Shown one piece after another: positions 1-64,000 of a stretch of 64,000 nt of DNA. The notes under the pieces are model-generated. The model saw nothing but the letters and a program-made list of their open reading frames with translations, did not search any database and was not told the origin of the DNA. Numbering within the stretch: the stretch's first letter is position 1; each line of letters begins with the position of its first letter. The stretch is from assembly GCA_965202805.1 (NCBI GenBank), contig OZ241869.1, positions 1,216,001 through 1,280,000 on the forward strand, written 5' to 3'. The DNA comes from Longimicrobiales bacterium (lineage in GTDB: Bacteria; Gemmatimonadota; Gemmatimonadetes; Longimicrobiales; Gaopeijiaceae). A program made the translations under genes and the position numbers.

Positions 1-4
1 ATCC

Positions 5-1189
5 ATGACCCAGCCCTCCTCAACGATAGAACCGCCGGATCATCGGCTTGCGACGCTCGCGATTCACGGGGGACAGGCGCCGGAGCCGCACACCGGCTCC
101 ATCATGCCCCCCATCTTCCAGACCTCGACCTATGTGCAGCCGGGACTGGACCAGGGATGGCCCTGGGAATACGCGCGCGTCCAGAACCCTACCCGCGAAG
201 CCCTGGAACGCAACCTCGCCGCCCTGGAAGCGGCAGCCCACGGCATCGCCTTCGCGAGCGGGATGGCCGCCATCGACTGCGTGGCCCGCCTGCTTTCGGA
301 GGGTGACCACGTCGTCTGCGAGGAGAACACCTACGGCGGGACGACGCGGCTGGCCACGCAGGTCCTGAACCGGGCCGGCCTCGCCTTCTCGTTCGTGGAT
401 TCGAGGGATCCGCAGCGCATCCGGGACGCGCTCCGGCCGAACACGCGGCTGGTCCTGCTCGAAACCCCCACCAACCCGATGATGCGCCTGTGCGACCTGC
501 GCGCGGCCGCCGAAGCTACCCGGGACGCCGGCGTGCTCCTCTGCGTCGACAACACCTTCGCGACGCCCGTGAACCAGCGCCCCCACGAGACGGGCGCGGA
601 CATCGTGATGCACTCGACCACGAAGTACCTGAACGGCCACAGCGACATCATCGGCGGGGTCCTTACGGTGCGCGACCCCGACCTGGACGACCGTCTGCGC
701 TTCCTGCGCAAGTCCACCGGCGCCGTGCCCGGCCCAATGGACTGCTGGCTCTGCCTGCGCGGCACCAAGACCCTGAACGTGCGCATGCGCGAACACAACG
801 CCAACGGGCTGACGGTGGCGCGCTTCCTGCAGAGCCACCCGGCAGTCGACGAGGTGTACTACCCGGGCCTTTCCTCGCACCCGCAGCACGAACTGGCCGC
901 GCGCCAGATGACCGGGTTCAGCGGCATGGTGTCCGTCACCCTGCCGAGCGAGGACGCGGTGCGCCGGCTGGTGGAGGGCACGCGCATCTTCGCGCTGGCG
1001 GAGAGCCTGGGCGGGGTGGAATCGCTCATCTCGGTGCCCGCGCTCATGACCCACGCGTCGGTACCCCGCGAGCGCAGGGAGGAGATGGGGGTCAGCGGCC
1101 GCCTGGTGCGGCTGTCGGTGGGAATCGAGGACCCGCGGGACCTGCTCGAGGATCTCGACCGGGCCCTGTCCCGCGGATCCGGCGGTTGA
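5..1189 (+). CDS. PLP-dependent trans-sulfuration enzyme (cystathionine gamma-synthase/gamma-lyase family)
   Basis: Motifs PPIFQTSTY, YARxxNPT, FASGMAA, ETPTNP, DNTF, HSTTKYLNGHSD (PLP lysine), AESLGGVESL, RLSVGIE. Confidence 0.93.
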   Translation: MTQPSSTIEPPDHRLATLAIHGGQAPEPHTGSIMPPIFQTSTYVQPGLDQGWPWEYARVQNPTREALERNLAALEAAAHGIAFASGMAAIDCVARLLSEGDHVVCEENTYGGTTRLATQVLNRAGLAFSFVDSRDPQRIRDALRPNTRLVLLETPTNPMMRLCDLRAAAEATRDAGVLLCVDNTFATPVNQRPHETGADIVMHSTTKYLNGHSDIIGGVLTVRDPDLDDRLRFLRKSTGAVPGPMDCWLCLRGTKTLNVRMREHNANGLTVARFLQSHPAVDEVYYPGLSSHPQHELAARQMTGFSGMVSVTLPSEDAVRRLVEGTRIFALAESLGGVESLISVPALMTHASVPRERREEMGVSGRLVRLSVGIEDPRDLLEDLDRALSRGSGG

Positions 1190-1329
1190 TGGACTCCCGG
1201 AAATATGGCGGAAGGGCGCCGAAACCTCGGTTCCGGGCAGGGCGTACGAGAACCGACCACGGCGGGGGGGAGCCCGGCGCGGCCAACACGGATACCAGGA
1301 CGCGAGGCGTCCGCTAAAGGAGAATCACC

Positions 1330-2361
1330 ATGGACGGTTCTGACGCAGACCGTGTCAACGGCGCGGCCGAGAACGCCAATGGAAACAACGGCGGCGCACC
1401 CCACGCACACGCGCGCCGCATACTCACGGGCATATCGTCGCGTTCGTGGGAACACCCCGCGGATCGCGCGGCCCTCGCCGCACTGCGCAAGCTTCCCGTC
1501 TTCGACGAAGTCCTGAAGACCCTCTTCGGCTTCTTCGGCGAGAAGCCCATCCGGCTGGCCTTCCAGGCGAACGCGCTGCGGGTGAGCGAGCACCAGTACG
1601 GGCACATCTACGAGCGATACCGGGACATCGTGGAAACGCTGGACACCGAGGAGTACCCGCTCTACGTCTCCCAGACACCGATCGCCAACGCCGGCGCCTA
1701 CGGCATGGACAAGCCCTTCATCATCCTCAACTCGGGCACCGTCCTGATTCTGAACGATGATGAGCTGTCCTTCATTCTGGGCCACGAAGTGGGCCACATC
1801 GTGAGCGGCCACGTGCTCTACCGCACGATGATGGTGCTGCTGATCCAGCTTGCCAGCCTGGGGTTCCCGATCGTCGGACTCGCCGCGCGGGCCGTGCTCA
1901 TGGGGCTGCTGGAGTGGTCCCGCAAGAGCGAGCTTTCCTCGGATCGCGCCGGGCTGCTCTCCATCCAGGACGCGGATGTCGCGATGACCGCCATGATGAA
2001 GATGGCGGGCGGCGGCACCTCCTCCAACCTCGACCTCGGCGAGTTCGTGCGCCAGGCCGAGGATTACCGGGAGGGCGGAGATGTGGCCGACCACGTCTTC
2101 AAGGTGCTCAACCTGCTCGGCGTCACCCATCCGTTCTGGGTGCTCCGGCTCTCCGAGGTGCGGAGCTGGATCGAGAGCGGAGAGTACGATCGCATCGTGG
2201 CGGGAGAGTATCCGCGCCGCGACGACCCCGACCCGTCCTACCGCGACGACATCTCGTCGGCGGCCGAGGCCTACGCGGAGGAGGCCCGCAGCTTCATCGG
2301 ATCCATGCGCGGGGCCGCCCGCAGAATGGGCGACTCGATCAGGGACAACATCCGCCGATAG
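1330..2361 (+). CDS. M48 family zinc metallopeptidase
   Basis: ANAGAYG, GHEVGH (HExxH), ELSSDRAG and THP motifs; AAAGGAG RBS upstream of the ATG. Confidence 0.88.
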   Translation: MDGSDADRVNGAAENANGNNGGAPHAHARRILTGISSRSWEHPADRAALAALRKLPVFDEVLKTLFGFFGEKPIRLAFQANALRVSEHQYGHIYERYRDIVETLDTEEYPLYVSQTPIANAGAYGMDKPFIILNSGTVLILNDDELSFILGHEVGHIVSGHVLYRTMMVLLIQLASLGFPIVGLAARAVLMGLLEWSRKSELSSDRAGLLSIQDADVAMTAMMKMAGGGTSSNLDLGEFVRQAEDYREGGDVADHVFKVLNLLGVTHPFWVLRLSEVRSWIESGEYDRIVAGEYPRRDDPDPSYRDDISSAAEAYAEEARSFIGSMRGAARRMGDSIRDNIRR

Positions 2362-2377
2362 CCCCGGAACCACTGGC

Positions 2378-3655
2378 ATGCGCATTCTGATCGTCGGCAA
2401 CGGAGGGCGCGAGCACGCACTGCTCTGGAAGCTCCGCCGGGACGCACCCGACGCCAACTTCCACGCTACGCACCCCAACGCCGGGATGGCGGGACTGGCG
2501 CGGGCGGTCGACATCTCCCCGACGGACGTGCGGGCGCTGACTTCGTGGGCGGAGACCCAAAGGATGGACCTGGTGGTGATCGGCCCGGAGGTTCCGCTCG
2601 CGCTGGGTCTCGCGGACCGCCTGGAGGCGGCGGGCGTGCCCGCGTTCGGACCCTCGCGGGCAGCCGCGCGCATCGAATCGAGCAAGGCCTTCGCCAAGGA
2701 TCTCATGAGCGCCGCGGGCGTGCCCACCGCCGACTACCGCGTCTTCACCGACGCGGGGCGCGCCGAGGCGTACGTGTTGGAGGGGGGCGGGCCGTGCGTG
2801 GTGAAGGCCTCCGGCCTGGCGGCGGGAAAGGGCGCGATCGTGTGCGACGATCCGGATGAGGCCCGCGTCGCGATCCGGCAGATGCTCGTGGAGGGCAGCA
2901 TGGGCGATGCCGGACGCGAGGTCGTGATCGAAGAACGCATGACCGGCGAGGAGCTCAGCGTCTTCGCACTCGCCGACGGGCAACGGGCCGTCCCGCTGGT
3001 GGCCTCTCAGGACCACAAGCGGATCGGCGAGGGCGACACCGGACCCAACACCGGCGGCATGGGGGCGTACGCGCCGGTCTCCCTGGCCACCGCCGACCTG
3101 ATCGCGCGGGTCGGCGACGAGATCCTGGATCCCGTGCTGGACGCCCTCGCCGGGGCCGGCTGTCCCTTCCGCGGCCTCCTGTACGCCGGTCTGATGCTTA
3201 CCGAGGAGGGTCCCAGGGTGGTCGAGTTCAACTGCCGCTTCGGGGACCCCGAGACCCAGGTGGTGCTTCCCTTGCTCGACGGTTCACTGCTGGACCCGAT
3301 GATGGCGGTCGCCGACGGCAGCGGACTCGCAGGATACCGTGCCGCCACCGCCGCAGGGGCCGCGGTGACCACCGTGCTGGCGGCCGGGGGGTATCCGGGG
3401 TCCTACCCGACGGGCGCCGGCATGGACATCCCTCAATCGCTGACGGACGACCCCGACGTCGTGCTCTTCCACGCGGGCACCCGCCGCCGCGATGGTGCGG
3501 TGCTGACCGCGGGAGGGCGCGTGCTCGCCGCGACCGGACTCGGCAACACGCTGGCGGAGGCCGCGGAGCGTTCCCGGCGCGCCGCGCGCGAGATCCGCTT
3601 TGAAGGCAAGTACTTCCGTTCCGACATCGGATGGCGCGAACTGGCGAGAAGCTGA
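2378..3655 (+). CDS. purD: Phosphoribosylamine--glycine ligase
   Basis: [15 protein letters not shown] start, [43 protein letters not shown]. Start reset from 2081 to the ATG at 2378. Confidence 0.97.
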
Positions 3656-3726
3656 CTCGCGCGCGGATTCCGGAGCCGGGCAAGGCCGGGGCACAACATG
3701 GACAACCCGACCCAGGAAACGAGACC

Positions 3727-4035
3727 ATGATCATTACGACCACGCCAACGCTCGAAGGACGTCCGGTGCGCGACTATCTCGGCATCGTCACCGGGGAGGC
3801 GATCATCGGGGCCAACATCTTCAAGGACCTGTTCGCCGCCGTCCGGGATGTCGTGGGTGGACGCTCCAGCGCATACGAGCGCGCCCTGAGCAACGCACGC
3901 GCGCACGCCCTGCGCGAGATGGCCGAGCGCGCCGCCGACCGGGGCGCCAACGCGGTCGTGTCCGTCGATCTGGACTACGAGGTGATCAACAACATGCTCA
4001 TGGTGACCGCCGCGGGCACCGCCGTGGAGACATGA
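3727..4035 (+). CDS. YbjQ/UPF0145 family protein
   Basis: [11 protein letters not shown]...[12 protein letters not shown]...[10 protein letters not shown]...GANAVV.VDLDYE...GTAV. Confidence 0.92.
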
Positions 4036-4080
4036 GCCGCATCTCTTCGCCCTCACCCGCCTCCAGCCGCCAGGGTCAGA

Positions 4081-4911
4081 CTGCCCGAGCTTCCTGAAGC
4101 AGAGACGATCGCGCGCGGCCTCGCGCCGCACCTCTCCGGCCGGACCATCTCCGGCGTGCGGGTACGGCACCCCGACCTGCTGTCGGAACCGGCCGGCGCC
4201 TTTGCCCGCGGGATGAGGGGCGCAGAGATCGACCATGTGGGGCGAAGGGGCAAGAACGTGGTGTGGTTCTGCTCCCCGGATACGGTTCTGGTCATCAACC
4301 TGGGAATGACCGGCCGCCTTCTGTTCCATCCGCGCGACGACCCCACACCGCTCCCCGTCCACACGGGCGTCATCTTCGCCCTGGCCGGAGGCGACGCGGC
4401 CGTCTACAGCGACGTACGCCGTTTCGGGCGGTTGCAGCGCTTCTCAGGGCGCTCGTGGCGGCGCTGGTCGCGCACGCTGGGACTCGAACCGCTCAGCCGT
4501 TCGTTCACCGCCCGCCGTCTGGCAGGCGAACTCGCGCGCTCCCGCTCCCCGATCCGTTCGTGGCTGCTCGACCAGAGGCGCGTGGCCGGGATCGGAAACA
4601 TCTACGCGAACGAGGCGCTGTTCCTGGCCGGCATCCATCCGGCCGTGCCGGCGCGCGCGATTCCGGCGGCGAAGGTCGCGCCGCTCCACCGAGCCATACG
4701 CAGGGTGCTGCGAGCCGCCATCGCCGCCTGCGGCACGACCCTGCGGGACTACCGCGACCCTGCCGGGCTGGAAGGATCGTTCGGTCCCCGTCTGGTGATA
4801 TACGGTCGAGAAGACCAGCCTTGCGTAAAGTGTCCAGGGGTCGTCCTGAGGACGGTGATCAGCAACCGATCGGCGTTCCATTGTCCCCGCTGCCAGCCGC
4901 CGCCTCAATGA
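4081..4911 (+). CDS. mutM: Formamidopyrimidine-DNA glycosylase/AP lyase (probable CTG start)
   Basis: PELPE begins at 4084, preceded by CTG; RRGK, LGMTG, GIGNIYANEALF and C-terminal zinc finger CVKC...CPRCQ. Confidence 0.95.
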   Translation: MPELPEAETIARGLAPHLSGRTISGVRVRHPDLLSEPAGAFARGMRGAEIDHVGRRGKNVVWFCSPDTVLVINLGMTGRLLFHPRDDPTPLPVHTGVIFALAGGDAAVYSDVRRFGRLQRFSGRSWRRWSRTLGLEPLSRSFTARRLAGELARSRSPIRSWLLDQRRVAGIGNIYANEALFLAGIHPAVPARAIPAAKVAPLHRAIRRVLRAAIAACGTTLRDYRDPAGLEGSFGPRLVIYGREDQPCVKCPGVVLRTVISNRSAFHCPRCQPPPQ

Positions 4912-6542
4912 CCAGCAGCCCGTGGATGAATCCGCCCGAGCACCGAGAGCGGCGAGGCGCCGGACCGGCAGAGCGCTCCCGAGGCGCCGGGCCCGCAAGG
5001 CGCTCCCTAGGCCGGTCGGCAGCACGTTTCCGCAGGCGAGCGGGGTGGCTCCTGCCGGCCGCGATTCCGGCTGCGCTCAGCCTGGTTGCAATGCCGGCTT
5101 CGGGTCAGGACGGCATCGTCCCCGACCTTCCCGTGCAGGAGCTGACGCTCGATAACGGCCTGCGCCTTCTCATTCTCCCGCGGCCCTCGGCTCCCACGGT
5201 GGCGTTCGTCGTCGAGTACGCGGTGGGCGGCGTGAACGAGACGCTCGGGTCGACCGGCACGGCCCATCTCCTCGAGCACATGCTCTTCAAGGGCACCACG
5301 ACGGTCGGCACCCGCGACGTGGAAGCCGAACTCGACCTCTTTGCGCGCATGGACGCCGCCCACGACTCCCTGCTCGCCGAGTCGTCCACGGCGGCGCCCG
5401 ACACCACCCGCCTCCGGGCTCTCAGGGACCGCGTGGAGACCTACGAGGGCCAGGCACAGACCCCGGTGGTATCCAACGAGTTCAGCCGCATCTTCAACCG
5501 CAACGGAGCCCGCAACCTCAACGCGACCACCTCCTCGGAGGCCACCACCTATTTCGTCGAGCTGCCGGCGAACCGGGCCAGGCTCTGGTTCCTGCTCGAG
5601 AGCGACCGGGCCCGCAATCCCGTCTTTCGCGAGTTCTACACCGAGCGCGACGTGGTCATGGAGGAGCGCCGTACCCGGGTGGACACCAACCCGGGAGGCC
5701 TGCTCCACGAGGTCCACCTGGCAACGGCGTTTCTGATGCACCCCTATGGGGTTCCGGTGGTCGGGTACATGTCCGACCTGGAGCGGCTGTCGCGGCGCGA
5801 CGTCGAGGAATACCACCGGCGCTACTACGGCGCCCGCAACGCCGTGGTCGCGATCGTGGGCGACGTGGTGCCGGATTCGATCGTGGCCTGGGCGCGGGAC
5901 TACCTGGGCGACATCCGGCCCGGTGACCCCCCGCCCCCGGTCCTCGCCGTCGAGCCCCCGCAGCGCGGCGAGCGCCGCGTGGAGTTGGTGATGGACGCCG
6001 AGCCGCAGCTGCGGGTGGGGTGGCATACGGTGAGCGGGCATCACCCGGACAGCCCGGCGCTGACCATGCTGGCGTCCGTGCTGTCGGGGCGGCGCACCGC
6101 CCGCCTATACCGGCGCCTGGTCACGCAGGACCGCCTGGCCGCCGCGGTCACGGCATCCACCGTACCGGGATCGCGCTTCCCCGGACAGTTCGTGGTTCAC
6201 GTAACGCCTCGCGCTCCAGGCACGCCCGCCGACATCGAAGCGGCCCTCTACGAAGAGATCGAGCGCCTCGCGCTGGAACCTCCCGAACAGAGGGAACTGC
6301 AGCGAGTGCGCAACCAGCTGGTGGCGTCCGGCGTGCGCCGGCTGCAGTCCAACCTGGGACTCGCACTTCAGCTCGCCGGCTCGGTCACCCGCTTCGGAGA
6401 CTGGCGGACCACCTTCGAGCGGACGGCCCTGCTCTACGACGTCCAGCCCGCCGACGTGCAGCGGGTGGTGCAAACCTACTTCACGCGCGACAACCGAACC
6501 GTCGCCACCCTCGTGAAGCGCACCGCGGATACGGACCCGTGA
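4908..6542 (+). CDS. M16 (pitrilysin/insulinase) family peptidase, catalytic subunit, exported
   Basis: LDNGL, HLLEHMLFKG (HxxEH), NATTS, ERDVVMEERR, HPYG; signal-peptide-like segment; ATGA overlap with the mutM stop. Start uncertain. Confidence 0.88.
   Translation: MTSSPWMNPPEHRERRGAGPAERSRGAGPARRSLGRSAARFRRRAGWLLPAAIPAALSLVAMPASGQDGIVPDLPVQELTLDNGLRLLILPRPSAPTVAFVVEYAVGGVNETLGSTGTAHLLEHMLFKGTTTVGTRDVEAELDLFARMDAAHDSLLAESSTAAPDTTRLRALRDRVETYEGQAQTPVVSNEFSRIFNRNGARNLNATTSSEATTYFVELPANRARLWFLLESDRARNPVFREFYTERDVVMEERRTRVDTNPGGLLHEVHLATAFLMHPYGVPVVGYMSDLERLSRRDVEEYHRRYYGARNAVVAIVGDVVPDSIVAWARDYLGDIRPGDPPPPVLAVEPPQRGERRVELVMDAEPQLRVGWHTVSGHHPDSPALTMLASVLSGRRTARLYRRLVTQDRLAAAVTASTVPGSRFPGQFVVHVTPRAPGTPADIEAALYEEIERLALEPPEQRELQRVRNQLVASGVRRLQSNLGLALQLAGSVTRFGDWRTTFERTALLYDVQPADVQRVVQTYFTRDNRTVATLVKRTADTDP
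4953..5006 (+). repeat. 27-nt imperfect tandem duplication in the N-terminal extension of the M16 peptidase
   Basis: cgaggcgccggaccggcagagcgctcc followed by cgaggcgccgggcccgcaaggcgctcc (RGAGPAERS / RGAGPARRS). Confidence 0.75.
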
Positions 6543-8032
6543 TCAGGCCGGGGCCGGGGAGCCCGGCAATGATCGCCACCCTGCTCGCGGCGATGGCCGT
6601 CGCGGCGGAGGGAGTGACCGCGCAGAGGCCACCCGCGGACCGGGAGGCCATCGAGGCGCTTCGGTTCGACCCGCTGTCCTTCACCCCGCCCTCCGCGGCG
6701 GAGCACGAGATCGAGGGCGTGACGGTCTTCTTCCTGGAGGACCACTCCCTGCCCCTCGTCAACGTCTACGCGCGCTTCGCGGGCGGCTTCGGTCGCTTCG
6801 AACGCGAACTCTACGCCGCCACCACTGCCCTCCCCTCGCTGCTGCGCTTCGGGGGAACCATCGAACTGCACCCCGATTCCGTGGACGAACAGGTCGACCA
6901 GCACGCGCTGCAACTGGCATTCGGATCCTCGGGCGGGAGCACCTCCGCCACCCTCAACACGCTCACCGCCAACCTGGAGGCCGGCCTTCGCCTGTGGAAG
7001 GACATGCTCCTCCATCCCCGCTTCGATTCGGTGCAGGTGGAGGTGTGGCGCGGCCAGGAACTGGAGAGCGCCCTGCGCCGCCCCGACGACCCCGGCCGCC
7101 TCGCCTTCTCCGAGTTCAACCGGCTGATGTTCGGCGACCACCCCATCGGCTGGGAAATGGGACCCGGCGATCTCGAACCGGAGGATCTCTCGCGGGAAAA
7201 CCTGCTCGCCGCCCATGGACGCATCCTGTGTCGGGACAACCTGACGCTGGGCGTGTCGGGCAACCTCGAGTGGGCGGCGATCGAGCGCCACCTGCACGCC
7301 TTCCTCTCCGGATGGCCCGCCTGTGAGGGGACGCTGCCCGAGCCGCCGGTACCCGACATCCTGGACAACCCGGGGGTCTACCTGATCCCGCGGGAGCTGG
7401 ACCAGACGACCATCGTCATGGCGCACCGAAGCTCCATCCGCCAGGCGGACTCGCGCGACTACTTCGCCTCCCGCATCGCCAACTCCATCCTCGGATCCGG
7501 CGGCTTCTCGAGCCGCATCCTCAACCGGGTGCGCACCGAACTCGGCCTCTCCTACAGCGCGGGCTCCTTCTGGACCACCCCCGACGACAACGACGGCATC
7601 GTGGGCGCCCTCACGCGGACGAAGGGCGAATCGACCATCGCCGCAACGCGGGCGATCCTCGAGGTGATGGAGGAGATGCGCAACGCGCCGCCGGCGCGCG
7701 ACGAAGTGGAAGACGCGGTGGAGGCGGCGAGCAACGGCTTCTCGTTCAACTTCCAGGGGGCGATGCAGGTCGTAGCCCGACGCGTGCTGCACGAGGCCCA
7801 GGAGCTACCGGAAGACTGGCTGGAGCGGTATGTGGCGGGGGTGCAGCGGGTTTCCCCCGGCGACGTTCACAACGTCCTGCGGAGGCATCTGGACCCGGAG
7901 CGGATGGTCATCCTCATTCTCGGGGACCCGGCCCGGTTCGACCTGCCTGTCGAGACGCTGGGGGAGGTGACGGTCTGGGAAGTGGAGGGAATCTCCGACC
8001 CGGTTCCGCCGGTCGGACCTCCGCCCGGGTGA
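6539..8032 (+). CDS. M16 family peptidase, non-catalytic partner subunit
   Basis: EDHSLPLV, ILGSGGFSSR, VRTELGLSYS; no HxxEH; signal peptide; GTGA overlap with the upstream gene (alternative ATG at 6569). Confidence 0.85.
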   Translation: MIRPGPGSPAMIATLLAAMAVAAEGVTAQRPPADREAIEALRFDPLSFTPPSAAEHEIEGVTVFFLEDHSLPLVNVYARFAGGFGRFERELYAATTALPSLLRFGGTIELHPDSVDEQVDQHALQLAFGSSGGSTSATLNTLTANLEAGLRLWKDMLLHPRFDSVQVEVWRGQELESALRRPDDPGRLAFSEFNRLMFGDHPIGWEMGPGDLEPEDLSRENLLAAHGRILCRDNLTLGVSGNLEWAAIERHLHAFLSGWPACEGTLPEPPVPDILDNPGVYLIPRELDQTTIVMAHRSSIRQADSRDYFASRIANSILGSGGFSSRILNRVRTELGLSYSAGSFWTTPDDNDGIVGALTRTKGESTIAATRAILEVMEEMRNAPPARDEVEDAVEAASNGFSFNFQGAMQVVARRVLHEAQELPEDWLERYVAGVQRVSPGDVHNVLRRHLDPERMVILILGDPARFDLPVETLGEVTVWEVEGISDPVPPVGPPPG

Positions 8033-8064
8033 CGCGGGGACATTTGGGCGCGCCGTCCTCCCGG

Positions 8065-8793
8065 CTACCTCACGCCCACATGGATCGCCGCGATCCCGAA
8101 GGTCAGCAGTTGCCAGCGGACGGTCCGGAATCCCGCATTCAGGAACTCCCGGCCCAGTGCCTGCGGGCCCGGAAACTCACCGACCGAAGCCGGCAGATAG
8201 CTGTATGCCCACCGGTGCCCGGACACGATCCGTCCGACCGCCGGCAGGATGTGCCGGAAGTACCAGAGATAGGCGGCGCGGACGATCGGGTTCGGGGGGA
8301 TGGTGAACTCGAGAACGACCAAGGGGCTCCCGTCGCGCAGCACCCGGCGCAACTCCGCCAGCCCCACACCGAGGCCGGAGAGATTCCGCACCCCGAAGGC
8401 CACCATGGCGCCGTCGAAGGACTCGTCCGCAAAAGGCAGGCGTTGCGCGTCCCCGCACAGCGGATGCACGGCCAGACGGGCGCTCTTCCTCACCCCCCTG
8501 CGCAGCATGGGCTCCGCGAAATCGAGCGCCACCACCCTGCCCCGGAAGTCCCTGCGGGTGGCCAGCTCGATGGCCAGGTCGCAGGTGCCCGCGCAGGCAT
8601 CGAGGTACCGGGCCGAGTCGTGACGGGAATAGTCGAGCGCGCGCACGGCCCTCCGACGCCACCACCGATCGACGCTCAGGCTGAGCACGCGATTGAGGAG
8701 GTCGTATCGCGGCGCGATGCGCGAGAAGATGTCGTGCACCTGGCGCGCGCGATCCTCACCCGACGACGGCTGCGCTTCGGAAACGTTCATCAT
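8065..8793 (-). CDS. ubiE: UbiE/MenG family quinone biosynthesis C-methyltransferase
   Basis: FSRIAPRYDLLNRVLS, LDACAGTCDL, GDAQRLPF, FGVRN, YSYLPASV. Confidence 0.93.
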   Translation of the reverse strand: MMNVSEAQPSSGEDRARQVHDIFSRIAPRYDLLNRVLSLSVDRWWRRRAVRALDYSRHDSARYLDACAGTCDLAIELATRRDFRGRVVALDFAEPMLRRGVRKSARLAVHPLCGDAQRLPFADESFDGAMVAFGVRNLSGLGVGLAELRRVLRDGSPLVVLEFTIPPNPIVRAAYLWYFRHILPAVGRIVSGHRWAYSYLPASVGEFPGPQALGREFLNAGFRTVRWQLLTFGIAAIHVGVR

Positions 8794-8804
8794 CGATTCT
8801 CGTA
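8779..8804 (+). promoter_or_regulatory. Putative ECF (SigW-like) promoter upstream of the ECF sigma gene
   Basis: GGAAAC(8779-8784)-N16-CGTA(8801-8804), 27 nt before the sigma ATG. Confidence 0.6.
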
Positions 8805-8831
8805 CGGGACCGGGCGAACCTCATCCGGCGG

Positions 8832-9422
8832 ATGTCCTTGAACTACCAGAGCGTCGAAGACGCGGAACTCGTCACCCTCGCCGCCGAGGGTCGGGAGGGC
8901 GCCTATCGCGAACTGCTCTCCAGATACGAACGTCCCGTCTTCTCCCTCATCTACCGCATGGTGAGGAACCGCACCATCGCGGAAGACCTGGCGCAGGAAG
9001 CCTTCATCCGCACCTTCAACGCGATCGATACCTACAATCCCCAATACAAGTTCTCCAGCTGGATCTTCAAGATCGCAAACAACCTGACCATCGATCACCT
9101 GCGCAAGCGGCGCGTGCCCACGGTTTCCATGCACGGTGCCCCGGACGCGGTCACCCCTGAGGCCCAGGCGCGCACCAGCCTGGTGGTGCGGTCGCACGGA
9201 GAGAGCCCGGAGGAATACGTGCAGAACCGGGAACTCGCCAGCCAGATCGAGGAGGCGATCGGAGAGTTGCGCGACGAGTATCGGGTGGTCGTGCTGCTCC
9301 GCCACATCGAGGGACACACCTACGACGAGATCGCCCGCATCATGGAGATCCCGCTGGGCACGGTAAAGACCTACCTTCACCGGGCCAGGGCCGAGCTCAA
9401 GCTCCGGCTCGCCGAGGCATGA
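8832..9422 (+). CDS. ECF RNA polymerase sigma factor (SigW/RpoE-like)
   Basis: AEDLAQEAFIR, KFSSWIFKIANN..IDHLRKR, region 4 YDEIARIMEIPLGTVKTYLHRAR. Confidence 0.95.
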   Translation: MSLNYQSVEDAELVTLAAEGREGAYRELLSRYERPVFSLIYRMVRNRTIAEDLAQEAFIRTFNAIDTYNPQYKFSSWIFKIANNLTIDHLRKRRVPTVSMHGAPDAVTPEAQARTSLVVRSHGESPEEYVQNRELASQIEEAIGELRDEYRVVVLLRHIEGHTYDEIARIMEIPLGTVKTYLHRARAELKLRLAEA

Positions 9423-9440
9423 TTCGATGCTCAGGGACGC

Positions 9441-9466
9441 GAAACTTCCCCGGGGCTCGTGCCGTA
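9441..9466 (+). promoter_or_regulatory. Second putative ECF promoter, between the sigma and anti-sigma genes
   Basis: GAAAC(9441-9445)-N17-CGTA(9463-9466). Confidence 0.45.
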
Positions 9467-9611
9467 CGCCGGGAGAGCCGATGCACGGCACGGATGTTTG
9501 GACTACGATGACCCCGGATCCCGGAGATCCCGCGAGAATGGGAACGCCACGACAGACGGAGGCAGGGGCAGGCCGCAGATGAATTCGGACCGATCCAGCT
9601 GCTGCGGGCGC

Positions 9612-10523
9612 ATGGACGATGACGCGATCCAGAGCCTGCTCGACGCCGTTGACGGACGTGTCGACGCGGAAGCCGAATCCGCCCGCCGGCAACTGGCGGA
9701 GTGCGCCAGTTGTCAGGCCCGGGTGGACGCCTGGCGGGAGGTCTTCGGTGAACTCGGCCGGCTGCGCCGGTTCGCCCCTCCCGGGCGCTTCGCCGAGCGG
9801 GTCCTGTCCGGGATCGATCTCCCCGGCGAGGCCGCGAGTCCGTCCCGGGCGTGGTCCTGGGGCCGGCTGCGCCGCTGGCTGTCCCGGACGGCCGCGGACG
9901 CGCACCTCTCCGGGCGCCGGCTGCAGGGGCTCGCGGACGGTGCGCTTTCGCGGAAACGCGCTACGCTGGCGAAGGCCCACCTGGCGACCTGCGCGGACTG
10001 CGAGGTCAGGCTGGCGGGCTGGCGGCGTCTGATCGCCAGGCTCGAGGCCCTGCCCTCCTTCGCGCCGAGTGCGGGCTTCGCGGAGCGGGTGATGGCGCGC
10101 TGGCAGGAGATGGCCGAAGCGACCCCCGGCCGGAGCCGGGCTGCGCGAAGATGGCGACTCCTGCCTCGTTCGCCGCGCGGGTGGGTGCTCGCGGGGACGC
10201 TGACCGGCATGCCGGTTGCCGCTTTCGCCGCGGCGGCGGCTTTCCTCTCCACCGTCCCCCAGCTTACCACCGGCGGCCTCATCACCTATCTGTGGTGGCA
10301 GGCTCGCGACGCCCTGTCGGCGTTCGGAAGCTCGGTGCTGGCGGCGGTCATGCAGAGCGGGGCAGCCTTCCGGGCCTATTCGCTCGCAGATTACCTGATC
10401 GCGTCGCCCGCTACCGCGGTCGCGGCCGCGGCGGGCTTCACCACCCTGATGCTCAGCTCCATCTGGGTTCTTCACCGCAACATAGGCTTCCCCCGTTTCG
10501 CGCTTCGCCATGTTCACAGCTGA
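9612..10523 (+). CDS. Membrane anti-sigma factor with two tandem zinc-finger (ZAS/zf-HC2-like) modules
   Basis: QLAECASCQ and HLATCADCE, each followed by FAP..FAERV; C-terminal hydrophobic helices; lies directly after the ECF sigma. Start uncertain (9579 or 9612). Confidence 0.75.
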   Translation: MDDDAIQSLLDAVDGRVDAEAESARRQLAECASCQARVDAWREVFGELGRLRRFAPPGRFAERVLSGIDLPGEAASPSRAWSWGRLRRWLSRTAADAHLSGRRLQGLADGALSRKRATLAKAHLATCADCEVRLAGWRRLIARLEALPSFAPSAGFAERVMARWQEMAEATPGRSRAARRWRLLPRSPRGWVLAGTLTGMPVAAFAAAAAFLSTVPQLTTGGLITYLWWQARDALSAFGSSVLAAVMQSGAAFRAYSLADYLIASPATAVAAAAGFTTLMLSSIWVLHRNIGFPRFALRHVHS

Positions 10524-12123
10524 CCCCTCCCGCCCCGCCGGCCTGACTCCGGTGTTCGGCGCCGTGCTCGCGCTGTCTGCGGCGGGCGCGGCCCAGCCCG
10601 CCGGCGCGCAGGAGCGGCAGGTGGTATCGAACCGCGTGACCGTGTCCGACGCGGATGCCACCCTGTCGCTCGAATTCGATTCCGGCCCGGCCCTTGAGAT
10701 CTCCTTTCAGAACGGCGAAGTCCGGGTGGACGGTGAAGAAGTCGGGAGCTACCAGGCCAGCGGGGAGCTCGCGGCCTCGTGGCGGTCCCTGCTCTCCGAA
10801 GTCGTTCCGCTGGACGACGGGCCCCTCGCTGAAGCCCTGCTTGCGTGGGAGCCCGGCGCGCAGTTGACCGGTGACGCGCGGGCCGTCGCCGAGCGTGTCG
10901 ACCGAGCGCTTCAGGAGGCGCTCGCCGCCCCATTGCCGGGCGGCAGCGTGATGCCTCAGGTTTCCGGAAGCGCCGAGATGGGAGGCATGGCTCCAGCCCT
11001 GGTTCCCCCTCTGCTGCGCCTTCTCCTGCAGCGGGGGCGGGTGCTGGAAGAGGCGCTCGAGGACGTGGATCTGTCGGAGCTTTCGCTTCATCTGGGCGAG
11101 GACGTGACCGTTGACGAAGGCAGCGAAATCGACGGAGCCCTGCTCGTGGTGGAGGGCGACGCCACCATATCCGGGGAGGTCCCCGGCGACGTGGTCGTGG
11201 TCGCGGGGACGTTGCGCATCGAAGATGACGCGGTCATCCGGGGAGAGGTGCGTGTGATCGACGGGCGGCTCGAGCGCGATGGGGGAATGGTGGAGGGCAC
11301 CCTCCTCACCGTGGACGCCGACGACATCGCCGGAACAGGGAGAATGACGGACGAGGCGGCCTCGGGGAACGAGGAGCGCGACGCGCCCTCGCGTCAGGCC
11401 GAAGTCCGCGCCCGGCCTTTCCGGCATGTCACATCCGGCCTGAGCGGCCTCTTCGGGGACGTATTCTGGCTCGCCGTCATCCTGGCCGTGGGGACTGCGG
11501 TCGTCCACTTCGCCGGAGACCGGCTGCAGAACGTGGCCGACGTGGTGAGAGCTGCTCCGGGACGGGCCGCGCTGGTCGGGATGGCAGGCGGCTTCCTCCT
11601 GCTGCCGGTGTGGGTGCTGGGAGGCCTCGCTCTCCTGGTGTCCATCATCGGCATTCCCCTGATGATCGCCTGGTTGCCCCTCTTCCCCCTGGCCGCACTC
11701 CTGGCCCTCGGACTGGGGTACCTGGCCGTGGCGAGCGTGGTCGGGGAGTGGCTGGCGCGCAAGGGCATCCCGGCTCTGGACCGCTTCCGGCCCTCGAACC
11801 GGTTGCACGTGCTGGCCGTCGGCTTGACGGCGCTCGTTCTCCCCTCCGCCTTCTCGCACGTAACGCAGATGGGCGGGCCGACGCTCGGCTCCTTCCTGAG
11901 CGGGCTGTTCACCCTCGGCGCGGTCGCCATCGCGACGGTCGCGCTTGTGCTCGGTTTCGGCGGCGTGCTGCTCACGGGGGCGGGTCGCACCTCGGACCCG
12001 CGGAGGATGGCGGCCACGTATGGCGGGGGGATCCGGGCGACACGGGCGTGGACCCGGAGGCGTTCCCGACGAGGGTCGCGCAAGGATCCGGAACCCCCTG
12101 GCGACGGCGACACCCGTGAATAG
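10510..12123 (+). CDS. Exported/membrane protein with a bactofilin-like beta-helix region and a multi-TM C-terminus
   Basis: Signal peptide; repeats such as GDATISGEVPGDVVVVAGTLRI..AVIRGEVRVIDG; several hydrophobic helices. Confidence 0.65.
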   Translation: MFTADPSRPAGLTPVFGAVLALSAAGAAQPAGAQERQVVSNRVTVSDADATLSLEFDSGPALEISFQNGEVRVDGEEVGSYQASGELAASWRSLLSEVVPLDDGPLAEALLAWEPGAQLTGDARAVAERVDRALQEALAAPLPGGSVMPQVSGSAEMGGMAPALVPPLLRLLLQRGRVLEEALEDVDLSELSLHLGEDVTVDEGSEIDGALLVVEGDATISGEVPGDVVVVAGTLRIEDDAVIRGEVRVIDGRLERDGGMVEGTLLTVDADDIAGTGRMTDEAASGNEERDAPSRQAEVRARPFRHVTSGLSGLFGDVFWLAVILAVGTAVVHFAGDRLQNVADVVRAAPGRAALVGMAGGFLLLPVWVLGGLALLVSIIGIPLMIAWLPLFPLAALLALGLGYLAVASVVGEWLARKGIPALDRFRPSNRLHVLAVGLTALVLPSAFSHVTQMGGPTLGSFLSGLFTLGAVAIATVALVLGFGGVLLTGAGRTSDPRRMAATYGGGIRATRAWTRRRSRRGSRKDPEPPGDGDTRE

Positions 12124-12982
12124 CGCCAGCCCGTGGACGAATCCGCGCGCGGGACTGCTCTGCGCGGCGGTCGGAGGGCTGGCGTGCACCGCGACCGGGC
12201 TGACCGCCCAGGACTTGAGCACCGTGACCGCATCGCGCCAGCTGGGAGGCGAGCGCGAGGTTCGCGTCCACGTGCACTACGGGGCGGGCGTTCTGCACGT
12301 TCGACCGGGAGAGCCGGGCACCCTGTACCGGATGGAGCTTCGATACGATCCGGATGTCATGGAGCCGCAGACCCATTACGAGGAAGGACTGCTCGAGATC
12401 GGCATGGATCGGGTCGGCAGGGGCATCCGCATGGGCTCACGCGACGGATCGGGACGACTGGACCTGGAGCTGTCCCCGGAGGTGCCTCTGCTGCTGGACC
12501 TGGAGTTCGGGGCGGCGCGGGCGGAGCTGGACCTGGGAGGGCTCGCGGTTCGGGAGCTGCATGTCGAGACGGGGGCATCCGATACGCGCCTCGAGGTGTC
12601 GGCGGCCAACCCCGTGCAGATGGACCTCGCCTCCTTCGAGGCGGGCGCGGCACACCTGGTCGCCAGCGGGCTCGGCAACCTCAACGCCGAACGCATCCGG
12701 CTGGAGGCGAAGGCAGGCAAGGCAACCCTCGATTTCGGCGGGGAATGGCAGCGCGACGCCGAGGTGGACCTCGACCTCGACCTGGGCGCGGTGGAGCTTC
12801 GCTTTCCGCGGGGGCTCGGCGTGCACCTGGTGGTGGATGCCCTGCTGACATCCGTGGACGCCCAGGAAATGTTCAGGCGCGGCGACAGCTACTTCTCCGC
12901 GGACTGGGATGGCGCCGAAACGCGGATCACCGTGGAGATCGACGCGCACGTCGGTTCGATCGACGTGGCATGGACCCCGTGA
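12116..12982 (+). CDS. Exported beta-rich protein (toast-rack/LiaF-LiaG-like adhesin fold)
   Basis: Signal-like segment; periodic motifs YGAGVL, FGAARAELDLGGL, TGAS, AGAA, AGKATLDF, LGAVEL, VGSIDV. Confidence 0.6.
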   Translation: MNSASPWTNPRAGLLCAAVGGLACTATGLTAQDLSTVTASRQLGGEREVRVHVHYGAGVLHVRPGEPGTLYRMELRYDPDVMEPQTHYEEGLLEIGMDRVGRGIRMGSRDGSGRLDLELSPEVPLLLDLEFGAARAELDLGGLAVRELHVETGASDTRLEVSAANPVQMDLASFEAGAAHLVASGLGNLNAERIRLEAKAGKATLDFGGEWQRDAEVDLDLDLGAVELRFPRGLGVHLVVDALLTSVDAQEMFRRGDSYFSADWDGAETRITVEIDAHVGSIDVAWTP

Positions 12983-13031
12983 TGCACTTCACGACCAGGA
13001 TAGGGGCGATAGTCCCGGGGAGAAGTTCGAC

Positions 13032-13262
13032 ATGATCAGCACCCTGGTTACGCTGTTTGCGATTGGTCTGGTTACGCTGCTGGTCGTAGGCGTCCTGCTC
13101 GCGGTAGCGGGCACGGTGTTTTCCATCGGCTTCGGCCTGGCCAGCTTCCTGCTGTTCAAGGTCGCCCCGATCGCACTCCTCGGGTATGTCGTGCTCAGGC
13201 TGATCGCGCCCCGCAAGCGCAAGGAACTGAGCGAGGCCGACCGCAAGTGGCTGGAAGGGTAG
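13032..13262 (+). CDS. Small membrane protein
   Basis: GGAG RBS; two hydrophobic helices and a basic tail ending ADRKWLEG. Confidence 0.7.
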   Translation: MISTLVTLFAIGLVTLLVVGVLLAVAGTVFSIGFGLASFLLFKVAPIALLGYVVLRLIAPRKRKELSEADRKWLEG

Positions 13263-13351
13263 CCGGGCAACCTTCCGCAGGGTTGGACCGGCACGGCCGA
13301 GGCGGCCGGAAAGACGGCGGCTGCCGCCGTGGGGTTCGCGGGCGCGGTCGT

Positions 13352-13573
13352 TCAGCCGGATGGTGCTCGCGGTCGCCAGGCGATGGCCTGCTCGACCTCG
13401 GCCAGCAGATCAGGGTCGGCGAACTCTCCCACCGGAGAAGTACCCACCTGCTCGAGGTCGACGCCGCCTGCGAGAAGCGGCGCGAGCGACTCGGGATAGT
13501 CTCGCACCATCACGTGGGCGGGCATCCGCCGGATTCGGTCCCGGCCGACGCGCGGTAGCGGAGACCACCTCAA
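13352..13573 (-). CDS. Small hypothetical protein coupled to mrp
   Basis: TTG start overlaps the mrp stop (TTGA); protein-like sequence VRDYPESLAPLLAGGVD. Confidence 0.45.
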   Translation of the reverse strand: MRWSPLPRVGRDRIRRMPAHVMVRDYPESLAPLLAGGVDLEQVGTSPVGEFADPDLLAEVEQAIAWRPRAPSG

Positions 13574-14727
13574 CCGGGCCCCTCGCGCAACGCCGCCATC
13601 ACCCCGTCGCAGATGCGGTTCAACGCCTGCGCGACCGCTGAATCCGGCCGGCCCACCACCGTGGGCAGCCCGTCGTCGCCGGAGCGCCTGACCGCGGGGT
13701 CCAGGGGGACGGCACCCAGGAAGGGGACCTTCTGCTCCCTGGCCAACACTTCGCCTCCCCCCGTGCCGAACACGTCCACCGCTTCGCCGCAGTGCGGGCA
13801 GGCCATCCCGCTCATGTTCTCGATGACGCCGATGATCCGCGTGTTGACGCGCTCGAACATCTTGATGCCGCGTCGGACGTCGGTGGTGGCCACCGCCTGC
13901 GGGGTCGTAACCATGATGGCCCCGTCGAGGTTGACGCTCTGCACAAGCGACAGCTGCGCATCGCCGGTCCCGGGAGGCATGTCGACCAGCATGACATCCA
14001 GGGTGCCCCAGCGCACCTGCTCCAGGAACTGCTTCAGGACGCCCGCGATCAGGGGGCCGCGCATGATCGCCGGCTGCTCGTCGGCAAGCAGAAAGCCCAG
14101 GCTCATGAGCTTGACGCCGTGGGCATGGAGCGGCTCGATCATCTCCTTGCCCTTGCCCCCGGACACGCTCGGCCGGCGACGCTCGCCGAACATGACCGGA
14201 ATGTCGGGGCCGTAGATGTCCGCGTCCAGAAGTCCGACCCGCAGGCGGCGGCGAGCGAGCGCGGCGGCGAGGTTGGTGGTGACCATCGATTTGCCCACGC
14301 CGCCCTTGCCGGAACTCACGGCCACCACGTAGCGGGTCTCGGCGAGGATGCCGGGCCGTGGGGTGGGAGCGGGCACCGAGCCGGGGACGAGGCGGGAGGG
14401 CCGCGACGGCGCGGGAGCCGGCGCCGGCGAGCCCGCAGTCGCGGGGCCACCGGCGGGCGCGGCCTGGCGGGAGGGGGCGCTTCTGGGGAGCTGGACGTTG
14501 ACGCGCACCCCGGAGACGCCGCGCACGCCTCCGGCGGCGGTACGGGCGGACTTCACAAGCGAACCGGGATCGTCGGTCCTGAGATGGAAGGCGAAGCGTA
14601 CCAGCCCTTCCTCATCGATCTCGAGCTGCTGAACGTGTCCGCTGGAGACGATGTCGCGACCGCTGGCCGGGTGTCGCACCCCGGACAGGGCATTCGTTAC
14701 CGCATCAATGAGAGTTTGGTGGGACAT
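13570..14727 (-). CDS. mrp: Mrp/ApbC Fe-S cluster carrier ATPase
   Basis: N-terminal DUF59-like domain; SGKGGVGKS, DADIYGP, DMPPGTGD, ENMS..CPHC. Confidence 0.95.
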   Translation of the reverse strand: MSHQTLIDAVTNALSGVRHPASGRDIVSSGHVQQLEIDEEGLVRFAFHLRTDDPGSLVKSARTAAGGVRGVSGVRVNVQLPRSAPSRQAAPAGGPATAGSPAPAPAPSRPSRLVPGSVPAPTPRPGILAETRYVVAVSSGKGGVGKSMVTTNLAAALARRRLRVGLLDADIYGPDIPVMFGERRRPSVSGGKGKEMIEPLHAHGVKLMSLGFLLADEQPAIMRGPLIAGVLKQFLEQVRWGTLDVMLVDMPPGTGDAQLSLVQSVNLDGAIMVTTPQAVATTDVRRGIKMFERVNTRIIGVIENMSGMACPHCGEAVDVFGTGGGEVLAREQKVPFLGAVPLDPAVRRSGDDGLPTVVGRPDSAVAQALNRICDGVMAALREGPG

Positions 14728-14775
14728 GCCCCGCCCAGGCCGAGGTTCAGGTGGGATGTTGAAGTGCCCGTGGAA

Positions 14776-15006
14776 TCAGACGGCGGCTACCCTGGTAACC
14801 CCCGGAATCCGGTCCTTCAGGCGCCGCTCGATGCCCTCTCTGAGGGTGAGCATGGAGATCGGGCAGCACTCGCACGCACCCATCAGGCGCACCATGACAA
14901 CACCTTCCGCCTCGTCGTAGTCGATCAACTCGACATCGCCCCCGTCCTGGTGGATCGCGGGTCTCACGGTGTCGAGGACCTCCTCGATCTTCTCCGTCGC
15001 CAGCAT
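14776..15006 (-). CDS. NifU C-terminal (Nfu) domain protein
   Basis: VRPAIHQDGGDVELI, GACECCP..TL..GIE. Confidence 0.92.
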   Translation of the reverse strand: MLATEKIEEVLDTVRPAIHQDGGDVELIDYDEAEGVVMVRLMGACECCPISMLTLREGIERRLKDRIPGVTRVAAV

Positions 15007-15104
15007 CACTCGTCGCTCTCCTCGCTCATCCGATCGCGCTCCCGACCCTGAGCGCACACGGACTCCGGAATCGCCCGAAGTTTAGGCAGCGCGCGATGGC
15101 GTGG

Positions 15105-16040
15105 TCAACCTTGCTTCGGGTCGGGTAGCGGCCGCGACCGCTGATGGAGCACCCACAGGATGGCGGCGGGAATCACCTCCGCGGCGGTCATCCAGAGCCG
15201 TGCGGCGATGGCGAGCACGGTGGCCGGGGCGCTCCCCAGCGCAGGCGCGAGAAAGGCGATCAGGAACCCTTCGCGAACGCCGACGCCCGCCGGGGCGAAG
15301 AGCATCAGGTAGCCCGCCACGTAGGCCGCCGCAAAGGCGGAGCCCGCGTGGACGGGCGACAGCGCCATACCCAGGCTCGCGGCGAAGATCCAGAAGGATG
15401 CGCCCATGGCCATCCAGGCCCCCGCAACCTGCAGCAGCCAGCGCAACACCAGTGCGGCGGTCAGATTTGCGGGCGGGCTCGTCCGGACCAGGCGGAACCA
15501 CAGGGCAACCGCGGCGCGGAACAGGGAAGGAACGGCAAGCACGAGCAAGAGCAGGCCGGCCGCCACCCCGGCGGCGGCAAGTCCCCAGCGCGGGAGCGGC
15601 GCGGGTCCGCCTGCGAACGCGCCCAACCCGATTGCGCCGGCCGCCAGCAGCCCCACGCCCTGCAGGACCACGGCAGAGGTGGCCGAGACGGCCACGGGAA
15701 CCCCATGCCCCTTCGCGAGCGCGGCCATCCCGGCGATCGACCAGATCTTGCCCGGCACATACCGGCCCATATTGGCGATCATGAAGATGCTCACCGCGTC
15801 GCCCGGGGACATGCGCGGTCCACCCAGGCCGGTCACCACCCCACCCCAGATCAGTCCGCTGAGCGCGTAGGCGGCCAGCAGGAGCAGCGTCGCGGCGATG
15901 AGCGGGATCAGCCGCGGCCGGGCGAGCACCTCCTGCCATTCCCTCAGTTCGGCCAGGGTCAGCCCCACCCGATCGAGGATGAACCAAGTGACGATGACCG
16001 TGAGGGCGACGCGCGCCGCCAGGGAAAGCCACTTCTTCAG
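15105..16040 (-). CDS. Lysylphosphatidylglycerol-synthase TM domain (putative flippase) protein, probable CTG start
   Basis: Multi-TM; NMGRYVPGKIW and PAGVGVREG motifs; CTG overlaps the upstream stop (CTGA). Confidence 0.8.
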   Translation of the reverse strand: MKKWLSLAARVALTVIVTWFILDRVGLTLAELREWQEVLARPRLIPLIAATLLLLAAYALSGLIWGGVVTGLGGPRMSPGDAVSIFMIANMGRYVPGKIWSIAGMAALAKGHGVPVAVSATSAVVLQGVGLLAAGAIGLGAFAGGPAPLPRWGLAAAGVAAGLLLLVLAVPSLFRAAVALWFRLVRTSPPANLTAALVLRWLLQVAGAWMAMGASFWIFAASLGMALSPVHAGSAFAAAYVAGYLMLFAPAGVGVREGFLIAFLAPALGSAPATVLAIAARLWMTAAEVIPAAILWVLHQRSRPLPDPKQG

Positions 16041-18613
16041 GGCTTCGCACTCCCGGTCGCGCGCCGCGCCGACCAGATCCGCAAGGCGTTCGCCGCGAGC
16101 AGGCCCGCCAGGATGACGAAGCCGAGCCAGAAGCTGCGCGCCACCACGTCGGAGCGGTACCACAGCTCGACCTCGGACTCCCCCGCCGGCACGGGAACGG
16201 CGCGCAGGGTGTGGTAGGCGCGCAGCACGGGGGCGTCGCGGCCGTTCACGCGGGCGTGCCACGCGGGATACCAGTTGTCCGCGATGGCGAGCAGCGCCGG
16301 CGCCGAGGAGCGTACGGCGAGCCTCATGCGGTCGGGGCCGCGCTCCACCCAGTCGACCTCTCCGGCAACCGGCGCCCCAGGCAGGTCGACCGGCGGAGGT
16401 TCCGCCAGGACCACCTCCGCCGCCGGGTCGAATCCGGGAGAGAGCATGTACGGCACCGCCTCGTCGTCGGACTTGACGACGGCGCTGCCGACCAGCCGTG
16501 CGCGTGGAAGGCCGGCCTCCACGAAGACCGTCTCGTAGGTGCGGCCATCGGGCAGTTGCGTCCGGCTGAAGACGCTGCCCTGCGGCGAACTCCCCATCTG
16601 CAGATCGGGCCAGAGCAGGTAGCGCACGTTGAGCAGCCTGCGGATGTTCTCGTTGCCGTAGAGGTTCATCGGCTGTCCCGAGCCCACCATGCCGATGAGA
16701 TCGCGGTAACGGGCCAGATCGTTGGGATGGTGCCCCGCGGCGAGCTCGATGCCGTGCAGCGCGGGCATGAGGTCCTGGCCGGCGTTTCGGAAGGACAGCA
16801 TGCGGTAGGGCTCCGGGCTGCCGGCCTCGCGGTCCAGCACCGCCTGGATGTTCGCGTCGGGGGCCGCCCAGCGCTCGAAGTCGAGGGTCTGGATGAACAC
16901 CCGGTCTATGCGGTAGGCGTCGAGCACGACCAGGGCAACGAGCGCGCCCACAACGATCCCGGGCGCCAGATACCGCTTGCGTAGCGCCCACACCAGCGCC
17001 GACAGGGCACCGGCCAGAAAGACGGCGATCCAGGCCCCGGTCCCGATATGGGGCAGCGCGGCCGCCAGCACCTGGCGCCTGGCCTCGGTGATTCCGGGAT
17101 AGAGGACGGAGGTCCACAGCGACGTCAGCGCGCCCGCGGCTGCGAGCAGCGCGATGGCCCCCAGCGTGCCGGTAATGATCAGAACCAGCCGCTGGACCCG
17201 CCGTCCCAGCTCGGGATCCCGGACGCTTGCGAAGAGGCGGTCCGCCCCCAGGGCGGCCAGCGTAGACGCGCCGAAGGCAAGGAGATAGGCCGCCTGCGAC
17301 GGAGCCCGGAAGAGGCTGATCCCGGGCAGCACCTCGTAGGCGATCCGCCAGACGGGCGTGTTGGCGCCGAGCGCGAAGAGCACGGAAACCCCTGCCACTC
17401 CGGCGAAGAACCAGCGCAGCCCGCGGCGGGACCCGCCCACGAGCGAGATCGCGGCCAGCAGGAGCAGCACCAGGCCCGCGTACTCGTGGTTGTGCTTGAA
17501 CGGGTTGCGGCCCCAGTAGGTGTTGTCCGCCCAGCTTCCCGTACCGCCGATGTTGGCCCCGGAGAATTCGGGGATCACGAGGGAGAACGCCTCCTCCGGG
17601 TGCAGGGACCAGGAACCGGACCACTCGAGGGCGGCCTGCTCGTCGAGCGCTTCGGAGGTCGCGGTGCGCCGGGAATCGGCGGTGACGTAGTCGATGGCCG
17701 GCAGGAGCTGGCCGCCGGCGATGAGCGCGCCCGCGATCGACGCCGCGAGAAACAGCCCGAAGCGCGAGACCGCCCGGGAACGCGAGCCGCGCCGCGGGTC
17801 GGCGGCGCTTGCGTCCCGGGCGTCGTCGTCCGCCGGGGACACCGCTTCCGGGCCCGCGCCACGAAGGATCTGAATGCTCCGGAAGATCGCGAACAGCCCG
17901 GTGGCGCCGAACAGGAAGTACGCCATCTGGAAGTGCGGCGTCAGGATCACGAGCGCGATCACCAGGGCCAGCCAGGTGAACGACTTGAGGCCGGGACGCA
18001 GGAAGTGGCGCTCCGTCGCCCAGAACAGGAGCGGGGTCAGCGCGGTGACGAACATCTTGCCGTCGTGACCCGCGAACACGAGCCCGACGAAGACCGGGGC
18101 GAGCATGTAGCCGGTGCCGGCAACCAGCGCCGCCGCCCGGGAGACCCCGAGCGCGCGCACCCACAGGAACATGAAGAAGCCCGCCGCCGCCACGTGGACG
18201 ACGAGCTTCCACCCGAGCGCCCGGTAAGGCTCGACGAGGATGAGCAGCAGGAGCGAGGGCGGGTAGAAGGAATCGCCCCCGCTGAGCGCTTCCACGAAAG
18301 GCGTGCCACCGAGGAACTGCGGTACCCACCCCGGGATGCGGCCCAGCTCCGCCAGGGCGCGGGCGTAGATGGCGCGTCCCGTGTAGCCGGCGGCCAGCGT
18401 GTCGCTCCCGTAGAGCATCGCGTCGCTGAAGATGAACGCGCGGAAGAGGAAGACCGTGAGCCCGAGGAAGAGCGCGCACGGAAGCCAGCCGGGGATGGCG
18501 GGAGCGCCGCCGGAGGCCAGCGCCGCCCGTGACGGGGCGCTCCTGCCCGCGGACGTTTTCTCTGCGCGCGGCTTTCGCGCCCGCTTTCGGCTGCGTCGTC
18601 GCTTCGCGCTCAT
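16037..18613 (-). CDS. YfhO-family multi-TM membrane protein (putative GT-C glycosyltransferase)
   Basis: Many TM helices; PGW.P..LGG.PF, FYPP, FRAP; C-terminal DNWYPAWHARVNG...LRAVPVPAG motif. ATG at 18613. Confidence 0.82.
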   Translation of the reverse strand: MSAKRRRSRKRARKPRAEKTSAGRSAPSRAALASGGAPAIPGWLPCALFLGLTVFLFRAFIFSDAMLYGSDTLAAGYTGRAIYARALAELGRIPGWVPQFLGGTPFVEALSGGDSFYPPSLLLLILVEPYRALGWKLVVHVAAAGFFMFLWVRALGVSRAAALVAGTGYMLAPVFVGLVFAGHDGKMFVTALTPLLFWATERHFLRPGLKSFTWLALVIALVILTPHFQMAYFLFGATGLFAIFRSIQILRGAGPEAVSPADDDARDASAADPRRGSRSRAVSRFGLFLAASIAGALIAGGQLLPAIDYVTADSRRTATSEALDEQAALEWSGSWSLHPEEAFSLVIPEFSGANIGGTGSWADNTYWGRNPFKHNHEYAGLVLLLLAAISLVGGSRRGLRWFFAGVAGVSVLFALGANTPVWRIAYEVLPGISLFRAPSQAAYLLAFGASTLAALGADRLFASVRDPELGRRVQRLVLIITGTLGAIALLAAAGALTSLWTSVLYPGITEARRQVLAAALPHIGTGAWIAVFLAGALSALVWALRKRYLAPGIVVGALVALVVLDAYRIDRVFIQTLDFERWAAPDANIQAVLDREAGSPEPYRMLSFRNAGQDLMPALHGIELAAGHHPNDLARYRDLIGMVGSGQPMNLYGNENIRRLLNVRYLLWPDLQMGSSPQGSVFSRTQLPDGRTYETVFVEAGLPRARLVGSAVVKSDDEAVPYMLSPGFDPAAEVVLAEPPPVDLPGAPVAGEVDWVERGPDRMRLAVRSSAPALLAIADNWYPAWHARVNGRDAPVLRAYHTLRAVPVPAGESEVELWYRSDVVARSFWLGFVILAGLLAANALRIWSARRATGSAKP

Positions 18614-18659
18614 CGCTCCCGCTCCACCGCTCGGCCTCGCTTCAGCCCGCACATGCCGC

Positions 18660-19670
18660 TCAGCCCCGTTCCCGGCGGCGATGCCCGGCGTGATCGCTCT
18701 TCGCGCCGGACAGCTGGCGCTTCAGCGCCTCGACCTCGTGCCGGACGTGGGCGATCTGCTCGCTGATCAGGCCGAATCCCGCGAGCAGGAACCCCAGCGT
18801 CTCGAGCAACACCACCAGCTGGATCAGCAGACGGTACCCGAACGGGGGCACGTAGGGCTCGAACCCCAGCGCCGGGTGCAGGTAGCGCAGATAGAGCGCA
18901 GCCGCCGCGACCAGCCCCCCCAGGACCGCCAGCGCCAGCCCGGAAGCACCGAACAGCAGCAGCGGCTTGCGCGAAAAGAAGACCAGAAAGGCAACCGACG
19001 CCAGGTCCGTGACACCGATCACGACGCGCCACAGGCCCCGGTACTTGGATTCGCCCGCCCTGCGGTCGTAGAGCTTGATGTCGATCTCCGTGACCGTGGC
19101 GCCCCGTCCGTGCGCCAGCACCACGAAGAACCGATGCCAGTCGTGCCTCAGCGTGAGCCCGTCCAGGATTTCCCGGCGAAACCCCTTCATTGCGGAGTTG
19201 AGGTGGGTGACCGGCACGCGGAACAGCAGGCGTGACATGCGGTTGTAAATCTCGGACACCGCCGCCTTGTCGTAGTGCCCGATGCGCCGCCCGGACACGA
19301 TGTCCCATCCCTCGTCGAGCTTCTCCAGAAAGCGCGGAATGTCGCGCGGGGAGTGCTGCAGATCGGCGTCGAAAAGGATGATGCAGGGGCGATCCGTGGC
19401 GTTGACCCCGGTGACCATCGCTTCGGTCTTGCCCCGGTTGCGCCGGTGGCTGACGACGCGGAATCCGTCCCAGTCCGCCGCCTCGCGCCTGGCCACGTCC
19501 GCGGTCCCGTCGGTGGAGCCGTCGTCCACGAGCACGACTTCGCCGTCGAGATGGAACTCGCGGAAGGCCTCCCGCAGTTCGCGCACCAGGTCGGGCACCA
19601 CGGGGGCCTCGTTGTAGGCGGGGATGACGACCGCGAAGTCGCTTCTGTCCTGCCGGATCTCTGGTTTCAG
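18660..19670 (-). CDS. GT2 polyprenyl-phosphate glycosyltransferase (ArnC/DPM-like), probable CTG start
   Basis: VVIPAYNE lies upstream of the ORF-track start; VDDGSTDGT, DADLQH, two C-terminal TM helices. Confidence 0.9.
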   Translation of the reverse strand: MKPEIRQDRSDFAVVIPAYNEAPVVPDLVRELREAFREFHLDGEVVLVDDGSTDGTADVARREAADWDGFRVVSHRRNRGKTEAMVTGVNATDRPCIILFDADLQHSPRDIPRFLEKLDEGWDIVSGRRIGHYDKAAVSEIYNRMSRLLFRVPVTHLNSAMKGFRREILDGLTLRHDWHRFFVVLAHGRGATVTEIDIKLYDRRAGESKYRGLWRVVIGVTDLASVAFLVFFSRKPLLLFGASGLALAVLGGLVAAAALYLRYLHPALGFEPYVPPFGYRLLIQLVVLLETLGFLLAGFGLISEQIAHVRHEVEALKRQLSGAKSDHAGHRRRERG

Positions 19671-19927
19671 GTTCTGCCCCGGTCAGAGGATGGTGGTGCC
19701 GCCTTGCGCCGCATGGCCGGCGAGCGCGGTCAAGATGGTCCCGCAGGACACGGTACGCCACTCGCGGCGACCTCGTTCCGCACCGTTGCGGGGCTTCGGA
19801 GGCACGCCGGACACGGGATCCCGGAGCCCGGACGGGAGGCCGGCGAGAGCCACCGGCCCGGCACTTGCGGTGGCATGGCGAATCGCGAGATTTGTCCGAC
19901 AATACCCATCCCGCACCCGAGGCTGTC

Positions 19928-21559
<1,632 letters not shown>

Positions 21560-21576
21560 CGGGGCCGGAGCCGGAC

Positions 21577-22416
21577 ATGGACACGACCCCGTCGAACGGC
21601 GCGAGCGTGGCCTTCATCGGCGCCGGAGCCATGGGCGCGGCGATGATCGGCGGCCTTGCGGGCGGAAACGACATCGATCCGGGCCGGGTGATCGCGAGCG
21701 ACCGCAACGAGGACCGGCTCGCGCTCGTGCGCGATCAGTTCGGGGTCGGGACCACCCTCTGCAACCGCGAGGCCGCCCGCACCGCGGATGTCGTCGTCCT
21801 GGCGGTCAAGCCTCAGGTCCTGCCCGCCGTGCTTGCGGAGCTCAAGGGCCGGATTCGCGAGGACGCATTGACGCTCTCGATCGTGGCCGGCGCCTCCATC
21901 GCCTCCATCGCCTCCCTGCTCGAGCACCGCGCCATCGTACGAACCATGCCGAACACGCCGGCCCAGGTCGGGGAAGGCATGACCGTGTGGACGGCCACCC
22001 CGGAGGTCTCGCGGGAACAGCGGGTGCAGGCGGGGACCATCGTCGGGTCGCTGGGACGAGAGCTGTTCGTGGACGACGAGAGGTTTCTCGATATCGCGAC
22101 GGCGATCAGCGGCACCGGGCCGGCCTATGTGTTTCTCATGATGGAGGCGCTCATCGACGCGGCGGTCCATCTCGGGTTCTCGCGCAAGGACGCGCGCGAG
22201 CTGGTCGTCCAGACCATCCGCGGAGCGGCGATCTACGCCGAGCAGCAGCCGGTCCATCCGGCCGAACTGCGCAACCGCGTGACCTCGCCGGGGGGCACCA
22301 CGGCCGAGGCGCTGTATCAGCTCGAGAAGGGGAGCTTCCGGACCATCATGTCCAAGGCGGTGGTGGCGGCATTCAGGCGGAGCGTGGCGCTGGGCGAGAT
22401 GAGCACGCAGTCGTAG
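21577..22416 (+). CDS. proC: Pyrroline-5-carboxylate reductase
   Basis: FIGAGAMG, LAVKPQ, RTMPNTP, SGTGPAY, VTSPGGTT. Confidence 0.96.
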   Translation: MDTTPSNGASVAFIGAGAMGAAMIGGLAGGNDIDPGRVIASDRNEDRLALVRDQFGVGTTLCNREAARTADVVVLAVKPQVLPAVLAELKGRIREDALTLSIVAGASIASIASLLEHRAIVRTMPNTPAQVGEGMTVWTATPEVSREQRVQAGTIVGSLGRELFVDDERFLDIATAISGTGPAYVFLMMEALIDAAVHLGFSRKDARELVVQTIRGAAIYAEQQPVHPAELRNRVTSPGGTTAEALYQLEKGSFRTIMSKAVVAAFRRSVALGEMSTQS

Positions 22417-22512
22417 TCGGCGATACCGGGGGGACGCGGTCCCGGGCGTGGCGACAGCGAAGCGAACGAGGCGGAGACCGGCGCGCGGGCGCGCAGCCCG
22501 CAGACCGGTGGA

Positions 22513-24987
22513 CTACCCTGGAAGGAGCCTCAGCCGGGAGATCGTGCGCGCCTCGACCTCGGACCGCTCGAGCGGCAGGCGCCACAGTTCGCCTCGCTGC
22601 CAGCGCTCCAGCTGATCCCAGCTGTGGCGGTTGGCCGGACGGCCGGACTGCCCTCCGGGCAGGATGAACGCACCCCCGCGGCCGAGGTCTCCGAGGTCGG
22701 TGACGGACCGCTGGCTCGGCCCGCTGGTGACCTCGAACAGGGGGAAGTTGCCCCCGAACGCGGCCGCGTCGACCGTGTAGCCATCGCCTGGCCGGGGCAG
22801 ATCACGCCGGCCGAAGCCCAGCAGGCCGCCGATCACCGGCACGTCCTGGAAGGGATGCGAGATGCGCAGGAGGTGGACCTGCCCCCACGGTCGACCGCTC
22901 GCGTCGGCCGCCTCGAGCGCGGCCCGCGCGGCCAGCGAGTCGACGCCCGCCCCGCCGGCGTCGAGCGCCCGCCCCACCATGTACTGCGGGAAATAGCCGA
23001 ACCCGCCTGCCGCCCTGTAGAAGCGGGCGCGCAGTGCGGTCCCGAGCGCCTCCGCCCAGGCATGGAAGAGCGTCGCCTCGGTGCTTGCCACCGTCGCCCG
23101 CCCGTCCCACGCCTCCAGCGCGGCCGCCAGGCTGTCCAGCCCCGCCCGCCGGAAGGCCGCGCTCGTCCGGCCCCGGTAGCGGGCGATGAAACCGCTCTGC
23201 ACGTCCAGCTGGATGGCCCGCATCGACTCGGCGTCGTGGTCGCCCCGCGCCTCGATCAACTCGGTGATGCGCTGGGCGCGGTAGGGATCCTCCCAGCGGT
23301 CCGGCGAGATCACCAGCGAGAGCGAGTCCCGGCTCTGGCGGTTGTTCGCCGTGGCGATGAACCCCGAGGCCGGGTTGAGCAGCCGCGGATTGCGCTCGTA
23401 GGGCAGCGTCCCGATCCAGTCGTGTTCTCCGGTCCAGCCCGGCACCGGCAGGAGCGGCGGCCGGCCCGAGCGGCGCAGGGGAACGGCGCCGGCGAGCTGG
23501 TAGCCGAAGTCGCCCGCGGTGTCGGCGAAGACCACGTTCTGGTAGGGGCTGGCGAAGTGCGCCAGCGCGGCGATCAGCTCCGACGCGGAGTTGGCGAGGT
23601 TCGTCGCCAGGATCCCCTCGAAGGTGGTCGACGGGTCGTGCGCACCCCAGCGGAAGGACAGAAGCTCGCCTCCCGGCACCGGATCCACCGCCGTCATGAC
23701 CGGGCCGTGGCGGGTTTCGCGCACCAGCAGGCGCACCGGCTGGTCGCGGCCGCGCACCCGGATCGCCTCCTCGCGAACCCGGAAGGGCTCGCTGCCCTCC
23801 GGCGTCATGTAACGGGTGGTGTCGGCCGGATCCACCCGTTCGATGAAGAAGTCGGAGTCGTCGACCATGGCGTTCGTGAAACCCCAGGCAATCCCGGCGG
23901 TGTGTCCCGCGATCACCCCGGGGGCGCCCGGCAGGCTCTCCCCGACCACATCCAGACCGGGCGCGTGCAGCCCGATCAGGTACCAGATGTTGGGGTGGTC
24001 CAGGCCCAGGTGCATGTCGTTGGCGAGGAGGGGCATGCCGCTCGCGGTGCGGGACCCTCCGACGACCCAGGAGTTGGAGGCGCGCACGGTGCTCGCCGCT
24101 TCGAGCGCGGCGCGGGCCGCCGCGGGCATGCGCGACGAGGCGACCACGTCCGCGGAAACGGCGGGCGGCAGGGCGTCCGTGGAGCCGGGCTGCCGCGGAG
24201 TGCGTCCCGCATCCGGTGACGCGGCTCCGCCCGGTGCGCTGGCGCTCGTCCGATCCGGAAGGGCCACCGCGGGCACCGCAGGATCGCCGCCGACCTCATC
24301 GGGTGCAGCCGCCTGCGCAGTATCCTGCAGAATCGTGACCCCCCATTCGGGATAGCGGGGCAGCAACTCCAGCACGGCCTCGTCGCCCGCGGTCGCGCGC
24401 GCGCCGGCCAGCGACATCGAGACCCCGTACTGGGACAGGTCCCAGGCCATGATCTTCTCGACGGCGAGCGAGTGCTCGATCTCCCAGGGCTCGAAGGTCG
24501 CGCGGAGCAGGACGAACTCCGGCGGCAGGAGGCCGCGCCACTCGTCCACGGCCGCGTTGACCCCGCGGGCGTAGGCCTCTGCGAGCGCTCGGGTGCGGGC
24601 GCTTACGGCCGTCTCCCGCCCGGCCCGCGCGAGGCCCAGCGTGCGCAGAAACCGGTCGGCGTCCAGGGTTTCCTCGCCGAAGAGTTCGCTCAGGCGTCCC
24701 TGGGCGACCCGCCGGAACATCTCCAGCTGCCAGAGACGGTCCGTGGCGTGCAGGTACCCCTGCGCGAAGACCGCGTCGGCCAGCGAACCCGCCCACACGT
24801 GGGGCACGCCGAGGGAGTCGCGCAGCACCTCCACCGGCTGCTCCAGGCCGGGAAGCACGAGTTCCCCGGACGCCGGCGCGGGGCCGGTTGCCAGGCGCCT
24901 GACCCCGATCACGCCCGCCAGGGAGGCGAGCAGAATCGCGGCCAGCGTCCCGAGCAGGATTCGCCGGGGCAGGCGGCCCCTGCTCAG
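22513..24987 (-). CDS. Penicillin acylase family Ntn-hydrolase (S45), probable CTG start
   Basis: RDSLGVPHV, QGYLHATDRLWQL, beta-chain start SNSWVV, LANDMHL, PGGQSG; the N-terminal anchor extends to the CTG at 24987. Confidence 0.9.
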   Translation of the reverse strand: MSRGRLPRRILLGTLAAILLASLAGVIGVRRLATGPAPASGELVLPGLEQPVEVLRDSLGVPHVWAGSLADAVFAQGYLHATDRLWQLEMFRRVAQGRLSELFGEETLDADRFLRTLGLARAGRETAVSARTRALAEAYARGVNAAVDEWRGLLPPEFVLLRATFEPWEIEHSLAVEKIMAWDLSQYGVSMSLAGARATAGDEAVLELLPRYPEWGVTILQDTAQAAAPDEVGGDPAVPAVALPDRTSASAPGGAASPDAGRTPRQPGSTDALPPAVSADVVASSRMPAAARAALEAASTVRASNSWVVGGSRTASGMPLLANDMHLGLDHPNIWYLIGLHAPGLDVVGESLPGAPGVIAGHTAGIAWGFTNAMVDDSDFFIERVDPADTTRYMTPEGSEPFRVREEAIRVRGRDQPVRLLVRETRHGPVMTAVDPVPGGELLSFRWGAHDPSTTFEGILATNLANSASELIAALAHFASPYQNVVFADTAGDFGYQLAGAVPLRRSGRPPLLPVPGWTGEHDWIGTLPYERNPRLLNPASGFIATANNRQSRDSLSLVISPDRWEDPYRAQRITELIEARGDHDAESMRAIQLDVQSGFIARYRGRTSAAFRRAGLDSLAAALEAWDGRATVASTEATLFHAWAEALGTALRARFYRAAGGFGYFPQYMVGRALDAGGAGVDSLAARAALEAADASGRPWGQVHLLRISHPFQDVPVIGGLLGFGRRDLPRPGDGYTVDAAAFGGNFPLFEVTSGPSQRSVTDLGDLGRGGAFILPGGQSGRPANRHSWDQLERWQRGELWRLPLERSEVEARTISRLRLLPG

Positions 24988-26162
24988 CGCGACGCCTCCA
25001 GTGCCCGGTTGAAGTCGCGCTGCAAATCCCGGACATCCTCGAGCCCCACCGAGACCCGAACGAATCCGTCGGGGATGCCTGCCTCCGTCCTCTCCTCCGG
25101 GGTCAGGCCGAGGTGGGAGGTGAAGCGCGGCTGCGACACCAGGGTCTCGACGCCGCCCAGGCTGGGAGCGACCCTGGCCACCTCCAGCCCCCGGCAGAAT
25201 GCGTCCGCGCCCGCGCCCCCGCTCCTGAGCACGAAGCCCACCATGCCGCCGAACCCGTCCAGCAGCTCCCCCGCCAGCGCGCGGTCGGGATGACTGGCCA
25301 GGCCGGGGTAGGAGACCCGCGAGATCCCGGGGCGGTTCTCCAGCCAGGCGGCGAGTTCCAGGCCGCTGCGGTTATGGCGCGCCATCCGCACGGACAGCGT
25401 CTTGATCCCGCGCTCCAGCAGCCAGGCCGCGTGGGGGTCCAGCGCCGGCCCGTAGAGCACCAGCATGCGCTGCACGCGCTCGATCAGCTCCCGGCTGCCG
25501 GAGACGACGCCCGCGATCAGGTCGGAATGGCCCCCCAGGTACTTGGTCGCGCTGTGGATCACCACATCCACGCCGAGGCGGGCCGGCCTGAGGTTGATGG
25601 GTGACGCGAAGGTGGCGTCCATCATGGTGACCGCCCCGGCCTGGCGCGCGAGGCGCACCGGGATGCGGGGGTCGAAGACGCGCATCACGGGATTGGTCGG
25701 GGTCTCCAGGAAGAGGATGCGGGTGTTGTCCCGCATCGCCGATTCCCAGGCGCAGGCCTCGTCAGGGTCGACGAAGGTCGTGGTCACCCCGCGGTGCGGC
25801 ATTTCGTCGGCGAGGAACGTGCCGGTGGCGCCGTACAGGTGCTTCGAGGCCACGACGTGGTCCCCGGCGCGGGTGACGGCGAGCACGGCGAGCGCGGTGG
25901 CAGCCATCCCGCTCGCGACGGCCAGGGATGCCTCGGTGCCCTCGAGCGCCGCCAGCTTGCGGGCCACCGCGACCTGGTTCGGGTTGTTTCCGTAGCGGGA
26001 GTAGCGCAGCTCGGGCGCGTCGCCGGGCGCGTTCCAGAAGAAGGTGGAACTCTGCACCACGGGCAGCACGACGGGCTCTCCGGGGCGCGGCTCCGGGCCG
26101 CCGGCGTGAACGCCCAGCGTACCCGGACCCCAGGCCTCCCGCGCCTCCGGGGAATCGCTCAT
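24984..26162 (-). CDS. Second Cys/Met metabolism PLP-dependent enzyme (cystathionine/methionine gamma-lyase-like)
   Basis: YSRYGNNPN, ASGMAA, ETPTNP, DATFASP, HSATKYLGGHSD, SLGGVETL, RVSVGLE. ATG at 26162 has a GGAGG RBS (alternative start 26186). Confidence 0.9.
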   Translation of the reverse strand: MSDSPEAREAWGPGTLGVHAGGPEPRPGEPVVLPVVQSSTFFWNAPGDAPELRYSRYGNNPNQVAVARKLAALEGTEASLAVASGMAATALAVLAVTRAGDHVVASKHLYGATGTFLADEMPHRGVTTTFVDPDEACAWESAMRDNTRILFLETPTNPVMRVFDPRIPVRLARQAGAVTMMDATFASPINLRPARLGVDVVIHSATKYLGGHSDLIAGVVSGSRELIERVQRMLVLYGPALDPHAAWLLERGIKTLSVRMARHNRSGLELAAWLENRPGISRVSYPGLASHPDRALAGELLDGFGGMVGFVLRSGGAGADAFCRGLEVARVAPSLGGVETLVSQPRFTSHLGLTPEERTEAGIPDGFVRVSVGLEDVRDLQRDFNRALEASR

Positions 26163-26163
26163 T

Positions 26164-26209
26164 CCATCCTCCGAGACTCCTTTCATGCCATCCTCCGAGA
26201 CCCTTTCAT
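26164..26209. repeat. Tandem 22-23 nt direct repeat of an RBS/ATG-containing segment
   Basis: ccatcctccgagactcctttcat (26164-26186) and ccatcctccgagaccctttcat (26188-26209). Confidence 0.85.
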
Positions 26210-26793
26210 CCCATCAGACTCCGCATCAGACCGCTCAGCGCCAGGTAATCTCCGGACCCGGGCCGCCGGAATACAAGTCCGCGCCGCACCAGTGATTCCA
26301 GGGTGGCGCGATCGACCTCGTCCGGAAGGTGCGCCGGGACGTCCCCCGGTGAAAGGGCTTCCCGCTCCTCCAGCGAACCCCAGACCCGGGCATCGGCCTC
26401 GCTCCACACGCCGACCAGCCGGCATCGCCCGCGCCCGGTTTCGGCCACCGCGGCAAGGCGATGGCGTTCGAGGACGGCCTGGATCGGTTCCAGATGCAGG
26501 TCGCTCACGCCGCGCAGGATGAAGAAGGCGCGGGTGGCTTCCTCCGGCGGCTGGTAGTGCAGGAGAAGCTTCGCCACGACCTCGTCCGCGCACGAGAAAT
26601 CCAGGACGTGAACCTCGGAGAAGTCGATGACCGAGAGCGCCGTCGCTCCCGCGCTCGCGAGCTGGCTCTCGATGGCCCTCCGCACCGCGCGCCCCGTGGG
26701 CCGGGTCACCAGGTGCGCGTAAAGCGACGCCACCTGCCGCTCAACCAGGCGACGGAGGTCGATCGCCACCGGATCCACACCGAATCCATTCAT
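26206..26793 (-). CDS. STAS-like (DUF4325-like) domain protein with a possible C-terminal winged helix
   Basis: LVTRPTGRAVR..IE, IDFSEVHVLDFSCADEVVAKL; ATGA overlap with the upstream gene. Confidence 0.65.
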   Translation of the reverse strand: MNGFGVDPVAIDLRRLVERQVASLYAHLVTRPTGRAVRRAIESQLASAGATALSVIDFSEVHVLDFSCADEVVAKLLLHYQPPEEATRAFFILRGVSDLHLEPIQAVLERHRLAAVAETGRGRCRLVGVWSEADARVWGSLEEREALSPGDVPAHLPDEVDRATLESLVRRGLVFRRPGSGDYLALSGLMRSLMG

Positions 26794-27716
26794 GAAGCCG
26801 GGCCCGGGTCCGTCATGCGGCTCTTCTCCTTGCCCCGCTCTCTCGCGGGCAGAACGATGTTGATCTGGGCGCCCGGGAAACGGGTCAGCCCCTGCTCCAG
26901 CGCGGGAGTGTCGTCCCAGTCCGGCACGTCGGCGATGCGCGCGGTGCCGCTGCGGATGGAGATGAGCCCATCCCAACGCCGCACCTGCCTGCGGATCTGC
27001 TGGATTCCCTGGCCCCTGCCGGAGTCCTGAAAGCGGGTGACGCCGTGCAGAAAGGCGGCCTCCAGCGCCCGGCCGTCCCCCCATCGCCTGCCGAAGCCGC
27101 CGGCGTGCTCCGCCGCCAGCGATCCGCGGAAACCGCGCCCCAGGTCGGACACGGCGATCACCAGCATCCAGCGCTCCCGGCGCTTTGCCCAGTAGTAGGC
27201 CTGCGCGGCCACCCATCCGGGAGCCTCCGCGTGTTCGATGATGTTCTGGCAGACCTCCGAGAGCACGACCGAGAACTGGACGACGGTCACCAGGGGGTAT
27301 CCCAGAGTGCGGGTCAGGATGGTCCCCGCGCGCGACTGTACGCGATCCACGACCGTATGCACATCGCTGTTGGTGGTCACCGGAGTGATCTCGAGCAGAA
27401 CGTCGGAGCTTGCGGCGAATTCGCGCGGGCGCCGGGCCTGCATCGAAAAGAAGCGCCGGGCGTGTTCGAAGAAGCGGATGCGCGCCAGGTATCCGAGGAC
27501 CGTCGTGTGCCTGGGAAGCCGCAGATGGGGCGCCTGCCCCAGCCTGCGCTTGAGGAGCGCGCCCGCGCTCAGCAGGCCGACCAGGCCCTGCGGGTCGACG
27601 AAGCGAAGATAGCCCGCGTCGAAGAGCGCCTTGCCTTCCGCGACCTGTGCGCATTGCTGGAAGACGCTGTCGACGGTGGAGTAGTCCAGCGATGAGGGCA
27701 CGCGGATTACATGCAA
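26790..27716 (-). CDS. GHKL/HATPase protein (RsbW/SpoIIAB-like) with a degenerate N-terminal STAS-like region
   Basis: N box SEVCQNIIEHA, G1 box VSDLGRG, G2 box GRGQGI, terminal PGAQINI; no His-phosphoacceptor helix evident. Confidence 0.75.
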   Translation of the reverse strand: MHVIRVPSSLDYSTVDSVFQQCAQVAEGKALFDAGYLRFVDPQGLVGLLSAGALLKRRLGQAPHLRLPRHTTVLGYLARIRFFEHARRFFSMQARRPREFAASSDVLLEITPVTTNSDVHTVVDRVQSRAGTILTRTLGYPLVTVVQFSVVLSEVCQNIIEHAEAPGWVAAQAYYWAKRRERWMLVIAVSDLGRGFRGSLAAEHAGGFGRRWGDGRALEAAFLHGVTRFQDSGRGQGIQQIRRQVRRWDGLISIRSGTARIADVPDWDDTPALEQGLTRFPGAQINIVLPARERGKEKSRMTDPGPAS

Positions 27717-27765
27717 CCGGCGAACTCCGGAGTTGGCGCGGCGGGACGGGCGCGGACGGCGCGGC

Positions 27766-28809
27766 TCATCCCCGGGCGATCCGTCCCTTCAGGTGGAGGT
27801 GCAGCCCGCGCGCGCCGCGATGTTCGACGTTCCGGGCGGCCATGGAGTTGGCGGTGACGATCGCGCGCTCGAGGCGGTCGCCATCGAGCAGTCGAGCGAA
27901 GAAGGTAGCGCCCCATACGTCCCCGCAGCCAGTCACATCCCCCTGGCGCGGGCCGCCCGGGATGTCGATCCGCCGGGTCGTGGCGGGGGCGGGGCTGGCC
28001 ACCTGTCCGCGCATGCCGGGCCACGCGGAGGTATCGGACGAGAAGGCGGGCGCGGCCACACAGGCCGCTCCGCGCGGTCCCAGGGTAACGGTGATCAGCT
28101 TCAGGTCCGGCCCGACCACATGCGCCGCCAGCCGCCACGGGTCACCCGCCTCCCGGCCCAGCAGGGCGAACTCGTCGTCGTTCATCTGCACCGCGTCGAA
28201 GCAGCGCAGCCAGGAGTCCCACAGCGGCAGGGGACGCGGCTCGCGTTCGCCGTGCCGCCCGATCCCGAGGAAGAGGGAATGGAGGTCGGCGTAGATCGGG
28301 CCCTCGAACGCCTCGCGCAGCATCTGCGCGGTCTCTAGCTCCATCTCGAAGCCCGAGATGAAGTTGACGTAGAGCGCGTCGCACTCGCCCGCGAGAGGCC
28401 AGAACTCCTCCCATCCCCATGCCGGCACGCCCCCCGAAAGGCGCTCGCAGCGACGCTCGTCGTCCTGGTAGCGGAGTTCCACCCGGTTGTTGGGTTCCGG
28501 GACGACACGGACGGCGCGGTGCGGGCTCACGCGGGGGATCTCGCCCAGGAACCGGAGCGCGGGCTCGGCGAGGTCCTGGCCCACCTTGAGGATGGGGACG
28601 ATGCGCCAGTGCGGCGGCAGCGCGGCGGCGAGCGCCTCCAGGGCATAACTCACCCCGCCCCACTCCTCCACGGGATGACCGTGACCGTCGCGCAGGTAAA
28701 TGGTGTCCCAGACGAGCGTGCCGACCACGCCGAGGAGGGGGCGGCGCGACCCCGAACGGGACGATCCACGCCGGGGGCGCGGCTCAACCCCGGGTCCGGC
28801 CGGGCTCAC
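27766..28809 (-). CDS. PfkB/ribokinase family carbohydrate kinase
   Basis: GVVGTLVWD, WGGVSY, QMNDDE, VTLGPRG, DVTGCGDVWGA; GTGA overlap with the ROK gene. Confidence 0.85.
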   Translation of the reverse strand: MSPAGPGVEPRPRRGSSRSGSRRPLLGVVGTLVWDTIYLRDGHGHPVEEWGGVSYALEALAAALPPHWRIVPILKVGQDLAEPALRFLGEIPRVSPHRAVRVVPEPNNRVELRYQDDERRCERLSGGVPAWGWEEFWPLAGECDALYVNFISGFEMELETAQMLREAFEGPIYADLHSLFLGIGRHGEREPRPLPLWDSWLRCFDAVQMNDDEFALLGREAGDPWRLAAHVVGPDLKLITVTLGPRGAACVAAPAFSSDTSAWPGMRGQVASPAPATTRRIDIPGGPRQGDVTGCGDVWGATFFARLLDGDRLERAIVTANSMAARNVEHRGARGLHLHLKGRIARG

Positions 28810-29885
28810 GTCTCTTCTGCCCGCAAGCGGAACACCCCCGCCGCCCCCACCACCCCCGCCGTCCCCGGGAGCGCTCCCGGCACCACCGTGCAGGCGTCCA
28901 CCGCCGAGCGGAAGCGGGGGCGGGCGAGCTCCGCGGCGAGCGGACCGAACAACAGGTCGCCGGCCTCGGCGACCCCGCCCATCACCACCACCGCGTCCGG
29001 GGCGAGCAGGTTGACCGCGCTGGCGATCCCGGCCGCGAGCATGCGTGCCGCGCGCGCCAGCACGCCGGTCGCGTAGGCGTCCCCCCCGACCGCCGCCTCG
29101 TGCACGGTGGCCGCGGTGATGCGGTCCAGGTCCCCCGCCACCAGCTCCGGCAGCGTCGACCGCGCCCCCCCGGCCAGCCCCTCGACCGCGGTGCGCGCGA
29201 TCCCGGGCCCGGAGGCGTAGGCTTCGAGGCACCCCCTGGCCCCGCAGGTGCAGCGGCGACCGCCGTACCTGACCGTCATGTGCCCGATCTCCCCGGCGGC
29301 GCCCGTGGCCCCGACGAAGGGTCGCCCGTCCATCACGATCCCGCCGCCGATTCCCGTGCCCAGGGTGATCCCCAGCACCGACCGGAAGCCGCGTCCCGCC
29401 CCCTGCCACCACTCCCCGCAGGCGGCGCAGTTGGCGTCGTTCTCCACGACGGTGGGCAGGCCGGTCGCGGCCTGGACGCGGTCGCGCAGCGGGAGCCCGA
29501 ACCACCCCAGGTTGTGCGACTCCACCACGATCCCGCGGGCGCGGTCGAGCGACCCGGGCGCCGCGACGCCCACCCCGGCGACCTCGGCCCCCGGGCCCTC
29601 CGCGCGCGCCAGCTCGTCGACGGCCGCGCGGATCATCCCGCACACCCGATCGACCACCGCCTCCCCGCCCCGCCCGCCCGGCGTGTCACCCGTCCGGAGC
29701 GCGCGCGGGCGGCCACCCGCCGCCGGCACCATGCCTACCGAGAGGGTGGTCCCGCCGATATCGACCCCCGCGATCCACTTCGCCACTACGGCAATCCCGC
29801 CAGGGCGGCCATGCCGGCCACCCGCGAGGGCGCCTCCCCCGCCGCCGGCCGTGGTCCCGGGCGTCGTACTGTCATCTACTGACAT
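28806..29885 (-). CDS. ROK family sugar kinase (glucokinase-like)
   Basis: GVDIGGT, ENDANCAA, TLGTGIGGG, GEIGH, CTCGARGCLEAYAS; no N-terminal HTH. Confidence 0.92.
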   Translation of the reverse strand: MSVDDSTTPGTTAGGGGGALAGGRHGRPGGIAVVAKWIAGVDIGGTTLSVGMVPAAGGRPRALRTGDTPGGRGGEAVVDRVCGMIRAAVDELARAEGPGAEVAGVGVAAPGSLDRARGIVVESHNLGWFGLPLRDRVQAATGLPTVVENDANCAACGEWWQGAGRGFRSVLGITLGTGIGGGIVMDGRPFVGATGAAGEIGHMTVRYGGRRCTCGARGCLEAYASGPGIARTAVEGLAGGARSTLPELVAGDLDRITAATVHEAAVGGDAYATGVLARAARMLAAGIASAVNLLAPDAVVVMGGVAEAGDLLFGPLAAELARPRFRSAVDACTVVPGALPGTAGVVGAAGVFRLRAEET

Positions 29886-31685
29886 CTACTGGTCAATTGA
29901 GAGCACGGCCAGAAACGCCTCTTGCGGGATCTCCACCGATCCCACCTGCTTCATCCGCTTCTTCCCCTCCTTCTGACGCTCGAGCAGCTTGCGCTTGCGC
30001 GTGATGTCCCCGCCGTAGCACTTGGCGGTCACCGCCTTGCGCAGGGCCTTCACGTTGGTGCGCGCCACGATCTTCGATCCGATCGCCGCCTGCAGCGCCA
30101 CCTGGAACTGCTGGCGCGGGATGAGCTGCTTCAGCTTGCGCACCAGATCGCGCCCGTAGAGCTGCGCGCGGTCGTGATGGATGATGACGCTGAAGGCGTC
30201 TACCGGATCGCCGTTCACCAGCACGTCCAGCTTCACCAGGTTCTCGGGCCGGTACTCCGCGAACTCGTAGTCGAGCGCCGCGTAGCCGCGCGTACTCCCC
30301 TTGAGGCGGTCGTAGAAGTCGAGCACGATCTCGGCCAACGGCAGCTCGAAGTCGATCTCCACGCGCCGGGGATCCAGGTAGCGCATCCCCTTGAAGGTCC
30401 CGCGCCGATCGTGGCAGAGCTTCTGCACGTTGCCGATGTATTCGGCGGGAGACACGATGTGCGCGTGAACCCAGGGCTCGGCGACGGCCTTCAGCTTGCC
30501 GCGGCCGGGCAGGCGGGTGGGGTTCTCGATCGCCAGTTCGCTGCCGTCGGTGAGCGTGACGTGATACTCGACGTTGGGCACGGTGGTGATCAGGCTGACG
30601 CCGAACTCGCGGTCCAGCCGTTCCTGGACGATCTCCATGTGCAGCAGCCCCAGGAAGCCGCAGCGGAACCCGAAGCCGAGGGCGGCTGAGGTCTCGGGCT
30701 GATAGTGCAGGCTGCCGTCGTTCAGCCTGAGCCGGTCGAGGGCGTCGCGCAGGGACTCGTAGTCGTCGGCGTTGCTCGGATAGAGCCCCGCGAACACCAT
30801 GGGACGGACCTCCTTGTACCCCGGCAGCAGCTCCTCCGCCCTTCGGGCCGCGTCGACCACGGTATCGCCCACCCGCGTGTGCGAGACGGACTTGATGGCC
30901 GCGACCAGGTAGCCCACCTCTCCCGGGTAGAGGGCGTCGCGGCGCACGCGCGCCAGCCGCGTGTAGCCCACCTCGGTCACCTCGTAGGTGGCGCGCACGG
31001 TGCCGAAGCCGATGTCCATCCCCGGGCGCAGCACCCCGTCCATCACCCGCACGCTCGGGACCGCGCCCAGATACTGGTCGTAGTAGGAGTCGAAGATGAG
31101 CGCGCGCAGGGGCGCCCCGGGGTCGCCCTCGGGCGGGGGCACGCGTTCGATGACCGCTTCCAGGATCTCCGCGGCGCCGGTGCCCTCCTTGGCGCTCGCG
31201 AACAGCACCTCGGAGGGATCCACCCCCAGCAGGTCCGCGAGCTCGTCGCGGCGGCGCTCCGGCTCGGCGCCGGGAAGATCGATCTTGTTGATCACCGGGA
31301 TCACTTCCAGGTCCGCGTCCAGCGCCAGGAACAAGTTGGAGATGGTCTGGGCCTGGATGCCCTGGCTGGCGTCGACGACGAGGATGGCGCCCTCGCAGGC
31401 CGCGAGGGAGCGTGACACCTCGTAGGTGAAGTCGACGTGTCCGGGGGTGTCGATCAGGTTGAGCTGATAGCGTTCGCCGTCCCGCGCCGCGTAGTCCATG
31501 CGCACGGCGTGCAGCTTGATGGTGATGCCCCGTTCGCGCTCCAGCTCGTTGGAGTCGAGCACCTGGGCGCGCATCTGGCGGGGGTCGAGCGCGCCGGTGA
31601 GCTCCAGGAGACGATCGGCGAGCGTCGACTTGCCGTGGTCGATGTGCGCGACGATGCAGAAGTTGCGGATGCGGTCGAGCTGCAC
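29886..31685 (-). CDS. lepA: Translation elongation factor 4
   Basis: [63 protein letters not shown]. Confidence 0.99.
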
Positions 31686-31694
31686 GGCTCCCCC

Positions 31695-32738
31695 TCAGCC
31701 CCGGCCGCGCAGCACGCGCCGCATGACTTCGAGCGCGCGCTCCACGTCGGGCGCGGAGATGTCCCGGTGGGTGACGGCCCGGACTCCGGCCTGACCCTGG
31801 GGAAGGAGATGAAGCCCGCGGGCGTGGCACCGGGTGGCGAAGTCGCCCGCCGGCATCGCCGATACCCGAAACCGCACGAGGTTCGACTGCGGCCCGCCGG
31901 GGGCGGCCTCCAGGCCGTCGATGCCGGCGATGCCGCGAGCCAGGGAGCGGGCGCGCGCGATGTCGGCCGGCAAGCCGCCGCGGTGGTGTTCGAGCGCATG
32001 CAGGGCGGCCGCGGCGAGGATGCCCGCCTGGCGGAAGCCGCCGCCGAACTGCTGCTTGAAGCGCCGCGCCCGCGCCACCAGCTCCTGCGAGCCGGCCAGA
32101 GCGGAGCCCACGGGAGCTCCGAGGCCCTTGCTGAAGCAGACGTTCACGGTGTCGAAGGGCGCGGCGTACCGGGCCTCGGAGACGCCGGAGGCCGCCGTGG
32201 CGTGCCAGAGGCGGGCCCCGTCGAGATGGGTGGCGAGGCCGTGGCGGCGCGCGGCCACGCACACCTCCTCGACCTGGCCGAGCGACCACACCGTGCCCCC
32301 TCCCCCGTTGTGGGTGTTCTCCACGCACAGCAGCCGGGGCGGCGATTCCAGGTGGGTCGGGTTGAAGGGATGCTCCGGCTCCACGGCGTCGTCCACGTCG
32401 GCCGCGGTGAAGACGCCGCTGCGTCCGGGAAGGGGCTTCATGGACACCCCGCTGAGCGCGGCGGGAGCACCCGATTCGCTGCGCACGATATGGGCGCTCC
32501 GGTCGATCAGGACCAGGTCGCCGGGCTCGGTGTGGGCGCGCACCCCGATCTGGTTGGACATCGTGCCCGTGGGGACGAAGACCGCGGCCTCCTTGCCCAG
32601 CAGCTCCGCGGTGCGCGCCTCCAGCCCGTTCACCGTGGGGTCGTCGCCGTAGACGTCGTCGCCCACCGGGGCGGCGGCCATGGCCTCCCGCATGGCCGGG
32701 GTGGGGAGGGTCACGGTGTCGCTGCGCAGATCGATCAT
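31695..32738 (-). CDS. ltaE: Low-specificity L-threonine aldolase
   Basis: [52 protein letters not shown]. Confidence 0.94.
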
Positions 32739-32775
32739 GACCCGCGATACCCCGGGCGGGGCGGGTGGTGTCGCA

Positions 32776-33801
32776 TCACCGCTGCGGCCCCGGAGCGCCG
32801 AAACCGCGACCGGGCGATCCACCCGAAGGCGCCAGCGGCACACCGGCGATCTGCCGTCGCAGCGCGCGGATGCCCGCCGGACCGACGCGGCAGCACCCGC
32901 CGACTCCTGCCGCGCCGCGCGCGATCCAGCCGCGCGCCTCCAGGAACGGCTCGCCGGCCTCTCCGGCGTCGGCGGGCCAGTGCCACGTGCCGGTGTGGGC
33001 GTCGTACACCTCCCCCGAGTTGGGATAGACGATCACGGGAAGATCGGTCTCGCCCCGGATTCGTCCGATGAGTTCCCCGACGTCGGCGGGCGCGACGCAG
33101 TTCACCCCCACCGCCCCCACCCTTTCCGCCCGATCGCAGAGGCGCGCAGCCTCCTCCACCGGCGTGCCGTCCCAGAGCCCCGCGCCATCCGCGCAGCAGA
33201 AGCTCATCCACACCCACGCTTCCGGCGTCTCGGCCAGAATCCCGAGCAATGCCTCGACCTCGAGACCCGAGGGGATGGTCTCGCAGAGGATCAGGTCGGC
33301 GGCCGAGCGCGCGAAGAGCCGGAAGCGGCGCCGGTGGAACTCGTCCAGCACGCCGCGCCCGACGCCGTACCGGCCATCGTACTCCGACCCGTCCGCGAGA
33401 TACGCCCCGTATGGGCCGGCACTCGCCGCCACCAGCGGCCGCAGCCGCCCGCTGCGGTTGGCCTGAACCGCCCAGTACCGGTCGCGCGCCTCTACGGCCA
33501 GCGCGATCGAGAGCTCCAGGAAGCCGGCCGCCTCGGCATCGCCGTAGCCCTGCTCGCGGAAGCCGGGGAAGCTCGCCTGGTAGCTGGCGGTGGAGACGCA
33601 GTCCGCACCTGCGGCAAGGTATTCGGCGTGGGTGCGCCGGATGGCGCCGGGGTTCGAGACGAGCAGTTCGGCGGACCAGAGCCGGGTGCCGAGCCGGTGT
33701 CCCCGGGCTTCGAGCGCCGTCGCCAGACCCCCGTCGGCGATCAGAGGCCTTCCGCGTGCCAGAAACGGCGCAAGAGGTCCTGTCCGCTCCGCCGGGCTCA
33801 T
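32776..33801 (-). CDS. mmuM: Homocysteine S-methyltransferase
   Basis: [50 protein letters not shown]. Confidence 0.94.
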
Positions 33802-34160
33802 CCCTCCGGGCTGAGCAGCGTCGCGAACATCTCCGCGTTGTATCCCACCAGCAGCCGATCCCCACTGCGCATCGTGGGCGCGCGCAGCTTTCCGAAGCGG
33901 CTGCAGAGGAGGCCCACCAGATCCTCGTCGGCGGGCCGCGCGGCGTTCAGATCGACGTGCACGATCTTCTTTCCCCTGGCGACGTAGAGGTCGCTCACGC
34001 CCTCCAGCACGCCCAGGACCTCGTCGCTCGTCACGGGATTGCGCGTGGCGTTCCGCAGTTCCTCCGTCGCGATCTCGTTCTGCGCAAGAAACTCTTGCGT
34101 GCGCTTGCAACTGTTTCAGCCCGGGCGGTGATACCGCCATTCAACGGACGACGTGGCCAT
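33798..34160 (-). CDS. ArsC/Spx-like thioredoxin-fold selenoprotein (U at codon 15)
   Basis: MATSSVEWRYHRPG-U-NSCKRTQEFL reads through the TGA at 34116-34118 into the 33798..34034 ORF (GKLRAPT...LLVGYN); GGAGGG RBS; ATGA overlap with mmuM. Confidence 0.85.
34083..34099 (-). promoter_or_regulatory. Putative bacterial SECIS hairpin
   Basis: mRNA CGCAAGA-GUU-UCUUGCG: 7-bp stem with G at the start of the loop, beginning 16 nt after the in-frame UGA. Confidence 0.6.
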
Positions 34161-34338
34161 GGGTCCCTCCGGCGAGTGTGGCGGCGCGAACGGAAAAGAG
34201 TTCAGAAGGGCAGCGCCGGTGTGCCCTGACCTAATGTCGAACACCCGGGCTTGCGGCGCTATCGCGGCGGTCCGATTCTTGGGGCGCATCCGGGACCCGG
34301 GCCGACGCCGCCCCGCGACACCAACCGTGGAGACCAGG

Positions 34339-35067
34339 ATGACCCTTTTCCGATGTGCCGCGCTGGGTTGCCTGGCGCTCCTGGCCGCCGACGCCGGCGC
34401 GCAGTCCCTCGAAGACGCCAGATCCGCCTACGCGGAAGGCCGCTTTCTCGAGGCGGCAGAGCTCGCCGAGGCGCCTGGGACCTCCGACGGCTACGCGCTG
34501 GCGGCGGAATCGCTCGCGATATACGCCCACTACTTCACGTCCGGGGATGAGTGGGAGGAGATGGTCGCTCGCGCGATAGAGATGAGCGACGAGGCCATGG
34601 GCGCCGACTCCACCAACGCCGAGGCACACTATCAGGCGGCCCACGCCCTCGGCCGCTACGCTCAGGGTATTGGTGCGTTCACGGCGCTACGCCAGGGCCT
34701 CGCGGGGAGAATCCGCGAACGGCTGGATGCAGCGATTCGCCTCGATCCCCATCTCTGGGAAGCCAGACTGGCGCTCGGCGGATGGCACGCCGATATCGCG
34801 GCCGAAGGGTTCATCGCGCGACGGATGTACGGAGGGAACAGACCGGCCGCCATCGTCCTGTTCGAGCAGGCGCTGCAAATGGCGCCGGAGTCGAGGGTCG
34901 TGCTCTACGAATACGCGATCCGGCTGCCCGACCTCGACGAGGAGAACGGCGAGGAACGGGCGCGGGAGATGCTCGACACGGCGGGTCAATTGCCGATCGT
35001 CGACGCCTACGACGGACTCATCCAGGAGCTGGTGCTCGAGGCCATCGCGAACCGGGAGGGCGGGTAG
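34339..35067 (+). CDS. Exported TPR-like helical protein
   Basis: Signal peptide ending AGA-Q; TPR-like helices NAEAHYQAAHALG, AIRLDP, ALQMAPE. Confidence 0.7.
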   Translation: MTLFRCAALGCLALLAADAGAQSLEDARSAYAEGRFLEAAELAEAPGTSDGYALAAESLAIYAHYFTSGDEWEEMVARAIEMSDEAMGADSTNAEAHYQAAHALGRYAQGIGAFTALRQGLAGRIRERLDAAIRLDPHLWEARLALGGWHADIAAEGFIARRMYGGNRPAAIVLFEQALQMAPESRVVLYEYAIRLPDLDEENGEERAREMLDTAGQLPIVDAYDGLIQELVLEAIANREGG

Positions 35068-35089
35068 CCCGGCGGCCCGGGCGGGGACC

Positions 35090-36172
35090 ATGCGCATCGC
35101 GATCACCACCGGCGGCGGAGACGCGCCCGGCCTCAATGCCGTCATTCGCGCAGCGGTGCACGCGGCCCGGGCTCGGGGCTGGGACGTGTTCGGGATCCGG
35201 AAGGGCTATTCGGGTCTCTTCCAGGCGGGCTACGGCGGGGTGGTGGTGCTCGACGAGGCCGCGGTCCGCGGGATCACCCACGAGGGCGGCACCATCCTCG
35301 GGACGACCAGCCAGGGCAACCCGTTCTCGTTCCAGGTGACTCAGCCGGACGGGTCGGTGCGCACCGTGGACCGTTCCGGCGAAGTCATCGATCGCTTTCG
35401 CGAGATGGGGATCGACTGTCTCATCGCCATCGGCGGTGACGGCTCGCTCCGGATCGCGCGCGACCTGGCGCGCCAGGGCCTCAGCGTGATCGGCGTACCC
35501 AAGACCATCGACAACGACCTGGACGCCACCGTGGTCACGTTCGGCTTTCACACCGCCGTGCAGACCGCGACCGACGCCATCGACAAGCTTCATTCCACCG
35601 CCGAGGCGCACGAGCGCATCATGGTCGTGGAGCTGATGGGGCGGCATGCCGGCTGGATCGCGCTCTTCGCCGGCCTCGCGGCGGCCGCGGACGTGATCCT
35701 CATCCCGGAGATCCCCTACCGGCTCGACCGAGTGGTGGCGGCAATCGAGGCTCGGTGGAGCGGGGGCCACGAGTACGCGATCGTGGTCGTGGCCGAGGGC
35801 GCCCTTCCGGTAGGGGGCGAGGCCTCCTATCTGGACGACGGGACCGGCCTGAAGCGGCGACTGGGAGGGGCCGCGAAGCTGCTGAGCCACCAGCTCAGGG
35901 AACGGACCCGCCACGAGACCCGCAGCCTGGTGCTCGGACACCTGCAGCGGGGCGGCGCGCCGACCGCCTACGACCGCATCATTTCCCTGCGATTCGGATC
36001 CGCGGCCATCGAACTCGCGGAGCGCGGGCAGTTCGGCTGCATGGTCGCGCTGGAGCCGCCCGACGTGAAGGCGGTGCCCCTCGCCGAAGCCGTCAAGCGC
36101 CTCAAGATCGTGCCCGTCGATGGGGACGTCGTGCGGACCGCCCGGGCCCTGGGGATCTCGTTCGGCGACTGA
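35090..36172 (+). CDS. pfkA: 6-phosphofructokinase (PfkA family)
   Basis: TGGGDAPGLNAVIR, GGTILGT, GGDGS, PKTIDND, VELMGRHAGWIA, LGHLQRGG. Confidence 0.95.
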   Translation: MRIAITTGGGDAPGLNAVIRAAVHAARARGWDVFGIRKGYSGLFQAGYGGVVVLDEAAVRGITHEGGTILGTTSQGNPFSFQVTQPDGSVRTVDRSGEVIDRFREMGIDCLIAIGGDGSLRIARDLARQGLSVIGVPKTIDNDLDATVVTFGFHTAVQTATDAIDKLHSTAEAHERIMVVELMGRHAGWIALFAGLAAAADVILIPEIPYRLDRVVAAIEARWSGGHEYAIVVVAEGALPVGGEASYLDDGTGLKRRLGGAAKLLSHQLRERTRHETRSLVLGHLQRGGAPTAYDRIISLRFGSAAIELAERGQFGCMVALEPPDVKAVPLAEAVKRLKIVPVDGDVVRTARALGISFGD

Positions 36173-36229
36173 TCTGACGAGACCGGACGGTCCCCGTCCC
36201 CTTGCCGCTACCCGAGTCGTGATCGCTGC

Positions 36230-36283
36230 TTGACAAGCCCTTATCCCGCTCCGCACTTTGTTCGAGAGTCGAACAAAGTGCGG
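36230..36283 (+). promoter_or_regulatory. Sigma70-type promoter overlapped by a palindromic operator (left operon)
   Basis: TTGACA(36230-36235)-N18-CACTTT; perfect 15-bp inverted repeat CCGCACTTTGTTCGA-gag-TCGAACAAAGTGCGG (36251-36283). Confidence 0.8.
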
Positions 36284-36345
36284 CGTGCTCCCACGCTGTT
36301 CAAGGCGCATTCACCGGCGGCGCCCCCCCGGGTCCGGAGCGAATC

Positions 36346-38793
36346 ATGACATCGAACACCTCCCTCGCACCGCCAGCCCTGGCATGCGCGCTCCTCCTGG
36401 CGGCTTTGGGCTGCTCCCGCGATCTGGGTCCGCTCGAGCCGGCGCCGTTTCCGACGAGCGGGGTTGTTTTCGAGGATGATTTCACCGGCGGCGTGCAGTT
36501 CCAGGCGTTCTCCACGTCCAAGGTCGACGCGCTCGCCATCGACCGTGTGGAGCGCTACCGGGGCGTGACCTCGCTCAAGTTCACGGTGCCCGGGCCGGGA
36601 GATCCCTCCGGCGGGTACTCAGGGGGCGCGTTCGTCTCCGCGATTCCCCGTGACCTGACCGGCTTCAACGCGCTCACCTTCCGGGCCAGGGCGAGCACCA
36701 GCGCCATCCTCAACTCCGTCGGATTCGGCAACGACAACACCGGCACCTCGCGATTCGTGGCGGATGTCGGCGGTCTTCCGCTCTCGACGACCTGGACGAA
36801 GTACGTCATCCCGATTCCGCTCGCTTCCAGACTGGACCGGGAGCGCGGCCTCTTCTTCCTCGCGGACGCGCCCGAGCATCAGGTAGGCTACGAGCTCTGG
36901 CTCGACGACATCCAGTTCGAGAGCCTGGGAACGATCATCAATTCACGCCCGGAGATCGCAACCCGGACGGTCAATGGAGAAGTGGGCGGCACACTCGACG
37001 TGACGGGCACGCAGGTCACCTTCGACGTGAACGGCAGGGACGTGACCGTGAACGCCATGCCCGGCTACTTCACGTTCCGGTCCTCGGACGAGAGCGTTGC
37101 CGCCGTCAACCAGGAGGGAGCCGTCGTCCTGGTCGGGGCGGGCACGGCCACGATCACGGCGAGCCTCGGCGGAACCGCCGCGCACGGCACGGTCACCGTA
37201 AACGTCGCGGCGCCGCCCACGACGGGCCCGCCGACGCCGGACTTCCCCGCGGACAACGTCATCTCGCTCTTCAGCGACGCCTACGACGACGTGCCCGTGG
37301 ACACCTGGTCGGCCGACTGGGACCAGGCGGACGTGCAGGATGTCGTGATCGACGGCAATACGCTGAAGCAGTACTCCAACCTGGTGTTCGCCGGCGTCGA
37401 GTTCACCTCGCAGCCGATCGACGCATCGGCCACGACCCACATGCACCTGGATCTCTGGACCTCCGATCCCTCGGCGTTCCGGATCAAGCTGGTGGACTTC
37501 GGCGCGGACGGCGCCTTCGGCGGCGGCGACGACAGCGAACACGAGATCACGCTCAACGAGGGTTCCGTGCCGTCCATCGGCGTCGGAGCCTGGAACGTCC
37601 TGGATATCCCGCTGGCCGACTTTGCGGGACTGTCATCCACGGGTCATCTCGCGCAGCTGATCATCTCCGGCGCCAGCCCGACCGTGTACCTGGACAACAT
37701 CCTGTTCTACAGTTCGGAGCCGATGGTGCCTGTGACCCCGGCGGCGCCCGCGGAGCCTGCGCCCACCCCGACGGCCGCGGCCGGCGATGTCGTCTCGCTC
37801 TTCAGCGATGCGTACGACGACGTTGCCGTGGACACCTGGTCCGCGGAGTGGGACCAGGCCGATGTCGAGGATGTCCTGATCGCCGGCAATGCGGCCAAGA
37901 AGTACACCAACCTCGGCTTCGCCGGCATCGAGTTCACCTCGCAGACCGTGGACGCCTCGGGCATGAGCCACTTCCACATGGACATCTGGACGCCGGATTC
38001 GTCGATGGATCCCGCCGCCTTCCGGGTGAAGCTGGTGGACTTCGGAGCCGACGGGGCCTGGGGAGGGGGGGACGACGTCGAACATGAGCTCGCGTTCACG
38101 GAAGCCTCCGACCCCGCGCTGGCCACGGGGAGCTGGGTCGGGCTGGATGTCCCGCTCCCGGCCTTCGAGGGACTCACAACGCGCGGGCATCTCGCCCAGA
38201 TGATCATCTCCGGCGATCCGAACACGGTGTACGTGGACAACGTCTACTTCTACGCCGTTTCGATGGAGCCTCCCACGGAGCCGGCCGAGCCCGCGCCGAC
38301 GCCGTCGCCGGCCGCCGAGAACGTCATCTCGTTCTTCAGCAACGCCTACGAGAACGTCACGGTGGACACCTGGTCGGCCGATTGGGACCAGGCGGACGTG
38401 GAAGACGTTCAGATCGGCGGGGACGACGTGAAGAAGTACACGAACCTCGCCTTCGCGGGCATCGAGTTCACCTCGGCCACGGTCGATGCCTCGGGCATGA
38501 CCCACTTCCACATGGATGTCTGGACACCGGATCCCACGGCGGACCCGGCCGCGTTCCGGATCAAGCTCGTGGACTTCGGGGCCGACGGGGCGTGGGGAGG
38601 CGGTGACGACGTCGAGCACGAAATCGCGTTCACCCAGGCGTCCGATCCCGCGCTGACCACCGGGAGCTGGGTCGCCATCGAGGTGCCCCTTTCCGCATTC
38701 GAAGGGCTCACGACCCGGGGGCATCTGGCCCAGATGATCATCTCCGGCGACCCGAACACGGTCTTCGTCGACAACGTGTACCTGCACAACTAG
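36346..38793 (+). CDS. Multi-domain glycan-binding lipoprotein (beta-sandwich, Ig-like domain, 3 tandem ~178-aa repeats)
   Basis: Lipobox LAALG-C; CBM-like N-terminal domain (RDLTGFNALTF..W.KYVIP..LWLDDIQF); Big_2-like SSDESVAAV..GAGTATITAS; three repeats VISLFSDAY...DTWSADW...HMD.WT...FRIKLVDFGADG...DNV.F. Confidence 0.8.
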   Translation: MTSNTSLAPPALACALLLAALGCSRDLGPLEPAPFPTSGVVFEDDFTGGVQFQAFSTSKVDALAIDRVERYRGVTSLKFTVPGPGDPSGGYSGGAFVSAIPRDLTGFNALTFRARASTSAILNSVGFGNDNTGTSRFVADVGGLPLSTTWTKYVIPIPLASRLDRERGLFFLADAPEHQVGYELWLDDIQFESLGTIINSRPEIATRTVNGEVGGTLDVTGTQVTFDVNGRDVTVNAMPGYFTFRSSDESVAAVNQEGAVVLVGAGTATITASLGGTAAHGTVTVNVAAPPTTGPPTPDFPADNVISLFSDAYDDVPVDTWSADWDQADVQDVVIDGNTLKQYSNLVFAGVEFTSQPIDASATTHMHLDLWTSDPSAFRIKLVDFGADGAFGGGDDSEHEITLNEGSVPSIGVGAWNVLDIPLADFAGLSSTGHLAQLIISGASPTVYLDNILFYSSEPMVPVTPAAPAEPAPTPTAAAGDVVSLFSDAYDDVAVDTWSAEWDQADVEDVLIAGNAAKKYTNLGFAGIEFTSQTVDASGMSHFHMDIWTPDSSMDPAAFRVKLVDFGADGAWGGGDDVEHELAFTEASDPALATGSWVGLDVPLPAFEGLTTRGHLAQMIISGDPNTVYVDNVYFYAVSMEPPTEPAEPAPTPSPAAENVISFFSNAYENVTVDTWSADWDQADVEDVQIGGDDVKKYTNLAFAGIEFTSATVDASGMTHFHMDVWTPDPTADPAAFRIKLVDFGADGAWGGGDDVEHEIAFTQASDPALTTGSWVAIEVPLSAFEGLTTRGHLAQMIISGDPNTVFVDNVYLHN
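37225..38790 (+). repeat. Three intragenic tandem repeats (period ~531-534 nt)
   Basis: Equivalent (I/V)S(L/F)FS codons at 37261, 37792 and 38326; Pro/Ala-rich linkers between copies. Confidence 0.9.
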
Positions 38794-38821
38794 CCCAGGC
38801 ATCCCGGGGACGGGGGAGACA

Positions 38822-40057
38822 ATGTCCAGCGCGATGACCGCTCCGCAGGCGGCGGGCTCCAGAGCACGCGGGCCCTCGCTCTCGAACCTGATGCTCAAGC
38901 TCATCTGGCGGCGGAAGGAGATCTCGCGGGCCGACATCGCCCGGGTGATGGACCTGTCCAGATCCACCGTCTCAAGGATCGTCTCCGACCTTCAGTCCAC
39001 CGACCTCGTCGCCGATGTCGGCGTCGGGCCCAGCCGAGGCGGACGCCGTCCCGTTCTGGTGGCCTTCCAGGACGGCGCGCGCGTGATTCTCGGGGTCGAT
39101 GTCGGCGCCAGCCATGTCTCGGTGGCGCTGACCGACCTGAGGGGACGCGTGCTGGCCTGGCGGGAGCGAGGACATCCGGTGCGCTCCGACCCCGCCGGCA
39201 CCCTGCGGCTGATCGGCGAACTGTGCGACGCCTGCCTGGCTGCCCGCGACCGGCCTTTCTCCGACCTGGTCGGGATCGGTGTCGCCGTGCCCAGCCCGGT
39301 CGATCCCCGCAATCCGGGCCGCATGTTCGACCGGATCTTCCCGGCATGGCGCGGACACAGCGTCGTGGACCATCTGCAGACGCGCTACGACACCGCCGTG
39401 GTCGTGGACAACGACGCCAACCTGGGAGCCGTGGCCGAGCACCGGTGGGGATGGGGCGTCGGCGTCGACGATCTCACCTACCTGAAGGTGTCCACCGGGA
39501 TCGGTGCGGGACACATCATCGGCGGCAGACTCAACCGCGGCTCTGCCGGGATGGCCGGGGAGATCGGACACCTGGCCACCGCATCGGACGGTCCACCCTG
39601 CGTCTGCGGCAACCGGGGATGCCTGGCCACGTTCGCGGGAACCCTCGCCGTCCTGAACCGCGTGGAAGCCCTGCTCCCGGAGCATGCCGACAGCCTGCTC
39701 GCCGACCGCCGGCTCAGCATCGCCGCCTTCGAGGAGGCGGCTCTGGCCTCGGACCGGCTGGCACTGCGGGTCGTCCACGAAACCGCCCAACACCTGGGAA
39801 CCGCCATCGCGGGCGTCCTCAACCTGATGAACCCGGCCACGGTGATCCTCGGAGGCAGCCTCGCGCGTCTGGGCGACCTTCTGCTGGAACCGCTCCGGGA
39901 CGCGGTGTCGCGCAGAACGTTTGCGGGCTCCCTCGCCTCCGCAACCATCCGCACGAGCGCCCTGGGCCCGCAGTCCATCGCGCTCGGCGCGGCCACCCAT
40001 ATCCTCGACAGCGCCCTGGCCGATACCCGCCTCTTCCTGCGAGCAGCCGCCAAATGA
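38822..40057 (+). CDS. ROK family transcriptional repressor (XylR/NagC-like)
   Basis: N-terminal HTH ISRADIAR..DLSRSTVSRIV..L, GGRRP; ROK domain DNDANLGA, GEIGH, CVCGNRGCL. Confidence 0.94.
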   Translation: MSSAMTAPQAAGSRARGPSLSNLMLKLIWRRKEISRADIARVMDLSRSTVSRIVSDLQSTDLVADVGVGPSRGGRRPVLVAFQDGARVILGVDVGASHVSVALTDLRGRVLAWRERGHPVRSDPAGTLRLIGELCDACLAARDRPFSDLVGIGVAVPSPVDPRNPGRMFDRIFPAWRGHSVVDHLQTRYDTAVVVDNDANLGAVAEHRWGWGVGVDDLTYLKVSTGIGAGHIIGGRLNRGSAGMAGEIGHLATASDGPPCVCGNRGCLATFAGTLAVLNRVEALLPEHADSLLADRRLSIAAFEEAALASDRLALRVVHETAQHLGTAIAGVLNLMNPATVILGGSLARLGDLLLEPLRDAVSRRTFAGSLASATIRTSALGPQSIALGAATHILDSALADTRLFLRAAAK

Positions 40058-40899
40058 ACGCCTTACGCAAGCATCTGCGAGAATGCCGGGTCCGGTTTCG
40101 GATTCCGGTCCGTCCCGTCCTGCTGGTCCCCGCGCTGGCTCTCATCGCGGCGTGCGAAGCGGACGAGGGCCCGATCTGGACGCTGGTCTGGGAGGACGAG
40201 TTCGAAGGAGCCGCCGGCCAGCTCCCCGACCCGCAACGCTGGACCTTCGACATCGGGGGTCACGGCTGGGGCAACGCGCAACTCGAGTACAACACGGATC
40301 GCGCGGAAAACGTGTCCCTGGACGGAAACGGCAACCTGGCGATCGTCGCGCGACGGGAGTCCTACCAGGGCAACGGCTACACCTCCGGCCGCATCAAGAC
40401 CCAGGGACGTTTCGAACAGGCCTATGGCCGCTTCGAGGCCCGCATCCGCCTGCCGGTGGGCGCCGGCATCTGGCCCGCGTTCTGGATGCTTGGCCACGAC
40501 ATCGACGCCGTCGGCTGGCCCGAGTGCGGCGAGATCGACATCATGGAATACCGGGGCCAGGAGCCCGGGGTCATCCACGGGAGCCTCCACGGGCCGGGCC
40601 ATTCGGGCGGCCAGGCGGTGACCCGGCGCCATGCCCTCCCCGACGGGCGCTTCGACACCGACTTCCATGTGTTCGGGATCGAGTGGGACAGCGAGTCGAT
40701 CTCCTGGTTCGTGGACGGCGAACGATACAACGTGGTCCGCAGTGGAGACGTCTCCGGGCGCTGGGCGTACGACCACCCCTTCTTCCTCCTGCTCAACGTC
40801 GCCGTGGGCGGGAACTTCATCGGTCCGCCGAACGACGCCACCGTCTTCCCGCAGACGATGCTGGTGGACTGGGTTCGCGTCTATGAGCGAGCCGGATGA
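40054..40899 (+). CDS. GH16 endo-beta-1,3-glucanase (laminarinase-type) lipoprotein
   Basis: LVWEDEF, GWGNAQLEY, YTSGRI, GIWPAFWMLG, WP.CGEIDIME catalytic motif, LNVAVGG; lipobox LIAA-C; ATGA overlap with the ROK gene. Confidence 0.93.
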   Translation: MNALRKHLRECRVRFRIPVRPVLLVPALALIAACEADEGPIWTLVWEDEFEGAAGQLPDPQRWTFDIGGHGWGNAQLEYNTDRAENVSLDGNGNLAIVARRESYQGNGYTSGRIKTQGRFEQAYGRFEARIRLPVGAGIWPAFWMLGHDIDAVGWPECGEIDIMEYRGQEPGVIHGSLHGPGHSGGQAVTRRHALPDGRFDTDFHVFGIEWDSESISWFVDGERYNVVRSGDVSGRWAYDHPFFLLLNVAVGGNFIGPPNDATVFPQTMLVDWVRVYERAG

Positions 40900-42956
40900 T
40901 GAGCCAGGAGACCGCTCCCCGCGACCGCATCTCCTTTCCCCACAAGATCGCCTACGGGATCGGCGGCTTCGTAAACAACCTGCTGGCGCAGGGCATCGGC
41001 AACATGATGATCGTGCTGACGCTGGCGCTGGGGATGGACTTCCGCGCGGTCGGCCTGCTCGGCAGCCTGCCGCGCGCCTTCGACGCCGTCACCGATCCCC
41101 TGGTCGGGTTCATCTCCGACAGGACCAGATCCCGATGGGGCCGGCGCAGGCCGTTCCTCTTCGCCGGGGCGATCGCGTCGGGGATCGTCTTCGTCCTGCT
41201 CTGGCAGATGCCGGCGCCGACCCAGTTCCGGCTCAAGCTGGTCGACTACGGCGCGGACGGGGTCTACAGCGGCGGCGAGACGGGCGAGCCGGTGGGGCTG
41301 CTGGCATCCGTAGGGGAATCGCTCAGGGGCATCGTCAGCGTCGAACTGATCGACGATGTCGAGGACGAAGTCACCGTCCTGCCCCCAACGCTGGTCACCG
41401 GCGCCTGGGTGAGCATCGACATACCGCTTGCCGACTTCGACGAGCTCGCGACCCGCGAGCATCTTTCGCAGATCCTGATCTCGGGGGACCTGACCGAGGT
41501 TCATGTCGACAACGTCTACCTCTACCGCAGCGCCGACACTGCCCGGGCGGGGCCCGCGGGAGAGGACGTGGAGGGAGTGGCCGCGCCGAACACAGCCGCG
41601 CCGGCGCCAACGCCGGCTGCGGAAGACGTCATCTCGTTCTTCAGCGGCGCCTACGACGATGTCCCGGTCCAGTTCTGGTCCACGGACTGGGACCAGGCGG
41701 ACGTCGCGGACACCGAGGCCGGCGGCGACGCCGTCAAGCACTACACGAACATGCGCTTCGCCGCGATCGACTTCGGCGAGACCCCCGTCGACGCCAGCGA
41801 GATGACGCACGTCCACATGGACGTCTGGACCCCGGAGCCCACCGGCGAGGGCCGGAGCCAGAGCTACTACTTCTGGTACTTCCTGATCGGATCGCTGGTC
41901 TTCTTCCTGGCCTACACCGTCTTCGCGACACCCTGGGTGGCCCTCGGATACGAGCTGACGCCCGACTACAACGAACGCACGCGGCTGATGGGGGTGCAGA
42001 ACTTCGTCTCCAACATCGCCTTCGTCATCGGGCCCTGGTTCCTCGTGATCATGACCAATCCGGCGTGGTTCAGGAACCAGATGGCCGGGGCCAGGTTCCT
42101 CGCGCTCGCCATCTGCATCACGACCATCGTGCTGGGCGTGCTTCCGGCGATCTTCCTGCGGGAGCGGGTGCCGACGAGAGATGCCGCAACGGACGGCAGC
42201 AGCTTCGGGGAGAGCGTGATGCAGTTCCTCAAGGGGCTGCTGCAGACGGTCAGGACGGGTCCCTTCCTTCTGCTCTGCGTCGCGACGTTCCTGATCTTCA
42301 ACAGCTTCATCATGATCTCCCAGTTCCAGTTCTGGGTGTTCGCCTACTACATCTCCGGCGGGAACATCGGCGACGGAGCGGCCCTGGCCGGGCTGGTCGG
42401 GACACTGGGCATCGTCGCGGGCTTCGCGGTGATCGTGTTGGTCACCTGGCTGGGCACCAGAATCGGGAAGAAAAACGCGTTCTTCGTGTCGACGGGCATC
42501 TCGATGTTCGGCTATGCGCTGAAGTGGTTCTGCTATTCGCCCGAATATCCGATGCTGGCGCTGCTGCCCGCCCCGTTCCTGGCCTTTGGTCTGGGCGGAC
42601 TCTTCACGCTCATGGGATCCATGATCGCGGATGTGGTTGATCTGGACGAAATCAGCACCGGCGAGCGGCGCGAGGGGATGTTCGGGTCGGTCTACTGGTG
42701 GGTCGTCAAGGTGGGCCAGAGCCTCGCGATACTCGCGGGAGGATTCCTGCTCTATTCGACGGGGCTCGACCCGGCGCTGGGAGCGAACCAGCCCGAAGGG
42801 ACGATCTTCTGGCTGCGTTTCTACGACGCCTTCGTGCCGCTCGCCGCATCGGCCATCGCTGTGTACGCCGTCTACAGGTACCCGATCACCGAAGAGAGCG
42901 CGCTCAGGGTGCGGGACGAGCTGGAGCGCAGGCGGGGAGCGAGGGCGACGGCCTGA
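40896..42956 (+). CDS. GPH/MelB-type MFS sugar permease with a ~200-aa inserted soluble domain
   Basis: KIAYGIG, FDAVTDPLVGFISDRTRSRWGRRRPF, ALGYELTPDYNERTRL, MIADVVDLDE..TGERREGMF, RYPIT; hydrophilic insert at about aa 111-313. Confidence 0.92.
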   Translation: MMSQETAPRDRISFPHKIAYGIGGFVNNLLAQGIGNMMIVLTLALGMDFRAVGLLGSLPRAFDAVTDPLVGFISDRTRSRWGRRRPFLFAGAIASGIVFVLLWQMPAPTQFRLKLVDYGADGVYSGGETGEPVGLLASVGESLRGIVSVELIDDVEDEVTVLPPTLVTGAWVSIDIPLADFDELATREHLSQILISGDLTEVHVDNVYLYRSADTARAGPAGEDVEGVAAPNTAAPAPTPAAEDVISFFSGAYDDVPVQFWSTDWDQADVADTEAGGDAVKHYTNMRFAAIDFGETPVDASEMTHVHMDVWTPEPTGEGRSQSYYFWYFLIGSLVFFLAYTVFATPWVALGYELTPDYNERTRLMGVQNFVSNIAFVIGPWFLVIMTNPAWFRNQMAGARFLALAICITTIVLGVLPAIFLRERVPTRDAATDGSSFGESVMQFLKGLLQTVRTGPFLLLCVATFLIFNSFIMISQFQFWVFAYYISGGNIGDGAALAGLVGTLGIVAGFAVIVLVTWLGTRIGKKNAFFVSTGISMFGYALKWFCYSPEYPMLALLPAPFLAFGLGGLFTLMGSMIADVVDLDEISTGERREGMFGSVYWWVVKVGQSLAILAGGFLLYSTGLDPALGANQPEGTIFWLRFYDAFVPLAASAIAVYAVYRYPITEESALRVRDELERRRGARATA

Positions 42957-43034
42957 CCGGGGTCGGCCACCTGAGTCGGCGTGCGTCCGCGGACGAGTCG
43001 AGTCACGAGCGGCCGGCGGCGCCCGCGCGCGACC

Positions 43035-44963
<1,929 letters not shown>

Positions 44964-45012
44964 GGATCGGCGACGGGGACCTGGGAGTTCACGCAGCCGG
45001 GCAGGCTCGTTC

Positions 45013-48000
45013 CTACAACCCGATGTGCAGATAGGTGCGGACTTCCCACTCACTTCCCTGCCGGCTGCCGCCAGCCATGGGGTTGCACACCTGTTTGCCC
45101 GCCTGGTCGGACATCATGGCCGGACAGAACCTGGGAGAATACTCGTCCAGGCTGCGCCACGTCGCGCGCACGCCGAAGCGGGTCTGGGGAAGATCGAACC
45201 AGCCGGGCACGCCGAGCACGTAGGAAACATCCCCCATGACCTGCATCGGGAAGGTGTGGTTGTAGTCCCGGTGGTAGTCGTAGGGGCCCCAGTCGTTGAA
45301 GCGAAGGAAGCTCTGGATCTTGACCGGTCCCGTGATCATGCGGATGTCGCCTCCCAGCCGTTTCACAAGCCGCTGGTCGCTCCCGTTGGGCTCCGCCGTC
45401 CCGGTATACACGTTGGCCACGAAGCCCCCGCCCCCCGGACGCTTCGAAACCAGGCGCGCCCGCAACTCCCAGAGATCTCTGGCCGCCGGCGCGCTGGGGA
45501 AGGCGAAGGCAGTGCGCCCGTCGGGCAGAATGCCGATGCCGGCGTCCTGGGTCGTGGCGAAACTCCGGTACACGAAACCCACCGACGCGGCGAACGGGGC
45601 GTCCTCGCGGATATCGCTGTCCCAGTTGTACATCCAGGTGGCGGGAGTGGGATCGTAGGTGATGAGCAGCTCTGCCGCGGTGCTCTCCCGGTTCCCGCCG
45701 CGGACCGCGAACGGGTCGTCGAGGATGTTGCGGGGACGGGCGGGCGCCGGGAGCCCGGCGGGGATCGGTCCCACCAGGGGCTTCTGCCACATGAAGTTGG
45801 GCGCCACCTGCCAACTGCCGGAGTTGATGGCCAGACCGGTGAGGAAGCTCCACCGGTTGCCGATGCCCGAGTCCTTCAGGTGCCATCCGGTGAAGGTGAG
45901 CGTCTGCGTGGGGCCGCCATCGGCAACCAGGCCCATGGCCGCTCCCTCGGCGTACCAGTTCCAGCGTCCCCTGGTCACGGTGAGCTTCGCCTTGGCCCCC
46001 AAAGCGTCGGATGCCTGGATCTCGTCCCCCAGCACCCGGCCGTTCTCGGCGATCTGGAAGGCTTCCCCCACCTTCGTGGAGCCCGACCAGATGCCACCCA
46101 GATCGAGCCCGACTCCACCGCTGGAGGCGGCCGCGAGGTGAAGCGTCGCCTTGCGGGTGGGCGGCAGCGGAATCGCGAACGAACTCGCGACCGACTGCTG
46201 CTCCGCCAGGTCCTCCTGGAAGATGCCCGTGACCTGGAAGGGGCCCGTCTGCCGCTGGTACTTGGCGAGCACGGCCGGGTTGGCGCCCCACCACAGCTCG
46301 GGACCGATGGCCACCTTGAGGCCGCTCAGGGCGCGCTTGCCCATGACCTCCATCCCGAGCGGGGCCACACCGTTGTATATGTCGATGTTGGGCCCGTAGT
46401 TGGCCTCGGGATACAGGCCGAAGAAATCGCCTTCGTATCCCCAGTGATAGTGGCCGGTGCGGTAGAAGCCGTCCAGCCGGAACCAGCGGTCGTCCCAGGA
46501 CACGTTGGCCCGATAGACCTTGACGCGCTCCAGATCGTTCAGCGCCAGCGGCTCGCCGTCGGAACTCACCATGCGCGACCGGCCGCGGTTCTCGTAGAAG
46601 ATCTCGTCAATGGGGTTCGACGGCACGTCGCCGAGCACGTTGAACGACAGGGTGGCGAGCATGTTCTGGGTCGGGCGCGCGGTGAGGTCGGCGTAGAAGG
46701 ACTGCTTCTTGTCGAATCCCATGAACCCCGGACGCGCGATGCTTCCCGGGACCGGGTTCGCGGGTGTGCTCAACAGTGAACCGCCCGTGCTGTAGGTTTC
46801 CAGCTCGATGCGAAGGCCGCTCAGGTGCACGCGGTCACGCGCGGACGCCAGCAGCGCGGCGCGGTCGCCCAGCGCCTGCAGTCCCGCGTCGGCCGCCTCG
46901 ATGGAGCCGAAGTGCTCGCGGATCGTATCCAGATCCGTACCGGGCGCATACGGGTCGAGCCGGTAGGCCTCCTGCAATGCGTAGTAGGCCGCCCGCGGGT
47001 ACAGGTCGTAGAGCTTCCGGTGGTCGGCCGGCCCCTTGGCCACGATCCCCCACCACTCCTCGTTCATGTTGTTGTCGCCCGCCACGAAATCCTCGGGATA
47101 GGCGTCGTTGGCCCAGGACGCGTTCGTGTCCTGGATGTCCAGGCGGTCTTCCTGGCCGAACTTCCACCACCCGTCCGTCCACTGGAAGGTCAGGCCGCCG
47201 ATGGAGTTGCCCACGAGGCCCTTCCCCGCCGACTGCTCGTAGATCTCCTGCCACTGGCCCACCAGGTAGCGGGCCTGGGTGACCTGGTCCTCGCGCATGC
47301 GCCGCGCGTCCCACACGTCCGCGCCGAACTCGGTGAACATCACGGGCACGCCGACAACGTCGTGGACGTCCTGGAAGAGCTGGCCGAAGGAGATGCCCCG
47401 GTACACGTTGGTGCCGAAAACGTCCAGATCCGGAATCTCCTCGGCGATGATGTCGAGGTACTGCAGATCGCCGTTGGCCATGGCGATGGGCCGGGACGGA
47501 TCCATCTCCTTGATCCTTCGGGCGACGTCGCCGAAGAGCGAGTACATGTAGCGCGCACGCACGGCGTCCGCCTCGCCCTGGGGCAGATCCTCGGTTTCGG
47601 CTGAACTCCACACGAGGCCGTAGTTGTTCTCGTTGCCCAGCAGCCACATGAGGACGCCCGGGACGTCCTTGAACTCGTCCACCATGGCCTCGATCTCGGT
47701 CATCACGACTTCCCGCGCGCGCGGATCCGAGTAATCGGTGTTGGCATTGAAGACGCCGCCCACCGTTACGCCATAGCGGGCCACCGCGTGGTTGAGGACG
47801 GTGAAGATCCCGTAGCGCTCGTAGATGTGCCGGACCCATTTCGGCTGGATGCCGACGTATGCGCGGATGGCGTTTCCACCCATCGCCTTGAGCACGGTCA
47901 TCTCCCGCTCGAGCGCGGCCTCGATGACCTCGTCGGACTCCGACCAGAAGTTGTAGTTGTAGGTCGTTCCGATGGGGAAATAGTCCCAGTTCACGCCCAG

Positions 48001-48195
48001 CACCATGAAGTCCTCGCCGTCCACCTGCAGCCGCTGGCCGGAATCGTCGGTGACGATGCGGATTTCGGGGAGGTGGGTCTCGTCGGTCTGGCTCGAGGCC
48101 GGAGTGGCGGCGGCCAGCAGGAAAACCGCCGCCATCGGGGCGCCGATCCAGGATCGGACGACGAAGCCGGCTGAGTGGTGATGTATCCGGTTCAT
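45013..48195 (-). CDS. Clan GH-A TIM-barrel glycoside hydrolase (GH2-TIM/GH158-like) fused to a ~600-aa beta-rich C-terminal domain
   Basis: Signal peptide; MGGNAIRAY, WLLGNENNY (acid/base), GTNVYRG, MFTEFGAD (nucleophile), FQWTDGWWK, NEEWWGI; C-terminal amphipathic strands ending WEVRTYLHIGL. Confidence 0.8.
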   Translation of the reverse strand: MNRIHHHSAGFVVRSWIGAPMAAVFLLAAATPASSQTDETHLPEIRIVTDDSGQRLQVDGEDFMVLGVNWDYFPIGTTYNYNFWSESDEVIEAALEREMTVLKAMGGNAIRAYVGIQPKWVRHIYERYGIFTVLNHAVARYGVTVGGVFNANTDYSDPRAREVVMTEIEAMVDEFKDVPGVLMWLLGNENNYGLVWSSAETEDLPQGEADAVRARYMYSLFGDVARRIKEMDPSRPIAMANGDLQYLDIIAEEIPDLDVFGTNVYRGISFGQLFQDVHDVVGVPVMFTEFGADVWDARRMREDQVTQARYLVGQWQEIYEQSAGKGLVGNSIGGLTFQWTDGWWKFGQEDRLDIQDTNASWANDAYPEDFVAGDNNMNEEWWGIVAKGPADHRKLYDLYPRAAYYALQEAYRLDPYAPGTDLDTIREHFGSIEAADAGLQALGDRAALLASARDRVHLSGLRIELETYSTGGSLLSTPANPVPGSIARPGFMGFDKKQSFYADLTARPTQNMLATLSFNVLGDVPSNPIDEIFYENRGRSRMVSSDGEPLALNDLERVKVYRANVSWDDRWFRLDGFYRTGHYHWGYEGDFFGLYPEANYGPNIDIYNGVAPLGMEVMGKRALSGLKVAIGPELWWGANPAVLAKYQRQTGPFQVTGIFQEDLAEQQSVASSFAIPLPPTRKATLHLAAASSGGVGLDLGGIWSGSTKVGEAFQIAENGRVLGDEIQASDALGAKAKLTVTRGRWNWYAEGAAMGLVADGGPTQTLTFTGWHLKDSGIGNRWSFLTGLAINSGSWQVAPNFMWQKPLVGPIPAGLPAPARPRNILDDPFAVRGGNRESTAAELLITYDPTPATWMYNWDSDIREDAPFAASVGFVYRSFATTQDAGIGILPDGRTAFAFPSAPAARDLWELRARLVSKRPGGGGFVANVYTGTAEPNGSDQRLVKRLGGDIRMITGPVKIQSFLRFNDWGPYDYHRDYNHTFPMQVMGDVSYVLGVPGWFDLPQTRFGVRATWRSLDEYSPRFCPAMMSDQAGKQVCNPMAGGSRQGSEWEVRTYLHIGL

Positions 48196-48277
48196 GGCAA
48201 GACTCCTCCGATGGGCTCCAGCCCGCGCGGGGCGTGCCGTTCAGGACGGCGCAATCTGCCCCGGCGCTCCGCGCGTA

Positions 48278-48327
48278 ACTTTGTTCGCCATCCGAACAAA
48301 GTGAGGAGTCGTCCCGGGCCCTGTCAA
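48278..48327 (-). promoter_or_regulatory. Sigma70-type promoter overlapped by a palindromic operator (right operon)
   Basis: ACTTTGTTCG-ccatc-CGAACAAAGT (48278-48302); minus strand TTGACA(48327-48322)-N18-CACTTT. Confidence 0.8.
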
Positions 48328-50261
48328 GCAGAAAACGCGCGATTGTCGTCAGGCAAGGCGAGTCCCGCGAGCTCCAGCAGCCGCAAGGCGTTCGTCGAGG
48401 TGGCGATGCCGATCCTGAGGCGATAGTCGAAGGTGAGGCCCTCGCTCCCGTCGCCGACGGACTCGGTCAGGTGGACGGGGACGGCGCTCACGTTCAGATC
48501 TTCCGCGTCGGCCAGCGACAGGTCGTGAGTCGTGACGGCGCCGATGGCGCCCGAGCGGAGCAGCCTTCGCAGGACGGTTCGCGCGGCGATTCTGCGTTCG
48601 GCGCTGTTGGTGCCCTGGAGGATCTCGTCGAGGAGGTAGAGGACTCCGGGACCCCCGGACGCTGCGCCATCTGCCGATGCCCCTTCTCCGGCACCGGGTC
48701 CGGGCGCCGCGCCGGCCGTTTCGGCCGCATCCACGACCTGCTTGAGGCGCCGCAGTCCGGCCATGAAGAAGGACACGCCGTCGGCGAGGGAGTCCGCGAC
48801 ATGCATGCTGGTGACGACGCGCAGCGGTGGAATGCGGAGAGCTTCGGCGCACACCGGTCCACCCGCCTGGCCGAGCACGGCATTCAGGCCGACGGCCTTC
48901 ACGAGCGTGGACTTCCCGGACATGTTCGATCCCGTCACCAGGAGAAACGAGCCTGCCGGGCCCACCTCCACGTCGTTGCGCACGCAGAGTTCCGGAGCGA
49001 GAAGAGGATGGCCCAGCGCCCGCCCCCGGAGCGTGGTGGCTTCGGCGTCCAGCGTGGGCATGGTCCAGTCGGGATGATCGGCGGCGAGCGCCGCCAGGGC
49101 GGCCAGCGCCTCGGCTTCGCCAACGGCGTCGATCCACCCGCGGACGCGAGCGCCCGACCCCTTCTTCCAGCGTTCGAGCGCGGCCAGGACATGGACGTCC
49201 CAGAGCAGGACCAGGGAAAGGGGAACGTGGAAGAGGGGCGACCTCCTGACTTCCGCCATGTCCAGCAGCCGGCGCAGCGTCGCGATCTCCCGATGGGCGG
49301 GTCTCGTGCCGGCGCCCAGCCGTCGTCGGAGATCCGTCGCGTAGCGTGACTCGAGGGGTGCGTCGGCCAGGAGGCCGAGCAACGGCCCGTAGTGCCGCAC
49401 GCCCGATTCGCCATCGTCGGCCTCGGAGCAGGCCCGGTTGATCGCCTTCCACGCCGGCGCCATCACCAGAGCCGACACCAGCAGCGGCCAGGCGACGACA
49501 GCCGTGGGCGCCATCCCCAGAGAGTAGAGAATGATGGCGGCCAGATTCACCGGCGGAAGCAGAATCGCCGCCGCGCGAAGCCAGGTGCGCCCGGACAGCC
49601 AGCCCGGACTCTCGCACCAGCGCAGGAAGTCCTCCACCTCCTCCACCGAGTCGCCGTTCATCAGGCGGGCTTCGGCCGCGATGCGGTCCCGGAGATCGAA
49701 GGCGCCGTCCATCTCGCGCACCGCCTCCTGCCGCAAGGCGATGGTCTCCGGGTCCGCCGGAGCGAGAAGCCAGGACCAGAGCGTCGCCCGGCCGGGCGCG
49801 GTTCCGCAGACTCCCGTCAGGTGAACGAGCGACGCGCGACCGTGCAGGTCCAGGTCGTCCGCGTAGTCGTGGTTCCGCGGCACGGCCGGACTGAACGGCC
49901 GGGGCAGACCGGACCACCGGCGCTCGACGCGCGCGATCCCCTCCCGATTGAAGTCGGCCATCAGCTCGGCGCGGCGCAGACGCCGCCGGGCGGCCCGGTG
50001 TCGCGCGACCAGGATCGCGAAGGCCGCGACCGCGCCCGCCACGAGCAGCCAGGCGGCCTGGCCGCGTCCCTGGGAGATCAACAGCCAGGCGCCGACCCCG
50101 GCGGCCGCGAAGACCCCCAGCCGGAGCCGCTCGAGCAACCGGACCACGCCGGCCCTCCCGGCCGCCTCGCGATCGAAGCGGCGGGCGCGGTCCGCGTATC
50201 GGTCGGCGGGCGGTTCGACAGCTTCCGCGCCGGGTGAGGTTGGCTCCGTTCGGGTGCTCAC
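48324..50261 (-). CDS. Membrane-anchored MutS-related ATPase (domain V only)
   Basis: TM helices; DLDLHGRASL, GHPLL, TGSNMSGKST, SFFMA.L.RLK, LDEILQGTNS.ER, TTHDL; no mismatch-binding domain evident. Confidence 0.88.
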   Translation of the reverse strand: MSTRTEPTSPGAEAVEPPADRYADRARRFDREAAGRAGVVRLLERLRLGVFAAAGVGAWLLISQGRGQAAWLLVAGAVAAFAILVARHRAARRRLRRAELMADFNREGIARVERRWSGLPRPFSPAVPRNHDYADDLDLHGRASLVHLTGVCGTAPGRATLWSWLLAPADPETIALRQEAVREMDGAFDLRDRIAAEARLMNGDSVEEVEDFLRWCESPGWLSGRTWLRAAAILLPPVNLAAIILYSLGMAPTAVVAWPLLVSALVMAPAWKAINRACSEADDGESGVRHYGPLLGLLADAPLESRYATDLRRRLGAGTRPAHREIATLRRLLDMAEVRRSPLFHVPLSLVLLWDVHVLAALERWKKGSGARVRGWIDAVGEAEALAALAALAADHPDWTMPTLDAEATTLRGRALGHPLLAPELCVRNDVEVGPAGSFLLVTGSNMSGKSTLVKAVGLNAVLGQAGGPVCAEALRIPPLRVVTSMHVADSLADGVSFFMAGLRRLKQVVDAAETAGAAPGPGAGEGASADGAASGGPGVLYLLDEILQGTNSAERRIAARTVLRRLLRSGAIGAVTTHDLSLADAEDLNVSAVPVHLTESVGDGSEGLTFDYRLRIGIATSTNALRLLELAGLALPDDNRAFSA

Positions 50262-53119
50262 GAGTTGCCGCCGGCTCTCTTGCCGACGCCCGCGACCCTC
50301 TTCCTCTCTTCCTCCAGCTGTTCAAGCGTCACGCCGTGCGTGATCCACGACGGAGCCGGATCGCCCTTCAGGTAGTGGCCGAACCACTCCAGGATGCGGC
50401 GGTGATAGTCCTTCTGGTTGGCTTCCTCGCGCAGTCCGTGATCCTCGCCCTCGTAGACCAGCAGCACCATCTGTTTCCCGGCGCGGCGCGCGAAGTTGTA
50501 GAACTCGGTGCCCTGGTCCCAGTCGACCACCCCGTCGTCGTCGCCGAAGGCCATGAGCAGCGGCGTCTCCAGATTGTGGACCTCGTGGATGGGCGAGTTG
50601 CGCCGGTGGGCCTCGGGATCCTCCCAGAAGGGAACCTCCATGCGCGCCTGGCCGGTCTCCCAGTGGTCGACCTCCGGGATCCCCGGGTTCCAGTGGATGG
50701 CGCCCATGAAGCTCACGAAATCGGTGAGCGGCGCACCGGCCACCGAGGCGGCGAAGATGTCGGTCCGAGTGGGCAGGAAGGTCGCCTGATAGCCGCCCCA
50801 GGAGTGCCCGATGAGCCCGACCGCGTCCGGATCGGCCACCCCCATGTCGACCACCCTGGCCACGGCCGCCCGCACCGACTCCAGCGCGCTGACGCCCGGG
50901 TCGCGCGCCCGGTAGACGATGTCCGGGAGGAGCACCGCGTAGCCGTGCTGGGTCCACGCCGTGAAGTTGTAGTAGTCCCGCTCGCTGGGCGGGCTGAAAC
51001 GGTGCATCCCGGGCGAGAGCATCTCGTAGGTGTAGACGATGGTCGGCACCGCCTGCCCGGGCTCGTAGCCCGCCGGATGGAGCAGCACCGCCTGCAGATC
51101 CCGCCCGCCCTCGCTCGTGAAGTCCACCAGTTCGGCCCGGCCCCACGCCACCTCCGCGATGAACGGGTTGATGTCGGTGACCCGGACCGCGTCGGCCAGG
51201 CCGGGACCTCCGACGAAGTAGTCGGGCGGGTCGTCGAAGGCCTGGGCGCGGTAGAGGAGGACGTCGGCGCTGTCCGCCCGCGCGAGGCCATCCACCAGGC
51301 GGTCCTCGAACACCAGCGTCTCCGGCGGCCCGGCCCGGCCTGACGCGAGGCGCGCGTAGCCCCGCTGCTCGGTCTTCTCGTCGTAGAGGGTCAGGTAGAG
51401 CGGGGCTCCGGGATCGATGCCGGGAGTGTCGTCGTCGGGCAGACGGGCGACCCGGTGCGTGACCCCGGTCTCGGCACCGCCGGTGAGCCGCGTCGCGCCG
51501 CTCCCGTCCAGCGCCACCCGCCAGATGTCGTGCTCGTCGTACAACAGCACGCCGGCGTCATCCTCCAGCCATCCCCCGGGCCCGAAGCCGAAGGGCGGGA
51601 TGACATCGGTGGGGACGTCGTATTCCGTGTTGGCGAAGGAGGTCGGCAGGCTCGAGGTCAGGTCGCGCCGCTCCCCGGTGGCCACCTCGAGGCTCCAGTA
51701 GTTGGCGCCGTCGTACCAGACCAGCCAGCCGCCGCCCGAACTCGGCCACTCGTAGCGGACCCGGGTGAGGAGTCGGCGCCGTTCCCCGCTCCCGACCTCG
51801 ATGGACCAGACATCGTGATACGGACGGCCGAACATCGCCCCGAAGGGATAGGGCCCGGAGATGTCTTCGAGGGCGAACTCCCAGCCCTGAAGCAGCGTCG
51901 CGTCCGCCATCAGGTCGGAGCCGACGGTTACGACCCGGTGCTCGTCAAGATGCCAGACCGCCGGCAGAGTGCGGGTCGCGTCCCGGGCCTCCGCCGCCCG
52001 CTGCTGCGGGAAGATGCGGACGTCCCGGCTGTGCCAGATCTGGAGTCCGGGAAGGTCGGGTTCCTCCTCGGGAGGGTCCGCAGGCCGTGGTTCCCCGGCG
52101 CCTGCCTCGCCGCCTTCCCCACTACCGGAGTCATCCGCGGCATCTTCCTCGCCGGGTCGGAGCCCGATGGAGATCATGGCCCCGTCGTCGGACCACCGCG
52201 GTGCCCGGTTCACGATCTCCAGCGTGTCGGCGATGCCGGTCACACGCTCGTCCAGGACGACCATCTCCAGCCCCCGGTCGAGGCCCCGCCACGCCAGTAC
52301 GTCGTAGGAGGAACCGTCGGCCGAGGCATCCTCCCGCGAGCGCAAGGCCGCCAGGTCGGTGGAGTTCGCCCGCCACCCCAGCCCCCGGTAGCGGGCGCCC
52401 GACGCGTCCGCCGACCGCAAAGTGCCCGAGCCGGCATCGTAGACCTGCACGCCGTTGCCCAGGTCGGTCCCGGTCGCGATCACCATCGCAAGCAGCGACC
52501 CCGGGGAACTCCACTCCATCTCGGCGACGTTGCCGAAGCTGGCCTCCGATCCCGTGGCCAGCGTCACGATCCGCAGGTCGGCACCCTTTCCCTCCGGGTC
52601 GTCGGGCGCATCTCCGCGCAGCGCGAGAAACCGTCCCGACGAATCGAAGCTCCGCCCCGAGACCGCATCGAACTCGCGCATCTCCCCGGTGGCCAGGTCC
52701 AGCAGCGCCGTCCCCTCCCGGAGTGTCTCGCCCTCCTCCTCGAGTCGTTCCCTCTCCTCCGGCGAGAGCCCCACGGTCCACGTCAGCCAGCGCCCGTCGG
52801 GGGAAAAAACCGGGGATCCGCCCCACGGGAAGACGCGCGTCGAGTCCTCGCCCATCCGCCGCACCCGCAGCTCCGCAGTCTCGTCGACGCGGCTTACCTC
52901 GTACGCGATCCAGTCTCCATGCGGCGAAAGCACCGCCGGCCCAAGGCTCTCCCAGCGTCCGTAGTCCTCGGGCGCGACGCGGGGAAGGTCCTGGGCGGAG
53001 AGCGGAAGCGCAACGGCGAGCAACCCCGCGGCCAGTCGGCCCATGGCGGAGCGAAGGCCGCGAGGCGAAAACGTTGGGCCGAGGATGGACACCGGGGAGA
53101 AGGCTGCGGATGAACTCAC
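50258..53119 (-). CDS. S9 prolyl oligopeptidase family serine peptidase, exported
   Basis: Beta-propeller repeats; GHSWGGY nucleophile, GDDDGVV, EDHGL; AAGGAG RBS before GTG at 53119. Confidence 0.92.
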   Translation of the reverse strand: MSSSAAFSPVSILGPTFSPRGLRSAMGRLAAGLLAVALPLSAQDLPRVAPEDYGRWESLGPAVLSPHGDWIAYEVSRVDETAELRVRRMGEDSTRVFPWGGSPVFSPDGRWLTWTVGLSPEERERLEEEGETLREGTALLDLATGEMREFDAVSGRSFDSSGRFLALRGDAPDDPEGKGADLRIVTLATGSEASFGNVAEMEWSSPGSLLAMVIATGTDLGNGVQVYDAGSGTLRSADASGARYRGLGWRANSTDLAALRSREDASADGSSYDVLAWRGLDRGLEMVVLDERVTGIADTLEIVNRAPRWSDDGAMISIGLRPGEEDAADDSGSGEGGEAGAGEPRPADPPEEEPDLPGLQIWHSRDVRIFPQQRAAEARDATRTLPAVWHLDEHRVVTVGSDLMADATLLQGWEFALEDISGPYPFGAMFGRPYHDVWSIEVGSGERRRLLTRVRYEWPSSGGGWLVWYDGANYWSLEVATGERRDLTSSLPTSFANTEYDVPTDVIPPFGFGPGGWLEDDAGVLLYDEHDIWRVALDGSGATRLTGGAETGVTHRVARLPDDDTPGIDPGAPLYLTLYDEKTEQRGYARLASGRAGPPETLVFEDRLVDGLARADSADVLLYRAQAFDDPPDYFVGGPGLADAVRVTDINPFIAEVAWGRAELVDFTSEGGRDLQAVLLHPAGYEPGQAVPTIVYTYEMLSPGMHRFSPPSERDYYNFTAWTQHGYAVLLPDIVYRARDPGVSALESVRAAVARVVDMGVADPDAVGLIGHSWGGYQATFLPTRTDIFAASVAGAPLTDFVSFMGAIHWNPGIPEVDHWETGQARMEVPFWEDPEAHRRNSPIHEVHNLETPLLMAFGDDDGVVDWDQGTEFYNFARRAGKQMVLLVYEGEDHGLREEANQKDYHRRILEWFGHYLKGDPAPSWITHGVTLEQLEEERKRVAGVGKRAGGNS

Positions 53120-53327
53120 GGGAATCTCCTTGATCCAGGCGATGTCGGGGCAGCAAGGCGCATCGTGTCCCGCCGGGGGGTGGCGCCGTCCCGGGCCACG
53201 GTCCGGTTGCCGCGGCGCAGCAGGGAAGATAACCACCGCGAGCACTCTTTCCTCGGGCTCGCCGGCTCCATCCGCTGGCGGTCAACCAGGCTGTGCAGGT
53301 CGGACCATCGATCAGGCGTTCCCTCCT

Positions 53328-53774
53328 TCAGCCGGTCTGCGGCAACTTCCCTGTCACCCGTCGAAGCCCCTTCCGCACGCGCTCGACCCGCCGCCGGTTC
53401 ACGCCGAAGTCGTAGAGCCCGACGCGCGAGGCCGAGCGAACGTGGACGACCCCGTCATCGGGCGAATACCGGAACTCGAGGTCGTCGCGGAACCCGAAGA
53501 TCCGCGTCCGGCAAACCGCGTGCAGGCAGGTGTCCGTGGCCGTGACGATGCGCGTGCGCGGCATGGAGCGGACGACCTTCTCCAGTAGGCGCAGCGCACT
53601 GGCCGGATCGCCCGACACGGAAAACGGCGCCACCCGGTGAATCCGCCATCCGCCGGGCCGGCTGCTTACGTAGTTGAGCAGAAGTGGATGGAACGACCGC
53701 TCCGGGGGTCCTGTTTTGGACGGCATGGCGCCTGGCTCATCCACCCACGGCTCGCGTCCGGACGGCATGTGCAT
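53328..53774 (-). CDS. DUF1499 family protein
   Basis: LHAVCRTRIFGFRDDLEF, VHVRSASRVG..DFGVNRRRVE. Confidence 0.85.
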   Translation of the reverse strand: MHMPSGREPWVDEPGAMPSKTGPPERSFHPLLLNYVSSRPGGWRIHRVAPFSVSGDPASALRLLEKVVRSMPRTRIVTATDTCLHAVCRTRIFGFRDDLEFRYSPDDGVVHVRSASRVGLYDFGVNRRRVERVRKGLRRVTGKLPQTG

Positions 53775-53776
53775 CC

Positions 53777-54994
53777 TCAGAGCACCGGGCCGGCTGGTTG
53801 CTCCGTCCAGGAATCCTCCAACATCGGCACCACCTCCGCCAGCCCCGCCACCGCCTCATCCAACTGGGTGTCGGTGACGTAGGGTGCAGGGCCCAACCGC
53901 AGGGTGCTGCCCCGGAAGTCCACGTGGACACCGCGTGCCCGCAGCTGGCGGCAGATCTCCGCCGCAAGCGGCGACTCCAGGGCCAGGAAGCCGCCACGAC
54001 GCGACAACGGCACGGTCCGGTCGCGCGCCAGGACTGCGGGATCCAGGTCCAGCGCGTCGATCCCCGACGCCAGCCGTCGAATCCGGCGCAGACCCATCTC
54101 CCGCAACCGGCCGACTCCCAGTCCCTGCTCGCGGAAGAACGCGAACACCGCCGCGGCGCGGTAGTGGCTGACCGGATCGTAGGTCGCCCCGGCAAAACGA
54201 AGGTGTCCCTCGGCGTACGCGACGCCGTCGCCCGGCGCATGGGCACGGGCCGCGAACTCGGTGAACCACCCGGTCAGAACGGGCCGCAGCCGGCAGTCCC
54301 GGGGGAAGCGCAGGAAGCAGTTCCCTTCCCCCAGCTGGCAGTACTTGTACCCGCCTCCCACCACGAACGCGTTCTCGAGCCCCATCTTCACCACCGAGAA
54401 CGGGACCGCGTTGAGCGCGTGGTAGGCGTCCACGAGCAACTCCGCACCCACCCGCCCGCAGGTCTCCGCCAGCTCGCGCAGTCCATCCACAATGCGGGCA
54501 TCCCGATAAAGCACGGATGACACCAGCACCGCCGCCGCTCGATCGTCCACTGCCCGTGCGAGCCCCTCGGCCAGGGGCACCTCCCCGCGCGCCGGCACCC
54601 TGACGATCTCGAGCCCCTCGCACTCGAGCCGGTCGAGCTGTCGCCGGATGGTATGGAATTCACCGTCCGTGGTGACCAGACGGGGCCGGTCGCGCAACGG
54701 GAGCGCCGACAGGAAGCGGGTCACCAGCTCGTGGGTGTTGTGGCCGAGCGCGATGTGCCCGTCGGGGTCGTCCAGCAGTTGCCGGTAGCCCGCGCGCACC
54801 TTGTCGGCCATCCCGAACGCCCGCTCCCATTTGTCGTCCACATGCTCGGCGGCGTCGAGCCAGGCCTGTTGTTGAGCCTCGAAGGCGACATCCGGCCAGG
54901 CCTGGTGCGAATGCCCGGTCAGCAGCACGCGATCCGCCACGCGAAAGCGCGAGTAGTGGCTTGCCAGAGTGACGGATCCGCGCTGATTGCTCAA
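53777..54994 (-). CDS. Kynureninase-like class V PLP enzyme
   Basis: LTGHSHQAWPD, NTHEL, DGEFHT, VDAYH, GGGYKY.QLGEG, GATYDP, RLGPAPY. Start uncertain (TTG at 54994). Confidence 0.8.
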   Translation of the reverse strand: MSNQRGSVTLASHYSRFRVADRVLLTGHSHQAWPDVAFEAQQQAWLDAAEHVDDKWERAFGMADKVRAGYRQLLDDPDGHIALGHNTHELVTRFLSALPLRDRPRLVTTDGEFHTIRRQLDRLECEGLEIVRVPARGEVPLAEGLARAVDDRAAAVLVSSVLYRDARIVDGLRELAETCGRVGAELLVDAYHALNAVPFSVVKMGLENAFVVGGGYKYCQLGEGNCFLRFPRDCRLRPVLTGWFTEFAARAHAPGDGVAYAEGHLRFAGATYDPVSHYRAAAVFAFFREQGLGVGRLREMGLRRIRRLASGIDALDLDPAVLARDRTVPLSRRGGFLALESPLAAEICRQLRARGVHVDFRGSTLRLGPAPYVTDTQLDEAVAGLAEVVPMLEDSWTEQPAGPVL

Positions 54995-55259
54995 GATGAC
55001 ACCCTGGCAGCGGTTTCGATCGCGGCGTGCCGTCGAGGAGTTCGCAGCCACCCGTGCCTTCGAGGCTCCGCCGTCAGATGCGGCGCTCGCGTCGGGAATC
55101 GCACGTCGCCGCTCGCCAACAACATACTGAACGTCAGGCTGAATTCATTCGTCACACTGGACCGAAGACAGGCGATGGTGGCTGCAGGGCTGGGTTTCCG
55201 AGGCTGCGCGGTGTAGGCTGACTGCAACCCAGTACGCCCGCACCCCGGGAGGAAACGAG

Positions 55260-57926
55260 ATGGTTTCGCGTGTTCATCCATGCAGGACGTTCCTCTACGC
55301 CGCCATGCTCCTCCCGGCAACGTTGATTCCGGTCGGCACCGCGCACGCGCAGCTCCCGTCGCCGCCGGAGTTGGCGACGCTCTCCGTACCCCGCTTCGAC
55401 ATCGCCACCTCCCCCATCGAACTCACCGGCCCGGTGCGGCCCGGCGAATACCTCGGCGTGGTCGGCCCGCGCGCCGCATGGCTGGGGCTCGAGACCGGTG
55501 AAGCCGAGCTGTGGGTCCATCCGCTGAAGGTCGGCAACGGCTTCCGCCTGAGCTTCTCTGCCTCCGGCAACGCCGCGCCGGTTCCGGGGAGCGAAGTGGC
55601 GCGTACGGTTCGGGTGCGGCCCGAACTCACCACCATCACCTACAGCCACGCGGCCTTCCAGGTGCGCCAGCACATCCTCGCGCCCGCTGACACGGCCACT
55701 TCCGGCCTGCTCGTGCTGCTGCAGGTCGACGCTCCCCAACCCCTCGAGATCATCGCCGAATTCGAGCCCGTGCTGAACTACATGTGGCCGGGCTCGCTGG
55801 GCGGACAGTACGCGTACTGGGATGCGGAGCGCCGGCTTTTCGTTCTCTCGGAGAGCCTGCAGACCCGCAACGCGGTCGTGGGCTCGCCCTGGGCCACGAA
55901 CTCGGTCGAGCACCCCGCGCACCAGTTGGGCGAGGCCCCGCGCACGATGGTGATCCCCGTAGACCCGGAGCGGGCGAGGCGCGAGTTCATTCCGATCGCG
56001 ATCGCGGCCGGCACCGGTCTCCGTGAAACCGTCTTCGAGAGCTACCGGGGACTGGTCGCGAACGCCGAGGCGCTCTACTACGACAAGCGGTTGTGGGCCA
56101 GTCGGGCCCTCGAGTCCACCGTCTCCATCGAGACCCCCGATCCCGAGCTGGATCTCGCGCTCGAGTGGGCGAAGATCAACCTGGAGGAACAGCGGGTGTG
56201 CAACCCGGATCTGGGGTGCGGCTTCGTCGCCGGGTGGGGGTTGTCGCGCAACGGCACCCGCCCCGGGTTCGGCTGGTTCTTCGGCGGCGATGCGGCCATC
56301 AACACGTTCGCCATGGACGCGCTGGGCCAATGGGACCTGGTGGCCGAGGAGCTGGCGTTTCTCGCCCGCTACCAGCGCGCCGACGGCAAGATCACCCACG
56401 AAATCTCGCAGGCCGCGGCGCACGTCGACTGGTTCGGCGAATACCCTTACGCGTACTACCACGCGGACACCACGCCGTACTGGATGCTCGCGCTCTACGA
56501 GTACTGGCGGGCCAGCGGCGACGACGAGCTGGTGCGCGAGCTGTGGCCGGCCTACCGGCGTGCGTGGGCGTGGTGCCTCAGCGCCGAGACCGACGGCGAC
56601 GGCATCATCGAGAACACGGTGGGCGGTCTCGGCGCGGTCGAGGTGGGGGGGCTGGGGGAAGCGATCCATCAGGATGTCTACCTGGCCGCGGTGTGGGTGG
56701 CTGCGCTCGATGGGGCGCGCGTGCTGGCTCGGCACATGGGCGACGACGAGATCGAGGAGGACGCGGGGCTCCTCGGGATCAGCGCGCGGTCAACGATGAA
56801 CAGCGGATACTGGCGCGAAGCCGAGGGACATCACGCCTTCGGCATCCTTCGCGGAGGCGGCACAAACGACAACCTCACGGTGTGGCCCGCCACCGCGGCG
56901 GCCTTCGGACTGCTCAACGACCGCGAGGCTCGCTCGACACTTGCCCGTATCGCCGGCGACCGCGTCTCGTCCGACTGGGGCGCGCACATGCTCTCGACCG
57001 AGAGTGACCTCTATGACCCGCTCCAGTACAACATGGGCACGGTGTGGCCCTTCGTGACCGGGTTCGCGGCGTGGGCGCAGTACCGCCACCGCCGTCCATG
57101 GGCGGGCTTCCATCTCATCGACGCCGTCAAGCAGATGACATTCGACTGGAGCCTGGGCCGGCACCCGGAGCTGCTATCGGGGAGCTTCTATCAGCCCCTC
57201 GACCAGACCGTGCCGCACCAGTTCTTCGCGACCTCGATGCTCGTGACGCCGCTGCTCAGGGGCGTCGTCGGCTGGCGGCCGGACGCGCCCCTTGGACGGG
57301 CCCGGCTTGCCCCGCAGCTGCCGCCCGACTGGCCGGAGGCGACGGTGCGCGGCCTGCGCGCCGGCAACACGACGCTGGATGTGGAGATTCACCAGGACTG
57401 GACGTCCGCCGGGGGCCGGCAGCGAGCGATCATCCGCTGGCAAGGTCCCCGGCTGGATCTCGACTTCGTTCCGGATGTGCCCGCGGGAGCGCGGAATCGG
57501 TCCGTCACCGTGGACGGCGTCCCCACGTCGTCCACAGCAGCCGTCCGGGTCGAGGTGGGTCGCGACGCACCCGTACCGGAGGGTCCCGAATCCGAAGGCG
57601 TGGACCAGGACGACGTCACCGAGATCGAGGTACGATGGGAGGGCGGACTGGCGGTGGCCCCGCCCCGCATCGACCTGGTGCCGGGTCAGCGCAGCACGGG
57701 CCTCCGGATCATCGACCTGGTGGCCGACGGGGATGGTTGGCTGCTGACCCTCGAGGGCACACGGGGACGCGACTACGATGTTGAACTCTTCGGCACGCCG
57801 ATCGACGCTGCTCCGACCGACGCCGCCGCGAGCGCATCCGGCCGAACGGAGGGTACGATCCGCGTGAGCTTCGCCGGCGAGGGGAGCCGCGCGACGACGG
57901 TTGTGAGGCTCAACCCCGGGGCATGA
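55260..57926 (+). CDS. Exported (alpha/alpha)6 glycoside hydrolase (amylo-alpha-1,6-glucosidase/GDE-like)
   Basis: Signal peptide; GFGWFFGGDA, QRADGKITHE, HADTTPYW, DGDGIIEN, YNMGTVWPF, PELLSG; GGAGG RBS. Confidence 0.8.
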   Translation: MVSRVHPCRTFLYAAMLLPATLIPVGTAHAQLPSPPELATLSVPRFDIATSPIELTGPVRPGEYLGVVGPRAAWLGLETGEAELWVHPLKVGNGFRLSFSASGNAAPVPGSEVARTVRVRPELTTITYSHAAFQVRQHILAPADTATSGLLVLLQVDAPQPLEIIAEFEPVLNYMWPGSLGGQYAYWDAERRLFVLSESLQTRNAVVGSPWATNSVEHPAHQLGEAPRTMVIPVDPERARREFIPIAIAAGTGLRETVFESYRGLVANAEALYYDKRLWASRALESTVSIETPDPELDLALEWAKINLEEQRVCNPDLGCGFVAGWGLSRNGTRPGFGWFFGGDAAINTFAMDALGQWDLVAEELAFLARYQRADGKITHEISQAAAHVDWFGEYPYAYYHADTTPYWMLALYEYWRASGDDELVRELWPAYRRAWAWCLSAETDGDGIIENTVGGLGAVEVGGLGEAIHQDVYLAAVWVAALDGARVLARHMGDDEIEEDAGLLGISARSTMNSGYWREAEGHHAFGILRGGGTNDNLTVWPATAAAFGLLNDREARSTLARIAGDRVSSDWGAHMLSTESDLYDPLQYNMGTVWPFVTGFAAWAQYRHRRPWAGFHLIDAVKQMTFDWSLGRHPELLSGSFYQPLDQTVPHQFFATSMLVTPLLRGVVGWRPDAPLGRARLAPQLPPDWPEATVRGLRAGNTTLDVEIHQDWTSAGGRQRAIIRWQGPRLDLDFVPDVPAGARNRSVTVDGVPTSSTAAVRVEVGRDAPVPEGPESEGVDQDDVTEIEVRWEGGLAVAPPRIDLVPGQRSTGLRIIDLVADGDGWLLTLEGTRGRDYDVELFGTPIDAAPTDAAASASGRTEGTIRVSFAGEGSRATTVVRLNPGA

Positions 57927-58247
57927 GCGGTCGCTGACCCCGTTGCCCGGGCACTCTGCCGCTCACAGATCCGTGACCAGGCGGAGACCCGCCTCAATTC
58001 GGCTCATGAGCACTGCCGGAATCTGTCCGGAGCACTCGGCAGGATGGTCCTCATCCACGGTCACGAGCTGGGTCACGTTGGCGACGGAGTCCCTCGGCAA
58101 TCATCGTCCGGAGCCTGCTTCGGTTGACCGTGGCATAACCGCAACCCGTGCGGTGAAGCCTGGCGCAACGTATTAGTTATTGGCTAGGGGGCGGTGTGTG
58201 GCTGCGGACACGGAGCAGACCTCTCCCGACCGTCTCGAGGACAGCGT

Positions 58248-60695
58248 ATGAAGCGACTTTCCCAGGGCTCGGTTCTCCTCGCAACGTGGTCCCTGGCCAG
58301 CCTTGGACTGATCCTGGGCGCCGGCAGACCCGATGTCGTCCGAACCGCATCCCTCCAGAGCCTTGCAGGCTCGGAGGTCTCGTTCGCGACGGGGTCCCCG
58401 GCGGCTCCCTCCCCCGCGCTGCCGTCACCCGCGCTCACGGCCGTAGTCCGGCAATACTGCGTCGTCTGCCACAACGACGCGCTCCTCACGGGCAACCTCT
58501 CGCTGCAGCACTTCGCCGTGGAGCACGCCCCGGAGAAGCGCGAGACGTCGGAGAAGATGATCCGCAAGCTGCGCGCGGGGATGATGCCGCCGCCCGGGAT
58601 TCCGCGGCCGTCCGCCGATACCCTGCTGTCGCTGGTCGAAACGCTCGAGTCGTCCGTGGACGAGGCTGCCCGAGCGGCTCCCAATGTGGGCACGCGGCGG
58701 TTTCAGCGTCTCAGCCGGCCCGAGTACGAGCGCGTCGTCCACGAACTGCTGGGAATCGAGGTGAACGCGGACAACTGGCTCCCGGCGGACCTGCTGGTGG
58801 GGAGCTTCGACAACATGTCCGCGGCGCAGGGGCTCTCGACGACGCTGCTGGACTCCTACCTGAAGGCCGCCATCGACGTCAGCCGGCTCGCCATCGGCAA
58901 CCCGCAGGCCCTTTCCTCCACCACCAAGCACCGCAACCCCCTGGAGGTGTCGCAGCACGCCTGGGAACAGGTCGAGGGCGCGCCCTTCGGCACCAGGGGC
59001 GGAATGGTGGTGACGCACGACTTCCCCGCGGACGGCGAGTACGTCTTCCGGGTGGAGACGGAGTTCGGCAGCGGCAACCAGGTCGCCGCCGAGGACATCG
59101 ACATCTCCATCGACGGGGAACCGGTCGCGCTCCTCAGGCTCGAGTACAACGCCGTGCGCACCGTGCCCGCCATCGAAACCGAACCCATCTTCGTGCGGGC
59201 CGGACAGCGCAAGGTCTCGGCGGCATTCGTCAATGTCATCGAGGGTCCCTACGAGGACCGCTTCAGCCCCGCTGCATGGTCGGCCGCGGGCACGGCGGGG
59301 GGCAGCTACGGAGTAACCGGCCTCACGCACCTGAAGGAGCTGCTCATCACGGGGCCGACCAACGTCTCGGGGGTGGCGGAGACCGAGAGCCGGCGGCGGA
59401 TCTTCACCTGCCGTCCATCCGTGCCCGAGGAAGCCCGTGCCTGTGCCGAGTCGATACTCGCCGGGCTCGCCACGCGCGCCTACCGGCGGCCCCTGCCGGC
59501 CGCCGATGTCGCCGACCTGATGAGCTTCTACGACGCAGCCGAGGCCGAGGGAGGCTTCGAGACCGGGGTGCAGATGGGCCTGCAGGCGATCCTGGTGTCC
59601 CCGGAATTCGTCTTCCGGCTGGAGCGCGAGCCCGCCGGCACCCGGCCGGGCGAGGGCTACCCCCTGAGCGACATCGACCTCGCCACCCGCCTCTCCTTCT
59701 TCCTGTGGGCGACGGTGCCGGACGAGGAGTTGCTCCAGGTCGCGGGGAGCGGTCGGCTCTCGGATCCGGAGGTGCTGGAGGCGCAGGTCGAGCGCATGCT
59801 TCGGGACCCCCGCTCCGAGACCCTCGCCACCCGCTTCGCCCACCAGTGGCTGAGGCTGCAGGACGTGGGCAAGGTGTGGCCGGAGTCGTACCTCTACCCC
59901 GACTTCTCGCAGCAACTGGCCGATGCCATGGTGCGGGAAACCGAGCTGCTCTTCGATTACCTGGTTCGCGAGGACCGGAGCCTGCTCGAACTTCTCGATG
60001 CGGACTACACCTTCCTCAACCGGCGGCTCGCGCGGCACTACGGGATCGAAGCGGACTTCCGGGGCGACGACTTCCGCCTCGTTCGCTACCCGGACGACCG
60101 CCGCCGTGGCGTGCTCGGCCACGGGAGCGTCCTGCACCTCACCTCCATGTCGGGCCGGACCTCGCCCGTGTTGCGCGGGAAGTGGGTGATGGAGGTGCTG
60201 ATGGGAACGCCGCCACCGCCCCCGCCGCCCAACGTCCCGACGCTCGAGGGAAGTCCGGACGCCGAGGGGGACCGCATCCTGACCACGCGCGAGCGCATGG
60301 AACTGCACCGGTCCAGCCCCGTATGCAGCTCCTGCCACAATTTCATCGATCCCATCGGCCTGGCACTCGACAACTTCGACGTGACCGGCCGCTGGCGGGT
60401 GCGCGAGAACATGGCCCCGCTGGACACTCGCGGCACCTTCTACGACGGCACCGCCCTGAGCTCGCCTTCGGAGCTGGCGGCGGTGCTCCTCAAGCGTCCG
60501 ATCCCGCTCGCCCGCAATTTCACCGAGCATCTGCTTTCGTACGCAATCGGGCGGCCCGCCGACCATCTCGATCAGCCGACCATCCGCGCCATCACGCGGG
60601 CGGCGGCGGACCGAAACTACAGCATCTCGTCGATCGTGGTGGGAGTCGTCAGGAGCGCTCCCTTCCGCATGCGACAAACCCAGGAGGTTCAATGA
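58248..60695 (+). CDS. DUF1592/DUF1588/DUF1595 (PSD/PSCyt) domain cytochrome c-like protein
   Basis: YCVVCH, KLRAGMMPP, RLSRPEY, RAYRRP, SPEFVFR, LATRLSFFLW..PD.ELL, TSPVLRGKWV, CSSCH..IDPIG. Confidence 0.9.
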   Translation: MKRLSQGSVLLATWSLASLGLILGAGRPDVVRTASLQSLAGSEVSFATGSPAAPSPALPSPALTAVVRQYCVVCHNDALLTGNLSLQHFAVEHAPEKRETSEKMIRKLRAGMMPPPGIPRPSADTLLSLVETLESSVDEAARAAPNVGTRRFQRLSRPEYERVVHELLGIEVNADNWLPADLLVGSFDNMSAAQGLSTTLLDSYLKAAIDVSRLAIGNPQALSSTTKHRNPLEVSQHAWEQVEGAPFGTRGGMVVTHDFPADGEYVFRVETEFGSGNQVAAEDIDISIDGEPVALLRLEYNAVRTVPAIETEPIFVRAGQRKVSAAFVNVIEGPYEDRFSPAAWSAAGTAGGSYGVTGLTHLKELLITGPTNVSGVAETESRRRIFTCRPSVPEEARACAESILAGLATRAYRRPLPAADVADLMSFYDAAEAEGGFETGVQMGLQAILVSPEFVFRLEREPAGTRPGEGYPLSDIDLATRLSFFLWATVPDEELLQVAGSGRLSDPEVLEAQVERMLRDPRSETLATRFAHQWLRLQDVGKVWPESYLYPDFSQQLADAMVRETELLFDYLVREDRSLLELLDADYTFLNRRLARHYGIEADFRGDDFRLVRYPDDRRRGVLGHGSVLHLTSMSGRTSPVLRGKWVMEVLMGTPPPPPPPNVPTLEGSPDAEGDRILTTRERMELHRSSPVCSSCHNFIDPIGLALDNFDVTGRWRVRENMAPLDTRGTFYDGTALSSPSELAAVLLKRPIPLARNFTEHLLSYAIGRPADHLDQPTIRAITRAAADRNYSISSIVVGVVRSAPFRMRQTQEVQ

Positions 60696-63694
60696 AAGAC
60701 ATCACGTTGGCCACCAGTAACCCGGCGCTTCCAGGTCGGCGTACGGCTTCGGTTCATGCCGCCGTCCTGGGCCTTGCGCTCCTGCTGGCCGCCCCTCTGG
60801 CCGCTCAGCAGGGCCAGATCACGGGGCTCGTCACCAACGCCGCCACCGGCCAGCCCATCTCCTCGGCCCAGGTTTTCATCCCCGAGTTGAACATGGGAGC
60901 CCTCTCGGCTTCCAACGGCCGCTACCTCCTGCTGGGTGTGAACGCCGGCACACATACGGTGCGCGTCGAGCGCATCGGTTTCGCCGCAGCCACCACCGAG
61001 GTCACGGTCATGGTCGACCAGACCGCCGAAGCGAACTTCCAGCTCCAGGAGGTGGCCCTGAACCTGGACGAGATCGTGGTGACCGGGACCGGTGCCCCCA
61101 CCCAGCGGCGCCGGTTGGGACAGACCATTACCTCGGTCACGTCTGACGAGCTGGCGATCGCGCCCATCACAAGCCTTTCCGACGCGCTGGTGGGGCGGCT
61201 CGCCGGCGCCCGCGGCCTGATCTCGGGAGGTCAGACCGGCGCGGGGAGCGCGATCACGCTTCGGGGCACGTCGAGCATCAGCCAGCGGCAAAGTCCTCTC
61301 ATCTACGTGGACGGCGTCCGCCTCGACAACGCGCTTGAGGACGCCCAGTCCGCGACCACCGATCGGTTGCAGGACATCAACCCGCAGGACATCGACCGGG
61401 TTGAAGTCATCCGGGGCGCCGCCGCCGCCACCCTCTACGGCACCGAGGCCTCGAGCGGCGTGATCCAGATCTTCACCAAGCGGGGGCAGACGGGCGCGCC
61501 GGTGTACGCCTTTTCCACCGACCTCCAGCACCTGAGCTTCCCGCGCGCCTTCCCGGACAACTGCGGATACAACCGCGCCGAGCACCAGCTTCTCTGTGAC
61601 AGTCCCTGGGACGCGAACAAGGTCCTGGGATACCATCAGAACTACAACCTGTCCGTTCGGGGCGGGACACCCGGCCTGCGCTACTACCTGTCCGGGCGCC
61701 TGATGGATGAGAGGAATCCCTCACCCAACAACGAACTGGCCAACCAGTCCGTGCGTGCTTCCTTCGACTTCACCCACACCGAGAAGCTGAGCAGCCAGGT
61801 CGGGGTGAACGTCGTTCGGCGCAATCTGAGGACGGCCACCCCGGGCTGGGGCGACCTCTTCGGAAACCTCATGCTGGGGAATCCGCTGCGCGCGACCGAG
61901 ACCAACCCCCACGGCGCGTACACGCCGCTCCTGGCCAGCCGCATCACGGAGAACTTCCAGGAGTCCGTCAACACCATGCTGAGCGGCTCGCTGGTCTACC
62001 AGTGGGCCGACGGCCTCAGCTCCACTCTTCAGGTGGGACACAACTTCATCGACAGCCGCTTCAGCGAGTTCTTCCCCCAGGGCGTGGTCGCGGAGTCGGT
62101 CACAGGGTACAAAAGGGTGAGGAACTCGAGATTCGCCACCACGACTCTGGATTTCAGCACTCACTGGGAGACCCAGATCAGCGACCGGATGGTCGGAAAC
62201 GTGACCGTGGGCGGCCAGAGCTTCCGCGAAGTGCAGGCCTTCGAGGTGGCCTCCGTGCGCGAGTTCGGATCGCCCACGCTCAAGACCCTGAGCGGGGGAG
62301 CCCAGATCACCGGCGTGAGCGAAGGCTATGAGGAGGTGATCAACGCGGGCCTTTTCGTACAGGGTCAGGTCGGGCTCGACGACAGGCTGTTCCTCACCGG
62401 CGGCGTGCGGGCCGACGGCAACTCGGCCTTCGGTGAGGACTTCGGCCTGCAGGTCTATCCCAAGGCCGGCGTGTCGTGGGTCGTCTCCGAGTACGACTTC
62501 TGGAACGTCGGCTGGATGAACGAATTGAGGTTGCGCGCTGCCCTGGGAGCTTCCGGCCTTCAGCCGGGCGCCTTCGACGCGCAGCGCACCTGGAACCCCA
62601 ACAGCAGCGTCATCGGCGGCTACCTGACGCCCGAGAACCTCGGCAACTCGGAACTCAAGCCCGAACGCTCCACCGAGATCGAGATGGCGATCGAGACCGG
62701 GATGCTGGACGGCCGTTTCGGGATGGAGCTGGTCTACTTCAATCAGACCACCAACGACGCCCTGCTCCCGGTGCCGCCTTCGCCGGGTGACGGTTTCGTC
62801 AACTCGCAGCTCCGGAACCTGGGCACGCTAAAGTCGTGGGGGCTCGAACTGACGGCGAATGCGCGCCTGATTCAGAGCCCGGACTTCACCTGGGATCTGA
62901 CGCTGAGCCCGACCTATCTCAAGCAGTGGGCCGACGATCTGGGCGGGCAGCCCGACCGGCGGCTCGGCCGGCGCCGCCGCTTCCACTCCCTCTACGAGGG
63001 CATGTGGCCAGGTATCTGGATCGCCCCCATCGTCGATCCCAACCAGCCCTACATTCTCTCCGGACCCATCGACGAGATCCGCAGCCGCCGGGACATCGCG
63101 CCCAACATCCTGAAGGCGGCCGACGGCACCGACTCGCTGGCGGTAATCGGAAGACCCCAGCCGAACTGGACCGTCGACATCCGCAGCGCCATGCAGATCG
63201 GGAGCTTCACCTTCCGCAACATCCTCGAGGCGGCGGGCGGCTTCATCGTATCGAACGAGACCGACCATCTGCGCAACGCGCTCGGCAACGGCCCATTGGT
63301 GGCCACGCTGGAGCACACCCTCAACGACCCCAACGCCAGCACCGAGGAGAAGCAGCGGCTGGTCGACGAGTACGGACGAAAACACAACGGGGTCATCTCC
63401 AACACCGTATATCCGGGCGATTACCTGCGCTGGGCCGAGGCCACGGTCTCCTGGCAGCTGCCGGACGCGCTTGCCGAGCGCATTGCCGCCACCAGCGCGC
63501 AGATCAGCCTGGGCGTCAAGAACCTCAAGGTCTTCAGCGACTATCTGAGTTCGCCGAAGAACGGCTGGATCGATCCGGGTACCCGCGGCATCGAAGCAGG
63601 CACCGACGGAGACGACTACTTCACCCAGAACGTAGACTACCTGAAGGTTCCGGCTCCGAGACGAATCGTCTTCTCCCTCAGGGCCCAGTTCTGA
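60692..63694 (+). CDS. SusC/RagA-like TonB-dependent outer-membrane transporter
   Basis: Signal peptide; carboxypeptidase-like N-terminal domain; LDEIVVTG, PLIYVDGV, DINPQDIDRVEVIRGAAAATLYGTEASSGVIQIFTK, LKPERS; terminal F; CAGGAGG RBS. Confidence 0.93.
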   Translation: MKDITLATSNPALPGRRTASVHAAVLGLALLLAAPLAAQQGQITGLVTNAATGQPISSAQVFIPELNMGALSASNGRYLLLGVNAGTHTVRVERIGFAAATTEVTVMVDQTAEANFQLQEVALNLDEIVVTGTGAPTQRRRLGQTITSVTSDELAIAPITSLSDALVGRLAGARGLISGGQTGAGSAITLRGTSSISQRQSPLIYVDGVRLDNALEDAQSATTDRLQDINPQDIDRVEVIRGAAAATLYGTEASSGVIQIFTKRGQTGAPVYAFSTDLQHLSFPRAFPDNCGYNRAEHQLLCDSPWDANKVLGYHQNYNLSVRGGTPGLRYYLSGRLMDERNPSPNNELANQSVRASFDFTHTEKLSSQVGVNVVRRNLRTATPGWGDLFGNLMLGNPLRATETNPHGAYTPLLASRITENFQESVNTMLSGSLVYQWADGLSSTLQVGHNFIDSRFSEFFPQGVVAESVTGYKRVRNSRFATTTLDFSTHWETQISDRMVGNVTVGGQSFREVQAFEVASVREFGSPTLKTLSGGAQITGVSEGYEEVINAGLFVQGQVGLDDRLFLTGGVRADGNSAFGEDFGLQVYPKAGVSWVVSEYDFWNVGWMNELRLRAALGASGLQPGAFDAQRTWNPNSSVIGGYLTPENLGNSELKPERSTEIEMAIETGMLDGRFGMELVYFNQTTNDALLPVPPSPGDGFVNSQLRNLGTLKSWGLELTANARLIQSPDFTWDLTLSPTYLKQWADDLGGQPDRRLGRRRRFHSLYEGMWPGIWIAPIVDPNQPYILSGPIDEIRSRRDIAPNILKAADGTDSLAVIGRPQPNWTVDIRSAMQIGSFTFRNILEAAGGFIVSNETDHLRNALGNGPLVATLEHTLNDPNASTEEKQRLVDEYGRKHNGVISNTVYPGDYLRWAEATVSWQLPDALAERIAATSAQISLGVKNLKVFSDYLSSPKNGWIDPGTRGIEAGTDGDDYFTQNVDYLKVPAPRRIVFSLRAQF

Positions 63695-63752
63695 CCGGGC
63701 CGAACATGCGGAGGCAATCATGAACGTGCATGAGAGACAAGGGAGTCGACCG

Positions 63753-64000
63753 ATGACAAAGAACGGAAACGCAGGTGCCGGAAGATTCACGGGAACACCA
63801 CGACTGAGAGGTCTCGCGGTCCTCGCTTCGGGAGTGCTGCTGACTGCGGCCATCGGATGCAGCGACTTTCTGGAGGTGGACAACCCGGCCAGCCTGCTGG
63901 ACGAGGATCTGGAGCGGAAGGAGCTTCTGGGAACGCTGGCCAATACGCCGGAAGGGAATCTCGCCGGCACCTACTCCAGCCTGCTGACGCGACACGGGCT
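63753..64000 (+). CDS. SusD/RagB-like lipoprotein (3' truncated by the window edge)
   Basis: GGGAG RBS; MTKNG...VLLTAAIG-C-SDFLEVDNP lipobox; follows the SusC-like gene. Confidence 0.75.
   Translation, partial: MTKNGNAGAGRFTGTPRLRGLAVLASGVLLTAAIGCSDFLEVDNPASLLDEDLERKELLGTLANTPEGNLAGTYSSLLTRHG

Follow-up and report, generated by a model that had tools for sequence, protein, structure and literature searches.

How might a bacterium take up a laminarin-type beta-1,3-glucan when the locus that encodes its glucanases holds no SusC/SusD importer? The question is raised by a six-gene locus of a Longimicrobiales bacterium within a window of 64,000 nucleotides (the whole stretch of DNA that was analysed). 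All six genes were found at 36230..48327, where the preliminary description had put them (Table 1). The left operon encodes a repeat lipoprotein, a ROK protein, a GH16 lipoprotein and an MFS permease in this order, the right operon a GH-A/barrel fusion followed by a GH3 protein, and the two converge with a gap of 78 bp. Binder, carbohydrate-active enzymes, permease and regulator are co-located as in a SusC/D polysaccharide utilisation locus. The TonB receptor profile PF00593 has no match between genome positions 1252230 and 1264330, which span the locus, none of the 13 genomic matches to PF07980 (SusD) lies in it, and it holds no ABC system, for which the six genes leave no space. The sequence supports the proposed co-regulated beta-1,3-glucan locus devoid of these importers, and the two facing operons under one palindromic operator likely encode a laminarin-type uptake system. 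In RNA run X1 (share 0.17; contig-level data) the locus and its flanks were covered alike.

Table 1. Features of the locus, in positions of the window.
Feature	Position	Strand	Remarks
Left promoter and operator	36230..36279	+	TTGACA -35; -10 inferred, overlaps operator; conserved in relatives
Repeat lipoprotein gene, 815 aa	36346..38793	+	
ROK-family repressor gene	38822..40057	+	HTH and ROK domain; PF00480 E 2e-53
GH16 lipoprotein gene, 281 aa	40054..40899	+	EIDIME motif
MFS_2 permease gene, GPH-type, 686 aa	40896..42956	+	12 predicted helices
Permuted repeat insert within the MFS gene	41220..41852	+	Between TM3 and TM4; predicted periplasmic
GH3 gene, beta-glucosidase-type	43035..44963	-	SDW nucleophile D304
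GH-A/barrel fusion gene, 1060 aa	45013..48195	-	Signal peptide, GH-A domain, helical linker, predicted barrel
Right promoter and second operator copy	48278..48327	-	TTGACA at 48327-48322; operator 48278-48302

Each operon is preceded by the same TTGACA and 25-bp palindrome (ACTTTGTTCG-N5-CGAACAAAGT, at 36255-36279 and 48278-48302), which bears out the common promoter/operator claimed before. The palindrome occurs only twice in the complete, single-contig genome of 4.02 Mb, even when four mismatches are allowed (base composition predicts 1.8e-7 exact matches), and is therefore common to none of the roughly 37 TonB receptors of the genome (39 matches over the cut-off). A sigma-70 consensus scan of the locus returned no promoters, and terminators were at chance level; promoters are presumed at both operons. 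Of 44 operator copies in related loci, 40 have TTGAC 17-18 nt ahead of their left arm. Among 201 genomes of the phylum, the operator was found in 15, the barrel in 14 and both in 13. Nineteen of the 34 operator matches in the phylum, from seven other genomes, were fetched with their surrounding regions, leaving out two in the own genome and 13 that lie beside a barrel gene by coordinates. All 12 fetched copies with an adjacent TTGAC precede a lipoprotein-type or barrel gene, and the seven without it lie in or beside unrelated genes, e.g. purH, dnaE and rplE. The preliminary description had asked whether the operator also precedes a distant TonB receptor or SusC/D pair; it does so neither in this genome nor in the 19 regions of the relatives. 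The ROK protein combines an N-terminal HTH, a ROK domain and a palindromic operator, as is typical of ROK-family sugar repressors, and among 48 related loci that extend at least 9 kb downstream, 26 have its gene. It likely binds both operators and represses the locus.

The lipoprotein has a conserved N-terminal CBM-like domain, a Big_2 Ig domain and three repeats of ~160 aa (residues 296-455, 473-636 and 651-814) with Pro/Thr linkers. It shows a weak CBM30 match (1wmx, E 0.011). A PDB sequence search with the repeat gave no CBM match and nothing relevant, and the Atlas returned unnamed clusters with CBM_11 (12%) and CBM_4_9 (13%) as leads. With the repeat profile, proteins in the SusE position of SusC/D laminarin loci were hit at E-values of about 1e-35 to 1e-50; one of these (L100) has an N-terminal Ig-like region and three repeats, and adjoins a GH16 with a 7KV5-7-like module. 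The lipoprotein is likely a surface glycan binder and partner of the barrel.

The GH16 protein, encoded by the only GH16 gene in the genome, has a lipobox Cys34 and an EIDIME motif of the EXDXXE type at residues 160-165, the form seen in GH16 laminarinases (GH16_3). Its NCBIfam matches are all under the cut-off, and it is predicted to be an endo-beta-1,3-glucanase. The open frame of the GH3 gene runs on to 45053. No signal peptide was seen in this GH3 or in the related ones inspected (N-termini read by eye), so the enzyme is likely cytoplasmic; glucose is then likely freed there, and oligomers are the likely cargo of the permease. A periplasmic GH3 was rejected on the same N-termini, and the periplasmic trimming suggested earlier does not hold if assigned to this enzyme. 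Cutting in the periplasm is likely done by the GH-A domain of the fusion protein, which we infer to lie on that side of the membrane. The adjacent pfk had been thought to channel the glucose. It lies upstream of the operator-promoter and outside the regulon, is the sole PFK gene of the genome, and was found in none of 80 related loci (most too short to reach its position) and in one of the 19 further regions; it was dropped as a member of the locus.

The fusion protein comprises the GH-A domain (residues 41-431), a helical linker and a predicted barrel (456-1059). In databases it is labelled as a GH2 TIM barrel. Among the GH2 profiles only PF02836 matches (E 7.8e-10, profile positions 36-214 of 302), the sugar-binding and Ig domains that flank the GH2 TIM barrel were not found with Pfam, and LacZ-type NCBIfam profiles reach 15-26 bits, where the cut-offs are at least 900. 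The best Foldseek matches of the GH-A domain are GH158 and GH157 structures. Its model aligns with 9fz9 (GH157) at Z 27.6 and rmsd 2.7 over 305 residues, and with 9oro (GH158) at Z 26.1 and rmsd 3.5 over 303 residues, with 17-23% identity to these families and with GH2 and GH5 structures scoring within about 1 Z. Searches with phmmer gave E-values of 7e-4 to 9ORO and 0.022 to 6PAL. The NE and TEFG motifs align with those of GH158/GH157, and N188-E189 (the acid/base NE) and E289 (the nucleophile) are invariant in 121 of 121 homologues, as expected for clan GH-A. The domain is likely a GH157/158-like glucanase, as predicted from the model.

The barrel was modelled with 24 strands, short turns and long loops, several of the loops having a pLDDT under 50. 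The strands mostly alternate in hydrophobicity, but are not cleanly separated from control strands. A signal peptide, an even number of strands, short turns with long loops and a C-terminal amphipathic strand, all general features of outer-membrane barrels, are present. An aromatic C-terminal residue is found in 27 of 121 fused homologues and in all four stand-alone ones examined that begin close to the barrel. No Pfam family matches the barrel of the window, including the described porin families (LamB, ChiP, OprB, TBDT, ushers) and PF00593, and 70 barrel members matched only DUF6882 (three) and MOSP_N (one) with E-values of 0.001-0.005. A PDB sequence search gave no matches at E 10, and fold searches with the whole fusion model matched no solved barrel because matches to the GH domain filled the lists. 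Nothing firm by way of a name came from PDB, Pfam or the Atlas, DUF6029 (at 0.93) being a lead only. In the literature covered, which includes few subscription journals, no paper was found that describes the barrel or the permease insert, and PUL tables in supplements may list the genes. The barrel is predicted to represent an undescribed outer-membrane family, and model and gene context speak for the enzyme-linked outer-membrane channel that had been suggested.

The permease matches PF13347 (MFS_2; E 1.3e-59) and TIGR00792 (168.6 bits, below the cut-off of 231), and its model aligns with MelB (8t60) at Z 36.7 and rmsd 2.4 over 414 residues, giving the 12-helix MFS fold of GPH symporters. Its insert, in the loop TM3-TM4, is a circularly permuted lipoprotein repeat of nine strands (C-half, linker, N-half). 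This order is kept in all 114 homologues, and the insert is about as conserved (0.79-0.93) as the permease core (0.83-0.86); 16 of 30 related loci have a plain MFS protein without it. DNA contigs of run X2, which may be the source sample, span both ends of the insert with no differences. When the whole MFS model was used for fold searches, the lists contained transporters alone, which does not make the fold of the insert new. The inserted domain likely binds sugar, and model and gene context agree with the earlier idea of a permease equipped with a predicted binder.

We consider it moderately probable that this locus, likely repressed by ROK, brings in beta-1,3-glucan oligomers by way of a predicted fusion of a 24-strand porin with a glucanase and then through an MFS permease whose insert is predicted to bind them. 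The repeat lipoprotein, as the likely partner of the barrel, would capture laminarin-type glucan at the cell surface, where the GH16 lipoprotein, to judge from its motif and presumed location, would cut it. Passage of the oligomers through the barrel would likely be by diffusion, independent of TonB, and the fused GH157/158-like domain, with its presumed activity and side, would shorten them on arrival and so maintain the gradient. The permuted module would concentrate short oligomers at the GPH symporter by binding them, and the cytoplasmic GH3 would release glucose. Glucose or a short oligomer would likely lift ROK repression, by analogy with Thermotoga BglR (PMC3553997).

The barrel was found in 38 of 151 Flavobacteriaceae genomes, and in 36 of 36 fetched Flavobacteriaceae barrel loci its gene is followed by a gene for the same type of lipoprotein, which suggests that the two pair as SusC does with SusD/SGBP. 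In 20 of these loci the regulator directly adjoins the barrel gene and SusC is absent; in barrel-free GH149 loci SusC occupies that slot beside the regulator (14/22). Twelve of the 36 carry SusC/D as well. A strict mutual exclusion of barrel and SusC/D was rejected on this count, and the earlier notion of an alternative to SusC/D stands for the locus itself, which lacks the pair, and not as a strict rule. Stand-alone, enzyme-free relatives of the barrel (580-598 aa) end in F/Y and have a clear signal peptide in two of four cases. Eight loci of such barrels, which include near-duplicates and probably represent one lineage, have GH16 downstream in seven cases and an ABC importer with LacI upstream in five, and no TonB receptor match was found in any of the eight. 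A sugar porin is therefore favoured.

The barrel could instead be an accessory outer-membrane part, either a gated or energised channel or a scaffold for the lipoproteins, with bulk glucan entering through a SusC-type receptor that is encoded elsewhere and regulated separately. The 12 loci with both systems agree with this, as do the many TonB receptors of the genome. Glucan might be imported, under separate regulation, by any of the TonB receptors or SusD proteins elsewhere in the genome. The nearest SusC/D pair starts about 13.5 kb past the right promoter. Among the related loci, L032 contains a plug-type receptor, and L021, L063 and L016 have one nearby. We nevertheless find an accessory role rather unlikely, as just 3 of the 45 related loci that are at least 20 kb long hold receptors, the operator precedes no receptor in the own genome or in the 19 regions of the relatives, the regulator adjoins the barrel in 20 loci without SusC, and the stand-alone barrels accompany ABC importers.

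In type V translocators a helix lies ahead of the first barrel strand. The fusion also has a conserved helix (434-451) directly ahead of strand 1, and the GH-A domain was always N-terminal to the barrel in the fusions scanned, so the barrel might be an autotransporter-like anchor that shows the GH-A domain on the cell surface, small products entering through general porins. This we regard as improbable, given the passenger-free relatives in glucan loci with ABC importers, the strong conservation of aromatic and acidic residues in the extracellular-type loops, and the candidate surface endo-glucanase already present in GH16.

It is quite improbable that the architecture is as described and the substrate another one, e.g. 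another beta-linked glycan. The low identity of the GH-A domain to GH158/157, the close scores of GH2 and GH5 and the GH16 matches below cut-off would allow it. Homologous barrel and lipoprotein genes, however, are found in GH149/GH17/GH30 loci that have a BguR-like regulator and are induced by laminarin in Formosa (10.64898/2026.01.10.698779), and GH149 is present in 37 of the 38 barrel-bearing Flavobacteriaceae genomes.

In synthase-dependent secretion (BcsC/BcsZ, PgaA/PgaB) a glycosidase is coupled to a large barrel. That the barrel likewise exports self-made or periplasmic beta-glucan trimmed by the GH-A domain is highly improbable: the layout and the reversibility of the GH149 phosphorylase (PMC13188888) would suit it, but no synthase is encoded in the locus, and the barrel is accompanied by a repressor, importers, surface binders and exo-glucosidases.

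For the glucan porin with its fused glucanase a wider role can be put forward, to which we give an even chance: a widespread TonB-independent machine parallel to SusC/D, in which a lipoprotein-capped 24-strand porin carries its own periplasmic glucanase, present in roughly one in four Flavobacteriaceae genomes and also in several further phyla, hidden as 'GH2', and completed here by a permease whose permuted periplasmic binding domain would act as solute-binding protein.

The GH158 (6PAL, 9ORO/9P26) and GH157 (9FZ9) endo-beta-1,3-glucanases share the clan GH-A fold with the fusion, but lack its 600-aa barrel and its sequence is distant from theirs. LamB and ChiP are sugar-specific porins. A likeness of the barrel to them is suggested by the stand-alone relatives beside an ABC importer, LacI and a glycosidase, whereas the barrel has 24 predicted strands, matches nothing in Pfam or PDB, and is in most cases joined to an enzyme and accompanied by a lipoprotein. 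The repeat lipoprotein resembles the CBMxx protein of Christiangramia forsetii, whose CBMxx we take to be CBM102. That surface glycan-binding lipoprotein has tandem nine-strand repeats with proline linkers, so that the likeness is one of architecture and description, the present repeat having no PDB match; the available part of that study reports no permuted or transporter-inserted form (10.1101/2023.09.07.556657). The Formosa fusion FbGH17B (PMC6246565) also joins a carbohydrate-active domain to a laminarin-locus MFS, there a GH17 appended C-terminally, here a non-catalytic, permuted insert in loop 3-4. The permease shares the MelB/MFSD2A-like 12-helix fold of GPH symporters. Thermotoga BglR is likewise a ROK repressor with a palindrome of about 23-25 bp, and glucose or cellobiose relieves its repression of a beta-glucan/laminarin regulon (PMC3553997), but operator sequence and phylum differ and the likeness is at family level.

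The laminarin PULs of marine Bacteroidota (variant B / variant 1; Formosa, Polaribacter; PMC6298971, PMC10108472, 10.64898/2026.01.10.698779) have GH16 with a glucosidase, an MFS, a repeat-bearing surface lipoprotein and a local regulator in common with our locus, and homologues of the barrel and lipoprotein lie within such loci. Here SusC/SusD, GH149, GH17 and GH30 are missing, the outer-membrane step would fall to the undescribed barrel, and ROK with a palindromic operator takes the place of BguR. The Muricauda laminarin PUL order (LuxR regulator, 'GH2', GH16, GH149, GH17, GH30, MFS), as given in PMC13188888, agrees with the barrel-type Flavobacteriaceae loci, and from this gene order its 'GH2' would be a GH-A/barrel fusion. 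In the text of that paper 'GH2' is treated as a soluble glycosidase, no outer-membrane barrel is mentioned, and SusC appears only in the references.

With its insert, the permease offers a clean case from nature of circular permutation, by which a predicted binding module has come to sit on a secondary transporter. Laminarin uptake in marine bacteria has been read almost wholly via SusC/D, which serve as substrate markers for it (PMC6298971). If a second outer-membrane route labelled GH2 exists in the 38 of 151 Flavobacteriaceae genomes, surveys of SusC/D would miss it, and it could explain laminarin loci without susCD such as that of one NS4 genome (PMC10108472). Related loci of other bacteria often hold the same barrel, so it may represent an overlooked route of marine carbon uptake.

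The locus is confirmed and its limits are clear. The genome is assembled as a single contig of 4.02 Mb (98% complete; window at G000:C1:1216001-1280000), and the nearest named homologues belong to Gemmatimonadota (Longimicrobiales, Ca. Palauibacter). The left operon runs lipoprotein, ROK repressor, GH16 lipoprotein and MFS_2 permease (intergenic gaps of 28, -4 and -4 bases) and is convergent with the right operon, which encodes the 1060-aa protein and GH3. The same locus with the same gene order was present in one of 18 same-genus genomes, a patchy distribution, and RNA coverage (run X1) was alike over the locus and its flanks. The MutS-type neighbour was absent from all 80 related loci tested. 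The pfk gene, which according to the preliminary description could channel the glucose, lies outside the regulon: it stops 57 bases short of the left -35 box, no other PFK gene occurs in the genome, and it is not a regular neighbour.

Features located in the window and in fetched related loci or regions (L numbers)
Feature	Position	Strand	Remarks
Short MutS-domain-V-type protein	window 48324-50261	-	just upstream of right promoter
S9 peptidase	window 50258-53245	-	just upstream of right promoter
SusC/D-like pair	window about 61000-64000 and beyond		without operator; judging from the frames read, neighbouring genes have no link to glucan
Plug-type TonB receptor, 729 aa	L032:15145-17331	+	between GH3 and permease, in the direction of the barrel operon
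Two tandem repeat lipoproteins, not one	L016:5020-9775 (genome G009)		operators degenerate
1054-aa frame	L018:9645-12809	-	combines leucine-rich repeats with the same CBM-like module in triplicate; lies apart from the glucan locus

Both operons start with TTGACA followed by the palindrome ACTTTGTTCG-N5-CGAACAAAGT. It occurs only twice in the whole genome, even allowing four mismatches; the 39 TonB-receptor matches above the cut-off (about 37 genes) and the 13 SusD matches therefore all lack it. The preliminary description had considered a distant TonB-dependent transporter under the same operator; there is none, the palindrome being confined to the two locus promoters. Among 201 genomes of the phylum the core palindrome was found in 15, the barrel in 14 and both in 13 (related genomes not being independent), while a reversed control pattern gave no matches. 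Nineteen of 34 operator sites were fetched: all 12 with an adjacent TTGAC were upstream of a lipoprotein-type or barrel gene, the remaining seven were inside or beside unrelated genes, and a TonB receptor was seen in none of the 19 regions. No sigma-70 promoter was found by a promoter scanner. TTGAC precedes the operator's left arm by 17-18 nt in 40 of 44 copies, a spacing at which the operator likely overlaps and covers the -10 box. In three genomes (L173-L175 with L159, L166 and L168) the two operons are 20-300 kb apart; two of these genomes keep the operator at both halves, the third at the lipoprotein half. In Thermotoga, 23-bp palindromes serve as binding sites for ROK proteins, and glucose or cellobiose releases BglR (PMC3553997).

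In the model of the 1060-aa protein (pLDDT 79.5, 121 sequences) a GH-A domain is followed by 24 long strands, whose connections are mostly short turns on one side and long loops on the opposite side. Structurally, the enzyme part matches GH158 and GH157 glucanases best, GH2 and GH5 scoring only slightly lower, and E189 and E289 are invariant (121/121 sequences). The barrel had no matches in PDB or Pfam, and no fold match, the enzyme part having taken up the fold lists. Hydrophobicity alternates in most barrel strands, and likewise in some control strands. The family is large: 5225 out of 8000 candidates scored, pattern matching in species genomes gave at least 611 (of 612 listed matches), and the barrel profile gave 590 clusters. 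As modelled, the barrel is an undescribed family of predicted outer-membrane domains; the side of the membrane on which the GH-A domain lies is assumed from the usual barrel topology. The proteins P0243 (1351 aa) and P0329 (1218 aa, including a CBM_4_9 domain) are longer fusions with added N-terminal parts. Four SusC/D laminarin loci (L106, L108, L131 and L134) contain a separate GH158-like gene that has no barrel and shows 25-28% to the GH-A domain; in L131 and L134 it occurs together with the fusion.

Among 151 Flavobacteriaceae genomes, GH149 (identity confirmed by comparison with 6HQ6) was found in 58, the barrel in 38 and both in 37. We fetched 36 barrel loci, leaving out G121, G169 and the G041 barrel locus. 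A conserved lipoprotein follows the barrel in all 36; in 20 a BguR-like regulator directly adjoins the barrel gene without SusC, in 12 SusC/D is alongside, and four could not be placed in either class. SusC was seen in 14 of 22 barrel-free GH149 loci (fetched mostly for the upstream side only, some contigs being short). From these counts, barrel and lipoprotein behave like a fixed pair able to fill the SusC/D slot or to stand beside SusC/D. "SusC/D-free", as the system had been called, holds for the window's regulon and not for the barrel family, and the SusC/D kept in those twelve loci speaks against the uptake mechanism proposed here. Relatives of 564-598 aa have no GH domain; the four stand-alone relatives read all end in F or Y, two with a clear signal peptide. 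In eight metagenome loci of one enzyme-free relative (near-duplicates among them; 14 ORFs checked by Pfam), GH16 follows the barrel in seven, an ABC importer and LacI precede it in five, and there were no TonB-receptor matches. An ABC importer, LacI and a glycosidase are the gene context of sugar porins, which argues against the barrel being a mere enzyme anchor. Locus position and enzyme-free relatives together point to the barrel as a putative glycan channel. In L178-L185 (relatives of P0317) an enzyme-free barrel is flanked by an Opp-type ABC importer, a LacI regulator and GH16. Plug-type receptors inside the related locus L032 (without a SusD match) and near L021, L063 and L016 also count against the uptake mechanism, although receptors in three of 45 long loci are no more than expected from a genome with one per 100 kb. 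We consider the proposed uptake mechanism as a whole moderately probable.

The periplasmic trimming first proposed, if meant for GH3, does not agree with the absence of a signal peptide from GH3 in the window and from the related GH3s among 31 N-termini checked by eye. The final cleavage likely takes place in the cytoplasm, in which case short oligomers are the likely cargo of the permease. In the permease model, which has 12 helices, a domain of nine strands is set into the loop linking TM3 to TM4; in the MFS topology this loop faces the periplasm. The insert has the order repeat C-half, linker, N-half and aligns contiguously (51%) over a lipoprotein repeat junction, which suggests such a junction as its origin. 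The permuted order was seen in 114 of 114 aligned sequences (seven of the 120 listed matches, one self and six partial, left out), and conservation is similar in the halves and in the permease. Of 80 related loci, 14 have the permease with insert and 16 a plain permease. Most plain-permease loci (L025, L047-L051, L055, L069, L070, L076 and L082 have this type) contain two GH3 genes versus one in insert loci, possibly a lineage effect.

The lipoprotein consists of a conserved N-domain (weak CBM30 match), an Ig domain and three repeats. Searches of PDB with the repeat gave no match, and its profile matches SusE-positioned proteins in SusC/D loci. One such protein, in L100, shares the domain arrangement published for the binder of C. 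forsetii (preprint 10.1101/2023.09.07.556657) and adjoins a GH16 with a 7KV5-7-like module; from this layout and neighbour, the repeat is likely a CBMxx-like laminarin binder. Tandem lipoprotein duplication is common to several Longimicrobiales loci.

Searches of the literature (main text) turned up neither the barrel nor the fusion nor the permuted insert. Muricauda loci with a regulator, "GH2", GH16, GH149, GH17, GH30 and MFS are presented without SusC in the main text of PMC13188888, and we infer that this "GH2" is the GH-A/barrel fusion. One laminarin locus is noted to be without susCD (PMC10108472), an MFS-GH17 fusion is a precedent (PMC6246565), and the GH149 locus type is laminarin-induced (BguR preprint). 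GH16_3 is reported from marine Gemmatimonadota with no discussion of uptake (PMC11316326), and known laminarin locus variants are defined in PMC6298971 and PMC6794258. The window's locus resembles known regulated beta-glucan utilisation loci in its overall kind, yet differs from them in being built around two undescribed components, a predicted outer-membrane family and a permease architecture with a permuted insert.

Follow-up and report, generated by a model that had tools for sequence, protein, structure and literature searches.

A sugar permease gene of a marine Longimicrobiales bacterium (Gemmatimonadota) raises the question of how a long hydrophilic stretch came to lie between two membrane helices of the encoded transporter, and what it might do there. 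The DNA analysed (GCA_965202805.1, contig OZ241869.1, positions 1,216,001-1,280,000) is 64,000 nt long; this whole stretch is called the window, and all positions below refer to it.

The permease and its locus

The permease gene is found among the following genes and repeats.

36346..38793, plus strand: lipoprotein of 815 aa (lipobox ...LAALGC) with an N-terminal CBM-like region, a Big_2-like Ig domain and three tandem donor-type repeats
37243-37725, plus strand: first complete repeat of this lipoprotein, R1 (all three repeats placed by sequence, BLASTP and the R3 model)
37774-38265, plus strand: second complete repeat, R2
38305-38790, plus strand: third complete repeat, R3
38822..40057, plus strand: ROK-family protein with an N-terminal HTH, a likely regulator (Pfam ROK 2e-53; MarR/HTH matches)
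40054..40899, plus strand: GH16 glucanase with a lipoprotein-type signal ...ALALIAAC (Pfam Glyco_hydro_16 7.3e-25)
40896..42956, plus strand: GPH/MFS_2 permease of 686 aa that bears the insert (Pfam MFS_2 1.3e-59, in two stretches)
43035..45053, minus strand: GH3 beta-glucosidase-type enzyme without a visible signal peptide (Pfam GH3 N and C domains; N-termini)
45013..48195, minus strand: secreted protein of 1060 aa with a weak N-terminal GH2-type TIM-barrel match and about 600 aa without a family match

Start mapping indicated that the stop of the ROK gene and the likely start of the GH16 gene overlap by ATGA, and the GH16 stop and the permease start overlap in the same way. Because the GH3 enzyme has no visible signal peptide, it is presumably cytoplasmic. 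The content of the locus, with a GH16 lipoprotein, a ROK protein and a signal-less GH3, points to the import of beta-glucan oligosaccharides. Among the orthologous loci that carry the insert, GH16 was present in 33 of 33, ROK in 29 and GH3 in 22-23, while the repeat protein was encoded in 32 of these 33 loci and in 22 of the 48 insert-less ones. The 1060-aa secreted protein is also a conserved member of the locus. The idea that the insert compensates for the loss of a periplasmic second GH3 of the insert-less loci was dropped, since the N-termini of that GH3 show no signal peptide.

The permease scored 202.3 bits against PF13347 (MFS_2; curated cut-off 27) and 168.6 bits (1.8e-49) against TIGR00792 (gph, NCBIfam), the latter under the stricter curated cut-off of 231.35 and split in two by the insert. 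The MFS_2 match was likewise interrupted, its second stretch (residues 321-666) restarting at profile position 92 of 427. The core would have about 12 hydrophobic helices; a crude 19-residue hydropathy scan merged TM1/2 and gave TM3 and about 8 further hydrophobic stretches past the insert. Residues 9-112 aligned with residues 2-95 of solved MelB and 31-136 of MFSD2A. The loop 2-3 motif SDRTRSRWGRRRP was found, and R80-P86 was invariant in 14 sequences. Additionally, FDAxTDP, including D63 and D67, was invariant; these two TM2 residues may correspond to the Asp55/Asp59-type acidic residues of the MelB cation site. The protein is thus like the GPH symporters (MelB, TC 2.A.2) in its membrane core, its loop 2-3 motif and its glycoside-utilisation operon context, and the nearest protein-atlas cluster to the full permease was a 592-aa Bacteroidota GPH cluster (0.96). 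We assign the permease to the GPH family (MFS_2) as a sugar:cation symporter that belongs to a beta-glucan utilisation operon.

The insert is a permuted repeat of the neighbouring lipoprotein

The permease gene was divided into the segments below.

40896..41225, plus strand: N-terminus with TM1-TM3 and the cytoplasmic loop 2-3 motif, ending ...LLWQMPAPTQ (MelB/MFSD2A alignment, hydropathy)
41226..41525, plus strand: insert C-half, F111-Y210, native strands 5-9 (BLASTP, structure models; median dN/dS 0.18)
41274..41345, plus strand: lineage-specific extra loop within the C-half, residues 127-150 (in no native repeat; pLDDT <50; dN/dS 0.56)
41526..41609, plus strand: Pro/Ala-rich linker, R211-P238, from the old C-terminus to the old N-terminus (dN/dS 0.45)
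41610..41834, plus strand: insert N-half, residues 239-313, native strands 1-4, ending ...HMDVWTP (dN/dS 0.32)
41835..42953, plus strand: short connector EPTGEGRSQS, then TM4-TM12 (MFS_2 profile 92-427 = residues 321-666; hydropathy)

The insert comprises exactly F111-P313 of the permease, or 41226-41834 of the window. In L064, the insert-less orthologue that was inspected directly, the TM3-TM4 loop has about 7 residues, in contrast to about 205 here. BLASTP of the permease against the lipoprotein aligned permease residues 164-318 with lipoprotein residues 590-733 in a single piece (54% identity, E 1e-43). With no rearrangement needed, the alignment begins in the C-half of repeat 2, crosses the Pro/Ala linker and ends in the N-half of repeat 3; a further alignment covered the junction of repeats 1 and 2 (44% identity, E 4e-32). 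In addition, FRLKLVDYGADG at permease residues 111-122 corresponds to AFRVKLVDFGADG, the beginning of the repeat C-half.

The insert is therefore one repeat period taken out of register, which makes it a circular permutant. Since it starts midway through one repeat and stops midway through its successor, the natural inter-repeat linker joins the old termini, and the new termini lie in the former loop between strand 4 and strand 5. The length of the linker differs among orthologues, and its conserved APAPTP end is part of the domain. Circular permutants classically arise by duplication in this manner, with one period of a tandem repeat taken out of register; unlike in such cases, the period landed here inside another gene.

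The first-pass annotation, made from the sequence alone, had placed a hydrophilic insert between helices 3 and 4 and matched it to the lipoprotein repeat with the halves swapped. The position was confirmed, as the insert follows TM3 and breaks the MFS_2 match there, and the swap was borne out by the one-piece alignment over the repeat junction. The extra loop of about 20 aa that it had noticed in the C-half proved to be residues 127-150, about 24 aa, missing in every native repeat and the only place where the insert model drops below pLDDT 50. The roughly 205 residues in the TM3-TM4 loop are one circularly permuted copy of the lipoprotein's CBM-type beta-sandwich.

Predicted structures of the insert and the native repeat

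The first-pass annotation had proposed to predict the structures of the permease and of one lipoprotein repeat; models were built of the insert and of one native repeat. The insert folded in silico as a single beta-sandwich (pLDDT 85.5, pTM 0.82), with strands at 7-13, 51-57, 68-73, 86-93, 98-106, 141-145, 163-171, 174-188 and 201-207. The model of native repeat R3 (pLDDT 96, pTM 0.91) had strands at 7-11, 29-37, 40-54, 67-73, 84-90, 103-109, 123-128, 141-148 and 153-161. Nine strands were common to the two models, and their order in the insert was 5-9 followed by 1-4. When the C-half and the N-half were given as two separate chains, they were predicted to assemble with ipSAE values of 0.80, 0.81 and 0.84 (best control 0.00), a contact agreement of at least 95% and a partner pLDDT of at least 84. 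Of 157 solved complexes 116 attained the ipSAE mark, as did 2 of 215 mismatched pairs; these counts are approximate here because our own alignment was used. Both the strand mapping and this predicted assembly support the earlier claim that exactly one complete domain is present.

Foldseek with the native repeat model returned 89 PDB matches at E<=1e-3, led by CBM11, CBM8 and CBM30, with CBM11 6r31 at the top (1.9e-6). VIA-align gave 84 chains with Z of at least 8, including CBM8 7t7z (Z 12.7), CBM30 2c24 (12.2) and CBM11 1v0a (11.7). The laminarin-binding CBM X584 (8qx6) was matched at Z 11.1 with an rmsd of 2.5 A over 127 residues; this was the lowest rmsd, yet the score lay within about 1.6 Z units of CBM8, CBM30, CBM11 and CBM29. 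Judging by its model, the native repeat is a CBM-type beta-sandwich, a match that speaks to the fold and not to the ligand. Meanwhile, the permuted insert model gave 0 Foldseek matches at E<=1e-3 and a top VIA-align Z of 5.0, as would be expected of sequential aligners if the connectivity is permuted. The searches were read in this way rather than as a sign of a new fold. From the 44-57% identity to the repeats and the identical predicted strands, we infer that the insert also has a CBM-type fold.

Neither phmmer with the lipoprotein nor hmmsearch with a profile of 88 repeats linked the repeat to a solved CBM, 8qx6 included, among PDB sequences up to E 10; both searches returned chance-level rows only. 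A meaningful Pfam match was obtained for 0 of the 88 repeats, NCBIfam held no family for the lipoprotein, and in the protein atlas the leads for the insert (CBM30, CBM_4_9 and CBM_11) all stayed below 0.9. The repeat family comprises 2064 representative proteins, has no Pfam model and is typical of beta-glucan loci.

Distribution, descent and selection

The first-pass annotation had also suggested a search for homologues with and without the insert. Among 81 orthologous loci, the window included, the insert (one C-half plus one N-half) was present in 33 and missing in 48. All 33 insert-bearing loci belong to Longimicrobiales/Palauibacter-type Gemmatimonadota. Of the 120 close permease homologues listed, 114 align over at least 96% of the 686-aa permease. 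The domain family was examined as a list of the best 150 of 2064 representative matches, and Pfam was run on 9 proteins (7 of them from these best 150); among these 9, just two were MFS proteins, P0338 (699 aa) and the fragment P0343.

In a tree of the permease core (480 columns, insert columns removed), the 33 insert-bearers were set apart from all others by one branch (SH-aLRT 100), so that a single change accounts for them. In the domain tree, the inserts formed one clade (100) among the 88 native repeats, and the insert subtree mirrored the permease tree. At the insertion site the loop is short in the 48 insert-less orthologues, many of which already carry a repeat-protein gene about 2 kb upstream. 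The insertion therefore occurred once, in the ancestor of one Longimicrobiales/Palauibacter-type family whose locus already held both genes, and from then on the insert was passed down vertically under purifying selection. In its structural and evolutionary aspects, the earlier proposal that a repeat-junction fragment was captured as a permuted domain thus holds, with a single origin and retention afterwards. A long stem (0.44 + 0.17 changes per column) divides insert-bearing from insert-less permease cores; its length may simply reflect deep divergence.

The median dN/dS was 0.18 for the C-half and 0.32 for the N-half. Of the family-conserved columns, 51 of 77 were kept in at least 85% of the inserts, including W171, D175, D205, N206, Y253, D266, D272, K281, Y283 and W311. 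The other 26 were changed, among them the VDTWSAxWD stretch, in which D259/T260 were replaced and W261 and W265 were kept in 76% and 70% of the inserts, respectively. Should the binding cleft lie in this stretch, part of the clade may have altered or lost its specificity or binding.

Possible roles of the insert

The explanation that we favour as a whole, and regard as fairly probable, is that a permuted CBM-type insert of single origin faces the periplasm and captures beta-1,3-glucan, thereby aiding import. The domain would sit atop the N-terminal six-helix bundle on the periplasmic side, next to the outward-facing entrance, and would still bind the beta-1,3-glucan oligosaccharides freed by the GH16 lipoprotein. 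Oligosaccharides held near the entrance would raise the local substrate concentration and lower the apparent Km for import, and those imported would be cleaved in the cytoplasm by the signal-less GH3. The 24-residue extra loop may touch the membrane domain. Glycan capture by the insert is plausible and fits the predicted CBM fold, the locus and the conserved residues retained. More tentatively, the permease could be an MFS secondary transporter with its own tethered CBM feeding beta-glucan oligosaccharides to the outward-open cavity, possibly built in one step from an out-of-register repeat period, the permutation itself giving termini fit for a helix-helix loop.

Alternatively, the insert could be a docking platform for a protein partner, such as the GH16 lipoprotein, the repeat lipoprotein or another periplasmic enzyme, and couple cleavage with import. 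The extracellular domain of mammalian PepT1/PepT2 binds trypsin. In the parts of the sources covered, PepT1 and PepT2 are MFS transporters with an extracellular loop domain (PMC4597091), and the periplasmic domain of Acinetobacter AmpG1 binds the lytic transglycosylase Slt (PMC13507758), so that protein-binding MFS loop domains have precedents. Docking would also suit the divergence of the 26 conserved columns, the gain of the extra loop, and the ATGA overlap that couples the translation of GH16 and permease. However, the core conserved aromatic and acidic residues of this glycan-binding-type family were kept, and the extra loop is both the least constrained segment (dN/dS 0.56) and predicted to be disordered. 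We consider docking rather unlikely, but a serious rival all the same.

Somewhat less probable still is a ligand-free role, for example as a lid or gate for the outward-open state, or in the stability or membrane insertion of this permease lineage. The long stem leaves room for co-adaptation of the core, and the extra loop is found in inserts only, but a full CBM-type fold of 180 aa with conserved polar and aromatic residues at dN/dS 0.18-0.32 exceeds what a lid needs.

A cytoplasmic insert would call for a permease topology unlike that of MelB and is very improbable: about 100 N-terminal residues align with MelB and MFSD2A through the end of TM3, the Arg-rich loop 2-3 comes before TM3, the insert is strongly acidic (8 K+R against 40 D+E), and the donor domain belongs to an exported lipoprotein. 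Lying after TM3 and the cytoplasmic RSRWGRRRP loop, the insert should therefore face the periplasm, a placement that follows from the homology to MelB/MFSD2A and the charge and agrees with what the first-pass annotation had held of loop 3-4.

The weakest alternative, which would explain the insert as an assembly chimera, the scar of a pseudogene or a neutral relic, was refuted: a repetitive donor gene just 2 kb away could mislead an assembler, but contigs from three independent DNA runs of three studies and from one metatranscriptome library bridge both junctions, the same architecture occurs in 32 other loci, complete chromosomes included, the frame is open without stops at dN/dS well below 1, and a protein identity of 44-57% to the donor repeats means that the insert is not a recent copy. 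A misassembly at the junctions, which the first-pass annotation had allowed for, was thus not borne out. The insert is real and of single origin; its function is what we infer.

Comparison with known systems

In the part covered of a 2026 review, glycoside MFS transporters have 400-550 aa, with LacS and its C-terminal IIA-like domain as the sole exception (PMC13543919); in contrast, the permease described here has a 205-aa domain within the TM3-TM4 loop. For the repeats, the nearest parallel considered was a surface lipoprotein of the Christiangramia forsetii laminarin locus, whose repeats of similar kind bind laminarin according to the portion of the preprint covered (bioRxiv 10.1101/2023.09.07.556657). 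This protein, Cf-SGBP (CBMxx / X584, 8qx6), and the present lipoprotein share tandem beta-sandwich repeats, N-terminal Ig-like modules and a GH16 locus. However, the native repeat had no sequence or profile match to X584, and CBM families 8, 30 and 11 scored equal or higher. The permease copy differs further from X584 in being circularly permuted and embedded in a transporter.

PepT1/PepT2 and AmpG1, as far as their sources were covered, share with the permease a folded domain in an outward-facing MFS loop that is proposed to concentrate substrate or to couple an enzyme to import. Their loop position and fold differ, whereas the domain here has a predicted CBM-type fold and a known local origin. 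In Wzt, the glycan-binding module sits on the nucleotide-binding subunit. The ABC exporter of O-antigen, WzmWzt (PMC9445017, in the part covered), is an example of a transporter bearing such a module, which there belongs to an exporter and not to a secondary importer.

The first-pass annotation knew of no precedent for this architecture. For glycoside MFS transporters this stands in the literature covered: no description of one with such a domain was found in the non-subscription literature searched, and the text of the Palauibacterales paper (PMC10469786) contains 0 mentions of laminarin, GH16, MFS, glucan or permease. More widely, other MFS loop domains (PepT1/2, AmpG1) and the CBM-bearing ABC protein Wzt are known, and the architecture is therefore not wholly new in kind.

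Implications

Whatever its function, the insert is an unusually clean natural case of circular permutation via a tandem repeat, combined with domain insertion into a membrane-protein loop, and related genomes still show the donor, the insert-less acceptor and the product. The case also highlights a large family of repeats for which Pfam has no model. The usual view of MFS sugar permeases is that they operate without accessory binding modules. If a glycan-binding domain is built into this one, bacteria would have another route to better oligosaccharide capture in dilute marine or host-associated settings. Such a permease, driven by protons or sodium, would be the functional counterpart of binding-protein-dependent importers, and it would give those who engineer transporters with tethered specificity domains a natural template.

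Swapped halves of the lipoprotein repeat in the permease

Window positions 41226–41834 encode residues F111 to P313 of the 686-aa permease, and it is here that the Pfam MFS_2 match falls into two stretches, the second of which (residues 321–666) restarts at profile position 92 of 427. The first-pass annotation had described this insert as a repeat of the neighbouring lipoprotein with its halves swapped. BLASTP joined permease residues 164–318 and lipoprotein residues 590–733 in a single alignment (54% identity, E = 1e-43) covering the latter half of repeat 2, the Pro/Ala linker and the opening half of repeat 3; this part of the permease also matched the junction of repeats 1 and 2 (44% identity, E = 4e-32). 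The C-half starts with FRLKLVDYGADG (permease residues 111–122) and contains the extra loop, put earlier at about 20 aa, as about 24 residues (127–150) found in no native repeat. In the insert-less permease of L064, a Bacteroidota MAG contig, the loop reads LLWQLPREQSETFYF, and its window counterpart is LLWQMPAPTQ, the insert and EPTGEGRSQSYYF. The earlier observation on the insert was confirmed in all details. Some orthologues (P0067, P0075, P0076 and P0086) have a much longer Pro/Ala linker and an extra 20–50 Gly/Arg/Ala-rich residues in the central cytoplasmic loop (permease alignment columns ~497–552).

Genes of the locus (window coordinates) and examples of a second GH3 gene
36346–38793, plus strand: lipoprotein, 815 aa, first of the plus-strand row (repeats at 37243–38790)
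38822–40057, plus strand: ROK-family protein with N-terminal HTH
about 40054–40899, plus strand: GH16 with lipoprotein-type signal
40896–42956, plus strand: permease, 686 aa
43035–45053, minus strand: GH3, after the permease
45013–48195, minus strand: 1060-aa secreted protein, its first ~300 residues weakly matching a GH2-type TIM barrel (E = 7.8e-10)
L046 13313–15673, L035 13345–15768 and 13 other insert-less loci, minus strand: second GH3

At least 17 sequencing runs, labelled, where a label was given, as sponge or marine metagenomes, contain near-identical DNA; among the 24 runs listed, 20, from 10 studies, include the stretch at least in part. Contigs of three independent DNA runs, each belonging to a different study, bridge both insert junctions. 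A misassembly chimera is excluded, and so is a recent copy. Contigs of one metatranscriptome library also bridge both junctions. These sponge contigs (about 95% identical, at 41006–41497 and 41765–42309) hint that the gene of a close relative is expressed, an RNA library alone being no proof of transcription.

Predicted fold of the insert

The AlphaFold2 model of the native repeat (pLDDT 96, pTM 0.91) has nine strands (7–11, 29–37, 40–54, 67–73, 84–90, 103–109, 123–128, 141–148 and 153–161). The insert model (pLDDT 85.5, pTM 0.82), in which pLDDT falls below 50 only in the extra loop (model residues 23–46), has nine corresponding strands in the order 5–9 and then 1–4, the cut lying in the loop of ten residues that joins native strands 4 and 5. 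When the C-half and N-half were supplied as separate chains, they were predicted to assemble (ipSAE 0.80, 0.81 and 0.84, against 0.00 for the best control), with at least 95% of contacts agreeing between runs and partner pLDDT of at least 84. Of 157 solved complexes 116 attained this ipSAE mark, as did 2 of 215 mismatched pairs; these counts are only rough since our own alignment was used. The lowest-error contacts between the halves link strand 9 (98–106) to strands 1 and 4 (141–144 and 201–207), and strand 7 (68–73) to strand 4. The strand mapping and predicted assembly agree with the claim that exactly one complete domain is present.

Foldseek matched the native model to 89 PDB chains at E ≤ 1e-3, led by CBM11 (6r31, 1.9e-6) and followed by CBM8 and CBM30, and VIA-align found 84 chains at Z ≥ 8, including CBM8 7t7z (12.7), CBM30 2c24 (12.2), CBM11 1v0a (11.7), the GH50 agarase module 5z6p (11.1) and the laminarin-binding CBM X584 8qx6 (11.1, rmsd 2.5 Å over 127 residues). 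The repeat is a candidate member of the X584 laminarin-binding family: the structural resemblance is genuine without being distinctive, and the searches gave no link by sequence. The permuted insert model gave no Foldseek match in the PDB at E ≤ 1e-3 and a best VIA-align Z of 5.0, as sequential aligners should with a rotated connectivity. Its three-dimensional equivalence to the native repeat is predicted from these indirect results.

No Pfam model covers the repeat domain (0 of 88 repeats matched). The domain is widespread: at E ≤ 1e-3 the representative library contains 2064 proteins that have it, P0243 and P0244 among them. In some, of 2165–2435 aa, the number of matched stretches reaches 20; some proteins carry T9SS sorting domains, and in P0317 the domain is fused to GH16.

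Distribution and selection

The 120 best homologues in the protein collection have 63–100% identity and 553–759 aa, and 114 of them align over 96% or more of the query length, including the insert. The named ones are MFS transporters of Gemmatimonadota or Candidatus Palauibacter. The protein-atlas cluster nearest to the whole permease (score 0.96) comprises 592-aa GPH transporters, mostly of Bacteroidota, which exceed the usual length by ~100 residues and might contain an extra segment of a different kind.

Homologues with and without the insert were sought by scanning one genome per species, which gave 80 loci, or 81 with the window. By script count, 33 of them (the window and 32 others) encode a permease with a single C-half and a single N-half; all 33 are from Longimicrobiales- or Palauibacter-type Gemmatimonadota, and several lie on complete chromosomes. 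Neither half was detected in the permeases of the other 48 loci (matched region ~475 residues, core identity 53–64%), whose hosts are Gemmatimonas and other Gemmatimonadota, Gammaproteobacteria, Fibrobacteraceae, Krumholzibacteria, Latescibacteria, Myxococcota and a Bacteroidota MAG. In the permease-core tree (480 columns, insert columns dropped), a branch with SH-aLRT 100 separates the 33 insert-bearing proteins from all others, indicating one change of state. In a tree of the re-ordered inserts and the 88 native-order repeats, the inserts form one clade (support 100, stem 0.41) whose internal order parallels the permease tree, and they group with repeats from Longimicrobiales loci only (support 85, branch not starred).

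Among 121 sampled genomes of the order, 20 contain the permease (15 of 40 in family f1, 0 of 40 in f2 and 4 of 40 in f3, leaving aside the window's own genome). Judged by alignment extent, 14 of these carry the insert, all in f1, and six do not (two in f1, four in f3). The window's genome has a single permease copy, and the domain occurs elsewhere in it only in the lipoprotein. Pairwise dN/dS between the 33 inserts had medians of 0.18 for the C-half, 0.32 for the N-half, 0.45 for the linker and 0.56 for the extra loop. The permease variant is real, of single origin and selectively maintained.

Gene order and origin of the insert

The ATGA stop/start overlaps at both the ROK/GH16 (40054–40057) and GH16/permease (40896–40899) junctions suggest that these three genes would form one translationally coupled operon. 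The 1060-aa secreted protein, in which no family was matched over the ~600 C-terminal residues, is a core, uncharacterised member of the beta-glucan locus, since it adjoins GH3 in 22 of the 33 loci with the insert and in 23 of the 48 without. In 15 of the 48 insert-less loci the first GH3 and the 1060-aa gene are separated by a second GH3 (~740–810 aa, Fn3-like C-terminal domain, no visible signal peptide), which occurs in 0 of the 33 insert-bearing loci and is thus anticorrelated with the insert. No close orthologue of it was found in the window's genome, where the GH3 of the locus itself matched at 38% identity and the best other matches reached 32%.

The repeat-protein gene is present in 32 of the 33 insert-bearing loci, the sole exception being a 4-kb contig, and in 22 of the 48 insert-less loci, usually ~2 kb upstream. 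The order repeat protein, ROK, GH16, permease, GH3 and 1060-aa protein also occurs in insert-less Gemmatimonadota; because this row is common to them, the donor and acceptor genes were adjacent before the insertion. In L064 (1–3940) they adjoin as tightly in a different arrangement, GH16 and the insert-less permease being followed 53 nt downstream by a protein of at least three repeats. Without the later 24-residue loop, the captured piece measures ~180 residues against the lipoprotein repeat period of 177, and the simplest account, in line with the repeat-junction origin first proposed, would be that one out-of-register period was captured in frame in a single event. Such a capture would follow the duplication route to circular permutation, with the permuted period placed inside another gene.

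Putative function of the permuted domain

MelB has an N-in topology. The N-terminal 100 residues of the permease align to solved MelB (2–95) and MFSD2A (31–136) through the end of TM3, with the Arg-rich motif SDRTRSRWGRRRP before TM3, so the TM3–TM4 loop, and hence the insert (8 K+R against 40 D+E), is predicted to be periplasmic.

The lipoprotein GH16, the lipoprotein with CBM-type repeats and the permease together point to a putative locus for beta-glucan use; the repeat lipoprotein resembles a reported laminarin-binding SGBP of Christiangramia forsetii (10.1101/2023.09.07.556657). No signal peptide was visible in six GH3 N-termini examined, which implies that imported oligosaccharides would be cleaved inside the cell.

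An alignment of 114 natural segments combined the inserts of the window and of 32 orthologues with 81 segments that span repeat junctions of repeat proteins. Among these 81 native segments, 77 columns are conserved at a level of at least 85%. In 51 of these, including most of the conserved aromatic and acidic positions, the native residue is kept in at least 85% of inserts; the insert domain probably still binds beta-glucan oligosaccharides in the periplasm, holding them by the permease entrance. The other 26 columns are changed, among them part of the VDTWSAxWD stretch. By analogy with the reported pairing of the AmpG1 periplasmic domain and Slt (PMC13507758), the insert could instead be a protein-docking site, which we consider unlikely, and a ligand-independent role in gating or stability is less likely again. 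An inverted permease topology is very improbable given the alignment to MelB, and an artefact or relic is scarcely credible for a selectively maintained variant.

According to a 2026 review (PMC13543919), glycoside MFS transporters are 400–550 aa long except LacS, with its C-terminal IIA-like domain. The first-pass annotation knew of no MFS protein with this architecture, and in the literature searched neither a CBM nor any other periplasmic domain was described for a glycoside MFS. Precedents in kind are the extracellular domains of PepT1/2, the periplasmic domain reported for AmpG1 (PMC13507758) and, on an ABC exporter, the CBM of Wzt. What is new is the combination of a GPH permease and, in a loop predicted to be periplasmic, a CBM-type domain in circularly permuted form that has a putative function and derives from the neighbouring gene.
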